Made by a program: the position numbers and the translations under genes
Notes under the pieces: model-generated
The model's input: the letters and a program-made list of their open reading frames with translations, nothing else
The model's database searches: none
Told to the model about the DNA's origin: nothing
Shown here: in pieces, positions 1 to 64,000 of the stretch
How the letters are laid out: every line of letters starts with the position of its first letter
Numbering within the stretch: the stretch's first letter is position 1
Assembly (NCBI RefSeq): GCF_024223415.1
Contig: NZ_CP100500.1
Strand: one strand, 5' to 3'
Source: Escherichia coli
GTDB taxonomy: Bacteria > Pseudomonadota > Gammaproteobacteria > Enterobacterales > Enterobacteriaceae
Length of the DNA: 64,000 nucleotides

Positions 1-20
1 CCCCTCAAAGGAGAAAGAGT

Positions 21-647
21 ATGAAGATCGTGGAAGTCAAACACCCACTCGTCAAACACAAGCTGGGACTGATGCGTGAGCAAGATATCAGCACCAAGCG
101 CTTTCGCGAACTCGCTTCCGAAGTGGGTAGCCTGCTGACTTACGAAGCGACCGCCGACCTCGAAACGGAAAAAGTAACTATCGAAGGCTGGAACGGCCCG
201 GTAGAAATCGACCAGATCAAAGGTAAGAAAATTACCGTTGTGCCAATTCTGCGTGCGGGTCTGGGGATGATGGACGGTGTGCTGGAAAACGTTCCGAGCG
301 CGCGCATCAGCGTTGTCGGTATGTACCGTAATGAAGAAACGCTGGAGCCGGTACCGTACTTCCAGAAACTGGTTTCTAACATCGATGAGCGTATGGCGCT
401 GATCGTTGACCCAATGCTGGCAACCGGTGGTTCCGTTATTGCGACCATCGACCTGCTGAAAAAAGCGGGCTGCAGCAGCATCAAAGTTCTGGTGCTGGTA
501 GCTGCGCCAGAAGGTATCGCTGCGCTGGAAAAAGCGCACCCGGACGTCGAACTGTATACCGCATCGATTGATCAGGGACTGAACGAGCACGGATACATTA
601 TTCCGGGCCTCGGCGATGCCGGTGACAAAATCTTTGGTACGAAATAA
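21..647 (+). CDS. upp: uracil phosphoribosyltransferase
   Basis: 208-aa [23 protein letters not shown]... recognised as Upp; GGAG-type RBS upstream; followed by hairpin plus T-run terminator. Confidence 0.95.
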
Positions 648-663
648 AGAATAAAAATAATTA

Positions 664-692
664 AAGCCGACTTTAAGAGTCGGCTTTTTTTT
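664..692 (+). terminator. rho-independent terminator after upp
   Basis: stem agccgac/gtcggct with short loop followed by T8 run. Confidence 0.7.
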
Positions 693-732
693 GAGTAAAG
701 CGCCTATAACACATAATACAGAGGATAATACT

Positions 733-2022
733 ATGACGCGCCGTGCTATCGGGGTGAGTGAAAGACCGCCACTTTTACAGACAATCCCGCTTAGTTTGCA
801 ACATTTGTTCGCCATGTTTGGTGCAACCGTCCTGGTGCCCGTCTTATTTCATATTAACCCGGCGACTGTACTGTTATTTAACGGTATTGGAACGCTGCTG
901 TATCTCTTCATCTGTAAAGGGAAAATTCCGGCTTATCTTGGTTCCAGCTTTGCCTTTATTTCACCGGTATTGTTACTGTTGCCGTTAGGGTATGAAGTCG
1001 CGCTGGGCGGCTTTATTATGTGCGGCGTGCTGTTCTGCCTGGTTTCTTTTATCGTGAAGAAAGCGGGGACCGGCTGGCTGGACGTGCTGTTTCCACCTGC
1101 GGCAATGGGCGCAATCATTGCCGTCATCGGTCTGGAGCTGGCGGGCGTAGCTGCCGGTATGGCGGGTTTACTCCCGGCTGAAGGGCAAACGCCAGACTCC
1201 AAAACCATCATCATCTCTATTACCACCCTGGCGGTCACGGTTTTAGGTTCCGTGCTGTTTCGTGGTTTCCTGGCAATTATCCCGATTTTAATTGGCGTGC
1301 TGGTGGGGTACGCGCTCTCTTTCGCAATGGGAATTGTCGATACCACGCCGATTATTAATGCTCACTGGTTTGCGCTGCCAACCCTCTATACGCCGCGCTT
1401 CGAGTGGTTTGCCATTCTGACTATTCTGCCAGCGGCGTTAGTGGTTATTGCCGAACACGTAGGGCACCTGGTAGTAACGGCTAATATCGTCAAAAAAGAT
1501 CTGCTGCGCGATCCAGGTCTGCACCGTTCGATGTTTGCTAACGGCCTGTCGACCGTGATCTCCGGCTTCTTTGGCTCCACGCCAAACACCACCTACGGGG
1601 AAAACATTGGCGTGATGGCGATCACCCGTGTTTACAGTACCTGGGTTATCGGCGGGGCGGCGATTTTCGCTATCCTGCTTTCCTGCGTCGGTAAACTGGC
1701 TGCTGCTATCCAGATGATCCCATTGCCGGTGATGGGTGGTGTTTCGCTGCTGCTTTACGGTGTCATCGGTGCTTCTGGTATTCGTGTGTTGATCGAATCG
1801 AAAGTGGATTACAACAAAGCACAGAACCTGATCCTGACTTCCGTGATTTTGATCATCGGCGTCAGTGGCGCGAAGGTAAACATCGGCGCGGCGGAGTTGA
1901 AAGGTATGGCGCTGGCGACCATCGTCGGTATCGGCTTAAGTTTGATTTTCAAACTGATCAGTGTGCTGCGCCCTGAAGAAGTGGTGCTGGACGCAGAAGA
2001 CGCGGATATAACAGACAAATAA
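733..2022 (+). CDS. uraA: uracil:H+ symporter (NCS2 family)
   Basis: ORF track 691..2022; likely true start at the ATG encoding [10 protein letters not shown] (429 aa), polytopic membrane protein. Confidence 0.9.
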
Positions 2023-2116
2023 TGTACCGACCGGGCAGTGTTGCTGCCCGGTTCAAACATCATGGCATTCTGTGGTAAACTTCTCGCGATTTTGTGAAAT
2101 CCTGGTTGAGGTATCT

Positions 2117-2818
2117 CTGAACACACCGGCACAGCTCTCTTTGCCACTTTATCTTCCTGACGACGAAACCTTTGCAAGTTTCTGGCCGGGGGATAACTCC
2201 TCTTTACTGGCCGCGCTGCAAAACGTGCTGCGTCAGGAACATAGCGGTTACATCTATCTCTGGGCACGCGAAGGCGCGGGGCGCAGCCATCTGCTGCACG
2301 CGGCTTGCGCGGAATTGTCGCAGCGTGGCGATGCGGTGGGCTATGTCCCACTGGATAAACGCACCTGGTTTGTTCCGGAAGTGCTCGACGGTATGGAGCA
2401 TTTGTCGCTGGTCTGTATCGACAACATTGAGTGTATTGCAGGTGATGAGTTGTGGGAGATGGCGATTTTCGATCTCTACAATCGAATTCTGGAATCGGGC
2501 AAAACACGGTTGTTGATCACCGGTGATCGTCCACCGCGGCAGTTGAATCTGGGATTACCGGATCTCGCGTCGCGACTCGACTGGGGGCAGATCTACAAAT
2601 TGCAGCCACTTTCTGATGAAGATAAGTTGCAGGCGCTACAGTTACGCGCGCGTTTGCGTGGTTTTGAACTGCCGGAAGATGTGGGGCGTTTCTTGCTGAA
2701 GCGGCTCGACAGAGAAATGCGCACGCTATTTATGACGTTGGATCAGTTGGATCGTGCGTCGATTACCGCGCAACGTAAGCTGACCATTCCGTTTGTGAAA
2801 GAAATTCTGAAGTTGTAG
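2117..2818 (+). CDS. hda: DnaA regulatory inactivator Hda (AAA+)
   Basis: ORF 2072..2818 contains the Hda sequence; the N-terminus as I recall it (..[18 protein letters not shown]) begins at a CTG codon at 2117, so a non-AUG start is likely; start position uncertain. Confidence 0.8.
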
Positions 2819-2832
2819 ATAAGGTGTTTATT

Positions 2833-2908
2833 GTCGGATGCGGCGCGAACGCCTTATCCGAACTACGCGAAGTTAATCCATAGAATTCGTAGGCCGGATA
2901 AGACGTGG
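2833..2908. repeat. BIME: one complete REP/PU plus the left half of a second PU that is interrupted by the IS
   Basis: gtcggatgcggcgcgaacgccttatccgaactacg (complete PU) then cgtaggccggataagacg (half PU) directly abutting the IS. Confidence 0.75.
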
Positions 2909-3435
2909 CAATGAACTGCACCCCAAATGTTGGACATAATCTGACATCTGAAGGTGCAGTTTATGAAACATTCATTTGAAGTAAAACTTGCCGCTGTAAA
3001 TCATTACCTGGCCGGTCATGCAGGCATCATTTCTACGGCAAAACTCTTTCAACTTTCTCACACCAGCCTCTCACACTGGATTAATCTTTTTCTTCTTCAC
3101 GGTCCTCAGGCACTGGATTGCAGACACAAGCGTAGCTATTCTCCTGAAGATAAACTTTGCGTGGTTCTTTATGCTCTCGGGCATTCTGAGTCTCTACCCC
3201 GGGTAGCTGCCCGGTTTAACATTCCCAGCCACAACATGGTTAAAAACTGGATAAAAGGCTACCGCAAATCTGGTAATGAGGCCTTTATCAGGCGCAGGAA
3301 GGAGAAAAGCATGACCCGTTCTGATGATACCCATGAAAACGAGGCAAACATGACGCCGGAAGAGATGAAGAATGAGCTGCGTTATCTTCGCGCAGAAAAT
3401 GCATATCTGAAAGCCATGCAGGAGCATCTCCTGGA

Positions 3436-3442
3436 AAAAAAG
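3436..3442 (+). other. programmed -1 ribosomal frameshift heptamer A AAA AAG
   Basis: A7G run in the orfA zero frame where the orfB reading frame opens; canonical IS3-family frameshift motif. Confidence 0.7.
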
Positions 3443-4343
<901 letters not shown>

Positions 4344-4391
4344 GCAAGCGTCGCATCCGGCAATGTGCTTCAACTAGCGATGGCGCACATC

Positions 4392-4751
4392 TTAACCCAC
4401 GATTTCCAGTACCTGCTCCGGTGGACGACCAATTCGCGCTTTGCCATTCGCGACCACAATCGGGCGCTCCATCAGCTTCGGATTATCCACCATTGCCTGA
4501 ATCAGCGCCTCTTCGCTAAGCGAACTGTCAGCCAGGTTCAGTTCTTTATAAAGATCCTCTTTCTGGCGCATCAATTCACGGGCGCTATTCATCCCCAGCA
4601 TTTTCAGCAAATCGCGCAGCGTTGCCGCATCGGCGGGTGTCTCAAGGTAGAGCACCACTTCTGGCTCCACGCCGTTTTCTTTCAGCAGGTTCAGCGTTTC
4701 CCGGCTCTTTGAACAGCGTGGGTTATGGTAGATTTTTACCTGTTTGGTCAT
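4392..4751 (-). CDS. yfgD: ArsC/Spx-family protein (putative arsenate reductase homologue)
   Basis: 119-aa ORF MTKQVKIYHNPRCSKSRETL... with N-terminal CxxS-type redox motif. Confidence 0.8.
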   Translation of the reverse strand: MTKQVKIYHNPRCSKSRETLNLLKENGVEPEVVLYLETPADAATLRDLLKMLGMNSARELMRQKEDLYKELNLADSSLSEEALIQAMVDNPKLMERPIVVANGKARIGRPPEQVLEIVG

Positions 4752-4771
4752 TGTTCTTCCTTTAATGCGAA

Positions 4772-6235
4772 TTACATCTTGGTATAAGGCTTAAAGCGTT
4801 CCTGCAGCTGGCGCAACTGGTCGATGCGCGCATCGTAACGCGCTTGTTGCAGGCTGCCTAATTTCACCTGCGAACTGGCGCTACTCAACAGCGAAATGGC
4901 CTGATCGAGTCGCCCGGCGAGCGCATAACCTTCTGCTCGCGCAGCCAGTTCCTGATCGCGGTTATTTAGCGCGGCTTCCGCCTGTGCCAGCAAATCCCAG
5001 CCGTTGCTGTCATCTTTATTATTAAAGGTGTAGCGATTCAGAATATTGGCCGCTTCTTGTGGTTGACCGCCTTGCAGATAAGCGTTCGCCAGGTTGAGCT
5101 GCAACACCGGATTGGTGCGTAAATCGCGGGCATTTTTCAGACGATTGATCGCCTCATTGGCTTTGTTTTGCCCAAGATCAATATCGGTAGCCAGATCGAG
5201 ATACCATGCGTTGCCAGGTTCTGCCGCCAGTAACGGTTGCAGCGTTTTTCGCGCCTCGTCGTATTTATTGGCTTCCATCGCCTGTAAAGCACGACCATAT
5301 TGCGCCGCTCGTTGCTGACGAACGTTTCCTTTCGCCCATTCATCCAGCAAATCACTGGTGAGCTGGTTACGTCCGGAATTATACATCCCCAGTGTGCGCG
5401 CTTTCGCCAGATAGAAATCTTCCGACGACTGCACCACCATCGGGCGCATCTGATTAGCACGGTTGCGGGCATCTGCCAGACGACTTTCCGGCAACGGGTG
5501 AGTCAGTAAAATTTCCGGCGGGCGCGAGGAGTAACGCGCCTGATCGAGTAATTTTTCGAGGAAGGTTGGCATCGCCTGCGGATCGAATCCCGAGCGTTGC
5601 AGCACCTGAATACCAATGCGGTCCGCTTCCTGTTCATTTTGCTGGGTGAAACTGATCATCCCCTGACGCGTTCCCGCCAGTGTACCGGTCAGCGCCGCCA
5701 TCCCCGCCTGCGGACTGGCCATCGCCAGTAAAATAGAACCTAACGCGCCGACCCAGGTCAGCGGCGCGCTGCGCTGCTGATCTTCCATCGCTCGCGCCAG
5801 GTGACGTTGGGTGACGTGGGAGATTTCGTGCGCCATAACTGAAGCCAGTTGACTTTCGTTATCGGAATAACGGAACAGGGCAGAGTGCAGCACCACGTTG
5901 CCGCCAAAGAAAGCAAAGGCGTTAATTTCGTCGTTGTTGATCAGAAAAAAATGAAACGGTGTCTTAACCGAATTGGCATGCGAAACCAGACGCATCCCCA
6001 GCGAATTAATATATTGCGTTAACAGCGGGTCATTAATTAACGGCGCGCTGCCGCGTAGCTGGCGGACATAATAGTCGCCCATCTGCATTTCCTGACCAAT
6101 GGAAAGCGTGCTTCCTGCGGAGGTTCCCATATCCGGCAAGGTGTCTGCGCTGTCGGCAAATGCCGGGGCTACCTGACCAATGGTCATAGCAGCAATGAGG
6201 GTTGCAACCAGGTTTTTTTTCAACTGCCTGAACAT
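4772..6235 (-). CDS. bepA: periplasmic M48 metalloprotease with TPR repeats (beta-barrel assembly-enhancing protease)
   Basis: 487-aa ORF with signal peptide, HEISH zinc-binding motif and C-terminal TPR-like region. Confidence 0.9.
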
Positions 6236-6447
6236 AACCTCTATCCTGTATTTCTGAAGATAGTCATTTGACCGATACTGTGAAATATCGTTCCCACCGC
6301 GCCGCCTTTGAGTGTAACGGCGAAGATTAGCCCACTCAAATGACTTTTCAGTTTCCTGAATCCGTCATAAAAAGCGAAGTCTTTTTTGTGACATTTCGAT
6401 ACAATTGCGGATCGCAATCCCGCTCTTGAGGTTCAGGGAAGGTCTTT

Positions 6448-7509
6448 ATGCTCGAAATGTTGATGCAATGGTATCGCCGCCGTTTTAGCGACCCGGAAGC
6501 GATTGCCTTGCTGGTTATTTTAGTTGCCGGATTTGGCATTATCTTTTTCTTTAGTGGCCTGCTTGCTCCGTTGCTGGTGGCTATTGTGCTGGCCTATTTG
6601 CTGGAATGGCCAACCGTGCGCCTGCAATCTATTGGCTGCTCCCGCCGCTGGGCGACGTCGATTGTATTGGTGGTTTTTGTCGGTATATTGCTACTGATGG
6701 CGTTCGTGGTACTGCCTATCGCCTGGCAACAGGGCATCTACTTAATCCGCGATATGCCGGGGATGCTCAATAAGCTTTCTGACTTTGCCGCCACGTTGCC
6801 GCGCCGCTATCCGGCGTTAATGGATGCGGGCATTATTGATGCAATGGCCGAAAATATGCGCAGTCGGATGCTGACCATGGGCGATTCGGTGGTGAAAATT
6901 TCCCTCGCCTCGCTGGTCGGTTTGCTGACCATAGCCGTCTATCTGGTGCTGGTACCATTGATGGTCTTCTTCCTGCTGAAAGACAAAGAGCAGATGCTGA
7001 ACGCCGTTCGTCGGGTGCTGCCGCGTAACCGTGGGCTGGCAGGACAGGTGTGGAAGGAGATGAATCAACAAATCACCAACTATATCCGCGGCAAAGTGCT
7101 GGAGATGATCGTGGTGGGGATCGCCACCTGGCTGGGGTTCTTGCTCTTTGGGCTGAACTATTCGCTGCTGCTGGCGGTGCTGGTCGGCTTCTCGGTACTT
7201 ATTCCGTACATTGGCGCATTTGTGGTGACCATTCCTGTGGTTGGCGTGGCGCTATTCCAGTTTGGTGCAGGCACGGAATTCTGGAGCTGCTTCGCAGTGT
7301 ATCTGATTATTCAGGCGCTGGACGGTAATCTGTTAGTACCGGTGTTGTTCTCCGAAGCGGTTAACCTGCATCCGCTGGTGATTATTTTATCGGTGGTGAT
7401 CTTCGGTGGTTTGTGGGGATTCTGGGGCGTATTCTTCGCCATTCCATTGGCGACGCTGATCAAAGCCGTGATCCACGCCTGGCCCGATGGTCAAATAGCG
7501 CAAGAATAA
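6448..7509 (+). CDS. perM: AI-2E family membrane transporter
   Basis: 353-aa hydrophobic ORF; position between bepA and focB matches yfgO/perM. Confidence 0.8.
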   Translation: MLEMLMQWYRRRFSDPEAIALLVILVAGFGIIFFFSGLLAPLLVAIVLAYLLEWPTVRLQSIGCSRRWATSIVLVVFVGILLLMAFVVLPIAWQQGIYLIRDMPGMLNKLSDFAATLPRRYPALMDAGIIDAMAENMRSRMLTMGDSVVKISLASLVGLLTIAVYLVLVPLMVFFLLKDKEQMLNAVRRVLPRNRGLAGQVWKEMNQQITNYIRGKVLEMIVVGIATWLGFLLFGLNYSLLLAVLVGFSVLIPYIGAFVVTIPVVGVALFQFGAGTEFWSCFAVYLIIQALDGNLLVPVLFSEAVNLHPLVIILSVVIFGGLWGFWGVFFAIPLATLIKAVIHAWPDGQIAQE

Positions 7510-7513
7510 TCTT

Positions 7514-7547
7514 CAGCCCGACGAACTGTTTCGCCGGGCTGATTTTT
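7514..7547. terminator. hairpin terminator between convergent perM and focB
   Basis: cagcccg...cgggctg stem followed by T5 on the + strand. Confidence 0.55.
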
Positions 7548-8395
7548 CAGGATTCCTGACGTAAATAAATAGCCCGATAACATATACTCACCAGCACTGC
7601 ACCGCCGATAATATTACCCAGCATCACCGGGAGCAGATTGGCGGTAATAAAATGGCTTACCGTCAGTGCCGGAAAATTGTCTGCGCTACTGTGCGCCAGT
7701 TGCCAGAAGGAGGTAGGGGCGAAATGGCGAATGGCAATGGCGAACGGAATCACAAACAAATTGGCGATACAGTGCTCAAAGCCACTGGCGACAAACAGGG
7801 TGATGGGCAAAATCATGGCGACGATTTTGTCGCATAACGAACGCCCGCAATAACTCATCCACAGCGCCAGGCAAACCATCAGATTGCACATAATGCCGAG
7901 GCTGACAGATTCAGTAAATGTATGATGCATTTTGCCCTCGGCGCAGTGTAAAACCGCGACTCCCCACATCGCGTTTTCACTCATCACCAGCCCGGAAAAC
8001 CAGATTAACAAACTGAAACAGGCAATACCTGCCAGATTACCGCAGGCCACCAGAAGTGCGTTAATCAGCCAAGTTCGCCAACTAATAAGGCCCCGACTTT
8101 TTGCCATCACCGTCATTACCGACGAGGTGAACAGGCTGGTGCCGCAAACCGCCAGCAAAATAAAGCCGAGTGTAAAGCAAAGGCCGCCCACCAGATGGGT
8201 TAATGCCTGTGAAGACGGGGCATCGGCGATAACGGAAAGGTAAAAAGTAAATCCGATCGCCATAAACACGCCAGCGGACATCGCCATTAAAAAGACCGAC
8301 ACTTTACTGCGGGCAATTTTATGGGCGGCAATCCGTTCAGCGATTGCCGCTTTTCTGGCGCTCAACTGCAAGTCGAAAGAGAGTTTGTTTCTCAT
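7547..8395 (-). CDS. focB: formate channel (FNT family)
   Basis: 282-aa membrane ORF immediately downstream of hyfR in the same orientation. Confidence 0.85.
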   Translation of the reverse strand: MRNKLSFDLQLSARKAAIAERIAAHKIARSKVSVFLMAMSAGVFMAIGFTFYLSVIADAPSSQALTHLVGGLCFTLGFILLAVCGTSLFTSSVMTVMAKSRGLISWRTWLINALLVACGNLAGIACFSLLIWFSGLVMSENAMWGVAVLHCAEGKMHHTFTESVSLGIMCNLMVCLALWMSYCGRSLCDKIVAMILPITLFVASGFEHCIANLFVIPFAIAIRHFAPTSFWQLAHSSADNFPALTVSHFITANLLPVMLGNIIGGAVLVSICYRAIYLRQES

Positions 8396-8416
8396 GCATA
8401 CTCCTGCAAAAACAGA

Positions 8417-10429
8417 TTACAACACCTCGCGAACCGAGATCCCCAGCCGCTGCATTCGTGACAGCAGCGTGGTGCGCTTCATCCCTAATCGCGTCGCTGC
8501 GCCACGGGGCCCGGCAACAATGCCATTGGTTTCTCGCAATACCTGAACAATGCGCTGACGTTCTTCTTCGTCATTCTCTGGCGTCGTCGGGTGCAGTAAC
8601 TGCGCCATTGAACTGCGAAGCGCTGAATCTTCATTTAGCGTCGGCAGTAAACGGCTTTGTCGGACATTAAGATGTAAATTCAGACTGTTACCGCGAGTCA
8701 GTAGTACCGCTCGCTCAATCACGTTTTCCAGCTCGCGCACGTTGCCCGGCCAGTCCCACGACATCAACTGGCGTAGCGCCTCGGTCGGGATGGCGTCAAT
8801 TGCGCGATTCATATGGCGCGCCATTTTTTGCGTGAAATGCTTTGCTAAAAGAGGGATATCTTCCGGACGGTCGCGCAGTGGCGGCAGTTCCAGTGGGAAG
8901 ACATTCAGGCGATAAAAGAGATCGCTGCGAAACTGGCGATCTTCAACCATTTGCCACAAATCACGGTTGGTGGCGGCAATGACTCTGACATTTACCGGGA
9001 TCGTTCTACTCCCGCCGAGACGCTCAATTTCCCGTTCCTGCAATACGCGCAGCAGTTTAGGCTGAAGTTCTAACGGCAGATCGCCAATTTCATCGAGAAA
9101 CAACGTGCCGCCATCGGCAATTTCAAAACGACCACGATGGGTATTAATCGCACCAGTAAATGCCCCTTTGTCATGACCGAATAACTCACTTTCCAGAAGA
9201 CTGGCGGGGATGGCAGCGCAGTTGATTTTGACCAGCGGCTTGTCGCGTCGTGGGCTAAGTTGATGGATCGCTCTGGCGATCACCTCTTTGCCGGTTCCGG
9301 TTTCACCACAAATCAACACCGTACTGTCGCTCTTCGCCACAATATCTACCTGCTGGAGCAAATCTTCCATTGCCTGGCTTTGATAGATAATGTCACCGAC
9401 GCCCAGATTCGAAAGGAGCTGCTCGCTAAGCTGGTGGTTTTCTTGCTGCAAGCTTTCCTGCAAATCGGTCATGCTGCGCCAGGCATCGGCATTGCCAACG
9501 GCAATAGCGATGCGATCGGCAATATGTTGTAGTAGCTGGCAGTTTTCCTCACTAAAGAGAGTGGAAGATGTATGCGCCAGCAACAATGCACCCGGTGTAT
9601 GGTTGCCAAAGGTGAGCGGTATAAGGAGCGCAGATTCGCAGCCGTTAGATGCAAGTAAGTGTAATAACGGGTCGCGTTGCCAGAGAAACAGATCGTCTGC
9701 ACGGTGCGTCAAGGTCGGTTGTCGGGTTTGTAGCGTTTGTGTCAGCAATACACTTTCGCCAGGCATACTGCGTGGCAGACATGCACAATCTGAGGCGGAA
9801 AAAACGCTGCACCACAGGCTGAACTTCTCGTTCTTTCGATGATCGCCCAGTACCATACAGACTGAAGCCAGACCGAAAAAATGATGGATCTCACGAGCGA
9901 CGTCAGCGATCAGATCGTCGAGATCAAGATGTGACAACACTGCATTAGTGATATCCACCAGTACCCGATGATGATCGCGATCTTTCTCCAGCAAACGCAG
10001 CGCCACCTGCTGTTCTTCATCATTGAGCCATGATTGCAGAACCGGGGTGATTATCCGCGCCAGCCAGTTAAACAGTGTGCAATCCTGGGGAGTAAAACGG
10101 CTGCCGTGAGTGCGAATAAAGCGTAGCTCCGCCATTCCACTACTGCCGAGAAGGACGGCGTGACGCGAATAATCGACCATCTCGCCCTGATACTCTGTTG
10201 TTGCCGTCACATCGCTGCCATCATCATGGTAGCGGTAATAGAAGTTGCTTTTGAGAACATGCAGTTCAATAAGTTGTACCGGGCTGAACGGCGGCGGCAG
10301 CGGGATGAAGGCGCGTAATAAAGACGCCTTGCCGTGTTTCTGCGCTAACCGCTCCGCGAGCATTCCGTTTACCGCTTCAATTGTTATTCCTTGTGGCGGG
10401 GCAAACATCGCCTCGTCTGACATAGCCAT
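8417..10429 (-). CDS. hyfR: sigma54-dependent transcriptional activator of the hyf operon
   Basis: 670-aa product with GAF-like N-terminal region, AAA+ sigma54 activator core ([14 protein letters not shown]) and C-terminal HTH. Confidence 0.9.
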
Positions 10430-10458
10430 CAACAGTCCTTATTAATGAGAAATCCTTC

Positions 10459-10872
10459 TCACGCAATTTTTCTGGCCATCAGATAGATGGCCGGTTCCTG
10501 CACAATTTCATCCAACAGATGAATGAATTGAATGCTACGCGCCTGCCACGCCGACGTCGCGTCATCTGCCAGTGGCGCGAATGCCCGGGTCAACAGGGCG
10601 GTGTGGCTGGCGTCAATAACAATCTCACCAAAGGTCATCACCCCCAGCATCTTACGTCGGGCTTGCTTCTCTTCGACCTGTGCAAGCCAATCTTCGTATT
10701 CCGTCTGTGGGCAGCGGAAGGCGACATTCAGACAATCAATCACGCCAACGTGATGACCGATAGCCAACGAGTAATACATTACCTGGGAGCTGTGTTCCGG
10801 CATCTCGTCGCTACTGGCGATAAATTTTTTTCGCAGCGTCCAGAAAACAATTTCCCCGCACTCTTCAGTCAT
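10459..10872 (-). CDS. hyfJ: hydrogenase-4 component J (HycH-like maturation factor)
   Basis: ORF track 10459..10935; likely start at [10 protein letters not shown] giving 137 aa; overlaps hyfI stop by 8 nt. Confidence 0.8.
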
Positions 10873-11623
10873 GTAACCCCCGGAGTACGCGAAAGAGTTG
10901 CTGAACGATACTATTGAGACGTGGATCATCGGCATCGCGCAACCAGGTGTTAACCCGATTTCCTGTAGGATCGTCGCTTAAATGGCGCAGGAGCCGATCG
11001 CAAATTTCTCGCCCCTGACGATAGCCCGCCAGCCGCCGCGCTTCTCGCTCAATGGCGATACGCTGTGATGGCGGGATCTGCGGCCACAACGGTTGCATAG
11101 TCACCCCGGTGGGATCGCGATAATCCACCGCGTGAATCTTCTGTTGCAGCAAACCGAGCGCCACGGCGAAACCGTGAATGGTGGCGGCCGGTGTTGGCGG
11201 GCAGCCGGGGATCCAAACATCAATGGGGACAATGGTGTCGCTGCCGCCCCAGACGCTGTAGAGATCGTGGAAAATACCGCCGCCGACACCGCACGCGCCG
11301 TAGGAAACACAGATTTTATGATCGGGGGCAGACTCATACGCCCGAAGTGCAGGCATACGCATCGCCCGGGTGACTGCGCCAGTAAATAACAAAATATCGG
11401 CGTGACGCGGTGATGAAACAACCTTAATGCCAAAACGTTCTGCGTCGAATACGGGTGTGATGGCGGCAAAAATTTCGATTTCACAGGCGTTGCAGCCGCC
11501 GCAATCGACGCGATAAACGTAGGCTGAGCGACGGATATCCTGTAGCAAATGCCGCTTCATCTTTTGCGTTTGCTCGTCCAGCGTGATGGGCTGGCTGACA
11601 TGTTGTGTAAGCACTGGACTCAT
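10865..11623 (-). CDS. hyfI: hydrogenase-4 small subunit (NuoB-like)
   Basis: 252-aa ORF with CGGC and GCPP cysteine motifs of the Fe-S small subunit. Confidence 0.9.
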
Positions 11624-12165
11624 AGCTGCTCCTTAGCCACCAGCGGTACATCTGTATCGTCGTTGATCAGCGTCGCGCGTTGTTTGCACTCCGGGCAGAC
11701 GCTCGCTTGCGCCCGCAACATTTCGCGGTTTTGTGGCGCATTTTGTTGCTGTGCCAACAATTCAGCAGCCAGTGCGACGGTTTTTTGCGGGGCAAACGGG
11801 CGTTCGCAACGGCTGCAACGTTGTAGATGGAACGTCGCGCGGGTATAGAGATCGGCTTTATTGGTGACGGTCAGTTCAAAGTTATTGGTAAGCTGAATGG
11901 CTCTGGTCGGGCACACTTCTTCACAACGTCCGCAGTAAATACAACGCCCCAGATAGAGCTGCCAGGTGCGCGAATTTTGCTGGTCGTCGGTCTGGATAGT
12001 CAGCGCATTTGCCGGACAAGCACAGGCGCAGGCACCACAGGCAATACATTGGCTGGGCATCAGGTCCGGTTTCCCGCGAAAGCCTGGGCTGACCTCCAGT
12101 GGCGCGAAGGGATATTTCACCGTCGCGGTTCCGGCGCGCATAATAGTTTTCAGTAACTTCAGCAT
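11620..12165 (-). CDS. hyfH: hydrogenase-4 ferredoxin-type subunit (2x[4Fe-4S])
   Basis: 181-aa ORF with two CxxCxxCxxxCP motifs. Confidence 0.9.
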
Positions 12166-12174
12166 CTTCTGTCC

Positions 12175-13890
12175 TTACTTCAGCGGCGAACGGTTACGAT
12201 CAATGCCGTAGCGTTCGATCTCTTTATACGGCACGGTTTTTGACTGGCGCTTGCGCACATCAACCAGCGTCACACGGTCGGTACAGGAGTAGCAGGGATC
12301 AAGGCTACCGATAATCAGCGGTGCGTCAGAAACGGTATTGCCGCGTAGCATGTAACGCAGCACCGGCCAGTTGGCGTAGGTGGCGGCACGACAGCGCCAG
12401 CGGAACAATTTTTGATTATCACCGAGCATGCTCCAGTGCACGTCTTCACCGCGTGGCGCTTCAACAAAGCCGAGTGCGAATGCGTGAGGTTTATAGCTAA
12501 AGCCTTCGGTCAGCAGCGGGGTATCCGGCATGTTGTCGAGGGCAAATTCCAGCATTGCCAGCGAATCAAACGTCTCTTTGACACGGACCATCACGCGGGA
12601 GAAGACATCGCCGCCGGTAAAGGTAAACAGTGTTTTTGGAATATTGCCGTAGTCGGCGTAGGGGTGATCAAAGCGCAAATCACGGGCAAAACCACTGCCG
12701 CGGATCAGCGGTCCTACGGGGCTATAATCACGGGCGATTTGTCGGTCGAGAATGCCAATGCCCTGAGTGCGTTGTTCCATATTCGGCGTGGCAAGCAGCA
12801 TTTCTACCAGCTCCGACACGTCGGCGCGCATCTCGCGCACCAGTTTCAGCGTTTGCAGACGTTGCTCTTTGAGAATATCGCGGCGAACACCACCAATCAG
12901 ATTCAGACCGTAGGTTTTACGCGACCCGGTCAGCAATTCCGCCATTGTCATCGACTTTTCCCGCACGCGGAAAAATTGCATAAAGCCGGTATCAAATCCA
13001 ACAAAATGGCAGGAGAGGCCAAGGTTGAGCAAATGACTGTGTAGCCGTTCGACTTCCAGCAGAATCGAGCGAATGGTATGCGCTCGTTGCGGCACCTCAA
13101 TCCCCAGTGCATTTTCAACCGAGTTGGTATAGGCCACACTGTGGGCAAAACCGCAAATCCCACACACGCGGTCCGATAAGAAGGTCACTTCGTTGTAGCC
13201 CATCCGCGTTTCTGCCAGTTTCTCCATGCCGCGATGGACATAAAACAGGCGGTAATCAGCATCGACAATTTGCTCGCCATCCACAAACAAGCGGAAGTGA
13301 CCCGGTTCATCGGAGGTGATATGCAGCGGGCCGACAGGGATCACCCGCGCATCGCTGTTGCCCTCATTGATAAACGGATACGTTTCGGAATCAGTCGTCG
13401 GTTCAGGGCGCAGTCGATAATCCATCGCATCTTTGCGCAGCGGATGCATATCTTCCGGCCAGTCATCGGGCAACACCAGGCGACGCTGATCCGGCAGGCC
13501 AACCGGAATCAGCCCGTACATATCGCGAATTTCTCGCTCGCCCCAGACCGCGGCAGGGACGCGCGGTGTGACTGACGGAAACTCCCGACTGTCGGCATCG
13601 ACCAGTGCCTTCACCACGATCCAGCATTTTTCGGCCCCTTCCATAGAAAGGGCATAATAAACCGCGTAATGACCGTTAAGTGTCCGCTCGTCGTTGCCAA
13701 ACAGGACCGGAAGCCAGCCATCATGTTGATAATAAAGATACTGTACAACGTCAGGCAGCAGATTGATTTTCACCGTAATGGTGACCTGTTCAGGCGTTTG
13801 TCGCTCTTCATCCAGCACCGCGCCGGGGAACTGCGTTTTCAGGGCGGCGAGAATCGCTTCGCCACGATTTGACGATGAATTAACGTTCAC
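12175..13890 (-). CDS. hyfG: hydrogenase-4 large catalytic subunit ([NiFe], NuoD/HycE-like)
   Basis: ORF track 12175..13935; probable GTG start ([10 protein letters not shown]) preceded by GGAG; start uncertain by a few codons; C-terminal DPCYSCTDR nickel-binding motif. Confidence 0.85.
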
Positions 13891-15460
13891 TGTGTTTCTC
13901 CGAAACAGATGCGGTGCCTGAAGGCAAAAAATCATGCCAGGTGCTACGTTGTGCAGGCAGGTCGTGCGTCCCTGAGAGGACTATAGTGGAAGCGCCCGCC
14001 AGGATCCTGATGACAGGTTGTGGAATATGCGTTCCCATCGCCAGCATCATGACCAGCAGAATCACCATTGGCGAGGTGGTCAACCAGCCGAGATCACCCC
14101 GGTTAACGGCCTGCGGCGGTTTCGCCATTAACACCCGCGCAGCCATCCGTACCAGGCCCGCCAGCACCAGCGTTAACAGCAATAACAGCATGACGATAAT
14201 CAGCAGGTGATTACGCGCCAGTCCGGCGGTAACGGTCATAAATTCGCTAAGAAAAATGTTGAAGGGCGGCATCCCGGCCAGCGCCAGCGCACCGCCGCCA
14301 AACAGCACGGCGGTAAATGGCATGATTTTGAGCATCCCGCAGACGACGTTGAGATCGCGCGTGCCGTACTTGAGCAGTACATTGCCGGAACCGCAGAACA
14401 GCAGCGTTTTTGCCAGACTGTGGTTTAAGGTGTGCAGCAGCGCGGCAAAAATTCCCAGCGGCCCGCCAATGCCTAGCGCCACCGCGACCAGTCCCATGTT
14501 CTCCACGCTGGAGTACGCCAGCAGACGCTTAATGTCCCGCTGTACCAGAATGAAAAATGCCGCCACGGCAACCGACAACATGCCGAAGATGAGCAACAAC
14601 CGGTTGGGGAAATCGCTGCCGATGGCCTGGCAAATAATGATGTAATAGCGAATCAGCACCAACAGCGCGCAGTTCAGCAATACGGCGGAGAGTAGGGCGC
14701 TGACCGGACTCGGCGCTTCACTGTGAGCATCCGGCAGCCAGGCGTGCATGGGAAATAGCCCGGTTTTGGTACCAAAGCCAATTAGCACAAACACAAAGGC
14801 CAACAGCATTAATGTTGGGTCAAGCAAGGACGATTGCTTAAGAACCTCGCTCCAGAATATCGCCATTTCTGCCTGCGGCATAACGCTGGCGGCGTTGGCG
14901 TATACCAGCACGGTACCGAACAGACCAAAAGCGACACCAACAGTACAAATAATGATGTACTTCCATGCTGCTTCCAGCGATGAACGCTGACCGTAAATGC
15001 CTACCAGAAACGCCGAGCTTAAGGTGGTGGCTTCGATCGCCGCCCACATCACAATCAGGTTATTGCTGGTAACAACCAGCAGCATGGTGAACAAAAACAG
15101 ATGGAAGAAACCGTAGTAATCGCACAGCGTAACGGGTGAAAGCTCGCCGTGAGCCACTTCATGACGCATGTAGCCAATCGAGTAAACACCGGTGAGAAAG
15201 CCAATCACACCAAGAATGGCGAGGAACAAACCGCCCAGACCATCAATATGAAGCCACAGTCCCGCAGCGAATATTTCTCCTGCATCAGCGGCAGTTTGGA
15301 CCACCCAGAGTGCCAGAATCAGCAGCAGTGTGATCCCTAAGCAATGTAATACGGTCACCGTGCGAGTCGCAGAGTGCCCCCGTTTCCGGCAGGCAAAACA
15401 GAGCAGCGAAAAAAGCAGCGGCGTGAGCAGGAGTAAAGCGAACATCACAGAATAACTCAT
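13880..15460 (-). CDS. hyfF: hydrogenase-4 membrane subunit (NuoL/M/N-like antiporter subunit)
   Basis: 526-aa polytopic membrane ORF. Confidence 0.9.
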
Positions 15461-15464
15461 CTCA

Positions 15465-16115
15465 TTATCCCTTCAGCGCGGTCAAGTTGTTCACGTCCAG
15501 CGTGCCGTGGGTACGCCATATTTTTCTTGCCAGTAACACCATCACAATGACGGCGAAGATGGCGTCGGTAGCGATACCTATTTCCACCAGTTCCGGTGCT
15601 CGCCAGGCAAGAAGCGCCAGCACCAGATGGGAGCCGTTTTCCATCAGGCAGTAACCAAAAATTTGCCGCAGGATATTGCGCTGGCTGACAATGCACAGCA
15701 GGCCAAGCAGAAAATGACCTAACGCCACCGCCAGCGCCGGTTTCAGCCCGGTAGCCATCGGTAGCTTCACGGGCTGAACGACAAATGCGCAAAGCAGGAC
15801 AATTAACGCCGCGAGCAGTGCCATCATTGCCGGACCGAATAACGCTTTTTCCGGGATGTTCTGGGGAATATTTCGTGCAGCGTAAGTCATGATTAACGGT
15901 ACCAGCAGCACTTTGGTGATAAAGGCGCTGGCGGACCAGATCAGCAGTTGCTCTGCGGCGAACAGGCACGAGAGAGTGGCGAAAATAGACACCAGCACCA
16001 GCGACTGGCAGACGTAAAATCCGCATGACAGGCGATAGCTTTTGACGCTAATCACAAACAGCGATGTCAGCATCATCAGTCCCGCCAGATTATTTACGAT
16101 CGTAGAACCGGTCAT
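15465..16115 (-). CDS. hyfE: hydrogenase-4 membrane subunit E
   Basis: 216-aa hydrophobic ORF in operon context. Confidence 0.85.
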
Positions 16116-16126
16116 TCATCATCTCC

Positions 16127-17566
16127 TTACTGCAACCAGGTCGCGGCGATTACGCTGGAAATCAGCGACATCACAATCAGTACAATCAGCACCAGGCGCA
16201 TTGACCCTGGCAGCGGTGCGGCATCGGCGACGGCCTCGCTCGGTTTGCCCGGCACGACGCGACCAAACCAGCGAATAAACCAGGCGAAACTGGCGACCGA
16301 TTCAATCATCAGCAGAATCATGGCGGGCAGCAGGATCCAGTACTCCACTGACAACGCAAAACCGGCGGCAAACAGCGGGAATTTACTGAAGAAGCCGTTG
16401 AACGGCGGCACACCGGTAATCGCCAGCGCTGCCACGCAGAAACCCACGCCTGGCAACGGCAGGGTGTGCAATACGCCACGCAGACGCGGCAACAAGCGCG
16501 TGCCGCAGCTGTAACTCAGCGCACCTGCTACAAGGAAAAACAGGCTTTTAGCGAACGCGTGGTTGACGATGTAGGCGATGCTACCCTCCAGCGCCAGCCG
16601 CGAGCCGAAGATGGAGAGCGACAAGCCGAAGAACATCCAGCCAAGTTGAGTGATGGTCGACCAGGCCAGCAACCGCTTCATATCCTGCTGTGGCAAATAC
16701 ATCAGAAATCCATAAAGAATGGTGACCAGGGCCATGACCATGCCAACGCCGCCAATCACATGCGGGATATTGCCACCGTCGATAATGGCGCGGGCAAAAA
16801 TGTAAACGCCCACTTTCACCATCGATGCGGCGTGGAGATAGGCGCTGATCGGTGTTGGCGCTTCCATTGCGTCCGGTAGCCACGCTTGCATCGGTAGTTG
16901 GGCCGATTTCCCCCACGCGGCAAACAGGATGCCGCCATAAACCAGATAACGTGCGTCGCCGTGTAACTCGCTCATCGCGCTAAGCGCAAACGTTCCGGTC
17001 TGCAAAAACAGCGTGGCGGCGGCAAGATACAATCCCAGCGAACCGATATGGGTGATAAGTAACGCTTTTAGTGCTGAACGCTGCGCTTTATCGCTCTGGT
17101 AATAACTGATCAACGCCCAGGAGCAGCCGCCCGTAATTTCAAAAAACAACAACTGACCGAGCAGCGTCGAGGAGAGTACCAGTCCCGCCATCGCGCCGAT
17201 AAAAACCAGCAAAAATGCGTAATAACGATTCGTACCGTTATGCGGGTGTTCGCGATTTTTATCCGTCAGATAACCCGTGGAGTAGATCGTGACCAGCAAA
17301 CCGAGAAACACCACCACAAACAGAATCAGCGTACTCACGCGATCAATGAGCAGGCCAAACAACGCCACATCCCCCACGTTGACCAACGTCAACGTGACGG
17401 CAACTTTATCGGCCTGATAAAACGCGGAGATCAGTGACAACATGCACAGCGTGGTCAGCGCGGCGAACAAAACCCCCCATTCGGCGGCCCGACGTTGTGG
17501 CGAAAACGAAACGACCAGTGCGCCGATAAAAGGCATCATTAACGTCGTCAGAGCAAGATTTTCCAT
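16127..17566 (-). CDS. hyfD: hydrogenase-4 membrane subunit (NuoL/M/N-like)
   Basis: 479-aa polytopic membrane ORF. Confidence 0.9.
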   Translation of the reverse strand: MENLALTTLMMPFIGALVVSFSPQRRAAEWGVLFAALTTLCMLSLISAFYQADKVAVTLTLVNVGDVALFGLLIDRVSTLILFVVVFLGLLVTIYSTGYLTDKNREHPHNGTNRYYAFLLVFIGAMAGLVLSSTLLGQLLFFEITGGCSWALISYYQSDKAQRSALKALLITHIGSLGLYLAAATLFLQTGTFALSAMSELHGDARYLVYGGILFAAWGKSAQLPMQAWLPDAMEAPTPISAYLHAASMVKVGVYIFARAIIDGGNIPHVIGGVGMVMALVTILYGFLMYLPQQDMKRLLAWSTITQLGWMFFGLSLSIFGSRLALEGSIAYIVNHAFAKSLFFLVAGALSYSCGTRLLPRLRGVLHTLPLPGVGFCVAALAITGVPPFNGFFSKFPLFAAGFALSVEYWILLPAMILLMIESVASFAWFIRWFGRVVPGKPSEAVADAAPLPGSMRLVLIVLIVMSLISSVIAATWLQ

Positions 17567-17582
17567 ATTCCGTCAGTGCTCC

Positions 17583-18530
17583 TTACAGACCGGTTAACCA
17601 GAAGACCCATGCAAGCGCAGCAAGGCTGAAGCCAAGCCAGGTCACATGGTGAATGAGTAAAAAACGCCCGCGTGCCAGCGTGTTTTCTGCGATAGAGGCC
17701 AGAACAAAAATCAGCAAAACCTTGAGCAGCGTAACGACAAGTGAAGTCAGCAGGCAGGCGAGAGAAAGTTCTTGCGCGCGCCCAAAGGGCAGAAACAGGG
17801 CCACAAACAGTGCTGCCATCACGACCTGTTTCAGCCCCAGCCCCCATTTCGCTAGCGCCAGCCCGGCACCGGAATATTCTGTCAGCGGGCCTTCCTGTAA
17901 TTCCTGTTCTGCTTCAGCAACATCAAAGGGAATTTTTCCCATCTCAATGAAGCAGGCAAAACCACAGGCCAGTAACGCCAGTACGGTGGTTAGCGGCGAG
18001 TTCCAGCCCGTTGCCAGCGTATTGCTGATCATCTCGATATGCGTGGAACCTGCTATCAGCGCCAATACCAGCAGTGAGAGAATGAGCATGGGTTCGACCA
18101 GAATGCCGAGCGTCAACTCGCGACTGGCACCGACTCCCGCAAACGGGCTTCCGGTATCCAGCCCTGAAAGAGCAAAGAAAAAACGAAACAGGGCAAGAAG
18201 ATAGATAAGGGTGATCAGATCGCCGCCGCCCGCAAAAGGGGAAACGGTAATAAATAGTGGTAGGGCCATCGCCAGCACCAGCATGCTGCTGATTAATACC
18301 CACGGCATCAGGCGGAACATCAGACCTGAAGATGTCGGCGCAACTTCCTGCCGTTTAAACAGTTTGTGGATATCGCGATAATCCTGCCAGATCCCCGGTC
18401 CGCGGCGGGAGTGCATTCGCGCGCGTATCTGCCGGGAAATACCCGTAAAAAGTGGGGTTAGCATCAGCAGAATCACGGCCTGTGCTAACTCAAAAATGAC
18501 CAGATATCCGTCGCAAAGAGTTTGTCTCAT
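17583..18530 (-). CDS. hyfC: hydrogenase-4 membrane subunit (NuoH-like)
   Basis: ORF track 17583..18551; likely start at MRQTLCDGYL giving 315 aa. Confidence 0.85.
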   Translation of the reverse strand: MRQTLCDGYLVIFELAQAVILLMLTPLFTGISRQIRARMHSRRGPGIWQDYRDIHKLFKRQEVAPTSSGLMFRLMPWVLISSMLVLAMALPLFITVSPFAGGGDLITLIYLLALFRFFFALSGLDTGSPFAGVGASRELTLGILVEPMLILSLLVLALIAGSTHIEMISNTLATGWNSPLTTVLALLACGFACFIEMGKIPFDVAEAEQELQEGPLTEYSGAGLALAKWGLGLKQVVMAALFVALFLPFGRAQELSLACLLTSLVVTLLKVLLIFVLASIAENTLARGRFLLIHHVTWLGFSLAALAWVFWLTGL

Positions 18531-18540
18531 GGTGATTTCC

Positions 18541-20559
18541 TTAGACGGCAATAGCGATTAGCAGCACAACCAGTGCGGCGACCACATACAGGCAATAGAG
18601 ACGAAAGTCGCCGCTTTGCAGATGCTGTATTTCTTTGGCCAGCCGTTGGGTGGCGCTCACGATGGGGCGGATCACCCGCTCATCCCAGAAGGGTTCTGTG
18701 CTCTGAGCCCTGGCGGTGACGTGCGCAAGACCTTTATTTAGCCTCAGCGTAGGGTCGAGCTGTTGTCGTAGACGAAATAGCGCAGAGAAGACCACACGCA
18801 GCGGCTGCATCACGCCATTGCCTGACGGGGCCATCGCATTTTCCCAGCCGTAGCCGCATGCCCAGGCATCTCCTGTGCGACGAAACGCTGCGCGGCGCGA
18901 ACGACACCACAGCCAGTAAAGGCCAGGCAGCAAAGGCATCGCCAGTAGTAACAGCAACAGTAATGAGGGGGTGACCTGTGTATGAAACGTGCCGGGTACA
19001 AGTGCTATTCCGCTGGCGACAGTGACGGGAGGGGTATTGGTAAACGCATGGGCAATATGCATTATCTTCGGTGCCAGCCAACTGGCACTAAGCGCAATTA
19101 ATACGCAGAGTGCCGCGAGCAGTAGCATGGCGACGATCATCGTATTTGGCACTTCCTGTGCCTCTTCAGCGTGTGTACTGCGCGGCGCACCACAGAAAGT
19201 AATACCGTACATTTTGACGAAGCACATTACTGCCAGCCCACCAGTGACTGCCAGCATCACCATAGCAATAGGACCCGCAAGTTGTAGCGCTACGGCTTCC
19301 ACACGACTTAGTGAGAACAGCGACTGCCAGGTGTACCATTCGCTGATAAAACCATTCAGCGGAGGAAGGGCTGATATCGCGAGGCAACCAATCAGGCATG
19401 CTGCGGCTGTCCACGGCATCCGTTTTGCCAGTGCCCCCATTTTTTCCATGTCGTGGGTATGCAAACGCGAAATAATCGCACCCGCGCCGAGAAATAGCAG
19501 CCCTTTGAACAGCGCATGGTTGAGCAGATGAAACAGTGCGCCGAGCAGTCCAACCACGGTGAGCAGCGGGTCGTGCAGTGACAGACCGACCATCGCCACA
19601 CCGACTGCCAGCAAAATAATGCCGACGTTTTCGACGGTACTCCAGGCCAGCAGCCGTTTGATATCCTGTTCCGCCAGCGCATATAGCACGCCCAGGAGCG
19701 CGGAGATTGCGCCGATCGCCATCACCAGAATGCCCCACCACAGAGGCAAACCCGTTTGCGCCAGCAGATCCATCGCTACTTTCAGGATGCCGAAAATACC
19801 GATTTTGACCATTACGCCAGACATCAACGCCGAAGCGTGCGATGGTGCGGCAGGGTGAGCGCGCGGCAACCAGCTGTGCAACGGCATCATCCCGGCTTTC
19901 GCGCCAAAACCGAAAAAGGCCAGCAGGAACACCGCCGACGCCAGCCCCGGAGAAAGTGAAAGCGTGCGGAAACTGGCAAAATCTAGGCTGCCGCTTTCGC
20001 GCCCCATCAGCAAGAAGGCGATCATAATCAGCACCGATCCGGCGTGGGCGATAAAAAAGTAGAGCATGCCAGCGTTGATCGACGTTTTATCCTGCCTGGC
20101 AATGACCAGAAACCAGGAAGACAGCGACATCATTTCAAACAGCACGATGAACCAAAAAGCGTTGTCCATCACCAGCAGGGCAACCATCGATGCGATGAAA
20201 ATATTCATAAAGAAGCCCATCGCCGCCGCGCCTTTGCCCTCGTATTCGCGCATATAAGTCAATGAATAGAGCGAACAAACCACCACCAGCAAGGAGATAA
20301 CCAGCACCATAAATGCCGAGAGGCTATCCATTCGCAGGGTTAAATCGGCAAAGTCAAAAGGGGTGGCAAAACGGGCGACTAAAGTTACGCCTGCATGTAA
20401 TTGCGTAATTCCGCTGATGATGCCAATCACGCCGCCCACCAGCGATGTGATGCCGGAAAGCTTAATAGCCAGTCTGTCCAGACCGAGTAAAAACAGCGAA
20501 GCCAGACTGGCAAACAGATAGAGGATCAGCGACCAGGTTAATAATTGCAGGGCATCCAT
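18541..20559 (-). CDS. hyfB: hydrogenase-4 membrane subunit (NuoL-like)
   Basis: 672-aa polytopic membrane ORF. Confidence 0.9.
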   Translation of the reverse strand: MDALQLLTWSLILYLFASLASLFLLGLDRLAIKLSGITSLVGGVIGIISGITQLHAGVTLVARFATPFDFADLTLRMDSLSAFMVLVISLLVVVCSLYSLTYMREYEGKGAAAMGFFMNIFIASMVALLVMDNAFWFIVLFEMMSLSSWFLVIARQDKTSINAGMLYFFIAHAGSVLIMIAFLLMGRESGSLDFASFRTLSLSPGLASAVFLLAFFGFGAKAGMMPLHSWLPRAHPAAPSHASALMSGVMVKIGIFGILKVAMDLLAQTGLPLWWGILVMAIGAISALLGVLYALAEQDIKRLLAWSTVENVGIILLAVGVAMVGLSLHDPLLTVVGLLGALFHLLNHALFKGLLFLGAGAIISRLHTHDMEKMGALAKRMPWTAAACLIGCLAISALPPLNGFISEWYTWQSLFSLSRVEAVALQLAGPIAMVMLAVTGGLAVMCFVKMYGITFCGAPRSTHAEEAQEVPNTMIVAMLLLAALCVLIALSASWLAPKIMHIAHAFTNTPPVTVASGIALVPGTFHTQVTPSLLLLLLLAMPLLPGLYWLWCRSRRAAFRRTGDAWACGYGWENAMAPSGNGVMQPLRVVFSALFRLRQQLDPTLRLNKGLAHVTARAQSTEPFWDERVIRPIVSATQRLAKEIQHLQSGDFRLYCLYVVAALVVLLIAIAV

Positions 20560-21176
20560 TAGCGTTGCTCCTGAGTGAGGGAAAGGGGATCCTCCCCGCC
20601 ATTGGCAAACCAGCTTGCGGCAAGGCGCTGTTTTTCTTTCATCTGACGTTGCAGGCTATCGTCGGTGATCAGCCGTAACGCCTGATTCGGGCAAGCGCGA
20701 ACGCAGGCCGGACCTTCTGGCAAGAAATCACACAGGTCGCATTTCACCGCGACGGTCTGGACACCCGGTTCCCAGCGCAGCAAAGCATGTTGTGTTGGCG
20801 CGTTTTCTTCGCCGTCTTTGAGTGAGCCTTCAGCCTGAAAAACATATTGCGCAGGGGCATTCACCGGACGGCTTCCTGAAGCGCTGATTGCGCCAAATGG
20901 GCAGACCACGGCGCAAAGCTTGCAGCCAATACAGAGGCTTTCGTTGAGTTGGATCGCATCATCCCTCTGGGAGATGGCATTGACCGGGCAGACCTGCAGG
21001 CAAGGGGCTTCCTCACAGTGATGACACACGACAGGGGCAGTGAGTGTTGACGTCTTCGCCAGGGCCAGGCGCGGGTGTTGCTGTAAACCTTGCGTTTTAT
21101 GCACGTCCGAACAGGCAGCGAGACAGGTATTACATCCTGTACACCACAGTGGTTCGGCCACCACAAAGCGGTTCAT
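20559..21176 (-). CDS. hyfA: hydrogenase-4 ferredoxin-type subunit (4x Fe-S cluster motifs)
   Basis: ORF track 20559..21215; likely start at MNRFVVAEPL giving 205 aa; multiple CxxCxxCxxxC motifs. Confidence 0.85.
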   Translation of the reverse strand: MNRFVVAEPLWCTGCNTCLAACSDVHKTQGLQQHPRLALAKTSTLTAPVVCHHCEEAPCLQVCPVNAISQRDDAIQLNESLCIGCKLCAVVCPFGAISASGSRPVNAPAQYVFQAEGSLKDGEENAPTQHALLRWEPGVQTVAVKCDLCDFLPEGPACVRACPNQALRLITDDSLQRQMKEKQRLAASWFANGGEDPLSLTQEQR

Positions 21177-21300
21177 GTCGGCTCCTTGAAAATGATATGA
21201 AACATTGCATTTCATATTGCATAAAGGATGCTAGTCTGATTAATTTAATATATTCAATAAGTTATGAGTTAACTGGATTCTGAGCGGTACAAAAATGATG
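21177..21300 (-). promoter_or_regulatory. hyf operon upstream control region (promoter not pinpointed)
   Basis: AT-rich leader with tandem ATGCAAT repeats 30-50 bp upstream of hyfA; the operon is reported to be sigma54/HyfR dependent but I could not find a convincing GG-N10-GC element. Confidence 0.3.
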
Positions 21301-21428
21301 GTCATTAACGTTCAGCAAAAAATGGATTCGACACCCGTGTCGCAGGGGAAAGTGAGAATGTGATCTTGGTCACGAGAAGTGAGGTGTGCTGACCACAAGC
21401 GCAGCCAGCACGGAATGGAGCAAAGTAA

Positions 21429-21899
21429 TCAGGCGTGTTCTTTCAGCCAGTTCAGCACAACGTCGTGGTGATTGCTGGTTTTGAAATCGTCAAAGACATG
21501 TTCGATTTTGCCATCAGCGTCAATCAGGAAGCTGATGCGATGAATACCATCGTAGGTTTTGCCCATGAAGGACTTTTCCCCCCAGACGCCGAATTGTTCG
21601 CACACCTGGTGGTCCTCATCAGACAGGAGCGTAAAGTTAAGCAGCTCTTTTTCCGCAAAACGGGAGAGTTTTTCGGGTTTATCGGTGCTGATACCCAGCA
21701 CATCAACGCCCGCTTTTTTCAACTCATCCATGTTATCGCGTAAGCCGCAGGCCTGTACGGTACAGCCGGGGGTCATGGCTTTCGGGTAGAAATAAACCAG
21801 AACACGCTGTCCCTGGAAGTCGGTCAAATTAACTTGTTCTCCGTCTTGATCCGGCAAGCTAAATTTCGGTGCGGTATCACCGGCTTTCAGTGGATTCAT
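21429..21899 (-). CDS. bcp: thiol peroxidase (peroxiredoxin)
   Basis: 156-aa ORF with peroxidatic PGCT motif; start overlaps gcvR stop by 1 nt (TAATG). Confidence 0.9.
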   Translation of the reverse strand: MNPLKAGDTAPKFSLPDQDGEQVNLTDFQGQRVLVYFYPKAMTPGCTVQACGLRDNMDELKKAGVDVLGISTDKPEKLSRFAEKELLNFTLLSDEDHQVCEQFGVWGEKSFMGKTYDGIHRISFLIDADGKIEHVFDDFKTSNHHDVVLNWLKEHA

Positions 21900-22471
21900 T
21901 ACTTAACTCCATCCTGTTCATCATGTTGGGAATAATTGACGACGTTAATACTGCCTTGTGCATTGAGTTCTGTACATAGGGCTTTGAACGCTTGCTCAAT
22001 ATTTGCTGCGTCCGCAGATGCGGGGCTGTGGGCGGTGATCTGAATATGCAACTGCGCAGCCCGTTCATTTTCAGCAGGTTGCGTGCGCGACACCAGCTCC
22101 GCAATGTTCATATGATGCGCGTCGAAAAGTGCTGTGAAGCGTTCAATTAAATGCGGGGAGTCTGCCACATCGACCTGAACCCAGACAGATGCTGGCATTG
22201 GCGGACGCGGACGCGCCGTCGTGCGCTTCATCACGATTAAAAGATCCAGTTCTGCACCTTTCAACGGTAACGTTGATTCAATCAGAGTGATGGCATTCCA
22301 TGAACCGGAAAGCAGCATGATAAACGTGAACTCTTCTCCCAGCATCGCCAGGCGACTGTCTTCAATATTACAGCCGCAACTACTGACATGACGGGTGATG
22401 GTGTTCACAATTCCAGGGCGATCGGCACCCAACGCAGTGATCACCAGATAATGTTGCGATGACAGTGTCAA
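21899..22471 (-). CDS. gcvR: glycine cleavage system transcriptional repressor (ACT domains)
   Basis: ORF track 21899..22537; the GcvR N-terminus (..TLSSQHYLVITALG) begins at a TTG codon preceded by AAGGAA, giving 190 aa. Confidence 0.8.
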   Translation of the reverse strand: MTLSSQHYLVITALGADRPGIVNTITRHVSSCGCNIEDSRLAMLGEEFTFIMLLSGSWNAITLIESTLPLKGAELDLLIVMKRTTARPRPPMPASVWVQVDVADSPHLIERFTALFDAHHMNIAELVSRTQPAENERAAQLHIQITAHSPASADAANIEQAFKALCTELNAQGSINVVNYSQHDEQDGVK

Positions 22472-22616
22472 ACTGGTTATTCCTTTAAGGGGTGAGTTGT
22501 TCTTAAGGAAAGCATAAAAAAAACATGCATACAACAATCAGAACGGTTCTGTCTGCTTGCTTTTAATGCCATACCAAACGTACCATTGAGACACTTGTTT
22601 GCACAGAGGATGGCCC

Positions 22617-23495
22617 ATGTTCACGGGAAGTATTGTCGCGATTGTTACTCCGATGGATGAAAAAGGTAATGTCTGTCGGGCTAGCTTGAAAAAACTGATT
22701 GATTATCATGTCGCCAGCGGTACTTCGGCGATCGTTTCTGTTGGCACCACTGGCGAGTCCGCTACCTTAAATCATGACGAACATGCTGATGTGGTGATGA
22801 TGACGCTGGAGCTGGCTGACGGGCGCATTCCGGTGATTGCCGGGACCGGTGCTAACGCTACTGCGGAAGCCATTAGCCTGACGCAGCGCTTCAATGACAG
22901 TGGTATCGTCGGCTGCCTGACGGTAACCCCTTACTACAATCGTCCGTCGCAAGAAGGTTTGTATCAGCATTTCAAAGCCATCGCTGAGCATACTGACCTG
23001 CCGCAAATTCTGTATAATGTGCCGTCCCGTACTGGCTGCGATCTGCTCCCGGAAACGGTGGGCCGTCTGGCGAAAGTAAAAAATATTATCGGAATCAAAG
23101 AGGCAACAGGGAACTTAACGCGTGTAAACCAGATCAAAGAGCTGGTTTCAGATGATTTTGTTCTGCTGAGCGGCGATGATGCGAGCGCGCTGGACTTCAT
23201 GCAATTAGGCGGTCATGGGGTTATTTCCGTTACGGCTAACGTCGCAGCGCGTGATATGGCCCAGATGTGCAAACTGGCAGCAGAAGGGCATTTTGCCGAG
23301 GCACGCGTTATTAATCAGCGTCTGATGCCATTACACAACAAACTATTTGTCGAACCCAATCCAATCCCGGTGAAATGGGCATGTAAGGAACTGGGTCTTG
23401 TGGCGACCGATACGCTGCGCCTGCCAATGACACCAATCACCGACAGTGGTCGTGAGACGGTCAGAGCGGCGCTTAAGCATGCCGGTTTGCTGTAA
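22617..23495 (+). CDS. dapA: 4-hydroxy-tetrahydrodipicolinate synthase
   Basis: ORF track 22599..23495; likely start at [10 protein letters not shown] giving 292 aa. Confidence 0.9.
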
Positions 23496-23511
23496 AGTTT
23501 AGGGAGATTTG

Positions 23512-24546
23512 ATGGCTTACTCTGTTCAAAAGTCGCGCCTGGCAAAGGTTGCGGGTGTTTCGCTTGTTTTATTACTCGCTGCCTGTAGTTCTGACTCACG
23601 CTATAAGCGTCAGGTCAGTGGTGATGAAGCCTACCTGGAAGCGGCACCGCTTGCGGAGCTTCATGCCCCGGCTGGAATGATTTTGCCGGTGACCTCCGGT
23701 GATTATGCAATCCCGGTGACCAACGGTAGTGGTGCTGTCGGTAAGGCGCTGGACATTCGTCCACCAGCCCAGCCGCTGGCACTAGTTTCTGGCGCGCGTA
23801 CCCAGTTCACGGGCGATACCGCTTCATTGCTGGTGGAAAATGGTCGTGGCAATACTCTGTGGCCGCAGGTGGTTAGCGTGCTGCAGGCGAAAAACTACAC
23901 CATCACCCAACGTGATGATGCTGGTCAGACACTGACCACCGATTGGGTACAATGGAACCGTCTGGACGAAGACGAGCAGTATCGTGGTCGTTATCAAATC
24001 TCTGTTAAGCCGCAGGGTTATCAGCAGGCGGTTACGGTTAAACTGCTGAACCTGGAACAGGCGGGCAAACCGGTTGCAGACGCGGCTTCCATGCAGCGTT
24101 ACAGCACGGAGATGATGAACGTTATTTCCGCTGGTCTGGATAAATCTGCCACTGACGCCGCGAACGCTGCGCAAAATCGTGCCTCCACCACTATGGACGT
24201 ACAAAGTGCAGCTGATGACACCGGTTTACCAATGCTGGTCGTACGCGGGCCGTTCAATGTGGTTTGGCAACGTCTGCCAGCGGCGCTGGAAAAAGTGGGC
24301 ATGAAAGTGACCGACAGCACCCGTTCGCAGGGCAACATGGCCGTAACTTATAAGCCGCTGTCTGACAGCGACTGGCAGGAACTGGGCGCGAGCGATCCAG
24401 GCCTGGCATCCGGTGACTATAAACTGCAGGTTGGCGATTTAGATAACCGCAGCAGCCTACAGTTCATCGATCCGAAAGGTCATACTCTGACTCAGAGTCA
24501 GAACGACGCGCTGGTAGCTGTCTTCCAGGCTGCGTTTAGCAAGTAA
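23512..24546 (+). CDS. bamC: outer-membrane lipoprotein of the BAM complex
   Basis: 344-aa ORF with lipoprotein signal peptide and LAAC lipobox. Confidence 0.9.
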
Positions 24547-24552
24547 AAATAC

Positions 24553-24580
24553 AGGGCTGGAATCATCCGGCCCTTTTTTC
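24553..24580 (+). terminator. rho-independent terminator after bamC
   Basis: agggctgg...ccggccct stem followed by T6. Confidence 0.6.
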
Positions 24581-24650
24581 TGATATGATACGCAAACGTG
24601 TGCGTCGGCAGGAAAACGCGATTTTAGCGGTAATTCGCACGAAATTTGTT

Positions 24651-24706
<56 letters not shown>

Positions 24707-24758
24707 ACCAGACAGCAAAAGATTTTAAAACGTTAATTCACACCCAGGAGTGATAAAG

Positions 24759-25472
24759 ATGCAAAAGCAAGCTGAGTTGTATCGTGGTAAAGCGAAAACC
24801 GTATACAGCACGGAAAACCCGGACCTGTTGGTGCTCGAATTCCGCAATGATACGTCAGCAGGGGATGGCGCGCGCATTGAGCAGTTTGATCGCAAAGGTA
24901 TGGTGAACAACAAGTTCAACTACTTCATTATGAGCAAACTGGCTGAAGCGGGTATCCCGACTCAAATGGAGCGTCTGCTCTCCGATACCGAATGTCTGGT
25001 GAAAAAGCTGGATATGGTACCGGTTGAGTGTGTCGTGCGTAACCGTGCTGCTGGCTCTCTGGTGAAACGTCTTGGAATCGAAGAAGGTATTGAGCTGAAC
25101 CCGCCGCTGTTCGATCTGTTCCTGAAAAACGACGCCATGCACGATCCGATGGTCAACGAATCTTACTGCGAAACCTTTGGCTGGGTAAGCAAAGAGAACC
25201 TGGCACGCATGAAAGAGCTGACCTACAAAGCGAACGACGTGCTGAAAAAACTGTTCGATGATGCTGGTCTGATTCTGGTCGACTTCAAGCTGGAGTTTGG
25301 TCTGTACAAAGGCGAAGTGGTACTGGGTGATGAGTTCTCCCCGGACGGTAGCCGCCTGTGGGACAAAGAAACGCTGGAGAAAATGGACAAAGACCGTTTC
25401 CGCCAGAGCCTCGGTGGCCTGATCGAGGCCTATGAAGCCGTCGCCCGCCGCCTGGGTGTACAGCTGGACTGA
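24759..25472 (+). CDS. purC: SAICAR synthetase
   Basis: ORF track 24750..25472; likely start [10 protein letters not shown] giving 237 aa. Confidence 0.9.
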
Positions 25473-25493
25473 TTTTTCTGGTTGCTTGTTTAT

Positions 25494-25519
25494 TTAGCCG
25501 GAGGGTACTCCGGCTAAAT
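25494..25519 (+). terminator. perfect 11-bp-stem hairpin after purC (terminator-like, no T-run)
   Basis: tttagccggag-ggta-ctccggctaaa. Confidence 0.45.
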
Positions 25520-25560
25520 GTCTTCGATACCCCCGCTACAATACTTCGCATTATCTCCCT

Positions 25561-25608
25561 TTGACAGGAAAGTAATAACAGGCCAATATGTATATACATG
25601 ACGTATAT
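25561..25608 (+). promoter_or_regulatory. putative vapBC promoter and operator
   Basis: TTGACA at 25561..25566, 17-bp spacer, CAATAT at 25584..25589; perfect 12-bp palindrome ATGTATATACAT at 25588..25599 overlapping the -10 and putative start site; GTATAT repeated again at 25602..25608. Confidence 0.45.
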
Positions 25609-25626
25609 CCCAAAAAAGGGGGGGCT

Positions 25627-25854
25627 ATGGAAACTACTGTATTTTTAAGTAATCGCAGTCAGGCCGTCAGATTACCGAAAGCGGTCGCTCTGCCAGAGGA
25701 TGTTAAGAAAGTAGAAATTATTGCGATTGGTCGTACAAGAATCATCACTCCCGCCGGTGAGTCCTGGGACAGTTGGTTTGATGGCGAAAATGTGAGTGCG
25801 GATTTTATGGATATCCGTGATCAACCCGCAATGCAGGAAAGGGAATCATTCTGA
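25627..25854 (+). CDS. vapB: VapB-type antitoxin (AbrB/SpoVT fold)
   Basis: 75-aa product METTVFLSNRSQAVRLPKAVALPEDVKK... closely resembles VapB/MvpA antitoxins as I recall them; preceded by a G-rich RBS; stop overlaps the toxin start (TGATG). Confidence 0.8.
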   Translation: METTVFLSNRSQAVRLPKAVALPEDVKKVEIIAIGRTRIITPAGESWDSWFDGENVSADFMDIRDQPAMQERESF

Positions 25855-26252
25855 TGCTGAAATTCATGCTGGATACCAATATCTGTATTTTCACTATTAA
25901 GAATAAACCAGTACATGTCAGAGAGCGGTTTAACCTGAATTCTGGCCGGATGTGTATAAGTTCTGTAACATTGATGGAGCTTATCTATGGGGCAGAAAAA
26001 AGTCAGATGCCAGAACGCAATTTGGCGGTGATTGAAGGTTTCGTATCTCGTTTGGAAGTGCTTGATTATGATAGTGCTGCTGCGACGCATACTGGGCAAA
26101 TCAGGGCCGAGCTTGCCCGGCAGGGAAGGCCTGTTGGACCTTTTGACCAGATGATAGCGGGACATGCTCGCAGTCGCGGTTTGATTGTGGTTACCAACAA
26201 TACCCGAGAGTTTGAGCGAGTGGCGGGAATCAGACTAGAAGATTGGAGCTAA
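25854..26252 (+). CDS. vapC: VapC-type PIN-domain toxin (tRNA endonuclease family)
   Basis: 132-aa product MLKFMLDTNICIFTIK... with PIN-domain acidic residues; 1-nt overlap with vapB. Confidence 0.8.
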   Translation: MLKFMLDTNICIFTIKNKPVHVRERFNLNSGRMCISSVTLMELIYGAEKSQMPERNLAVIEGFVSRLEVLDYDSAAATHTGQIRAELARQGRPVGPFDQMIAGHARSRGLIVVTNNTREFERVAGIRLEDWS

Positions 26253-26398
26253 CATTCTCTTTTACTTCTAACATTCGTAAATTATATAACGTGGCATGAA
26301 GCCTTAATTCCTCCGCCATTTCATCCCGTTTTCCTGTGGTAATCTTCCTCTGAACCACCTACGATCATTTCTATAATGAATATATTGTTGAGGTATCT

Positions 26399-27262
26399 AT
26401 GCGTTGGCAAGGGCGACGTGAAAGTGACAATGTTGAAGACAGGCGCAATAGCTCCGGCGGTCCGTCAATGGGCGGTCCCGGTTTCCGTCTGCCGAGCGGT
26501 AAAGGCGGGCTGATTTTACTGATAGTCGTGCTGGTTGCAGGCTACTATGGCGTTGATTTAACCGGGTTGATGACCGGGCAGCCGGTTTCTCAACAGCAAT
26601 CAACGCGGTCAATTAGCCCAAATGAAGACGAAGCCGCAAAATTCACCTCGGTGATTCTGGCAACCACGGAAGACACCTGGGGACAACAGTTCGAGAAGAT
26701 GGGTAAGACCTATCAGCAACCGAAGCTGGTCATGTACCGTGGAATGACGCGTACCGGATGCGGGGCGGGCCAGTCCATAATGGGGCCGTTCTATTGCCCG
26801 GCGGATGGCACGGTTTATATCGATCTCTCCTTCTATGATGACATGAAAGACAAACTTGGCGCGGATGGCGATTTTGCCCAAGGGTACGTTATCGCCCATG
26901 AAGTCGGTCATCATGTGCAGAAACTGTTAGGCATCGAGCCGAAAGTTCGTCAACTGCAACAAAACGCGACGCAGGCGGAAGTGAACCGCTTATCTGTGCG
27001 TATGGAACTCCAGGCCGACTGTTTTGCCGGTGTCTGGGGGCATAGTATGCAGCAGCAAGGCGTTCTGGAAACCGGCGATCTGGAAGAGGCGCTGAACGCT
27101 GCGCAGGCCATCGGCGATGACCGTTTACAACAGCAAAGTCAGGGGCGAGTAGTACCAGACAGTTTCACTCATGGCACTTCTCAGCAACGCTACAGCTGGT
27201 TTAAACGTGGTTTCGACAGCGGCGATCCGGCACAATGCAATACTTTTGGTAAAAGCATTTAA
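26399..27262 (+). CDS. ypfJ: putative zinc metalloprotease
   Basis: 287-aa ORF with N-terminal TM segment and HEVGHH motif. Confidence 0.8.
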
Positions 27263-27276
27263 CTTCCGGGGCAGGG

Positions 27277-29292
27277 ATGGCTGAACTGACTGCGCTTCAC
27301 ACATTAACAGCGCAAATGAAACGTGAAGGGATCCGCCGCTTGCTGGTGTTGAGCGGGGAAGAGGGTTGGTGTTTTGATCATGCGCTTAAGTTACGTGATG
27401 CCTTATCTGGCGACTGGCTGTGGATTTCGCCGCAGCCAGATGCTGAAAACCACTGTTCTCCCTCGGCACTACAAACTTTACTTGGGCGCGAGTTCCGGCA
27501 TGCGGTATTCGACGCCCGCCACGGCTTTGATGCCGCTGCCTTTGCCGCACTTAGCGGAACGTTGAAAGCGGGAAGCTGGCTGGTTTTGTTACTCCCTGTA
27601 TGGGAAGAGTGGGAAAACCAACCTGATGCCGACTCGCTGCGCTGGAGTGATTGCCCTGACCCTATTGCGACGCCGCATTTTGTCCAGCATTTCAAACGCG
27701 TACTTACGGCGGATAACGACGCTATCCTCTGGCGGCAAAACCAGCCGTTCTCGTTGGCGCATTTTACTCCCCGTACTGACTGGCACCCCGCGACCGGCGC
27801 ACCACAACCAGAACAACAGCAACTCTTACAGCAGCTACTGACCATGCCGTCGGGCGTGGCAGCGGTAACTGCTGCGCGTGGGCGCGGTAAATCGGCGCTG
27901 GCAGGGCAACTCATTTCTCGTATTGCGGGTAGTGCGATTGTCACTGCGCCCGCAAAAGCGGCAACGGATGTACTGGCACAATTTGCGGGCGAGAAGTTTC
28001 GCTTTATTGCGCCGGATGCCTTGTTAGCCAGCGATGAGCAAGCCGACTGGCTGGTGGTCGATGAAGCCGCAGCCATACCTGCGCCGTTGTTGCATCAACT
28101 GGTATCGCGTTTTCCTCGAACGTTGTTAACCACTACGGTGCAGGGCTACGAAGGCACCGGACGTGGTTTTTTGCTGAAATTTTGCGCTCGCTTTCCGCAT
28201 TTACACCGTTTTGAACTGCAACAGCCGATCCGCTGGGCACAGGGATGCCCGCTGGAAAAAATGGTTAGTAATGCACTGGTTTTTGACGATGAAAACTTCA
28301 CCCATACACCACAAGGCAATATTGTCATTTCCGCATTTGAACAGACGTTATGGCGAATCGAGCCAGAAACGCCGTTAAAGGTTTATCAGTTATTGTCTGG
28401 TGCGCACTACCGGACTTCGCCGCTGGATTTACGCCGCATGATGGATGCACCAGGGCAACATTTTTTACAGGCGGCTGGCGAAAACGAGATTGCCGGAGCG
28501 CTGTGGCTGGTGGATGAGGGTGGATTATCTCAAGAACTCAGTCAGGCGGTATGGGCAGGTTTTCGTCGCCCGCGGGGTAATCTGGTGGCCCAGTCGCTGG
28601 CGGCGCACGGCAGCAATCCACTGGCGGCGACATTGCGTGGACGGCGGGTCAGCCGGATAGCAGTTCATCCGGCTCGTCAGCGGGAAGGCACAGGGCGGCA
28701 ACTTATTGCTGGTGCTTTGCAATATACGCAAGACCTCGACTATCTTTCGGTAAGTTTTGGTTACACCGGGGAGTTATGGCGTTTCTGGCAACGCTGCGGT
28801 TTTGTGCTGGTGCGAATGGGTAATCATCGTGAAGCCAGCAGCGGTTGCTATACGGCGATGGCGCTGTTACCGATGAGTGATGCGGGTAAACAGCTGGCTG
28901 AACGTGAGCATTACCGTTTACGTCGCGATGCGCAAGCTCTCGCGCAGTGGAATGGCGAAACACTCCCTGTTGATCCACTAAACAATGCCGTCCTTTCTGA
29001 CGACGACTGGCTTGAACTGGCCGGTTTTGCTTTCGCTCATCGTCCGCTATTAACGTCGTTAGGTTGCTTATTGCGTCTGCTACAAACCAGTGAACTGGCA
29101 TTACCGGCGCTGCGTGGGCGTTTACAGAAAAACGTCAGCGACGCGCAGTTATGTACCACACTTAAACTTTCAGGCCGCAAGATGTTACTGGTCCGTCAGC
29201 GGGAAGAGGCCGCGCATGCGCTGTTCGCACTTAATGATGTTCGCACTGAGCGTCTGCGCGATCGCATAACGCAATGGCAATTTTTTCACTGA
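27277..29292 (+). CDS. tmcA: tRNA(Met) cytidine acetyltransferase
   Basis: 671-aa ORF with helicase-like ATP-binding motif (GRGKSAL) and GNAT-type C-terminal region. Confidence 0.85.
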   Translation: MAELTALHTLTAQMKREGIRRLLVLSGEEGWCFDHALKLRDALSGDWLWISPQPDAENHCSPSALQTLLGREFRHAVFDARHGFDAAAFAALSGTLKAGSWLVLLLPVWEEWENQPDADSLRWSDCPDPIATPHFVQHFKRVLTADNDAILWRQNQPFSLAHFTPRTDWHPATGAPQPEQQQLLQQLLTMPSGVAAVTAARGRGKSALAGQLISRIAGSAIVTAPAKAATDVLAQFAGEKFRFIAPDALLASDEQADWLVVDEAAAIPAPLLHQLVSRFPRTLLTTTVQGYEGTGRGFLLKFCARFPHLHRFELQQPIRWAQGCPLEKMVSNALVFDDENFTHTPQGNIVISAFEQTLWRIEPETPLKVYQLLSGAHYRTSPLDLRRMMDAPGQHFLQAAGENEIAGALWLVDEGGLSQELSQAVWAGFRRPRGNLVAQSLAAHGSNPLAATLRGRRVSRIAVHPARQREGTGRQLIAGALQYTQDLDYLSVSFGYTGELWRFWQRCGFVLVRMGNHREASSGCYTAMALLPMSDAGKQLAEREHYRLRRDAQALAQWNGETLPVDPLNNAVLSDDDWLELAGFAFAHRPLLTSLGCLLRLLQTSELALPALRGRLQKNVSDAQLCTTLKLSGRKMLLVRQREEAAHALFALNDVRTERLRDRITQWQFFH

Positions 29293-29365
29293 CTCCTTCA
29301 ATTTTCTCCCATGGTCATTGTGAGTCAGCGGCGTAAAATTAATGACATCAGTTAAGGAGTTCGCC

Positions 29366-30064
29366 ATGAAACATGACCATTTTGTTGTTCAAAGCCCGGA
29401 TAAACCTGCGCAACAGTTGTTACTGCTTTTCCACGGTGTCGGGGATAACCCGGTGGCAATGGGGGAAATAGGCAGCTGGTTTGCACCGCTGTTTCCTGAT
29501 GCGCTGGTGGTGAGTGTCGGTGGCGCGGAGCCGAGCGGTAATCCGGCGGGGCGTCAGTGGTTTTCAGTGCAGGGTATTACGGAAGATAATCGCCAGGCGC
29601 GTGTGGATGCGATCATGCCGACGTTTATTGAAACGGTGCGCTACTGGCAGAAACAGAGCGGAGTAGGGGCTAACGCCACGGCGCTAATCGGTTTCTCTCA
29701 AGGCGCGATTATGGCGCTGGAGAGCATTAAAGCCGAACCGGGCCTTGCTTCGCGCGTCATTGCCTTTAACGGACGCTATGCGAGCCTGCCGGAAACCGCG
29801 TCTACAGCAACGACAATTCACCTGATTCATGGCGGTGAAGATCCGGTTATCGATCTGGCGCATGCGGTTGCGGCGCAGGAAGCGTTAATTAGTGCCGGTG
29901 GTGACGTGACGCTGGATATCGTGGAGGATTTAGGCCATGCGATCGACAATCGCAGTATGCAATTTGCCCTGGATCACTTGCGTTATACCATTCCGAAACA
30001 TTATTTCGACGAAGCGCTAAGCGGCGGTAAGCCTGGCGATGATGATGTGATTGAAATGATGTAA
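29366..30064 (+). CDS. ypfH: alpha/beta-hydrolase esterase
   Basis: ORF track 29342..30064; likely start MKHDHFVVQS giving 232 aa; GFSQG nucleophile elbow. Confidence 0.8.
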   Translation: MKHDHFVVQSPDKPAQQLLLLFHGVGDNPVAMGEIGSWFAPLFPDALVVSVGGAEPSGNPAGRQWFSVQGITEDNRQARVDAIMPTFIETVRYWQKQSGVGANATALIGFSQGAIMALESIKAEPGLASRVIAFNGRYASLPETASTATTIHLIHGGEDPVIDLAHAVAAQEALISAGGDVTLDIVEDLGHAIDNRSMQFALDHLRYTIPKHYFDEALSGGKPGDDDVIEMM

Positions 30065-30068
30065 TAAT

Positions 30069-30138
30069 AGCCGGGTAGGCCTGATAAGACCGTATCAGGC
30101 ATCATGGCCGGATGCGGCGTGAACGCCTTATCCGGCCA
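30069..30138. repeat. BIME with two REP/PU elements
   Basis: taggcctgataagac... and gccggatgcggcgtgaacgccttatccggcc. Confidence 0.75.
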
Positions 30139-30144
30139 CTCAGC

Positions 30145-30345
30145 TTACTTCTTCGGTTGATCCTTTTTCGGCCAGTCGTCGTCATCGTCCCACTTATCGT
30201 TGAAATCACGATGCGGGGGAAGCTCCGGCTTGTTGGCGAGAAATTTCTTATGGTAGACGCGCTTGAGATCTTTAATCACGTTCAGCAGGACGCCTACCAA
30301 AAAGACAATCACCAGAATCCACCAATATTTAGCCAGCCAGTCCAT
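30145..30345 (-). CDS. ypfN: small membrane protein (UPF0370)
   Basis: ORF track 30145..30369; likely start [11 protein letters not shown] giving 66 aa with one TM helix and an acidic tail. Confidence 0.7.
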
Positions 30346-30372
30346 GCTTATTTCCTCTTGCAGAACCACTCA

Positions 30373-31500
30373 TCACGCGACGAGCTGTTCCATGATACGT
30401 TGATACATACGGGCAAGTAGCTGCAGGTCGGCAGCGTTCACACATTCATTAATTTTATGAATAGTGGCATTGACCGGCCCGAGTTCCACCACCTGCGCCC
30501 CCATGCGGGCAATAAAGCGCCCGTCGGACGTTCCGCCTGTGGTCAGTAGCTGCGGTTTAATTTCATTATAGTGCTCAACCGCGTTAACGACTGCATCCAC
30601 CAGTTTACCGCGCGCGGTCAAAAATGGCTGCCCGGAAAGCCACCAGTCCACCGTATAACGCAGTTGATGTTTTTCAAGCAGGGCAAGCACCTGTGCTTTG
30701 ATCATCTCATCAGTCAGTTCGGTACTGAAGCGGAAGTTAAACTGCACAAACAGTTCACCCGGAATAACGTTGTTACTGCCCGTTCCCGCCTGAATATTGG
30801 CAATCTGCATACTGGTCGCCGGGAAGAATTCATTGCCCTGATCCCACTCAATAGCCACTAATTCATTAAGGAAAGGTGCTGCGCGATGTACCGGATTGTC
30901 AGCCAGATGTGGGTAGGCCACATGCCCCTGAACGCCATGAATGGTTAGGTTGCAGGTTAACGATCCGCGACGACCATTTTTCACCACATCACCAACCACT
31001 TCGATACTCGACGGTTCGCCGACCAGGCAGTAATCGAGACGCTCATTACGCGCCATTAACGCTTCGACGACTTTTACCGTACCGTTGTGGGCACTAGCTT
31101 CTTCATCAGAGGTGATCAGAAATGCCAGTCGCCCCGTATGGTTGGGATGTTGTGCGACAAAACGTTCTGCTGCTACCACCATTGCCGCCAGCGAGCCTTT
31201 CATATCTGCCGCACCGCGCCCGAATAACATGCCGTCACGAATGGTCGGTTCAAACGGCGGATTGATCCAACGGTCGGCGTCGCCAGGCGGCACCACGTCG
31301 GTATGCCCGGCAAAGGCCAACGTTTCACCTTGCCCACGCCATGCCCAAAAATTCTGCGTATCGGCAAAATCCATGCGTTCAACGGTAAAACCGATCGCCT
31401 GCAAACGTTCAATCAACAAAGCCTGGCATCCTGCGTCATCAGGACTCAGGGAAGGGCGGCGAATAAGCTGTTGTGTCAGCTCAATAACCGGGCACGACAT
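30373..31500 (-). CDS. dapE: succinyl-diaminopimelate desuccinylase
   Basis: 375-aa M20 peptidase-family ORF. Confidence 0.9.
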
Positions 31501-31503
31501 AGA

Positions 31504-31878
<375 letters not shown>

Positions 31879-32240
31879 TTATGAGAATAAATACTCATTT
31901 AAGAGTGAAAACATTTTGCCTGCAAATGATTATCAGGAAATATAACATTATCGAAGTATTCAAATTAACAACTATTAAATAATATTAAACATTTTTAACG
32001 TAAACATTAAGAATATTCATCTTGTTATCTGTCTGTATTTTAACCAGAATTAAATCAGTATTAGATGCCGTATGAATATCTCGAAATGTTGCTGTGTATC
32101 ACATACAAATCATCACCGCAGGACCATAGTATTTACATAAGGTTTGTCCCCCGGAGGTAGTCATCGCAGCAATCGAGTAAATTAGCTTCACCACGGTATA
32201 TTGTTTCCGTAGAATACCCATAATTATAAGAGAGGTTGTT

Positions 32241-32300
32241 ATGATTGAACGTGAACTGGGGAACTGGAAAGACTTTATCGAAGTTATGCTTCGTAAGTAA
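32241..32300 (+). CDS. ypfM: 19-aa small protein
   Basis: ATG preceded by AGAGAGG RBS; encodes MIERELGNWKDFIEVMLRK, which matches the small protein YpfM as I recall it. Confidence 0.6.
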   Translation: MIERELGNWKDFIEVMLRK

Positions 32301-32360
32301 TTCCTGAGACAAAGTACAAACAGCAAGAACCCGCTGAGCAGGTTCTTAATCGGAAAGTTG

Positions 32361-32395
32361 AAAAAGGCGACACATTAGCATGTCGCCTTTTTTAT
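32361..32395. terminator. bidirectional hairpin terminator between ypfM and acrD
   Basis: A5-ggcgaca-loop-tgtcgcc-T7. Confidence 0.65.
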
Positions 32396-32398
32396 TGC

Positions 32399-35300
32399 TT
32401 ATTCCGGGCGCGGCTTCAGCGGGAAGCGGCGGCGCACCAGCACAAAGAACAGCGGCACGAAGTAAATAGCCAGAATAGTAGCTGAAATCATCCCGCCCAT
32501 TACGCCAGTACCCACCGCATGCTGACCACCGGAACCGGCACCCGTGCTGGTTGCCATTGGCAATACGCCGAAGATAAATGCCAGCGAGGTCATCAGAATC
32601 GGGCGTAAACGCTGACGGCAGGCGTGGAGCGTTGCTTCAAACAGGTCGTGGCCTTTTTGGTTCATCTCGTTAGCAAACTCGACGATCAGGATGGCGTTTT
32701 TCGCCGATAAACCAATGACCGTTAACAGGCCCACCTGGAAGTAAACGTCGTTTTCCAGCCCGCGCATCCAGGTTGCCAGCAGCGCGCCGATTACCCCCAG
32801 CGGCACGACCAGCATTACCGAGAACGGTACCGACCAGCTTTCATACAATGCAGCCAGACACAGGAATACCACCAGCAAGGAAATGGCGTACAGCGCCGGA
32901 GCCTGCGCGCCGGAAAGCCGCTCCTGATACGACATCGCCGTCCACTCCAGACCAAAGCCGTTTGGCAGCTGCTTCACTAACGATTCCATAATATCCATCG
33001 CCGTACCGGTACTGACCCCCGGTGCGGCTTCCCCAACAATTTCAACCGCAGAATAACCGTTATAGCGTTCCAGACGCGGCGAGCCTGTCTCCCAGCGTGA
33101 GGTCGCGAAAGCAGAGAAGGGCACCATGCCGCCATCTTTATTTCGGACATACCAGAGATTGATGTCATCTGGCAGCATGCGATACGGCGCAGCTGCCTGC
33201 ACATAGACTTTCTTCACGCGACCGCGATCCATAAAGTCATTCACATAGCTCGAACCCCAGGCGGTTTGCAGTGTGTCGTTAATATCGTCGATAGCAACGC
33301 CCAGCGCCTGAGCTTTACGCTGGTCGATATCAATCTGCAACTGCGGACTGTCGTCGAGGCCGTTATGGCGCACACGGGTTAGCTCCGGGTTTTCCGCCGC
33401 CAGCGCCAGCAACTGGTTACGTGCTGCCATCAGCGCATCGTGACCTGCTCCAGCGTGGTCCTGCAACTCCATATCAAAACCCGCAGAACTACCAAGACCG
33501 CTAATTGCTGGCGGGCTGCTGGCGATAACGCGAGCTTCTTTAATCTTGTTAAACGCCTTCGTTGCACGCTCGATAATGGCAAATGAGGTGCCGGTCTTAC
33601 TGTCGCGTTCGCTCCAGTCTTTCAGGCGGATAAACATTCGCGCCACGTTTTGCCCGTTACCCCCAGGGCCAGAACCAACAGTGGCAAACACCGACATGAT
33701 GTTGTCTTTTTCATGGGTGAAGTAATATTTCTCGATTTGCTCAACGACTTTCAGGGTCTGTTGTTGGGTTGAACCGCTGGGCAATTGTACCGAGGTAGTA
33801 AACATGCCACGGTCTTCCAGCGGTAAGAACGACGTCGGTAAACGCAGGAACAGGAACACCATGCCGCCAAGCAGCAGGACATAAATCACAATCCAGCGCA
33901 GGCTGCGGTGGAGAATTTTCGCCACCCCTTTTTCGTAGCGTTCGGCGTTGCGGTTAAACATCTGGTTAAACCAGGCAAAAAAGCCTTTTTGCCCGTGATG
34001 CTCACCTTTTTTCAGTGGCTTAAGTAGTGTGGCACACAGAGCCGGAGTGAGGATCATCGCTACCAGTACTGACAGCACCATCGCCGCAACAATGGTAATA
34101 GAGAACTGGCGATAGATGGCACCGGTGGTGCCGCCGAAGAAGGCCATTGGTACAAATACCGCCGAAAGCACCATCGCAATCCCGACCAGTGCCCCCTGGA
34201 TCTGCCCCATCGATTTACGTGTGGCTTCGCGAGGACTGAGTCCTTCCTCACTCATAATACGTTCGACGTTTTCCACCACCACGATGGCGTCATCCACCAG
34301 CAGACCGATCGCCAGCACCATCGCGAACATGGTTAAGGTGTTGACGCTGTAACCGAAGGCGTAAAGTACGGAGAAGGTTCCCATCAACACCACCGGCACG
34401 GCGATAGTGGGTATCAGCGTGGCGCGGAAGTTTTGCAGGAACAGATACATAACGAGGAAAACCAGAGCGATAGCTTCCAGCAGCGTTTTCACCACGTCTT
34501 CAATGGAGGCTTTAACAAACGAGGTGGTTTCATACGCCACCTTGTATTCCAGTCCATGCGGGAAATACTGCGCCAGCTCGTCGAGACGATTGAGCACCAG
34601 CTCCGCTGTCGCCATTTCGTTAGCGCCGGAGGCCAGTTTTACCCCCAGCCCGGAGGCTGGCTTACCATTGAAGCGGCTAAGATAATCGTATTTCTCCGCC
34701 CCCATTTCGACGGTGGCGACATCGCCCAGCCTTACCTCTGAGCCGTCCTGATTCACCCGCAAGGTGATATCGCGGAACTGTTCTGGTGTTTGCAGCAGTG
34801 ACTGGGCGTTAATGGTGGCGTTGAGCGCCTGCTTATCGACGGAAGGTGTACCACCAAGTTGCCCAACCGCAATCTGCGCGTTCTGTGACTCAATGGCATC
34901 AGTGACATCTTTAGCCGTCATCTGGAAACTGTTGAGTTTCGCCGGGTCCAGCCAGATACGCATGGAATATTGCGAACCATAGGCATCGATATCCCCGACG
35001 CCATTCACGCGGCTTAACGGGTCCTGAATATTACTGGCAACATAATCGGCAATATCCTGTTTATCCATCGAACCATCGGTAGAGACGAAAGCAATGGTCA
35101 GAATATTGGTATCGCCGGTTTTACGCACCGTCACGCCCTGATTTTGCACCGCCTGCGGTAACTTTCGCATGGCTGATTGCAGCTGGTTTTGTACTTGCTG
35201 CACGGCTTCGTCCGGATCGGTGCCTGCTTTAAAACTTAAAGTGACAGATGCCTGACCGGTGCCACTGCTCTGAGATGACATATACATGAGATTATCGAGG

Positions 35301-35512
35301 CCGGTCATATTTTGCTCGATAACCTGGGTCACGGTGTTTTCCAGCGTCTGGGCCGATGCGCCGGGATAGTTAGCGGTCACTCGCACATTCGGTGGCGCGA
35401 GATCGGGGTATTGTTCAACGGGCAATGAAAAAATCGCCAGGGTACCTGTCAGACACAACAGGATTGCCAGCACCCAGGCAAAAATGGGGCGATCAATAAA
35501 GAAATTCGCCAT
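32399..35512 (-). CDS. acrD: RND multidrug efflux pump (aminoglycoside efflux)
   Basis: 1037-aa RND transporter [22 protein letters not shown]... Confidence 0.9.
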
Positions 35513-35572
35513 TAAAAGAGGACCTCGTGTTTCTGCGTATCGTTGTAGGCTTGACTTGCTTCACTGTAGCGG

Positions 35573-35590
35573 CAAGGTACGAGCCAATCG
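35573..35590 (-). promoter_or_regulatory. putative BaeR-binding box upstream of acrD
   Basis: minus-strand sequence TTTTTCTCCACGATTGGC, one mismatch from the BaeR consensus TTTTTCTCCATDATTGGC as I recall it; about 60-80 bp upstream of the acrD start. Confidence 0.45.
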
Positions 35591-35675
35591 TGGAGAAAAA
35601 AAGGAGTTAATGTAAATTATCATGCCCTTTTATACTGAACCTTAAGTGCAAGTATTCTTTGGTCAGTAGGAGGCA

Positions 35676-37376
35676 TTACATTAACTGACTTTCCTCACCC
35701 TCCGCAGAGCGAAAGCTAATACTCACTAACGTGCCGCCGCCGGAAGGTTGTGAAAAAGTCAGCGTCCCACCCAGCCGTTCCGCGCGTTCGCGCATGATAT
35801 TCAGACCATAATGACCTTCGGGTTCTTTCGGTTCACCGATACCAATCCCGTTATCACGGATATAAACCGTGTGATTGCCGTCCGGCGCGGTGACGCAACT
35901 GACGGCGATTTCGCTGGCGTTGGCGTGCTTCATCGCATTCAGCACCGCTTCGCGAATAATTTGCAACAAATGCACCTGCATTTGCGCATCCAGTGCCAGG
36001 GTTGGCAGACGGCAGTCGAGGGTCAGTTTGGCGCTGGTTTGATTTTGTAACGTATCCAGCATTTCCCTCAACGCGGAGGGGAGATCCGCCTGCTGCAGCG
36101 TCAGGCGGAAAGTAGTCAACAGCTCGCGTAACTGCCGATAAGCATCATTCAACGCCTGGGAAAAATCGGCCATGATACTTTGTGCGGTGGCGTTATCTTC
36201 CGGTATCGAACGCTTAAGTAACGTCAACTGGATACGTAAGTAAGAAAGTACCTGAGCCAGCGAGTCGTGCAATTCGCGGGCGATGGTTGCACGTTCTTCC
36301 ATCAACAATAACTGCTGAAAATGCTTCTGCGCCTGATTAAAGTACAAACCGCGTCCCAGCATCGACGAAACGCTGTTAAGCAGCGGTTCTGATGATGAAA
36401 CGTGACTATTTTGCCAGTGCAGTTCGCCGTAAACCGTCTCTTGCATTGTCACCGGTAAAATCTGCATCGGCAATTCCGGGTTTGGTTGCCCTTCGCTAAT
36501 CCGCCAGTTTTCACCGACATTTAACTCCAGATATTCAGCCGCTTCATTGTCGCGAACAATCTGCAAAATATGGCGGAAACAATGCACATCAATCTGGCTA
36601 GTGTTCAGCGCCTGCGAACACTGATACAACACCTCCAGACGACGCTTGGCCTCGTGGAGATCGCGGGTCTTTTCTTCTACTGACGCTTCCAGCGAACGGT
36701 ACAATTTATGCAGCTCGCTCGACATCTGGTTAAAGGTTTTTGCAAGTAGACCAAGCTCATTCGGCAGACTGGTATCCAGCGGCGGCGAGTCGAACTGCCC
36801 GTGTTCAATACGCTGACTGGCGGTAACCAGCTGATTCAGCGGGGCAACCACCTGATGGCGTATGCGGCGCAAAGTAAAAAAGACCAGCGTGAAAATACCG
36901 ATGCCGCCAGCCAGGGAAATCGCCACCACCAGCAGCATTTTGCGTTCAGCGTAGTGCTGTAAAGCCAGCACGAACAGGTCTATCTGATTAACATAATTAT
37001 TAATATTGGCCTGATACCACGGCAAATCGCCCTTGCTGAGCCGATTATTCATCTCCAGCCAGTTGGCATTCAGATGCGCATAGCGAGTTTTTACTGCTTC
37101 TGGCACATACCAGACGTTGAGGTTGGTTAATACCGGTGAATGCAGTGCCTGCTGAAATAACTGGCGATGTGCATTGAGTTGTGGACTGCCACTTTGCAAG
37201 TCGTAGCCCAGGCGGTAACTCTGCATACGCAGCGATCCGGCAATATTGATAGCCTCAGCGTCGCGCAAACTGCTCGCCAGAGTTAGCAGAGCGATACCCG
37301 TGGAAAGAATCGACAGCAGCACAATGTAAAAAAAGGCCCGGGCCAGACTGGCCGAGACGGGTCGTTTAACAATCAC
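35676..37376 (-). CDS. narQ: nitrate/nitrite sensor histidine kinase
   Basis: ORF track 35676..37391; likely GTG start giving 566 aa; HAMP region, H-box ELHDSLAQ, ATPase domain. Confidence 0.85.
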   Translation of the reverse strand: MIVKRPVSASLARAFFYIVLLSILSTGIALLTLASSLRDAEAINIAGSLRMQSYRLGYDLQSGSPQLNAHRQLFQQALHSPVLTNLNVWYVPEAVKTRYAHLNANWLEMNNRLSKGDLPWYQANINNYVNQIDLFVLALQHYAERKMLLVVAISLAGGIGIFTLVFFTLRRIRHQVVAPLNQLVTASQRIEHGQFDSPPLDTSLPNELGLLAKTFNQMSSELHKLYRSLEASVEEKTRDLHEAKRRLEVLYQCSQALNTSQIDVHCFRHILQIVRDNEAAEYLELNVGENWRISEGQPNPELPMQILPVTMQETVYGELHWQNSHVSSSEPLLNSVSSMLGRGLYFNQAQKHFQQLLLMEERATIARELHDSLAQVLSYLRIQLTLLKRSIPEDNATAQSIMADFSQALNDAYRQLRELLTTFRLTLQQADLPSALREMLDTLQNQTSAKLTLDCRLPTLALDAQMQVHLLQIIREAVLNAMKHANASEIAVSCVTAPDGNHTVYIRDNGIGIGEPKEPEGHYGLNIMRERAERLGGTLTFSQPSGGGTLVSISFRSAEGEESQLM

Positions 37377-37581
37377 ACGCGTCTTCTCCACAAAAAATCA
37401 TGAATGTTCCAGTTCGCTGAAACGCAATTTAGTCAGTGATGGGATTATTTGATCTGCCACAGTTTATAGCGAAATAGTTACTTATTCTGGGCACATGAAC
37501 ATTGCCGATTCCCCTGTAAGTCGGGTAATAACAACACTCATATAAAGAATAAGGTTTTTACAACCAAAAAAGAAGGTCGTT

Positions 37582-39561
37582 ATGAATCGTTTTATTATGG
37601 CCAACAGTCAGCAATGTCTGGGTTGTCATGCTTGTGAAATCGCCTGTGTCATGGCTCACAATGATGAGCAACATGTCCTGAGCCAACACCATTTTCATCC
37701 CCGAATTACGGTTATCAAACATCAGCAGCAACGTAGTGCAGTGACCTGTCACCATTGTGAAGATGCGCCCTGCGCCCGTAGCTGCCCTAATGGCGCAATC
37801 AGCCACGTTGATGACAGCATTCAGGTCAATCAGCAAAAGTGTATTGGCTGTAAATCCTGCGTGGTGGCCTGTCCGTTTGGTACGATGCAAATCGTCCTGA
37901 CACCCGTCGCAGCGGGCAAGGTTAAAGCCACGGCGCATAAATGCGACCTTTGTGCAGGGCGCGAAAACGGTCCTGCCTGTGTCGAGAATTGCCCGGCGGA
38001 CGCGCTGCAGCTGGTCACTGACGCCGCACTCTCAGGCATGGCGAAATCCCGCCGCTTGCGTACCGCACGTCAGGAACATCAACCGTGGCATGCCAGTACC
38101 GCTGCACAAGAAATGCCGGTAATGAGTAAAGTCGAACAAATGCAGGCAACGCCCGCGCGTGGCGAGCCGGATAAACTGGCGATTGAAGCGCGCAAAACCG
38201 GTTTTGATGAAATTTATCTGCCATTCCGTGCCGATCAGGCACAACGGGAAGCCTCGCGCTGCCTTAAATGCGGCGAGCACAGCGTTTGTGAATGGACCTG
38301 CCCGCTGCATAACCATATACCGCAGTGGATTGAACTGGTGAAAGCCGGAAACATCGACGCCGCCGTCGAGCTTTCTCACCTGACCAACACCCTGCCGGAA
38401 ATTACCGGACGCGTTTGTCCGCAAGACCGTTTGTGTGAAGGTGCCTGTACTATTCGCGATGAGCACGGTGCGGTAACTATCGGCAACATTGAACGCTACA
38501 TTTCAGATCAGGCGTTGGCGAAAGGTTGGCGTCCTGACTTAAGCCATGTCACCAAAGTGGACAAGCGGGTGGCGATTATCGGTGCAGGTCCGGCAGGGCT
38601 GGCCTGTGCGGATGTTCTGATCCGCAATGGCGTGGCGGTGACGGTGTACGATCGCCATCCAGAAATCGGTGGCTTGCTCACTTTCGGCATTCCTTCTTTC
38701 AAACTGGATAAATCCCTGCTGGCACGTCGTCGGGAAATCTTCAGCGCGATGGGGATTCACTTCGAACTCAATTGTGAAGTGGGTAAAGATGTCTCTTTGG
38801 ATTCGCTTTTGGAACAATACGACGCGGTCTTCGTTGGCGTAGGCACTTACCGTTCCATGAAAGCGGGTTTACCCAATGAAGATGCGCCGGGCGTTTATGA
38901 CGCGCTGCCGTTCCTCATCGCCAACACTAAACAGGTGATGGGGCTCGAAGAGCTACCGGAAGAGCCGTTTATCAATACCGCCGGACTCAACGTCGTGGTA
39001 CTGGGCGGCGGCGACACCGCGATGGACTGTGTGTGTACTGCGCTGCGCCACGGCGCGAGTAACGTCACCTGCGCTTATCGTCGTGATGAAGCTAACATGC
39101 CAGGCTCGAAGAAAGAGGTGAAGAACGCCCGCGAAGAGGGGGCCAACTTCGAATTTAACGTCCAGCCGGTGGCGCTTGAGCTGAATGAACAAGGTCACGT
39201 TTGCGGGATTCGTTTCCTGCGTACGCGTCTTGGCGAGCCGGATGCCCAGGGGCGTCGGCGTCCAGTACCGGTGGAAGGCAGTGAATTTGTCATGCCAGCC
39301 GACGCGGTGATTATGGCGTTTGGCTTCAATCCGCACGGGATGCCGTGGCTGGAGTCGCACGGTGTAACGGTAGACAAATGGGGCCGCATCATCGCGGATG
39401 TGGAAAGCCAGTACCGTTACCAGACCACCAATCCGAAAATCTTCGCCGGTGGCGACGCCGTGCGTGGTGCGGATCTGGTGGTTACCGCAATGGCAGAAGG
39501 ACGTCATGCGGCACAGGGGATTATTGACTGGCTGGGGGTAAAATCAGTCAAATCTCACTGA
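37582..39561 (+). CDS. aegA: Fe-S cluster-containing oxidoreductase (GltD-like, anaerobically expressed)
   Basis: 659-aa ORF with N-terminal ferredoxin-like Cys motifs and C-terminal FAD/NAD(P)-binding GltD-like region. Confidence 0.85.
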   Translation: MNRFIMANSQQCLGCHACEIACVMAHNDEQHVLSQHHFHPRITVIKHQQQRSAVTCHHCEDAPCARSCPNGAISHVDDSIQVNQQKCIGCKSCVVACPFGTMQIVLTPVAAGKVKATAHKCDLCAGRENGPACVENCPADALQLVTDAALSGMAKSRRLRTARQEHQPWHASTAAQEMPVMSKVEQMQATPARGEPDKLAIEARKTGFDEIYLPFRADQAQREASRCLKCGEHSVCEWTCPLHNHIPQWIELVKAGNIDAAVELSHLTNTLPEITGRVCPQDRLCEGACTIRDEHGAVTIGNIERYISDQALAKGWRPDLSHVTKVDKRVAIIGAGPAGLACADVLIRNGVAVTVYDRHPEIGGLLTFGIPSFKLDKSLLARRREIFSAMGIHFELNCEVGKDVSLDSLLEQYDAVFVGVGTYRSMKAGLPNEDAPGVYDALPFLIANTKQVMGLEELPEEPFINTAGLNVVVLGGGDTAMDCVCTALRHGASNVTCAYRRDEANMPGSKKEVKNAREEGANFEFNVQPVALELNEQGHVCGIRFLRTRLGEPDAQGRRRPVPVEGSEFVMPADAVIMAFGFNPHGMPWLESHGVTVDKWGRIIADVESQYRYQTTNPKIFAGGDAVRGADLVVTAMAEGRHAAQGIIDWLGVKSVKSH

Positions 39562-39628
39562 TAGCCTGCGCAGACAAACCCGACTTCACAGCGTAATATA
39601 ATTGTTCATTTCGCGCTGTGGAGTCGGT

Positions 39629-40204
39629 ATGACGCAACAAATCACCCTCATTAAAGACAAAATTCTCTCCGATAACTATTTCACCCTGCACAACATTACT
39701 TACGATCTCACGCGCAAAGATGGCGAAGTTATCCGCCATAAACGTGAAGTTTACGATCGCGGTAATGGTGCGACGATCCTCCTGTACAACGCGAAGAAAA
39801 AGACCGTGGTTCTGATTCGTCAGTTCCGTGTCGCTACCTGGGTTAATGGCAATGAAAGCGGGCAGCTGATTGAAACCTGCGCCGGGCTGCTGGATAACGA
39901 CGAACCGGAAGTGTGCATTCGCAAAGAAGCGATTGAAGAGACGGGCTATGAAGTGGGCGAAGTGCGCAAATTATTTGAACTGTATATGTCGCCAGGCGGT
40001 GTGACTGAGCTAATCCACTTTTTTATCGCCGAATACAGTGACAATCAGCGCGCTAACGCCGGTGGCGGTGTCGAAGATGAAGATATTGAAGTGCTCGAGC
40101 TGCCGTTCAGCCAGGCGCTGGAGATGATCAAAACCGGCGAGATACGTGACGGTAAGACGGTGTTATTGCTTAACTATTTGCAAATGTCACATTTAATGGA
40201 CTGA
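39629..40204 (+). CDS. nudK: Nudix hydrolase (GDP-mannose pyrophosphatase)
   Basis: ORF track 39602..40204; likely start [10 protein letters not shown] giving 191 aa; Nudix box. Confidence 0.85.
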
Positions 40205-40329
40205 AAAATAACAATAATATTTCGTTGTTTATTCTTGGCTCAATCCGACAAATCCGATTGAGCCACGCTACCTGCGCAACGAAGATACGACTTGTGCTGT
40301 TTGTTTGAACTTCTGGGGTCGTACCGTCC

Positions 40330-41373
40330 ATGCGCTATCGCATTTTCCTTCTCTTTTTTTTCGCTTTGTTGCCGACGTCTTTGGTGTGGGCGGCACCAGC
40401 GCAACGGGCGTTTTCCGACTGGCAGGTCACCTGTAATAACCAAAACTTCTGCGTGGCGCGTAATACGGGCGATCATAATGGACTGGTGATGACCCTGAGC
40501 CGCAGCGCCGGGGCGCATACCGATGCCGTTTTACGTATTGAGCGCGGCGGGTTGAAGTCGCCGGATGCGTCTGAAGGGGAAATTGCGCCACGGCTGCTGT
40601 TAGATGGCGAGCCGTTGGCGTTAAGTGGTGACAAGTGGCGGATTTCACCATGGTTATTAGTAACCGATGATACGGCAACCATCACCGCGTTTTTGCAGAT
40701 GATTCAGGAAGGGAAGGCGATCACCTTACGCGACGGCAATCAGACCATTTCTCTGAGTGGCTTAAAAGCGGCGTTGTTGTTTATTGATGCTCAGCAAAAG
40801 CGCGTTGGCAGTGAAACCGCGTGGATCAAGAAAGGGGACGAACCGCCGCTCAGCGTACCGCCCGCGCCTGCGCTGAAAGAGGTCGTGGTGGTTAACCCAA
40901 CGCCGACGCCACTCTCACTCGAAGAACGCAACGATTTGCTGGATTATGGAAACTGGCGGATGAATGGTCTGCGCTGCTCGCTTGATCCATTGCGTCGTGA
41001 GGTGAATGTCACTGCGCTGACTGATGATAAAGCGCTGATGATGATTAGCTGTGAGGCAGGGGCCTATAACACCATTGATTTGGCATGGATTGTGTCGCGT
41101 AAAAAGCCACTAGCCTCGCGTCCGGTTCGGTTGCGTTTGCCGTTCAACAACGGGCAGGAGACAAATGAACTGGAACTGATGAACGCAACATTTGATGAGA
41201 AATCGCGTGAACTGGTGACCTTAGCGAAAGGGCGCGGATTAAGCGATTGTGGCATTCAGGCGCGCTGGCGCTTTGACGGTCAGCGTTTTCGCCTGGTGCG
41301 TTACGCCGCAGAACCCACCTGCGATAACTGGCATGGGCCAGACGCCTGGCCCACGTTGTGGATCACCCGTTAA
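40330..41373 (+). CDS. ypfG: DUF1176 periplasmic protein
   Basis: 347-aa ORF with signal peptide. Confidence 0.75.
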   Translation: MRYRIFLLFFFALLPTSLVWAAPAQRAFSDWQVTCNNQNFCVARNTGDHNGLVMTLSRSAGAHTDAVLRIERGGLKSPDASEGEIAPRLLLDGEPLALSGDKWRISPWLLVTDDTATITAFLQMIQEGKAITLRDGNQTISLSGLKAALLFIDAQQKRVGSETAWIKKGDEPPLSVPPAPALKEVVVVNPTPTPLSLEERNDLLDYGNWRMNGLRCSLDPLRREVNVTALTDDKALMMISCEAGAYNTIDLAWIVSRKKPLASRPVRLRLPFNNGQETNELELMNATFDEKSRELVTLAKGRGLSDCGIQARWRFDGQRFRLVRYAAEPTCDNWHGPDAWPTLWITR

Positions 41374-41390
41374 ACAAAATGGCGGGACAT

Positions 41391-41460
41391 GTAGGCCGGG
41401 TAAGACGCTGTAGGCCGGATAAGACGCGTCAGCGTCGCATCCGGCAATCAGCATCCGGCG
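41391..41460. repeat. BIME including an intact PU of the same architecture as the two IS targets
   Basis: gtaggccggataagacgcg-tcag-cgtcgcatccggca at 41411..41447. Confidence 0.75.
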
Positions 41461-41467
41461 ATCACCA

Positions 41468-43471
41468 TCAGGCACCTTTTACTCCCAGCACCTTATGCGC
41501 TTTTGCCACAATATTCTCGGCGGTAAAGCCAAAGAACGGGAACAGCTTATCCGCCGGAGCAGATTCCCCATAACCCGTCATCCCGACAATTGCCCCTTTC
41601 AGACCAACATACTTGTACCAGTAATCGGCAATACCTGCTTCCACCGCCACGCGAGCCGCAACGTTAGAAGGCAACACCGACTCCCGATATTCCTCATCCT
41701 GGGCGTCGAAAATATCGGTCGAGGGCAGGGAAACTACGCGTACATTGCGACCTTCTCCCGCTAATTTCTCTGCCGCTTGCAGGGTGATTTCCATCTCTGA
41801 ACCGGTGGCAATCAGAATAATATCCGGCTTGCCGCCGCTGTCTTTCAACACATAACCACCACGAGCAATCTCTTTAACCTGATCCGGCGTACGTTCTACC
41901 TGGGCCAGATTCTGCCTGGAGAGAATCAGTGCCGTCGGTCCGTTGTGGCGCTCAACCGCCAGCTTCCAGCCCACCGCCGCTTCCACCTGATCGCACGGTC
42001 GCCAGGTGCTGAAATTTGGCGTTAAGCGCAGGCTGGCCAGTTGCTCAACAGCCTGGTGCGTCGGACCATCTTCGCCCAGACCAATTGAGTCGTGGGTATA
42101 AACCATAATCTGCCGCGCTTTCATCAGTGCCGCCATCCGCGCGGCGTTACGGGCGTATTCAACAAACATCAGGAACGTTGCGGTATACGGCACAAAGCCG
42201 CCGTGGTGCGCAATGCCGTTGGCGATAGCGGTCATGCCAAATTCACGCACCCCGTAGTGAATGTAGTTGCCCGCCGGATCTTCCTTCAGCGAAACAGAAC
42301 CTTTCCAGATGGTCAGGTTGCTGGGAGCCAGATCCGCCGAACCGCCGAGCAGCTCCGGTAGTATCGGCCCGTAAGCGTTAAGCGTATTTTGCGAAGCCTT
42401 ACGGGTAGCGATTTTCGCCGGATTTGCCTGTAACTCATTGATATATTTCTGAGTCGTTTTCTCCCAGTCCTTCGGTAAACCACCGCTCATCCGACGGGTA
42501 AACTCTTCTGCCAGTTGCGGATGAGCCTTTTTATAGGCAGCAAACTTCTCATTCCAGCTCTGCTGCGCTTTTTCGCCTTTTTCGCGGGCATCCCAGGCGT
42601 GATAAATCTCTTTAGGGATTTCAAATGGCGGATGGTGCCAGCCCAGTTTTTGCCGTGCCAGCGCCACTTCTTCTTCCCCCAGTGGTGCGCCGTGCGCCTC
42701 TTCCTTACCTGCTTTATTCGGCGAACCAAAGCCTATTACCGTACGGCAGATAATCAGCGACGGCTTATCTTTCACGCTTTGCGCTTCAAGGATCGCTTCC
42801 TTCACCGCTTGCGGATCGTGACCGTCGATTTCATGGATCACATGCCAGTGATAGGCTTCAAAACGTTTTGCCGTATCGTCGGTAAACCAGCCTTCGGTTT
42901 CTCCATCAATCGAAATACCGTTGTGATCGTAAAAACCAATCAGCTTGCCCAGTCCCAGCGTGCCCGCCAGCGAACAGACTTCGTGGGAAATACCTTCCAT
43001 CAGGCAGCCGTCGCCCATAAACACATAGGTGAAGTGATCGACGATCTCATGGTCTGGCTGGTTAAACTGTGCAGCCAGCGTACGTTCCGCTATCGCCAGC
43101 CCGACGGCGTTCGCCAAACCTTGTCCAAGAGGACCGGTGGTGGTTTCAACTCCGGGCGTATAGCCGATTTCCGGGTGGCCAGGGGTTTTCGAATGCAGTT
43201 GACGAAAGTTCTTCAGCTCTTCCAGCGGCAGGTCGTAACCGGTCAGATGCAGCAAACTGTAGAGCAGCATCGACGCGTGACCGTTGGAAAGAATAAAGCG
43301 GTCGCGATCATACCAGGTTGGGTCGGTAGGGTTATGTTTAAGAAAATCGTTCCACAGCACTTCGGCAATATCAGCCATGCCCATCGGCGCGCCGGGATGA
43401 CCAGAATTGGCTTTTTGTACCGCATCCATACTGAGTGCGCGAATCGCATTGGCAAGGTCTTTTCGGGACAT
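41468..43471 (-). CDS. tktB: transketolase 2
   Basis: ORF track 41468..43534; likely start [10 protein letters not shown] giving 667 aa; TPP-binding motifs. Confidence 0.9.
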
Positions 43472-43490
43472 ATAACACTCCGTGGCTGGT

Positions 43491-44441
43491 TTATAGTTTG
43501 GCGGCAAGAAGATCTTCCAGTTTGCGTTGATCAACGGCGAACAGACGAATGCCTTCAGACAGTTTTTCTACCGCCATCGCATCCTGATTGTGCTCCCAAC
43601 GGAACTCCGCTTCGCTCATGGGAGCTGGGCGTGGGAACGTCTGAGAAGGTGGGATTAATTTACGTACCACTGGCGAAACTTTTTCCTGCAGCTCCTTCAG
43701 CAAATTCGGTGCGATAGTCAGTCGATCGCAGCCGGTTAAGGCGAGGATTTGTTCGGTGCGACGGAAGCTCGCGCCCATCACAATGGTTTCATAGTGGTGT
43801 TGCTTATAGTAGTCGTAGATATTGCGCACCGATTTAACGCCCGGATCTTCTTCCACCACATACGGGTCCATCGGCTTGCGTGCCTGATACCAGTCATAAA
43901 TACGCCCGACAAACGGCGAAATCAGAAAAACGCCTGCTTCTGCACAGGCCCGTGCCTGCGCAAAAGAAAACAGCAGCGTCAGGTTGCAGTTAATACCTTC
44001 TTTTTCCAGCTCTTCTGCCGCGCGAATTCCTTCCCAGGTCGAAGCCAGCTTGATCAGAATGCGTGATTTCTCAACGCCTTGTTGCTGATACAAGTCCACC
44101 AGATGGCGCGCCTTCTCAATACTCTTTTCTTTATCAAAAGAGAGGCGTGCATCAACTTCTGTTGACACGCGACCGGGTACGATTTTGAGAATTTCAGCAC
44201 CGAAATTGACCGCCAGTTTGTCACACGCTGCGACCACCTGTTGTTCCTGGGTCTTGCCATTTTTTTTACCCCAGGCGACAGCATCGTCTATTAAATGCTC
44301 ATATTGTGATAATCCGGCAGCCTTGAGTAACAGCGAAGGATTGGTGGTGGCATCCTGGGGATGATAATGGCGAATGGACTCAATATCGCCGCTGTCTGCC
44401 ACGACAGTGGTGAACTGTTTGATGCCGTCTAACTCGTTCAT
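43491..44441 (-). CDS. talA: transaldolase A
   Basis: 316-aa [23 protein letters not shown]... Confidence 0.9.
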
Positions 44442-44729
44442 AGGAAATACTCCTTGAAAAGTAAAGTGTTAGATGAGTGCGTTAATTCACACTTCTGAGA
44501 AATTTCGCTAAACGCATCAAAAAAGCATAGCAGACAGGCATGGTATTGCTGGATTAAGCAGGTAACATCAGTGTTATAGGATTATTACCAAAACATTATA
44601 TTAATGGTGAGAGTTTGGACTTGCTCAAAGTCTGTAGACTCCGGCAAGGTAATAATGTGCGCCACGTTGTGGGCAGGGGCTGTTGCCCACACACTTTATT
44701 TGTGAACGTTACGTGAAAGGAACAACCAA

Positions 44730-47009
44730 ATGGATGACCAGTTAAAACAAAGTGCACTTGATTTCCATGAATTTCCAGTTCCAGGGAAAATCCAGGTTTC
44801 TCCAACCAAGCCTCTGGCAACGCAGCGCGATCTGGCGCTGGCCTACTCACCAGGCGTTGCCGCACCTTGTCTTGAAATCGAAAAAGACCCGTTAAAAGCC
44901 TACAAATATACCGCGCGCGGTAACCTGGTGGCGGTGATCTCTAACGGTACGGCGGTGCTGGGGTTAGGCAACATTGGCGCGCTGGCAGGCAAACCGGTGA
45001 TGGAAGGCAAGGGCGTTCTGTTTAAGAAATTCGCCGGGATTGATGTATTTGACATTGAAGTTGATGAACTCGACCCGGACAAATTTATTGAAGTCGTCGC
45101 TGCGCTCGAACCGACCTTCGGCGGCATCAACCTCGAAGACATTAAAGCGCCAGAATGTTTCTATATTGAACAGAAACTGCGCGAGCGGATGAATATTCCG
45201 GTATTCCACGACGATCAGCACGGCACGGCAATTATCAGCACTGCCGCCATCCTCAACGGCTTGCGCGTGGTGGAGAAAAACATCTCTGACGTGCGTATGG
45301 TGGTTTCCGGCGCGGGTGCTGCAGCAATCGCCTGTATGAACCTGCTGGTAGCGCTGGGGCTGCAAAAACATAACATCGTGGTTTGTGATTCAAAAGGCGT
45401 TATCTATCAGGGCCGTGAGCCAAACATGGCGGAAACCAAAGCCGCATATGCGGTGGTGGATGACGGCAAACGTACCCTCGATGATGTGATTGAAGGCGCG
45501 GATATTTTCCTCGGCTGTTCCGGCCCGAAAGTGCTGACCCAGGAAATGGTGAAGAAAATGGCTCGTGCGCCAATGATCCTGGCGCTGGCGAACCCGGAAC
45601 CGGAAATTCTGCCGCCGCTGGCGAAAGAAGTGCGTCCGGATGCCATCATCTGTACCGGCCGTTCTGACTATCCAAACCAGGTCAACAACGTCCTTTGCTT
45701 CCCGTTTATCTTCCGTGGCGCGCTGGACGTTGGCGCAACCGCCATCAACGAAGAGATGAAACTGGCGGCGGTACGTGCGATTGCAGAACTGGCCCATGCG
45801 GAACAGAGTGAAGTGGTGGCTTCAGCGTATGGCGATCAGGATCTGAGCTTTGGTCCGGAATACATCATTCCAAAACCGTTTGATCCGCGCTTGATCGTTA
45901 AGATCGCTCCTGCGGTCGCGAAAGCGGCGATGGAGTCGGGCGTGGCGACGCGTCCGATTGCTGATTTCGACGTCTACATCGACAAGCTGACTGAGTTCGT
46001 TTACAAAACCAACCTGTTTATGAAGCCGATTTTCTCCCAGGCTCGCAAAGCGCCGAAGCGCGTAGTTCTGCCGGAAGGGGAAGAGGCGCGCGTTCTGCAT
46101 GCCACTCAGGAACTGGTAACGCTGGGACTGGCGAAACCGATCCTTATCGGTCGTCCGAACGTGATCGAAATGCGCATTCAGAAACTGGGCTTGCAGATCA
46201 AAGCGGGCGTTGATTTTGAGATCGTCAATAACGAATCCGATCCGCGCTTTAAAGAGTACTGGACCGAATACTTCCAGATCATGAAGCGTCGCGGCGTCAC
46301 TCAGGAACAGGCGCAGCGGGCGCTGATCAGTAACCCGACAGTGATCGGCGCGATCATGGTTCAGCGTGGCGAAGCCGATGCAATGATTTGCGGTACGGTG
46401 GGTGATTATCATGAACATTTTAGCGTGGTGAAAAATGTCTTTGGTTATCGCGATGGCGTTCACACCGCAGGTGCAATGAACGCGCTGCTGCTGCCGAGTG
46501 GTAACACCTTTATTGCCGATACCTACGTCAATGACGAACCAGACGCAGAAGAGCTGGCGGAGATCACCTTGATGGCGGCAGAAACTGTCCGTCGTTTTGG
46601 TATTGAGCCGCGCGTTGCTCTGTTGTCGCACTCCAACTTTGGTTCTTCTGACTGCCCGTCGTCGAGCAAAATGCGTCAGGCGCTGGAACTGGTCAGGGAA
46701 CGTGCGCCAGAACTGATGATTGATGGTGAAATGCACGGCGATGCAGCGCTGGTGGAAGCGATTCGCAACGACCGTATGCCGGACAGCCCTTTGAAAGGTT
46801 CCGCCAATATTCTGGTAATGCCAAACATGGAAGCTGCCCGCATTAGTTACAACTTACTGCGCGTTTCCAGCTCGGAAGGTGTGACTGTCGGTCCGGTGCT
46901 GATGGGCGTGGCGAAACCGGTTCACGTGTTAACGCCGATCGCATCGGTACGTCGTATCGTCAACATGGTGGCGCTGGCCGTGGTTGAAGCGCAAACCCAA
47001 CCGCTGTAA
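44730..47009 (+). CDS. maeB: NADP-dependent malic enzyme (malic enzyme plus PTA-like domain)
   Basis: 759-aa ORF. Confidence 0.9.
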
Positions 47010-47026
47010 TTCTTTTTTAACTCTCA

Positions 47027-47054
47027 CGCTTACCCTGAATATTCAGGGTAAGCG
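47027..47054. other. perfect 28-bp palindrome immediately after maeB
   Basis: cgcttaccctgaat|attcagggtaagcg, no loop and no T-run. Confidence 0.5.
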
Positions 47055-47299
47055 GTCCAGCTGCAATATATTAGTAAAGATTATTACTGAGTTTACGAAT
47101 AATAAAAAAAGCAATATAAAATATCTCGATATTATTTTATTTATATTCATGCGTCGCATATGAAAGTTTATTCATAACAGTAAATATCTCTCCATTCTTA
47201 GTGATCTACCTCACCTTTTAAACGCGCTTGCCGAATTTTGTTATTTACTCTGACGAAAAATTGTCACGATACACGAAAGTTTTTCACAGGCGGCGACTC
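47055..47299 (+). promoter_or_regulatory. eut operon upstream region (main promoter expected here)
   Basis: 245-bp very AT-rich leader upstream of eutS; exact -35/-10 and EutR site not assigned. Confidence 0.4.
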
Positions 47300-47635
47300 A
47301 TGGATAAAGAACGCATCATTCAGGAATTTGTGCCCGGCAAACAGGTCACGCTGGCGCATCTCATCGCGCATCCCGGCGAGGAACTGGCGAAGAAAATTGG
47401 CGTTCCGGATGCGGGCGCAATTGGCATTATGACGCTAACTCCTGGCGAAACGGCGATGATCGCCGGTGATTTAGCATTGAAAGCCGCTGATGTGCATATC
47501 GGTTTTCTCGACCGCTTCAGTGGTGCATTGGTGATTTATGGCTCGGTGGGCGCAGTAGAAGAAGCGTTATCACAAACCGTCAGTGGCTTAGGTCGCTTAT
47601 TAAATTATACGCTTTGTGAAATGACCAAAAGTTAA
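47300..47635 (+). CDS. eutS: BMC shell protein (bent hexamer)
   Basis: ORF track 47228..47635; likely start [10 protein letters not shown] giving 111 aa. Confidence 0.85.
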
Positions 47636-47647
47636 TACGAGGCATTC

Positions 47648-48127
47648 ATGAAACGAATTGCGTTTGTGGGTACCGTCGGGGCAGGGAAAACAACGTTATT
47701 TAATGCGTTGCAGGGGAATTATACCCTCGCCAGAAAAACACAGGCCGTGGAATTTAATGATAAGGGCGATATTGATACGCCGGGTGAATATTTTAGCCAT
47801 CCCCGCTGGTATCACGCCTTAATTACCACGCTACAGGATGTGGACATGCTGATCTATGTCCACGGCGCGAATGACCCGGAAAGTCGGTTGCCTGCCGGGT
47901 TGCTGGATATTGGCGTCAGCAAACGGCAAATCGCCGTCATCAGTAAAACGGACATGCCAGATGCTGACGTCGCCGCAACGCGAAAGTTATTGCTTGAGAC
48001 GGGCTTCGAAGAGCCGATTTTCGAGCTAAACAGCCACGACCCGCAAAGCGTGCAGCAACTGGTGGATTATCTGGCATCTCTCACCAAACAGGAGGAAGCA
48101 GGTGAAAAAACTCATCACAGCGAATGA
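47648..48127 (+). CDS. eutP: P-loop GTPase/kinase-like Eut protein
   Basis: 159-aa ORF with GTVGAGKTT Walker A. Confidence 0.85.
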   Translation: MKRIAFVGTVGAGKTTLFNALQGNYTLARKTQAVEFNDKGDIDTPGEYFSHPRWYHALITTLQDVDMLIYVHGANDPESRLPAGLLDIGVSKRQIAVISKTDMPDADVAATRKLLLETGFEEPIFELNSHDPQSVQQLVDYLASLTKQEEAGEKTHHSE

Positions 48128-48803
48128 TATTCGTGAAGCACACGCGCGCGGCGAACAGGCAATGTCCGTGGTTCTGCGCGCCAGCATTATTACCCCGGAA
48201 GCCCGAGAAGTGGCGGATTTACTGGGTTTTACCATCACCGAATGTGATGAATCGATCCCGGTAACGGCGTCCGTGCCCGCCAGCGTGCCAGCCGATAAAA
48301 CCGAAAGCCAGCGCATCCGCGAAACCATCATTGCCCAGCTGCCGGAAGGCCAGTTTACCGAAAGCCTGGTCGCGCAGCTGATGGAAAAAGTGATGAAGGA
48401 AAAACAGTCGCTGGAGCAGGGTGCAATGCAGCCGAGCTTCAAATCGGTGACCGGCAAAGGCGGCATCAAAGTGATTGATGGCAGCAGCGTCAAGTTTGGT
48501 CGTTTCGACGGCGCAGAGCCGCATTGCGTGGGCTTGACTGATCTTGTGACCGGAGACGACGGCAGCAGCATGGCCGCCGGTTTTATGCAGTGGGAGAACG
48601 CATTCTTCCCGTGGACCCTGAACTACGACGAAATCGACATGGTGCTGGAAGGGGAGCTGCATGTTCGCCACGCAGGAGAAACCATGATCGCCAAAGCAGG
48701 CGACGTAATGTTTATCCCGAAAGGCTCCAGCATCGAATTTGGTACGACATCCAGCGTGAAATTCCTGTATGTCGCCTGGCCGGCTAACTGGCAATCCCTA
48801 TGA
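48102..48803 (+). CDS. eutQ: cupin-type Eut protein (acetate kinase activity reported)
   Basis: 233-aa ORF. Confidence 0.85.
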   Translation: MKKLITANDIREAHARGEQAMSVVLRASIITPEAREVADLLGFTITECDESIPVTASVPASVPADKTESQRIRETIIAQLPEGQFTESLVAQLMEKVMKEKQSLEQGAMQPSFKSVTGKGGIKVIDGSSVKFGRFDGAEPHCVGLTDLVTGDDGSSMAAGFMQWENAFFPWTLNYDEIDMVLEGELHVRHAGETMIAKAGDVMFIPKGSSIEFGTTSSVKFLYVAWPANWQSL

Positions 48804-49603
48804 AAGATTTCATCACCGAAGCATGGCTAAGAGCGAACCATACGCTCAGCGAAGGCGCAGAGATCCATCTCCCTGCGGACAGTCGCCTGACGCCCTCTGC
48901 CCGGGAGTTGCTGGAAAGCCGCCATCTGCGCATCAAGTTTATTGACGAGCAGGGCCGCCTGTTTGTTGACGATGAACAGCAGCAGCCGCAGCCCGTTCAT
49001 GGGCTAACCAGTAGCGATGAACATCCGCAGGCGTGCTGCGAACTGTGCCGCCAGCCGGTGGCAAAAAAGCCGGATACGCTGACTCACCTGTCGGCGGAAA
49101 AAATGGTCGCCAAAAGCGATCCGCGTCTGGGTTTTCGCGCGGTTCTCGACAGCACCATTGCGCTGGCAGTGTGGCTGCAAATTGAACTGGCGGAACCGTG
49201 GCAGCCGTGGCTGGCGGATATCCGTTCGCGTCTTGGCAACATTATGCGCGCCGATGCGCTGGGGGAACCGCTGGGCGATCAAGCGATTGTCGGGCTTTCT
49301 GACGAAGATCTGCACCGGCTTTCTCATCAGCCGTTGCGTTATCTTGGTCACGATCATCTGGTGCCGGAAGCCAGCCACGGGCGCGATGCGGCGTTGCTGA
49401 ATCTGCTACGCACCAAAGTGCGGGAAACCGAAACCGTAGCGGCGCAGGTATTTATAACCCGCAGCTTTGAAGTATTACGCCCGGACATCTTGCAGGCGCT
49501 GAACCGCCTTTCGAGCACGGTCTACGTGATGATGATCCTGAGCGTAACGAAGCCGCCGCTAACGGTGAAGCAGATCCAACAACGACTGGGGGAAACGCAA
49601 TGA
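48800..49603 (+). CDS. eutT: ethanolamine-utilisation cobalamin adenosyltransferase
   Basis: 267-aa ORF; start overlaps eutQ stop. Confidence 0.85.
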
Positions 49604-50616
49604 TTATTGAACGTTGTCGTGAACTGGCGTTGCGAGCGCCCGCCAGAGTGGTTTTTCCGGATGCGTTAGATCAACGTGTGCTGAAAGCTGCGCAATATTT
49701 ACATCAACAAGGTCTGGCAACGCCCATTCTGGTCGCCAATCCGTTTGAACTTCGTCAGTTTGCGCTCAGTCACGGCGTGGCGATGGACGGGCTACAGGTG
49801 ATAGATCCGCATGGCAACCTCGCAATGCGGGAAGAATTTGCTCATCGCTGGCTGGCCCGCGCGGGCGAAAAAACGCCGCCGGATGCGCTGGAAAAACTCA
49901 CCGAACCGCTGATGTTCGCCGCCGCAATGGTCAGCGCCGGTAAAGCGGATGTCTGTATCGCGGGCAACCTCTCTTCCACGGCGAATGTGCTGCGTGCCGG
50001 ATTACGCATTATTGGCTTGCAACCTGGCTGTAAAACGCTCTCTTCCATTTTCCTGATGCTGCCACAGTACAGTGGCCCCGCGTTGGGCTTTGCCGATTGC
50101 AGCGTGGTACCACAGCCGACGGCGGCGCAGCTGGCGGATATCGCGCTTGCCAGCGCCGAAACCTGGCGCGCCATCACCGGAGAAGAGCCGCGCGTGGCGA
50201 TGCTGTCGTTTTCCAGTAACGGTAGCGCCCGTCACCCCTGCGTTGCCAATGTCCAGCAGGCGACAGAAATCGTCCGTGAGCGCGCACCAAAGCTGGTAGT
50301 CGATGGCGAGTTGCAGTTTGACGCCGCCTTCGTGCCGGAAGTGGCGGCGCAAAAAGCGCCTGCCAGCCCGCTACAGGGCAAGGCCAATGTGATGGTTTTT
50401 CCGTCGCTGGAAGCCGGAAATATTGGCTACAAAATCGCACAACGACTCGGCGGATATCGTGCCGTCGGGCCATTGATACAAGGACTTGCCGCGCCGATGC
50501 ACGATCTCTCTCGTGGTTGTAGTGTGCAGGAAATTATCGAGCTGGCGCTGGTGGCAGCTGTGCCGCGTCAGACAGAAGTGAACCGCGAAAGCAGTTTACA
50601 AACACTGGTTGAATGA
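49600..50616 (+). CDS. eutD: phosphotransacetylase
   Basis: 338-aa PTA-family ORF. Confidence 0.9.
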
Positions 50617-50654
50617 ACGGTCCCGTTCTGGACCCTGATAAAGAGGAAAGCACA

Positions 50655-50948
50655 ATGGAAGCATTAGGAATGATCGAAACCCGGGGCCTGGTTGCACTGA
50701 TTGAGGCTTCTGACGCGATGGTGAAAGCTGCGCGCGTCAAGCTGGTTGGTGTTAAGCAGATTGGCGGCGGCCTGTGTACTGCCATGGTTCGTGGTGATGT
50801 TGCAGCCTGTAAAGCCGCGACCGATGCAGGTGCCGCAGCGGCACAGCGTATCGGCGAGCTGGTATCTGTACACGTTATCCCGCGTCCGCACGGCGACCTG
50901 GAAGAAGTCTTCCCGATCGGCCTGAAAGGCGATAGCAGCAACCTGTAA
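50655..50948 (+). CDS. eutM: BMC shell hexamer protein
   Basis: ORF track 50613..50948; likely start [10 protein letters not shown] giving 97 aa BMC-H domain. Confidence 0.9.
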
Positions 50949-51054
50949 TCACCCTGTGTGACGTCGATTCGGGCGTCACGCTCTCTCCTTTTTCATTTTA
51001 CCTTCTGCGGAGGGTAGGGGGAGCTTTTACCTGAAATACGCCACGGAGGCGGGT

Positions 51055-51342
51055 ATGAAACTGGCAGTCGTCACTGGACAAATTGTTTGTACCGTACGCC
51101 ATCACGGACTGGCGCATGACAAATTGCTGATGGTGGAAATGATTGATCCACAAGGTAATCCTGACGGGCAATGCGCCGTCGCCATCGACAATATTGGCGC
51201 GGGAACCGGGGAGTGGGTGTTACTGGTGAGTGGCAGTTCCGCCCGCCAGGCGCATAAAAGCGAAACGTCACCGGTCGATCTGTGCGTGATTGGCATTGTC
51301 GATGAGGTGGTGTCTGGCGGTCAGGTAATTTTCCACAAATAA
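51055..51342 (+). CDS. eutN: BMC vertex protein
   Basis: 95-aa ORF MKLAVVTGQIVCTVRHHG... Confidence 0.9.
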   Translation: MKLAVVTGQIVCTVRHHGLAHDKLLMVEMIDPQGNPDGQCAVAIDNIGAGTGEWVLLVSGSSARQAHKSETSPVDLCVIGIVDEVVSGGQVIFHK

Positions 51343-51353
51343 GGCAGAACATC

Positions 51354-52757
51354 ATGAATCAACAGGATATTGAACAGGTGGTGAAAGCGGTACTGCTGAA
51401 AATGCAAAGCAGTGACACGCCGCCCGCCGCCGTTCATGAGATGGGCGTTTTCGCGTCCCTGGATGACGCCGTTGCGGCAGCCAAAGTCGCCCAGCAAGGG
51501 TTAAAAAGCGTGGCAATGCGCCAGTTAGCCATTGCTGCCATTCGTGAAGCAGGCGAAAAACACGCCAGAGATTTAGCGGAACTTGCCGTCAGTGAAACCG
51601 GCATGGGTCGCGTTGAAGATAAATTTGCCAAAAACGTCGCTCAGGCACGCGGCACGCCAGGCGTTGAGTGTCTCTCTCCGCAAGTGCTGACGGGCGACAA
51701 CGGCCTGACTTTAATTGAAAACGCGCCCTGGGGCGTGGTGGCTTCGGTGACGCCGTCCACTAACCCGGCGGCAACCGTAATTAATAACGCCATCAGCCTG
51801 ATTGCCGCGGGCAACAGCGTCATTTTTGCCCCGCATCCGGCGGCGAAAAAAGTCTCCCAGCGGGCGATCACGCTGCTCAACCAGGCGATTGTTGCCGCAG
51901 GCGGGCCGGAAAACTTACTGGTTACTGTGGCAAATCCGGATATCGAAACCGCGCAACGCTTGTTCAAGTTTCCGGGTATCGGCCTGCTGGTGGTGACCGG
52001 CGGCGAAGCGGTAGTAGAAGCGGCGCGTAAACACACCAATAAACGTCTGATTGCCGCAGGCGCTGGCAACCCGCCGGTAGTGGTGGATGAAACCGCTGAC
52101 CTCGCCCGTGCTGCTCAGTCCATCGTCAAAGGCGCGTCTTTCGATAACAACATCATTTGTGCCGACGAAAAGGTACTGATTGTTGTGGATAGCGTAGCCG
52201 ATGAACTGATGCGTCTGATGGAAGGCCAGCACGCGGTGAAACTGACCGCAGAACAGGCGCAGCAGCTGCAACCGGTGTTGCTGAAAAATATCGACGAGCG
52301 CGGAAAAGGCACCGTCAGCCGTGACTGGGTTGGTCGCGATGCGGCGAAAATCGCGGCGGCAATCGGCCTGAACGTGCCGCAAGAAACGCGCCTGCTGTTT
52401 GTGGAAACCACCGCAGAACATCCGTTTGCCGTGACTGAACTGATGATGCCGGTGTTGCCCGTCGTGCGCGTCGCCAACGTGGCGGATGCCATTGCGCTAG
52501 CGGTGAAACTGGAGGGCGGTTGCCACCACACGGCGGCAATGCACTCGCGCAACATCGAAAACATGAACCAGATGGCGAATGCTATTGATACCAGCATTTT
52601 CGTTAAGAACGGACCGTGCATTGCCGGGCTGGGGCTGGGCGGGGAAGGCTGGACCACCATGACCATCACCACGCCAACCGGTGAAGGGGTAACCAGCGCG
52701 CGTACGTTTGTCCGTCTGCGTCGCTGTGTATTAGTCGATGCGTTTCGCATTGTTTAA
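51354..52757 (+). CDS. eutE: CoA-acylating acetaldehyde dehydrogenase
   Basis: 467-aa aldehyde dehydrogenase-family ORF. Confidence 0.9.
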   Translation: MNQQDIEQVVKAVLLKMQSSDTPPAAVHEMGVFASLDDAVAAAKVAQQGLKSVAMRQLAIAAIREAGEKHARDLAELAVSETGMGRVEDKFAKNVAQARGTPGVECLSPQVLTGDNGLTLIENAPWGVVASVTPSTNPAATVINNAISLIAAGNSVIFAPHPAAKKVSQRAITLLNQAIVAAGGPENLLVTVANPDIETAQRLFKFPGIGLLVVTGGEAVVEAARKHTNKRLIAAGAGNPPVVVDETADLARAAQSIVKGASFDNNIICADEKVLIVVDSVADELMRLMEGQHAVKLTAEQAQQLQPVLLKNIDERGKGTVSRDWVGRDAAKIAAAIGLNVPQETRLLFVETTAEHPFAVTELMMPVLPVVRVANVADAIALAVKLEGGCHHTAAMHSRNIENMNQMANAIDTSIFVKNGPCIAGLGLGGEGWTTMTITTPTGEGVTSARTFVRLRRCVLVDAFRIV

Positions 52758-52767
52758 GGAGTAACCG

Positions 52768-53604
52768 ATGGCGCACGACGAACAATGGCTCACCCCACGT
52801 CTGCAAACAGCGGCAACGCTGTGTAACCAGACGCCCGCCGCGACGGAATCTCCGCTGTGGCTGGGGGTGGATCTGGGCACCTGCGATGTGGTGTCGATGG
52901 TTGTCGACCGCGACGGTCAGCCAGTGGCGGTATGCCTCGACTGGGCCGATGTGGTTCGCGACGGCATCGTCTGGGATTTCTTCGGCGCGGTCACCATTGT
53001 TCGTCGCCATCTCGACACGCTCGAGCAGCAATTCGGTCGCCGTTTTAGCCATGCGGCGACTTCATTTCCTCCAGGTACGGACCCGCGTATTTCCATCAAC
53101 GTGCTGGAGTCTGCTGGACTGGAAGTGAGCCATGTGCTGGATGAGCCAGCCGCAGTCGCGGATCTGCTGCAACTGGACAACGCCGGTGTAGTGGATATCG
53201 GCGGCGGCACTACCGGCATTGCCATCGTGAAAAAGGGCAAGGTGACGTACTCGGCGGATGAAGCAACCGGCGGACATCACATCTCTCTGACTCTCGCCGG
53301 AAATCGCCGTATTTCGCTGGAAGAGGCAGAGCAGTACAAGCGCGGTCACGGTGACGAGATTTGGCCCGCGGTGAAACCGGTGTACGAAAAAATGGCGGAC
53401 ATTGTCGCCCGGCATATTGAAGGGCAGGGCATTACTGATTTATGGCTGGCGGGCGGCTCCTGTATGCAACCGGGCGTGGCAGAACTGTTTCGCAAACAAT
53501 TCCCGGCGTTACAGGTGCATTTACCGCAGCACAGTTTGTTTATGACCCCGCTGGCGATCGCCAGTAGTGGGCGAGAGAAAGCGGAGGGGCTATATGCAAA
53601 ATGA
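52768..53604 (+). CDS. eutJ: Hsp70/actin-fold Eut chaperone-like protein
   Basis: 278-aa ORF. Confidence 0.85.
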   Translation: MAHDEQWLTPRLQTAATLCNQTPAATESPLWLGVDLGTCDVVSMVVDRDGQPVAVCLDWADVVRDGIVWDFFGAVTIVRRHLDTLEQQFGRRFSHAATSFPPGTDPRISINVLESAGLEVSHVLDEPAAVADLLQLDNAGVVDIGGGTTGIAIVKKGKVTYSADEATGGHHISLTLAGNRRISLEEAEQYKRGHGDEIWPAVKPVYEKMADIVARHIEGQGITDLWLAGGSCMQPGVAELFRKQFPALQVHLPQHSLFMTPLAIASSGREKAEGLYAK

Positions 53605-54781
53605 ATTGCAGACCGCGCTCTTTCAGGCGTTCGATACCCTGAATCTGCAACGGGTAAAAACATTTAGCGTTCCACCGGTGACGCTTTGCGGTCCGGGCTC
53701 GGTGAGCAGTTGCGGACAGCAAGCGCAAACGCGTGGGCTGAAACATCTGTTCGTGATGGCAGACAGCTTTTTGCATCAGGCAGGGATGACCGCCGGGCTG
53801 ACGCGTAGCCTGGCCGTTAAAGGTATCGCCATGACGCTCTGGCCATGTCCGGTGGGCGAACCGTGCATTACCGACGTGTGTGCAGCCGTGGCGCAGTTGC
53901 GTGAGTCAGGTTGTGACGGGGTGATCGCATTTGGCGGCGGCTCGGTGCTGGATGCGGCGAAAGCCGTGGCGTTGCTGGTGACGAACCCGGATAGCACGCT
54001 GGCAGAGATGTCAGAAACCAGCGTTCTGCAACCGCGCTTGCCGCTGATTGCCATTCCAACTACCGCCGGAACCGGCTCTGAAACCACCAATGTAACGGTG
54101 ATTATCGACGCGGTGAGCGGGCGCAAGCAGGTGTTAGCCCATGCCTCGCTGATGCCGGATGTGGCGATCCTCGACGCCGCATTGACCGAAGGTGTGCCGT
54201 CGCATGTCACGGCGATGACCGGCATTGATGCGTTAACCCATGCCATTGAAGCATACAGCGCCCTGAACGCTACACCGTTTACCGACAGTCTGGCGATTGG
54301 TGCCATTGCGATGATTGGCAAATCGCTGCCGAAAGCGGTGGGCTACGGTCACGACCTTGCCGCGCGCGAGAGCATGTTGCTGGCTTCATGTATGGCGGGA
54401 ATGGCGTTTTCCAGTGCGGGTCTTGGGTTGTGCCACGCGATGGCGCATCAGCCGGGCGCGGCGCTGCATATTCCACACGGTCTCGCGAACGCTATGTTGC
54501 TGCCAACGGTGATGGAGTTTAACCGGATGGTTTGTCGTGAACGCTTTAGTCAGATTGGTCGGGCACTGCGAACTAAAAAATCCGACGATCGTGACGCTAT
54601 TAACGCGGTAAGTGAGCTGATTGCGGAAGTTGGGATTGGTAAACGACTGGGCGATGTTGGCGCGACATCTGCGCATTACGGTGCATGGGCGCAGGCCGCG
54701 CAGGAAGATATTTGTCTGCGCAGCAACCCGCGTACCGCCAGCCTGGAACAGATTGTCGGCCTGTACGCAGCGGCGCAATAA
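53594..54781 (+). CDS. eutG: iron-containing alcohol dehydrogenase
   Basis: ORF track 53567..54781; likely start MQNELQTALF giving 395 aa. Confidence 0.85.
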   Translation: MQNELQTALFQAFDTLNLQRVKTFSVPPVTLCGPGSVSSCGQQAQTRGLKHLFVMADSFLHQAGMTAGLTRSLAVKGIAMTLWPCPVGEPCITDVCAAVAQLRESGCDGVIAFGGGSVLDAAKAVALLVTNPDSTLAEMSETSVLQPRLPLIAIPTTAGTGSETTNVTVIIDAVSGRKQVLAHASLMPDVAILDAALTEGVPSHVTAMTGIDALTHAIEAYSALNATPFTDSLAIGAIAMIGKSLPKAVGYGHDLAARESMLLASCMAGMAFSSAGLGLCHAMAHQPGAALHIPHGLANAMLLPTVMEFNRMVCRERFSQIGRALRTKKSDDRDAINAVSELIAEVGIGKRLGDVGATSAHYGAWAQAAQEDICLRSNPRTASLEQIVGLYAAAQ

Positions 54782-54800
54782 ATGCCGGATGCGACGCATG

Positions 54801-56233
<1,433 letters not shown>

Positions 56234-56236
56234 ATG

Positions 56237-56300
56237 TCGCGTCTTATCCGGCCTACGGGATTGCACATGTAGAGCGGATAAAGCGTTCACGCCGCATCCG
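56237..56300. repeat. BIME: right half of the interrupted PU plus a second complete REP/PU
   Basis: tcgcgtcttatccggcctacg then gcggataaagcgttcacgccgcatccgc. Confidence 0.7.
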
Positions 56301-56333
56301 CTAATAAATAACAACTAACAGGGAGTAAAGGCG

Positions 56334-57559
56334 ATGGGAATTAACGAAATCATCATGTACATCATGATGTTCTTTATGCTGATAGCTGCCGTAGACAGGA
56401 TCCTGTCGCAGTTCGGCGGTTCTGCTCGTTTCCTCGGTAAGTTCGGTAAAAGTATCGAAGGATCAGGCGGTCAGTTCGAAGAAGGCTTTATGGCAATGGG
56501 CGCTCTGGGTCTGGCGATGGTCGGTATGACCGCGCTGGCACCGGTACTGGCTCACGTACTCGGGCCGGTAATTATCCCGGTTTACGAAATGCTCGGCGCA
56601 AACCCGTCAATGTTCGCCGGAACGCTGCTGGCGTGCGATATGGGCGGCTTCTTCCTCGCCAAAGAGCTGGCGGGCGGCGACGTAGCCGCGTGGCTATACT
56701 CTGGGTTAATTCTCGGGTCGATGATGGGGCCAACGATTGTGTTTTCCATTCCGGTGGCGCTCGGCATTATCGAACCTTCTGACCGTCGTTATCTGGCGCT
56801 CGGCGTGCTGGCGGGCATTGTGACCATTCCGATTGGTTGTATCGCTGGTGGTCTGGTAGCTATGTACTCCGGTGTGCAGATCAACGGCCAGCCGGTGGAA
56901 TTCACTTTCGCCCTGATCCTGATGAACATGATCCCGGTGATCATTGTTGCGATTCTGGTGGCGCTGGGGCTGAAATTCATCCCGGAAAAAATGATCAACG
57001 GCTTCCAGATCTTCGCCAAATTCCTCGTTGCATTGATCACCCTCGGTCTTGCCGCTGCGGTAGTGAAATTCCTGCTTGGCTGGGAACTGATCCCCGGTCT
57101 GGATCCTATCTTTATGGCCCTGGCGATAAACCCGGTGAGGTGATGCGCGCCATTGAAGTTATCGGTTCTATCTCCTGCGTTCTGTTAGGGGCGTATCCGA
57201 TGGTGCTGCTGCTGACCCGCTGGTTTGAAAAACCGCTGATGAGCGTCGGTAAAGTGCTGAATATGAACAACATCGCGGCAGCCGGCATGGTGGCAACGCT
57301 TGCCAACAACATCCCGATGTTCGGCATGATGAAGCAGATGGATACCCGCGGCAAAGTCATCAACTGCGCCTTCGCCGTTTCTGCTGCTTTCGCCCTGGGC
57401 GACCACTTAGGCTTCGCCGCTGCCAACATGAATGCCATGATCTTCCCGATGATTGTCGGCAAGTTGATCGGCGGCGTAACGGCGATTGGCGTGGCGATGA
57501 TGCTGGTGCCAAAAGACGACGCGGCCGCAGCTAAAACCGAAGCGGAGGCACAATCGTGA
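56334..57559 (+). pseudogene. eutH: ethanolamine permease gene with an apparent 1-nt deletion frameshift
   Basis: EutH-like membrane protein is split into a 269-aa ORF (56334..57143) and an overlapping +1-frame ORF ending at 57559; total span is 1226 nt, one short of the 1227 nt needed for the 408 aa plus stop that I recall for EutH; frames switch between about 57090 and 57143. Confidence 0.6.
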
Positions 57560-58959
57560 ACACTCGCCAGCTACTGAGCGTCGGTATCGATATCGGCACC
57601 ACCACCACTCAGGTGATTTTCTCCCACCTGGAACTGGTTAACCGTGCGGCGGTGTCGCAGGTGCCGCGCTACGAATTCATCAAACGCGAAATTAGCTGGC
57701 AAAGCCCGGTGTTCTTTACCCCTGTCGATAAACAGGGTGGTTTAAAAGAAGCGGAACTGAAATCGCTGATTTTAGAGCAATATCAGGCTGCGGGCATTGC
57801 GCCGGAAAGCGTTGATTCTGGTGCCATCATCATCACCGGTGAAAGCGCGAAAACCCGCAATGCTCGCCCGGCGGTGATGGCGCTCTCTCAGTCGCTGGGC
57901 GATTTTGTCGTCGCCAGCGCCGGGCCGCACCTCGAATCCGTGATCGCCGGTCACGGAGCCGGGGCACAAACCCTTTCTGAACAACGGCTGTGTCGGGTAC
58001 TGAATATCGACATTGGCGGTGGCACCGCGAACTACGCCCTGTTCGATGCCGGAAAAATCAGCGGCACTGCCTGCCTCAACGTCGGTGGTCGCCTGCTGGA
58101 AACCGACAGCCAGGGGCGCGTGGTTTACGCTCATAAACCGGGGCAGATGATTGTGGATGAGTGCTTCGGCGCAGGCACCGACGCCCGTTCGCTGACCGGC
58201 GCGCAGCTGGTGCAGGTTACCCGGCGGATGGCAGAGCTGATTGTCGAAGTGATTGACGGAACGCTCTCGCCGCTCGCGCAGGCATTAATGCAAACCGGTT
58301 TGCTCCCCGCAGGTGTTACGCCCGAAATCATTACGCTTTCTGGCGGCGTGGGCGAATGTTATCGCCACCAGCCCGCCGACCCGTTCTGTTTTGCCGATAT
58401 TGGCCCACTTCTGGCAACGGCGCTGCATGACCATCCGCGCCTGCGTGAGATGAATGTGCAGTTTCCGGCGCAAACCGTACGCGCCACGGTGATTGGCGCG
58501 GGGGCACATACCCTTTCGCTCTCTGGCAGCACAATCTGGCTGGAGGGCGTACAACTGCCGCTGCGCAATTTGCCGGTGGCGATCCCGATTGATGAAACGG
58601 ATCTGGTGGGTGCCTGGCAACAGGCGCTGATTCAGCTGGATCTTGATCCCAAAACTGACGCGTACGTGCTGGCGCTTCCCGCCTCGCTGCCTGTGCGTTA
58701 CGCCGCGGTACTGACGGTCATCAACGCGTTGGTCGATTTCGTCGCGCGTTTTCCGAATCCGCATCCCCTGCTGGTGGTGGCCGGGCAGGACTTTGGTAAA
58801 GCTCTGGGCATGTTGTTGCGCCCACAGCTACAACAACTCCCGTTGGCAGTCATTGACGAAGTGATTGTCCGCGCGGGGGACTATATCGACATTGGTACGC
58901 CTCTTTTTGGCGGATCGGTTGTGCCGGTGACGGTGAAATCACTCGCATTTCCTTCCTGA
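57556..58959 (+). CDS. eutA: ethanolamine ammonia-lyase reactivase
   Basis: 467-aa ORF MNTRQLLSVGIDIGTTTTQV... Confidence 0.9.
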   Translation: MNTRQLLSVGIDIGTTTTQVIFSHLELVNRAAVSQVPRYEFIKREISWQSPVFFTPVDKQGGLKEAELKSLILEQYQAAGIAPESVDSGAIIITGESAKTRNARPAVMALSQSLGDFVVASAGPHLESVIAGHGAGAQTLSEQRLCRVLNIDIGGGTANYALFDAGKISGTACLNVGGRLLETDSQGRVVYAHKPGQMIVDECFGAGTDARSLTGAQLVQVTRRMAELIVEVIDGTLSPLAQALMQTGLLPAGVTPEIITLSGGVGECYRHQPADPFCFADIGPLLATALHDHPRLREMNVQFPAQTVRATVIGAGAHTLSLSGSTIWLEGVQLPLRNLPVAIPIDETDLVGAWQQALIQLDLDPKTDAYVLALPASLPVRYAAVLTVINALVDFVARFPNPHPLLVVAGQDFGKALGMLLRPQLQQLPLAVIDEVIVRAGDYIDIGTPLFGGSVVPVTVKSLAFPS

Positions 58960-58970
58960 GGGAACGACTT

Positions 58971-60332
58971 ATGAAACTAAAGACCACATTGTTCGGCAAT
59001 GTATATCAGTTTAAGGATGTAAAAGAGGTGCTGGCTAAAGCCAACGAACTGCGTTCGGGGGATGTGCTGGCAGGCGTTGCAGCGGCAAGTTCACAGGAGC
59101 GCGTGGCGGCAAAGCAGGTGTTGTCGGAAATGACCGTAGCGGACATCCGCAATAATCCGGTGATTGCCTATGAAGATGACTGCGTGACGCGGCTGATTCA
59201 GGACGATGTTAACGAAACGGCCTACAACCAGATTAAAAACTGGAGCATCAGCGAACTGCGTGAGTATGTGCTGAGCGATGAAACCAGCGTGGACGACATT
59301 GCCTTTACCCGCAAAGGGCTGACCTCGGAAGTGGTCGCGGCGGTAGCGAAGATTTGCTCCAACGCGGACCTGATCTACGGCGCGAAGAAAATGCCGGTAA
59401 TCAAAAAGGCCAATACCACCATCGGTATTCCGGGCACCTTCAGCGCCCGTTTGCAGCCAAATGACACTCGTGACGACGTGCAAAGTATCGCCGCGCAAAT
59501 CTACGAAGGGCTTTCCTTCGGGGTGGGCGATGCGGTGATCGGCGTTAACCCGGTGACTGACGACGTGGAAAACTTAAGCCGCGTGCTGGATACCATTTAT
59601 GGCGTGATCGACAAATTCAACATCCCAACTCAGGGCTGCGTACTGGCGCACGTCACCACCCAGATCGAAGCGATTCGTCGCGGCGCGCCTGGCGGACTGA
59701 TTTTCCAGAGTATCTGTGGCAGCGAAAAAGGGCTGAAAGAGTTTGGCGTGGAACTGGCGATGCTCGACGAAGCGCGCGCAGTGGGCGCAGAGTTCAACCG
59801 TATCGCCGGGGAAAACTGCCTCTACTTCGAAACCGGACAAGGCTCTGCGCTATCCGCTGGCGCTAACTTCGGCGCTGACCAGGTGACGATGGAAGCACGT
59901 AACTATGGGCTGGCGCGTCATTACGATCCGTTTATCGTCAACACCGTGGTCGGTTTTATTGGGCCGGAGTATCTCTACAACGACCGCCAGATTATCCGTG
60001 CTGGCTTAGAAGATCACTTTATGGGCAAGCTGAGCGGCATCTCTATGGGCTGTGACTGCTGTTACACCAACCACGCTGACGCTGACCAGAACCTCAACGA
60101 AAACCTGATGATCCTGCTCGCCACCGCAGGCTGCAACTACATCATGGGGATGCCGTTGGGTGATGACATCATGCTCAACTACCAGACCACCGCATTCCAC
60201 GATACCGCCACTGTGCGTCAGTTACTCAACCTGCGCCCGTCACCGGAGTTTGAACGCTGGCTGGAAAGCATGGGCATTATGGCAAACGGTCGCCTGACCA
60301 AACGGGCGGGCGATCCGTCACTGTTCTTCTGA
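58971..60332 (+). CDS. eutB: ethanolamine ammonia-lyase large subunit
   Basis: 453-aa ORF. Confidence 0.9.
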   Translation: MKLKTTLFGNVYQFKDVKEVLAKANELRSGDVLAGVAAASSQERVAAKQVLSEMTVADIRNNPVIAYEDDCVTRLIQDDVNETAYNQIKNWSISELREYVLSDETSVDDIAFTRKGLTSEVVAAVAKICSNADLIYGAKKMPVIKKANTTIGIPGTFSARLQPNDTRDDVQSIAAQIYEGLSFGVGDAVIGVNPVTDDVENLSRVLDTIYGVIDKFNIPTQGCVLAHVTTQIEAIRRGAPGGLIFQSICGSEKGLKEFGVELAMLDEARAVGAEFNRIAGENCLYFETGQGSALSAGANFGADQVTMEARNYGLARHYDPFIVNTVVGFIGPEYLYNDRQIIRAGLEDHFMGKLSGISMGCDCCYTNHADADQNLNENLMILLATAGCNYIMGMPLGDDIMLNYQTTAFHDTATVRQLLNLRPSPEFERWLESMGIMANGRLTKRAGDPSLFF

Positions 60333-60352
60333 TGACGCGGAGATAACACATC

Positions 60353-61240
60353 ATGGATCAAAAACAGATTGAAGAAATTGTACGCAGCGTGATGGCGTCA
60401 ATGGGACAAACGGCCCCCGCGCCGTCAGAAGCAAAGTGCGCCACTACCACCTGTGCGGCACCGGTGACCTCGGAAAGCTGCGCGCTGGATTTAGGTTCTG
60501 CGGAAGCAAAAGCGTGGATTGGTGTTGAAAACCCACATCGTGCGGATGTGTTAACAGAACTGCGTCGCAGCACCGTGGCCCGCGTTTGTACCGGTCGTGC
60601 CGGTCCGCGTCCGCGTACCCAGGCGCTGCTGCGTTTCCTGGCCGATCACTCTCGTTCGAAAGATACCGTACTTAAAGAAGTGCCGGAAGAGTGGGTGAAA
60701 GCGCAGGGCTTGCTGGAAGTACGCTCTGAAATTAGCGACAAAAATCTCTACCTGACTCGCCCGGATATGGGCCGCCGCCTGTGTGCAGAAGCTGTTGAAG
60801 CGCTGAAAGCGCAGTGTGTTGCCAATCCGGACGTGCAGGTCGTTATTTCTGATGGCCTGTCAACTGATGCGATCACCGTGAACTACGAAGAGATCCTGCC
60901 ACCGCTGATGGCGGGCCTGAAACAGGCCGGGCTGAAAGTCGGTACACCATTCTTTGTTCGTTATGGTCGCGTGAAGATTGAAGATCAGATCGGTGAGATC
61001 CTCGGCGCGAAAGTGGTGATCCTGCTGGTGGGCGAACGTCCGGGGTTGGGTCAGTCAGAAAGCCTCTCCTGCTACGCCGTTTACTCGCCACGTATGGCGA
61101 CCACCGTTGAGGCCGATCGCACCTGTATCTCTAACATTCACCAGGGCGGCACGCCGCCGGTTGAAGCCGCAGCCGTCATTGTGGATTTGGCGAAACGTAT
61201 GCTGGAGCAGAAAGCATCCGGCATCAACATGACCCGATAA
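60353..61240 (+). CDS. eutC: ethanolamine ammonia-lyase small subunit
   Basis: 295-aa ORF. Confidence 0.9.
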
Positions 61241-61249
61241 GGAGGCATC

Positions 61250-61909
61250 ATGCCAGCTTTAGATTTGATTCGACCGTCTGTCACCGCTATGCGGGTGATT
61301 GCCTCCGTTAACGCCGATTTTGCGCGTGAACTAAAATTGCCGCCGCATATTCGTAGCCTCGGTCTGATTTCTGCCGACTCCGATGACGTCACCTACATTG
61401 CCGCTGATGAAGCGACCAAGCAGGCGATGGTGGAAGTGGTGTATGGCCGCTCGCTGTATGCGGGAGCGGCACACGGCCCGTCACCGACTGCCGGTGAAGT
61501 GCTGATTATGCTTGGTGGGCCAAACCCGGCGGAAGTGCGTGCAGGTCTGGATGCGATGGTTGCGCATATTGAAAATGGCGCTGCTTTCCAGTGGGCTAAT
61601 GATGCGCAAGATACGGCATTCCTGGCACATGTAGTTTCGCGTACCGGTTCTTATCTCTCATCAACCGCCGGGATCACGCTTGGCGATCCGATGGCGTATC
61701 TGGTGGCACCGCCGCTGGAAGCGACCTACGGCATTGATGCAGCGTTGAAATCTGCCGACGTACAGCTGGTGACCTATGTCCCGCCACCGTCTGAAACCAA
61801 CTACTCGGCAGCATTTTTAACCGGTAGCCAGGCCGCGTGTAAAGCAGCCTGTAACGCCTTTACCGATGCAGTGCTGGAAATCGCGCGTAATCCAATCCAG
61901 CGTGCGTAA
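61250..61909 (+). CDS. eutL: BMC shell protein (tandem-domain pseudohexamer)
   Basis: 219-aa ORF. Confidence 0.9.
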
Positions 61910-61921
61910 TGGAGGTTGCCG

Positions 61922-62422
61922 ATGATCAATGCACTGGGATTGCTGGAAGTGGACGGCATGGTCGCTGCGATAGATGCAGCGGATGCCATGCTCAAAGCAG
62001 CTAACGTTCGTCTGCTCAGTCACGAAGTGCTTGACCCTGGTCGCTTAACGCTGGTGGTGGAAGGCGATCTGGCGGCGTGTCGTGCTGCGCTGGACGCAGG
62101 TTGTGCTGCCGCGATGCGTACCGGGCGTGTCATCAGCCGTAAGGAGATCGGTCGGCCAGACGATGACACCCAGTGGCTGGTTACTGGCTTTAACCGCCAG
62201 CCGAAGCAACCCGTAAAGGAACCCGACGCGCCAGTTATCGTCGCGGAATCTGCTGACGAGTTGTTGGCGCTGTTAACATCAGTACGTCAGGGAATGACGG
62301 CAGGAGAAGTGGCTGCCCACTTTGGCTGGCCGCTGGAAAAAGCCAGAAATGCGCTCGAACAGCTCTTTTCTGCCGGGACGTTACGTAAACGCAGTAGTCG
62401 TTATCGTCTCAAGCCCCATTAA
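61922..62422 (+). CDS. eutK: BMC shell protein with C-terminal HTH-like extension
   Basis: ORF track 61916..62422; likely start MINALGLLEV giving 166 aa. Confidence 0.85.
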   Translation: MINALGLLEVDGMVAAIDAADAMLKAANVRLLSHEVLDPGRLTLVVEGDLAACRAALDAGCAAAMRTGRVISRKEIGRPDDDTQWLVTGFNRQPKQPVKEPDAPVIVAESADELLALLTSVRQGMTAGEVAAHFGWPLEKARNALEQLFSAGTLRKRSSRYRLKPH

Positions 62423-62467
62423 CCTGTCGGAGGTGCCGGGTGTCCTACAACACCCGGCATTAACATC

Positions 62468-63520
62468 ATGAAAAAGACCCGTACAGCCAATTTGCACCAT
62501 CTTTATCATGAACCCTTACCCGAAAACCTGAAGCTCACGCCGAAGGTCGAAGTGGATAATGTTCATCAACGACAGACAACGGATGTCTATGAACATGCTT
62601 TAACGATTACCGCCTGGCAGCAGATTTACGATCAGCTGCATCCGGGCAAGTTTCATGGTGAATTTACGGAAATTCTACTCGATGATATTCAGGTTTTTCG
62701 TGAATACACCGGTCTGGCGCTGCGTCAGTCGTGTCTGGTCTGGCCGAACTCGTTCTGGTTTGGCATTCCGGCGACGCGCGGTGAGCAGGGATTTATCGGT
62801 TCGCAATGTCTGGGAAGCGCAGAAATAGCGACGCGCCCTGGTGGAACCGAGTTTGAATTAAGTACGCCGGACGATTACACGATCCTGGGCGTAGTGCTTT
62901 CTGAAGATGTCATCACCCGTCAGGCTAACTTTTTGCATAATCCGGATCGGGTATTACATATGCTGCGTAGCCAGTCGGCGCTGGAAGTGAAAGAGCAGCA
63001 TAAAGCCGCGCTGTGGGGCTTTGTCCAACAGGCGCTGGCGACGTTTTGCGAGAACCCGGAAAATCTCCATCAGCCTGCAGTGCGAAAAGTGCTGGGGGAT
63101 AATTTGCTAATGGCGATGGGGGCGATGCTCGAAGACGCGCAACCAATGGTGACGGCGGAAAGCATCAGTCATCAGAGTTACCGTAGATTACTTTCCCGCG
63201 CCCGTGAATATGTGCTGGAAAACATGTCCGAACCGGTGACGGTGCTGGATTTGTGTAATCAACTGCATGTCAGCCGCCGCACGCTACAAAACGCGTTTCA
63301 CGCTATTTTAGGCATTGGCCCAAACGCGTGGCTGAAACGCATTCGCCTGAACGCCGTGCGCCGCGAACTAATAAGCCCGTGGTCGCAAAGCACAACGGTA
63401 AAAGACGCCGCCATGCAGTGGGGATTCTGGCATCTGGGGCAATTTGCCACGGATTACCAGCAGCTGTTTGCCGAGAAGCCGTCGTTGACGTTGCATCAGC
63501 GGATGCGGGAATGGGGGTGA
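62468..63520 (+). CDS. eutR: AraC-family transcriptional activator of the eut operon
   Basis: 350-aa ORF with C-terminal AraC-type HTH. Confidence 0.9.
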
Positions 63521-63525
63521 GGGAG

Positions 63526-64000
<475 letters not shown>

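Follow-up and report, generated by a model that had tools for sequence, protein, structure and literature searches.

EutH, the ethanolamine permease represented by Pfam PF04346 and by the NCBIfam model NF011665 (408 positions), is encoded in E. coli K-12 by b2452, a gene located between eutG and eutA. PMC7677406, which cites Anderson 2018 and Kaval and Garsin 2018 for the role of EutH, describes the protein as needed at acid pH, where ethanolamine is protonated, whereas at neutral pH ethanolamine diffuses into the cell. The insertion sequence IS1397 has a target preference for the palindromic units of REP/BIME elements (PMC1525189).

We analyzed a 64,000-nt stretch of E. coli DNA (hereafter the window), in which the gene order eutG-eutH-eutA is the same as in strains SCU-316, NCTC10444 and K-12, and in which eutH occupies the same place between eutG and eutA as b2452. 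Unlike that of intact EutH, the reading frame in the window is broken after residue 262. The features of the locus are as follows.

53594-54781, plus strand: eutG, intact, the last gene upstream of IS1397.
54802-56233, minus strand (transposase): IS1397, IS3 family, 1432 bp, in the loop of a REP palindrome between eutG and eutH.
56334-57143, plus strand: N-terminal fragment of eutH, consisting of native residues 1-262, then LAINPVR (seven out-of-frame residues) and a TGA stop.
57118-57120, plus strand: lesion site, CCC here and CCCC in the intact gene, overlapping the Dcm motif CCTGG at 57119-57123.
57137-57144, plus strand: GAGGTGAT, 8 nt complementary to the 3' end of 16S rRNA, preceding the ATG of Met271.
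57141-57145, plus strand: stop/start overlap TGATG, in which the stop of the N-terminal fragment overlaps the ATG of native Met271.
57143-57559, plus strand: C-terminal fragment of eutH, consisting of native residues 271-408 and the stop, its frame displaced by the deletion.
57556-58959, plus strand: eutA, intact, with a GTG start that overlaps the eutH stop (GTGA).

The N-terminal open reading frame (ORF) encodes 269 aa and ends in ..GLDPIFMALAINPVR, followed by the stop at 57143; a second ORF, in the +1 frame, stays open from 56837 up to its end at 57559. Both were found as the first-pass annotation had described them. Together they span 1226 nt, whereas the closest genomes have an intact eutH of 1227 nt (408 codons plus stop), in agreement with the earlier calculation that the span is one nucleotide short of a complete gene. 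Using the 1226-nt span as the query, we detected eutH in 5410 of the 5426 complete E. coli genomes in RefSeq; among these, the five nearest (SCU-316, O78 strain 3, NCTC10444, NCTC9112 and KV7) aligned with 99.9% identity over 1227 nt, and eutH in the window differs from these five intact genes only by a missing C. In a global alignment with SCU-316 eutH, the sole difference is one C missing at 57118-57120 (CCCC to CCC), such that ATGGCCCCTGG in the intact SCU-316 gene becomes ATGGCCCTGG in the window; the intact allele WP_000512369.1 corresponds to eutH of the window but for this one base. In a simulation, deletion of a single nucleotide anywhere within nucleotides 755-808 of the gene (57088-57141 in the window) produced an identical 269-aa product, a range that matches the interval of uncertainty given earlier (57090-57143). 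Although the simulation leaves a range of 54 nt, the alignment to SCU-316 narrows the lesion to the C-run, the very site that had been proposed.

The NF011665 profile matched the N-terminal fragment over positions 1-266 (555.1 bits) and the C-terminal fragment over positions 263-408 (303.5 bits), consistent with the earlier assignment of both to EutH; neither fragment reaches the full-length cutoff of 574 bits. The gene in the window is a disrupted member of the EutH family, as its fragments jointly cover the whole profile and none is full-length. In deletion-bearing genomes, public gene callers call a 138-aa ORF from the ATG of Met271, and the allele of the window is already present in public records as a “putative ethanolamine transporter” (SRA13882.1 and SRA13881.1).

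We consider it very probable that the one-base deletion is genuine and clonally inherited, that it probably inactivates the gene, and that it reflects neither a sequencing error nor a new mechanism. On the simplest account, replication slippage would have shortened the run of four Cs in codons 262-263 to three, and the deletion would then have been inherited within a small E. coli clone, of which NCTC10444 is the closest complete-genome relative. The competing explanation to be weighed first is that eutH is in truth intact, with CCCC at this site, and that a long-read consensus dropped one C of a homopolymer overlapping a methylated Dcm site. The window spans two 1.4-kb copies of IS1397, so it is probably derived from a long-read or finished assembly, and nanopore consensus errors in Enterobacteriaceae fall predominantly into two classes, those at Dcm motifs and those at homopolymers (PMC6591954). 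The identical loss of C in eutH occurs in three error-rich K-12-like assemblies (L008, L010 and L012), each with 4-8 other single-base deletions per 6 kb that fall at homopolymers and CCWGG sites; in these assemblies the eutH change is surely an artefact. An 81-nt exact match found the CCC allele in none of 3147 scorable RefSeq complete genomes, K-12-type alleles included. The exact 269-aa fragment was found in 84 contigs (121 index blocks), mostly with other eutH alleles.

Evidence against an artefact comes from genomes that carry the same allele. The 138-aa C-terminal fragment of the window allele (..PKDDAAAAKTEAEAQS) differs from that of other alleles; being allele-specific, it served as a bait for genomes that combine this allele with a frameshift in the region, and it is on record in 10 public contigs. 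One of these (L020, GCA_900482235.1, contig UDHK01000033.1) is 100% identical to positions 56086-61559 of the window, deletion included; this 37-kb contig breaks off 167 nt into IS1397, and it represents two samples and three further similar places. A second (L022, SRR19977217) is 100% identical to positions 56204-57721, again with the deletion. Three further contigs, also from clone-mates, match the window exactly and without gaps, over 17.6 kb (L017, ERR3437659), 10.2 kb (L027, SRR19977205) and 4 kb (L015, SRR7874689, five samples), and another (L016, GCA_053732715.1) has three single-nucleotide polymorphisms (SNPs) and no gap over 22 kb. This last contig, 50,439 nt long, is the exact interval between the two IS1397 copies of the window; ending at both copies, it behaves like a short-read assembly of a genome with both insertions. 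The lesion is thus reproduced in independent assemblies of the same lineage (L020 and L022), whose platforms we infer from the behavior of their contigs: both break at the insertion sequence as short-read assemblies do, yet both carry the same deletion in the same allele. For the same miscall to arise in several assemblies made independently, all of them broken at repeats, would be very unlikely, which argues against an error.

The remainder of the window points in the same direction. It contains 774 homopolymers of at least 4 bases and 159 Dcm sites, 11 of which are fused to C/G runs of at least 4. Had the consensus come from noisy long reads, differences from the relatives should appear at many such sites, whereas only one was seen. 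The clone-mates show no other indel relative to the window over about 50 kb of overlap, and there are only two indels relative to NCTC10444 despite the 11 fused Dcm sites. A dropped base in the consensus is therefore very improbable, and the homopolymer error that the first-pass annotation had offered as an option is disfavored, given that clone-mates share the deletion and that the window agrees with its relatives at all other homopolymers and Dcm sites. The C-run is the site of a real deletion fixed in this clone and of a recurrent artefact in long-read assemblies elsewhere; because the run overlaps a Dcm site, the same deletion recurs in noisy long-read assemblies of other lineages. An isolated frameshift of eutH at this C-run is thus due a short-read check before it is taken as biological. 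Literature searches for the supporting run and assembly accessions gave no matches, and a search for a eutH pseudogene yielded no relevant paper, only false positives of the form “euthan...”.

Over 64 kb, the window aligned to NCTC10444 (NZ_LR134092.1) with 99.97% identity; the two differ by 16 SNPs, two one-base indels and two differences in the presence or absence of IS1397. One of the indels is the eutH deletion. The other is a T missing at 54800, at the left junction of IS1397, where the window reads GACGCATG-CTGAAC and the otherwise identical NCTC10444 insertion reads GACGCATGTCTGAAC. The lost T belongs to the left copy of the duplicated target, outside any homopolymer; either genome may be the derived one, or the difference may be a record error. 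At position 13881 (minus strand), the stop of hyfF is TAA in the window and TCA in NCTC10444, whose hyfF is marked as an incomplete pseudogene in RefSeq; this lesion belongs to NCTC10444 and not to the window. In the maeB-eutS intergenic region, about 220 nt upstream of eutS and in the expected place of the eut operon promoter, position 47080 is A in the window and in ERR3437659, and C in NCTC10444 and GCA_053732715.1. Two protein variants of the window, AegA R485C and YpfN D31Y, recovered clone-mates, and most carriers of YpfN D31Y belong to unrelated lineages with about 98% identity.

If translated from the eutH start, the protein would leave the native frame after Ala262, add seven wrong residues and stop at 57141-57143, and the full-length 408-aa ethanolamine permease would no longer be made. 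A structure search found no solved EutH structure, and a homologue search returned E. coli-like sequences only, too uniform for a useful structure model, so hydropathy was used instead. In the hydropathy scan, nothing else in the finely scanned region (residues 241-295) is as hydrophilic as the missing residues 263-270 (PGDKPGEV); this loop lies between transmembrane-like segments at residues 230-248 and 276-294, and the C-terminal third of the protein contains at least two further hydrophobic segments. Because this last third, at least two transmembrane-like segments included, is absent, the truncated EutH is most probably inactive, judging from its sequence. As EutH is needed at acid pH, the predicted phenotype is conditional, and it is expected to be mild, with poorer uptake of ethanolamine at acid pH or at low concentration. 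The clone may therefore take up ethanolamine poorly in acidic niches, and its eutH should be annotated as a frameshifted pseudogene.

The architecture of the break admits a reading in which the deletion is real and the gene is still alive. Termination at the TGA (57141-57143) would be followed by reinitiation at the ATG of Met271, and the two products (residues 1-262 with a short tail, and residues 271-408) could assemble as a permease. The stop/start overlap TGATG, preceded by GAGGTGAT, is a possible termination-reinitiation site on sequence grounds, and the loss to the protein would be 8 native residues, hydrophilic and situated between two transmembrane-like segments. Polytopic permeases such as LacY tolerate expression as two pieces split in loops. 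The features shared with such split permeases are a break in a hydrophilic loop between hydrophobic segments and, by analogy, an overlap of stop and start that could let both pieces be made. However, the Shine-Dalgarno-like sequence is too close to the ATG for de novo initiation to be efficient, and we saw no natural EutH encoded by two genes. Public data contain other EutH fragments derived from frameshifts at about the same frequency (a 119-aa fragment occurs in 123 contigs), so the split at this site is not specially enriched. The clone-mates are 100% identical and so provide no power to detect continued purifying selection on the split gene. We regard a functional two-piece EutH as improbable; if it did exist, continued translation would also shield eutA-eutR from polarity. 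Whereas the halves of LacY complement each other, the eutH pieces are known here as sequences, and the resemblance is a lead and not a classification. An inactivated eutH remains the preferred interpretation.

Sister isolates with the same eutH allele and no IS1397 carry other lesions nearby. Isolates L019 (SRR31140305) and L021 (SRR22360841) have CCC shortened to CC at 57129-57131, and isolate L018 (SRR11355447) has GGCCCC changed to GACCC along with a Met-to-Ile substitution at 56924; these lesions are either independent inactivations of eutH or errors. A programmed event at the C-run, in which a slippery or hypermutable tract would restore or toggle EutH by recoding or phase variation, could account for one site being affected in several allelic backgrounds and for differing 1-nt deletions within 15 nt in these sister isolates. 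However, runs of 3-4 Cs are not known to be long enough for transcriptional slippage or phase variation. There is also no X XXY YYZ heptamer, and programmed frameshifting was rejected on the absence of this slippery motif. The clustering of lesions reflects ascertainment, many recurrences are in error-ridden assemblies, and we give recoding or phase variation almost no credence. A mutational hotspot or selected target was likewise rejected: any 1-nt deletion in the 54-nt interval yields the bait ORF, and the lesions cluster within 15 nt because the bait ORF ascertains only that interval.

Variation of another kind was observed elsewhere in the gene. Within eutH, positions 56755-56804 contain two copies of an 11-bp direct repeat (TGGCGCTCGGC), set 39 nt apart. 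In many public EutH proteins, of 395 aa, precisely the 13 residues between the repeats (ALGIIEPSDRRYL) are absent, a 421-aa form duplicates these 13 residues, and other in-frame deletions give forms of 382-392 aa; structural variation seems to affect eutH often in E. coli and Salmonella.

The first-pass annotation had also read the upstream insertion sequence, together with the frameshift, as a sign that the distal eut genes are decaying. The insertion sequence is indeed present. Both transposase ORFs are matched by NF033516; the copy shares 99.9% identity with its counterpart at this position in NCTC10444, for which the RefSeq annotation is [quoted passage not shown], and 99-99.9% identity with RefSeq copies annotated as IS1397 family. 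It lies 100 nt upstream of eutH in an intergenic REP sequence and interrupts no gene. The empty site, found in SCU-316 and L018, is the REP palindrome GCCGGATGCGACGC-ATG-TCGCGTCTTATCCGGC, and IS1397 sits in its loop. In NCTC10444, IS1397 is at the same position and eutH is intact, which indicates that the insertion is probably older than the deletion. It is plausible that IS1397 inserted first and that the deletion in eutH followed; the insertion is probably a separate, older event at a normal REP target.

IS1397 may already have lowered transcription of eutH-eutR and thereby relaxed selection on eutH. In its full form, this explanation holds that IS1397, read antisense, blocks the transcription that starts at the main eut promoter, such that eutH-eutR are unexpressed and free to gather lesions. 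It draws on the location of IS1397 between eutG and eutH, on its probable precedence over the deletion given the intact eutH of NCTC10444, and on the clone-mate contigs that end exactly at the positions of the insertion sequence. It does not fit well with the state of the operon: eutA, B, C, L, K and R are intact and identical to their counterparts in NCTC10444, and a GGAGG belonging to eutA lies 7 nt ahead of the GTG start. Overall, the proteins encoded by eutS, P, Q, T, D, M, N, E, J, G, A, B, C, L, K and R, as well as by maeB, are identical to the intact RefSeq proteins of NCTC10444; thus eutH is the only broken eut gene, and the 16 others are intact. A scan of the insertion sequence and the eutH region for promoters and terminators gave hits at chance level and is uninformative as to polarity. 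In several other RefSeq genomes (H42-H45), IS1397 likewise occupies the eutG-eutH intergenic region, there within a longer BIME, and eutH is annotated as intact. In our judgment, one frameshift beside 16 SNPs needs, on its face, no relaxed selection. Decay of the distal operon is unlikely on this evidence: the broken eutH and the insertion sequence upstream of it stand, whereas the 16 intact genes and the intact eutH of NCTC10444 behind the same insertion leave the wider claim weakly supported.

Copies of IS1397 also vary at other positions. One copy, downstream of uraA at about 2911-4344, is present in the window and absent in NCTC10444; another, between ypfG and tkt, is present in NCTC10444 and absent in the window (at about 41430). 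Relatives have about 10 copies per genome. Such variation between near-identical genomes points to recent activity of the element in this lineage.

Compared with described systems, the insertion upstream of eutH resembles published IS1397 insertions, which involve the same 1432-bp IS3-family element in the loop of a REP sequence in an intergenic position. The break in eutH is an ordinary strain-level gene inactivation. It shares with the frameshift pseudogenes at short homopolymers in individual strains of E. coli and Shigella the loss of one base in a 4-nt run, a conditionally dispensable gene, clonal inheritance and intact neighbors; the only distinctive point is that the run in eutH overlaps a Dcm site.

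Follow-up and report, generated by a model that had tools for sequence, protein, structure and literature searches.

K-12-type genomes of Escherichia coli carry CPZ-55, a 6.8-kb element with intZ and yffL-yffS, in antisense orientation between eutA and eutB. In the stretch of DNA analyzed here (64 kb, referred to as the window) the two genes adjoin each other. A sequence-only reading had described this as unlike K-12 and had placed the K-12 cryptic prophage between the two genes. The locus raises the question whether the closed junction is a peculiarity of this strain or the usual state of the operon. Inspection of K-12-type loci confirmed this position of the prophage, and published work agrees (PMC6379469; PMC7617246; PMC6652756). 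We find that the adjacency of eutA and eutB is correct, ordinary and previously published.

The eutA-eutB junction is an unoccupied attachment site

The open reading frame list places eutA at 57556..58959 (+ strand, 467 aa) and eutB at 58971..60332 (+ strand, 453 aa), with the same eutA end and eutB start as had been read before. Both genes are intact, and the GTG start of eutA overlaps the eutH stop. EutA, the ethanolamine ammonia-lyase reactivating factor, matched the equivalog model NF007991 over residues 1-467 of 467 (1072.9 bits, cutoff 799). The NCTC10444 record, which is nearly identical, likewise names this gene eutA. EutB, the large subunit of ethanolamine ammonia-lyase, matched NF011649 with 664.7 bits (cutoff 554), and its protein accession, WP_000769961.1, is common to K-12 and NCTC10444. 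The eutC gene follows 20 nt downstream (EutC model NF003971, 339.6 bits).

The eutA-eutB spacer (58960..58970, + strand) is GGGAACGACTT. It measures 11 nt and not the 12 bp given earlier, which is the difference of two coordinates. Read through, the junction is ...TTCCTTCCTGA GGGAACGACTT ATGAAA..., and the spacer recurs unchanged at the K-12 attR and at the K-12 junction that has no prophage. GAGGGA, which overlaps both the eutA stop and the spacer, may act as a Shine-Dalgarno-like element, judged from its sequence. The tight spacing fits the operon, where the other spacers range from -4 to 45 nt, except for the gap that bears an insertion sequence. Searches of the entire 64-kb window gave no blastn match to CPZ-55 DNA or to the related element of strain TUM10008, and no tblastn match to an IntZ homologue. 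Together with the sequence itself and the alignments, these null results bear out that nothing is inserted between the two genes.

In K-12, CPZ-55 is inserted at the eutA stop codon, and the 8-bp sequence CTTCCTGA is found as a direct repeat on both flanks; the TUM10008 insert is likewise bordered by CTTCCTGA on both sides. CPZ-55 position, 8-bp duplication and a prevalence of about 8% have been reported (PMC6379469). In the alignment, the window junction consists of the K-12 attL flank on the left and the attR flank on the right, with the core CTTCCTGA present once (attB, 58952..58959, + strand), its last three bases being the eutA stop codon. The single copy thus marks an unoccupied attachment site. 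Compared to the CPZ-55 site of K-12 MG1655 and BW25113, the order of CTTCCTGA, GGGAACGACTT and the eutB ATG is identical, whereas the window contains neither intZ nor yff genes and has the core once instead of twice. With five copies of the 8-mer in the window (three on the + strand, two on the - strand), its presence alone is uninformative and it is the full-context alignment that identifies the site. For the same reason, and because the core is short, recognition must also use flanking sequence.

In our reading, CTTCCTGA is the crossover core of a chromosomal site used by a family of elements with a tyrosine integrase (IntZ), of which CPZ-55 is one member. Integration doubles the 8-mer, and in this way the eutA stop codon, the 11-nt leader of eutB and its ribosome-binding site are all kept, while 6.8-10.7 kb of antisense foreign DNA parts eutA from eutB. 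In K-12, the insertion ends eutB induction and ethanolamine use (PMC7617246). BW25113 is Eut-minus with eutB uninduced, and a scarlessly cured eut+ strain was built by the authors (PMC7617246; PMC11334477). The lineage of the window has no IntZ-type element at this position. A literature search found no paper that pairs CPZ-55 with a phage satellite.

The empty site is the norm in E. coli

Among the 5423 complete E. coli genomes that hold this junction, 4964 (91.5%) show it in one unbroken piece. In 405 genomes intZ adjoins eutB, 244 of them with the K-12-type junction (attL). The empty site is therefore the norm: roughly nine in ten complete genomes of E. coli have it, with K-12 standing out as an exception. 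As adjacency is the normal state, to call it unlike K-12 puts the emphasis the wrong way round. That description holds for CPZ-55-bearing K-12, but not for every K-12 stock. CPZ-55 is missing from the K-12 MG1655 record NZ_CP010439.1, whose junction agrees with that of the window at each of 111 nt, and a W3110 laboratory stock is reported to be eut+ and free of the insertion (PMC11334477). The K-12 reference is thus atypical at eut, and most E. coli, this strain included, keep eutA and eutB adjacent. The alignment with K-12 and other E. coli genomes that the earlier reading had proposed agreed base for base with the prophage-free K-12 junction.

The two prophage-free K-12 stocks also bear on a second reading of the empty junction, namely that an IntZ-type element once occupied the site in this lineage and was excised precisely by its integrase. 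A scarless loss has the same sequence as a site that was never occupied, and the MG1655 record has this very junction. Parsimony argues against such a loss, with 91.5% of the junction-holding genomes uninterrupted and no IntZ or CPZ-55 remnant anywhere in the window. The site is empty as well in NCTC10444 and SCU-316, the nearest relatives that turned up. The eut region of NCTC10444 is collinear with the window over 17.7 kb at 99.97% identity. The window is nevertheless distinct from the NCTC10444 assembly, from which it differs by scattered SNPs, two 1-nt deletions and one differently placed IS1397 copy. SCU-316 has an uninterrupted eut gene order and is 100% identical over a 1-kb junction query. 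We consider a former occupation very improbable. That an insert was lost by a collapsed or mis-joined contig is more improbable still, to the point of being negligible: nothing specific speaks for it except that the two single-base deletions relative to NCTC10444 hint at some sequence error, and against it stand the 17.7-kb collinearity, the SCU-316 match and the same junction in thousands of independent assemblies. We are almost certain that the eutA-eutB junction of the window is of the usual E. coli type, with a vacant attachment site, and no observation speaks against this structure. The anatomy, the boundaries, the genome frequencies and the independence of the insertion events at the locus are all observed.

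IS1397 lies in a REP loop between eutG and eutH

The extra DNA elsewhere in the operon is an insertion sequence of the IS3 family, IS1397 (54802..56233, - strand, antisense to eut). It is 1432 bp long, with 25-nt terminal inverted repeats (TG...CA) that are 84% complementary and a two-frame transposase whose orfB matched NF033516 transpos_IS3 with 300 bits. NCTC10444 is annotated at the same position with an 'IS3-like element IS1397 family transposase, programmed frameshift'. The amount of inserted DNA had suggested IS2, but this annotation, the length of 1432 bp and the insertion into a REP ruled it out.

The boundaries of the element were set by comparison with the empty site of SCU-316. There, the intact REP hairpin has a 5-nt ATGTC loop and a folding energy of -12.9 kcal/mol (z = -4.2). 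In the window this REP, or palindromic unit, is split. On the left are the stem GCCGGATGCGACGC (54784..54797, + strand) and an imperfect loop copy, ATGC (54798-54801, + strand); on the right (56234..56252, + strand) are the second loop copy, ATGTC (56234-56238), and the right stem GCGTCTTATCCGGC. In NCTC10444, ATGTC flanks IS1397 on both sides, and the left copy of the window is short of one T. IS1397 is therefore located inside the 5-nt loop of the eutG-eutH REP, between genes, and interrupts none of the eut reading frames. The earlier claim that an insertion sequence disrupts the operon stands as far as its presence is concerned, but not with respect to the genes, on which any effect would be a polar one.

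Specific insertion of IS1397 into REPs has been described (PMC1525189). In line with this, we take the element to target the loops of REP hairpins; its landing in the eutG-eutH REP doubled the loop. A second IS1397 copy in the window also resides in a REP loop, with the target site duplication GCAA. That one copy is placed differently in the window and in NCTC10444 is at most an indirect sign of transposition. Length, inverted repeats, two-frame transposase, REP-loop target and short duplication all resemble known IS1397, and nothing essential differs. The insertion type seen here was present in 5 of 5426 genomes, from several clinical and commensal lineages. Independent IS1397 insertions were found in BH100N, SK0189 and 1162C, with 3-nt duplications (TTG, TGC), in contrast to the whole 5-nt loop duplicated here and the 4 nt at the second copy. 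Counted as independent events, insertions of IS1397 into the eutG-eutH REP loop number three or more, all in one orientation and in unrelated lineages.

The rest of the operon, a frameshift in eutH and ethanolamine utilization

The gene order is eutS, eutP, eutQ, eutT, eutD (annotated pta), eutM, eutN, eutE, eutJ, eutG, eutH, eutA, eutB, eutC, eutL, eutK and eutR. The last gene upstream of IS1397, eutG (53594..54781, + strand), is intact, matched NF011998 with 890.2 bits and is 1188 nt long in NCTC10444. Likewise intact are eutC, eutL, eutK and eutR (60353..63520, + strand), as judged from NCBIfam equivalog matches and the NCTC10444 annotation. The gene order, with eutA followed by eutB, is that of the canonical 17-gene operon of Salmonella enterica LT2, E. 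coli Nissle 1917 and UPEC; it is common to Nissle and S. enterica (PMC7617246) and conserved in 47 UPEC strains (PMC6652756). Two features set the window apart from the canonical operon: IS1397 between eutG and eutH, and a eutH whose frame is shifted by 1 nt.

Aligned to its K-12 counterpart, eutH (56334..57559, + strand) lacks one nucleotide of a C run near position 57118 of the window, such that the first frame stops at 57143. The window differs here from NCTC10444 as well, and the deletion was private to it, being shared by no other complete genome searched. The two halves of the reading frame match positions 1-266 and 260-408 of the EutH profile. As the deletion is in a homopolymer, it could be an assembly error.

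With 1.4 kb of untranslated antisense DNA in the operon, and with the eutH frameshift if it is real, we regard it as rather probable that expression of eutHABCLK suffers from polarity and that ethanolamine use is lowered or abolished. Insertion sequences exert polarity in operons through Rho-dependent termination, and long untranslated antisense inserts are classically polar. Antisense CPZ-55, moreover, blocks eutB induction in K-12 (PMC7617246). A somewhat less likely reading, which nevertheless has to be taken seriously, is that IS1397 is phenotypically silent, with transcription from the eutS promoter passing through it and the strain remaining Eut+. The eut reading frames flanking the element are intact and the REP target was already non-coding. 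Inside IS1397, a consensus scan of the eut strand returned a single terminator-like site at chance level, hence no convincing intrinsic terminator. The same insertion type is kept in several clinical and commensal lineages, but with no more than 5 of 5426 genomes having it, this is no evidence of neutrality. When the IS region was scanned for promoters and terminators, the counts were those of shuffled sequence and say nothing on polarity. While we favor a polar effect, the insertion and the possible frameshift mean in any case that ethanolamine utilization is not to be assumed from gene content alone.

The locus has little significance beyond careful annotation. The CPZ-55 site, its 8-bp duplication, a prevalence of about 8%, the Eut-minus phenotype that it causes and the specificity of IS1397 for REPs have all been published already. 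One might speculate that the eutG-eutH REP loop is a preferred or selected IS1397 target and that the insertion, together with the eutH frameshift in this calf-associated clone, marks an ethanolamine pathway in the course of being lost or tuned down, a convergent silencing of eut comparable to that by the K-12 prophage, but we find this improbable.

Different mobile elements strike the eut locus

IntZ-type elements at the eutA/eutB site include a 'novel prophage' of UPEC U71, the TUM10008 element and a remnant in MDK9L1, which identifies the site as a recurrent integration target; none of the three is present in the window. The TUM10008 element uses the same core. It is 10.66 kb in size and has a different cargo, and its IntZ is 92% identical. 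A PHROGs scan assigned to it the integrase, an HNH endonuclease and DNA-binding proteins, and a 726-aa protein matched PHROGs families labelled tape-measure, which is too little to classify the element. The idea that eut was hit independently in different lineages is well supported by these IntZ elements with differing cargo and by the repeated IS1397 insertions, and TUM10008 adds a further case, with an IS421 insertion in its eutG.

The eutA-eutB junction is an unoccupied attachment site

The genes eutA (57556-58959) and eutB (58971-60332) follow each other on the plus strand of the window. EutA is a 467-aa ORF that matches the NF007991 model over its full length with 1072.9 bits (cutoff 799), and EutB a 453-aa ORF that reaches 664.7 bits with NF011649 (cutoff 554). 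Profile matches place EutG and EutH upstream of this pair, and EutC, EutL, EutK and EutR downstream. The junction reads ...GCATTTCCTTCCTGA GGGAACGACTT ATGAAACTA... and contains no insert between the two genes. The sequence-only reading had described a 12-bp gap; the adjacency holds, while the spacer is 11 nt (58960-58970) and 12 is the coordinate difference. The remaining spacers in this stretch of the operon range from -4 to 45 nt, with the eutG-eutH gap of 1552 nt as the only exception.

That reading had also placed the prophage CPZ-55 between eutB and eutA of K-12. The K-12-type genome AML001_par has the order eutA, a small hypothetical ORF, yffS, yffR, yffQ, yffP, yffO, yffN, yffM, yffL, intZ and eutB, with all genes from yffS through intZ antisense. 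We aligned the window junction with both K-12 junctions and found that the K-12 element sits exactly behind the eutA stop codon and is flanked by the direct repeat CTTCCTGA. The left junction (attL) is ...TTCCTTCCTGA|ATGCGG, the right junction (attR) is ...GATTCTTCCTGA|GGGAACGACTTATG, and 6790 bp lie between the two core copies. Gene order and alignment agree with that placement. At the window junction the core is present once (58952-58959) and the sequence is uninterrupted, as had been claimed; the window therefore carries an unoccupied attB. Neither CPZ-55 DNA nor an IntZ homologue was found anywhere within the 64-kb window.

Not every K-12 stock has the prophage. NZ_CP010439.1, a 4.60-Mb genome labelled K-12 MG1655, is without CPZ-55; its eutA-eutB junction bears no scar and is identical to that of the window across the 111 nt aligned. 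A W3110 stock was reported to be eut+ (PMC11334477).

Adjacency of eutA and eutB is the rule in E. coli

Comparison was extended to 5426 complete E. coli genomes, a collection that abounds in K-12 laboratory derivatives. A 1-kb query centred on the window junction was matched in 5423 of them, and in 4964 of these (91.5%) as a single uninterrupted match, so that the two genes are contiguous in most genomes. Queries across the two K-12 junctions, eutA/yffS and intZ/eutB, were covered in 244 and 405 genomes, respectively. An IntZ-type element hence occupies the site in about 7.5% of the collection, and only about 60% of carriers have the K-12-type far end.

Other occupants were also found. TUM10008 carries a 10.66-kb element (9364-20021 of its locus) with the same core repeat and an integrase 92% identical to IntZ; its genes include one for an HNH endonuclease and one whose 726-aa product matches PHROG families that carry the label tape-measure. 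In MDK9L1, a remnant without integrase lies at the IntZ site (about 20500-25800 of its locus) and eutB is reduced to a short 3' fragment. Given the genome counts of each state and these other occupants, we conclude that adjacency is the rule and K-12 the exception. Both the observation and its interpretation in the sequence-only reading were correct. The window junction shows the locus in its normal state, and CPZ-55 is a textbook peculiarity of K-12 that was already known.

IS1397 has inserted repeatedly between eutG and eutH

The extra DNA in the eutG-eutH gap is IS1397 (54802-56233, 1432 bp), oriented opposite to eut and bounded by 25-nt terminal inverted repeats (TGAACTG...CAGTTCA). The orfB of this element scores 300 bits with the IS3 transposase model. 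A 2.5-kb query across this copy gave a one-piece match in only five genomes, the best being the calf isolate NCTC10444, where the IS is likewise annotated on the strand opposite to eut. The empty site of the close relative SCU-316, GCCGGATGCGACGC-ATGTC-GCGTCTTATCCGGC, is a typical REP/palindromic unit that folds into a hairpin with the 5-nt loop ATGTC (-12.9 kcal/mol, z = -4.2). In NCTC10444 this loop is duplicated, with one copy on each side of IS1397. The duplication is perfect there and imperfect in the window, with ATGC on the left (54798-54801) and ATGTC on the right (56234-56238), and the two REP stem halves flank the element. IS1397 is known to insert specifically into REP sequences (PMC1525189). 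From the empty site, the loop duplication and the flanking stem halves, we conclude that this copy is intergenic and lies within a REP loop, as would be expected of IS1397. The claim that an IS disrupts the operon elsewhere therefore stands as to position, within the operon; as to coding damage it goes too far, since IS1397 breaks none of the eut reading frames. The other IS1397 copies examined have shorter duplications, of 3-4 nt against 5 nt here.

BH100N, SK0189 and 1162C carry IS1397 in the same eutG-eutH REP loop and in the same orientation. The target duplication is TTG in BH100N, with 300 nt to the eutH start, TGC in SK0189 and 1162C, with 199 nt, and ATGTC in the window and NCTC10444, with 100 nt; two or three tandem REP pairs lie downstream in BH100N, SK0189 and 1162C. 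Because duplications and downstream REP arrays differ, at least three separate insertions have occurred. In the fifth genome, BH100 substr. MG2014, the match runs only from the IS into eutH, and a 'phosphate acyltransferase' instead of eutG is annotated beside the IS. The proposal that different mobile elements hit the eut locus independently is borne out by the IS1397 events, the IntZ elements, an IS421 inside eutG of TUM10008 and the truncated eutB of MDK9L1. Every independent hit has a mechanistic reason: the target is either the attB of an integrase or a REP.

Probable effect on the ethanolamine genes

Strain BW25113 does not grow on ethanolamine and forms no microcompartments; it induces eutS and eutR, and eutB remains uninduced (PMC7617246). 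Integration at the core leaves both the stop codon of eutA and the leader of eutB intact, and the harm in K-12 would come from kilobases of antisense DNA parting eutB-R from the main promoter. Polarity of insertion sequences is well established. By analogy with K-12, the 1.4 kb of untranslated, antisense IS1397 between eutG and eutH is likely polar on eutHABCLK via Rho-dependent termination, and expression downstream is probably reduced. On the eut strand of the IS, a consensus scan gave only a terminator-like site at the level of chance. A silent insertion, leaving these genes expressed as before, is conceivable and seems to us the less probable outcome.

Differences between the window and NCTC10444

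Over about 64 kb, the window and NCTC10444 differ by 17 substitutions and two 1-nt deletions, and are near-identical yet distinct. A second IS1397 copy (2912-4343), in the orientation opposite to the eut copy, lies between hda and arsC in the loop of a REP and is flanked by a duplication of 4 bp, GCAA. This copy is missing from NCTC10444, which instead carries one between ypfG and tkt, where the window has none. These differing positions suggest that IS1397 moved recently in this clone.

In the window, a run of C at about 57118 within eutH (56334-57559) is one base shorter (CCCC to CCC); this 1-nt deletion splits the gene by frameshift, the first frame ending at 57143. The extra C is present in NCTC10444 and K-12, and none of the matches listed, of 5409 matching genomes, shares the deletion (best listed 99.8% identical, 442 nt versus 441 in the query). 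Either the mutation is private to this genome or the homopolymer was wrongly assembled.

The window hyfF (13880-15460, minus strand) is a full-length 526-aa ORF, and that of NCTC10444 is annotated as a pseudogene missing the C-terminus; at 13881, inside the stop codon, the window has T and NCTC10444 has G. A vapB/vapC toxin-antitoxin pair is annotated in NCTC10444 at the place matching about 25.6-26.3 kb of the window (purC-ypfJ).
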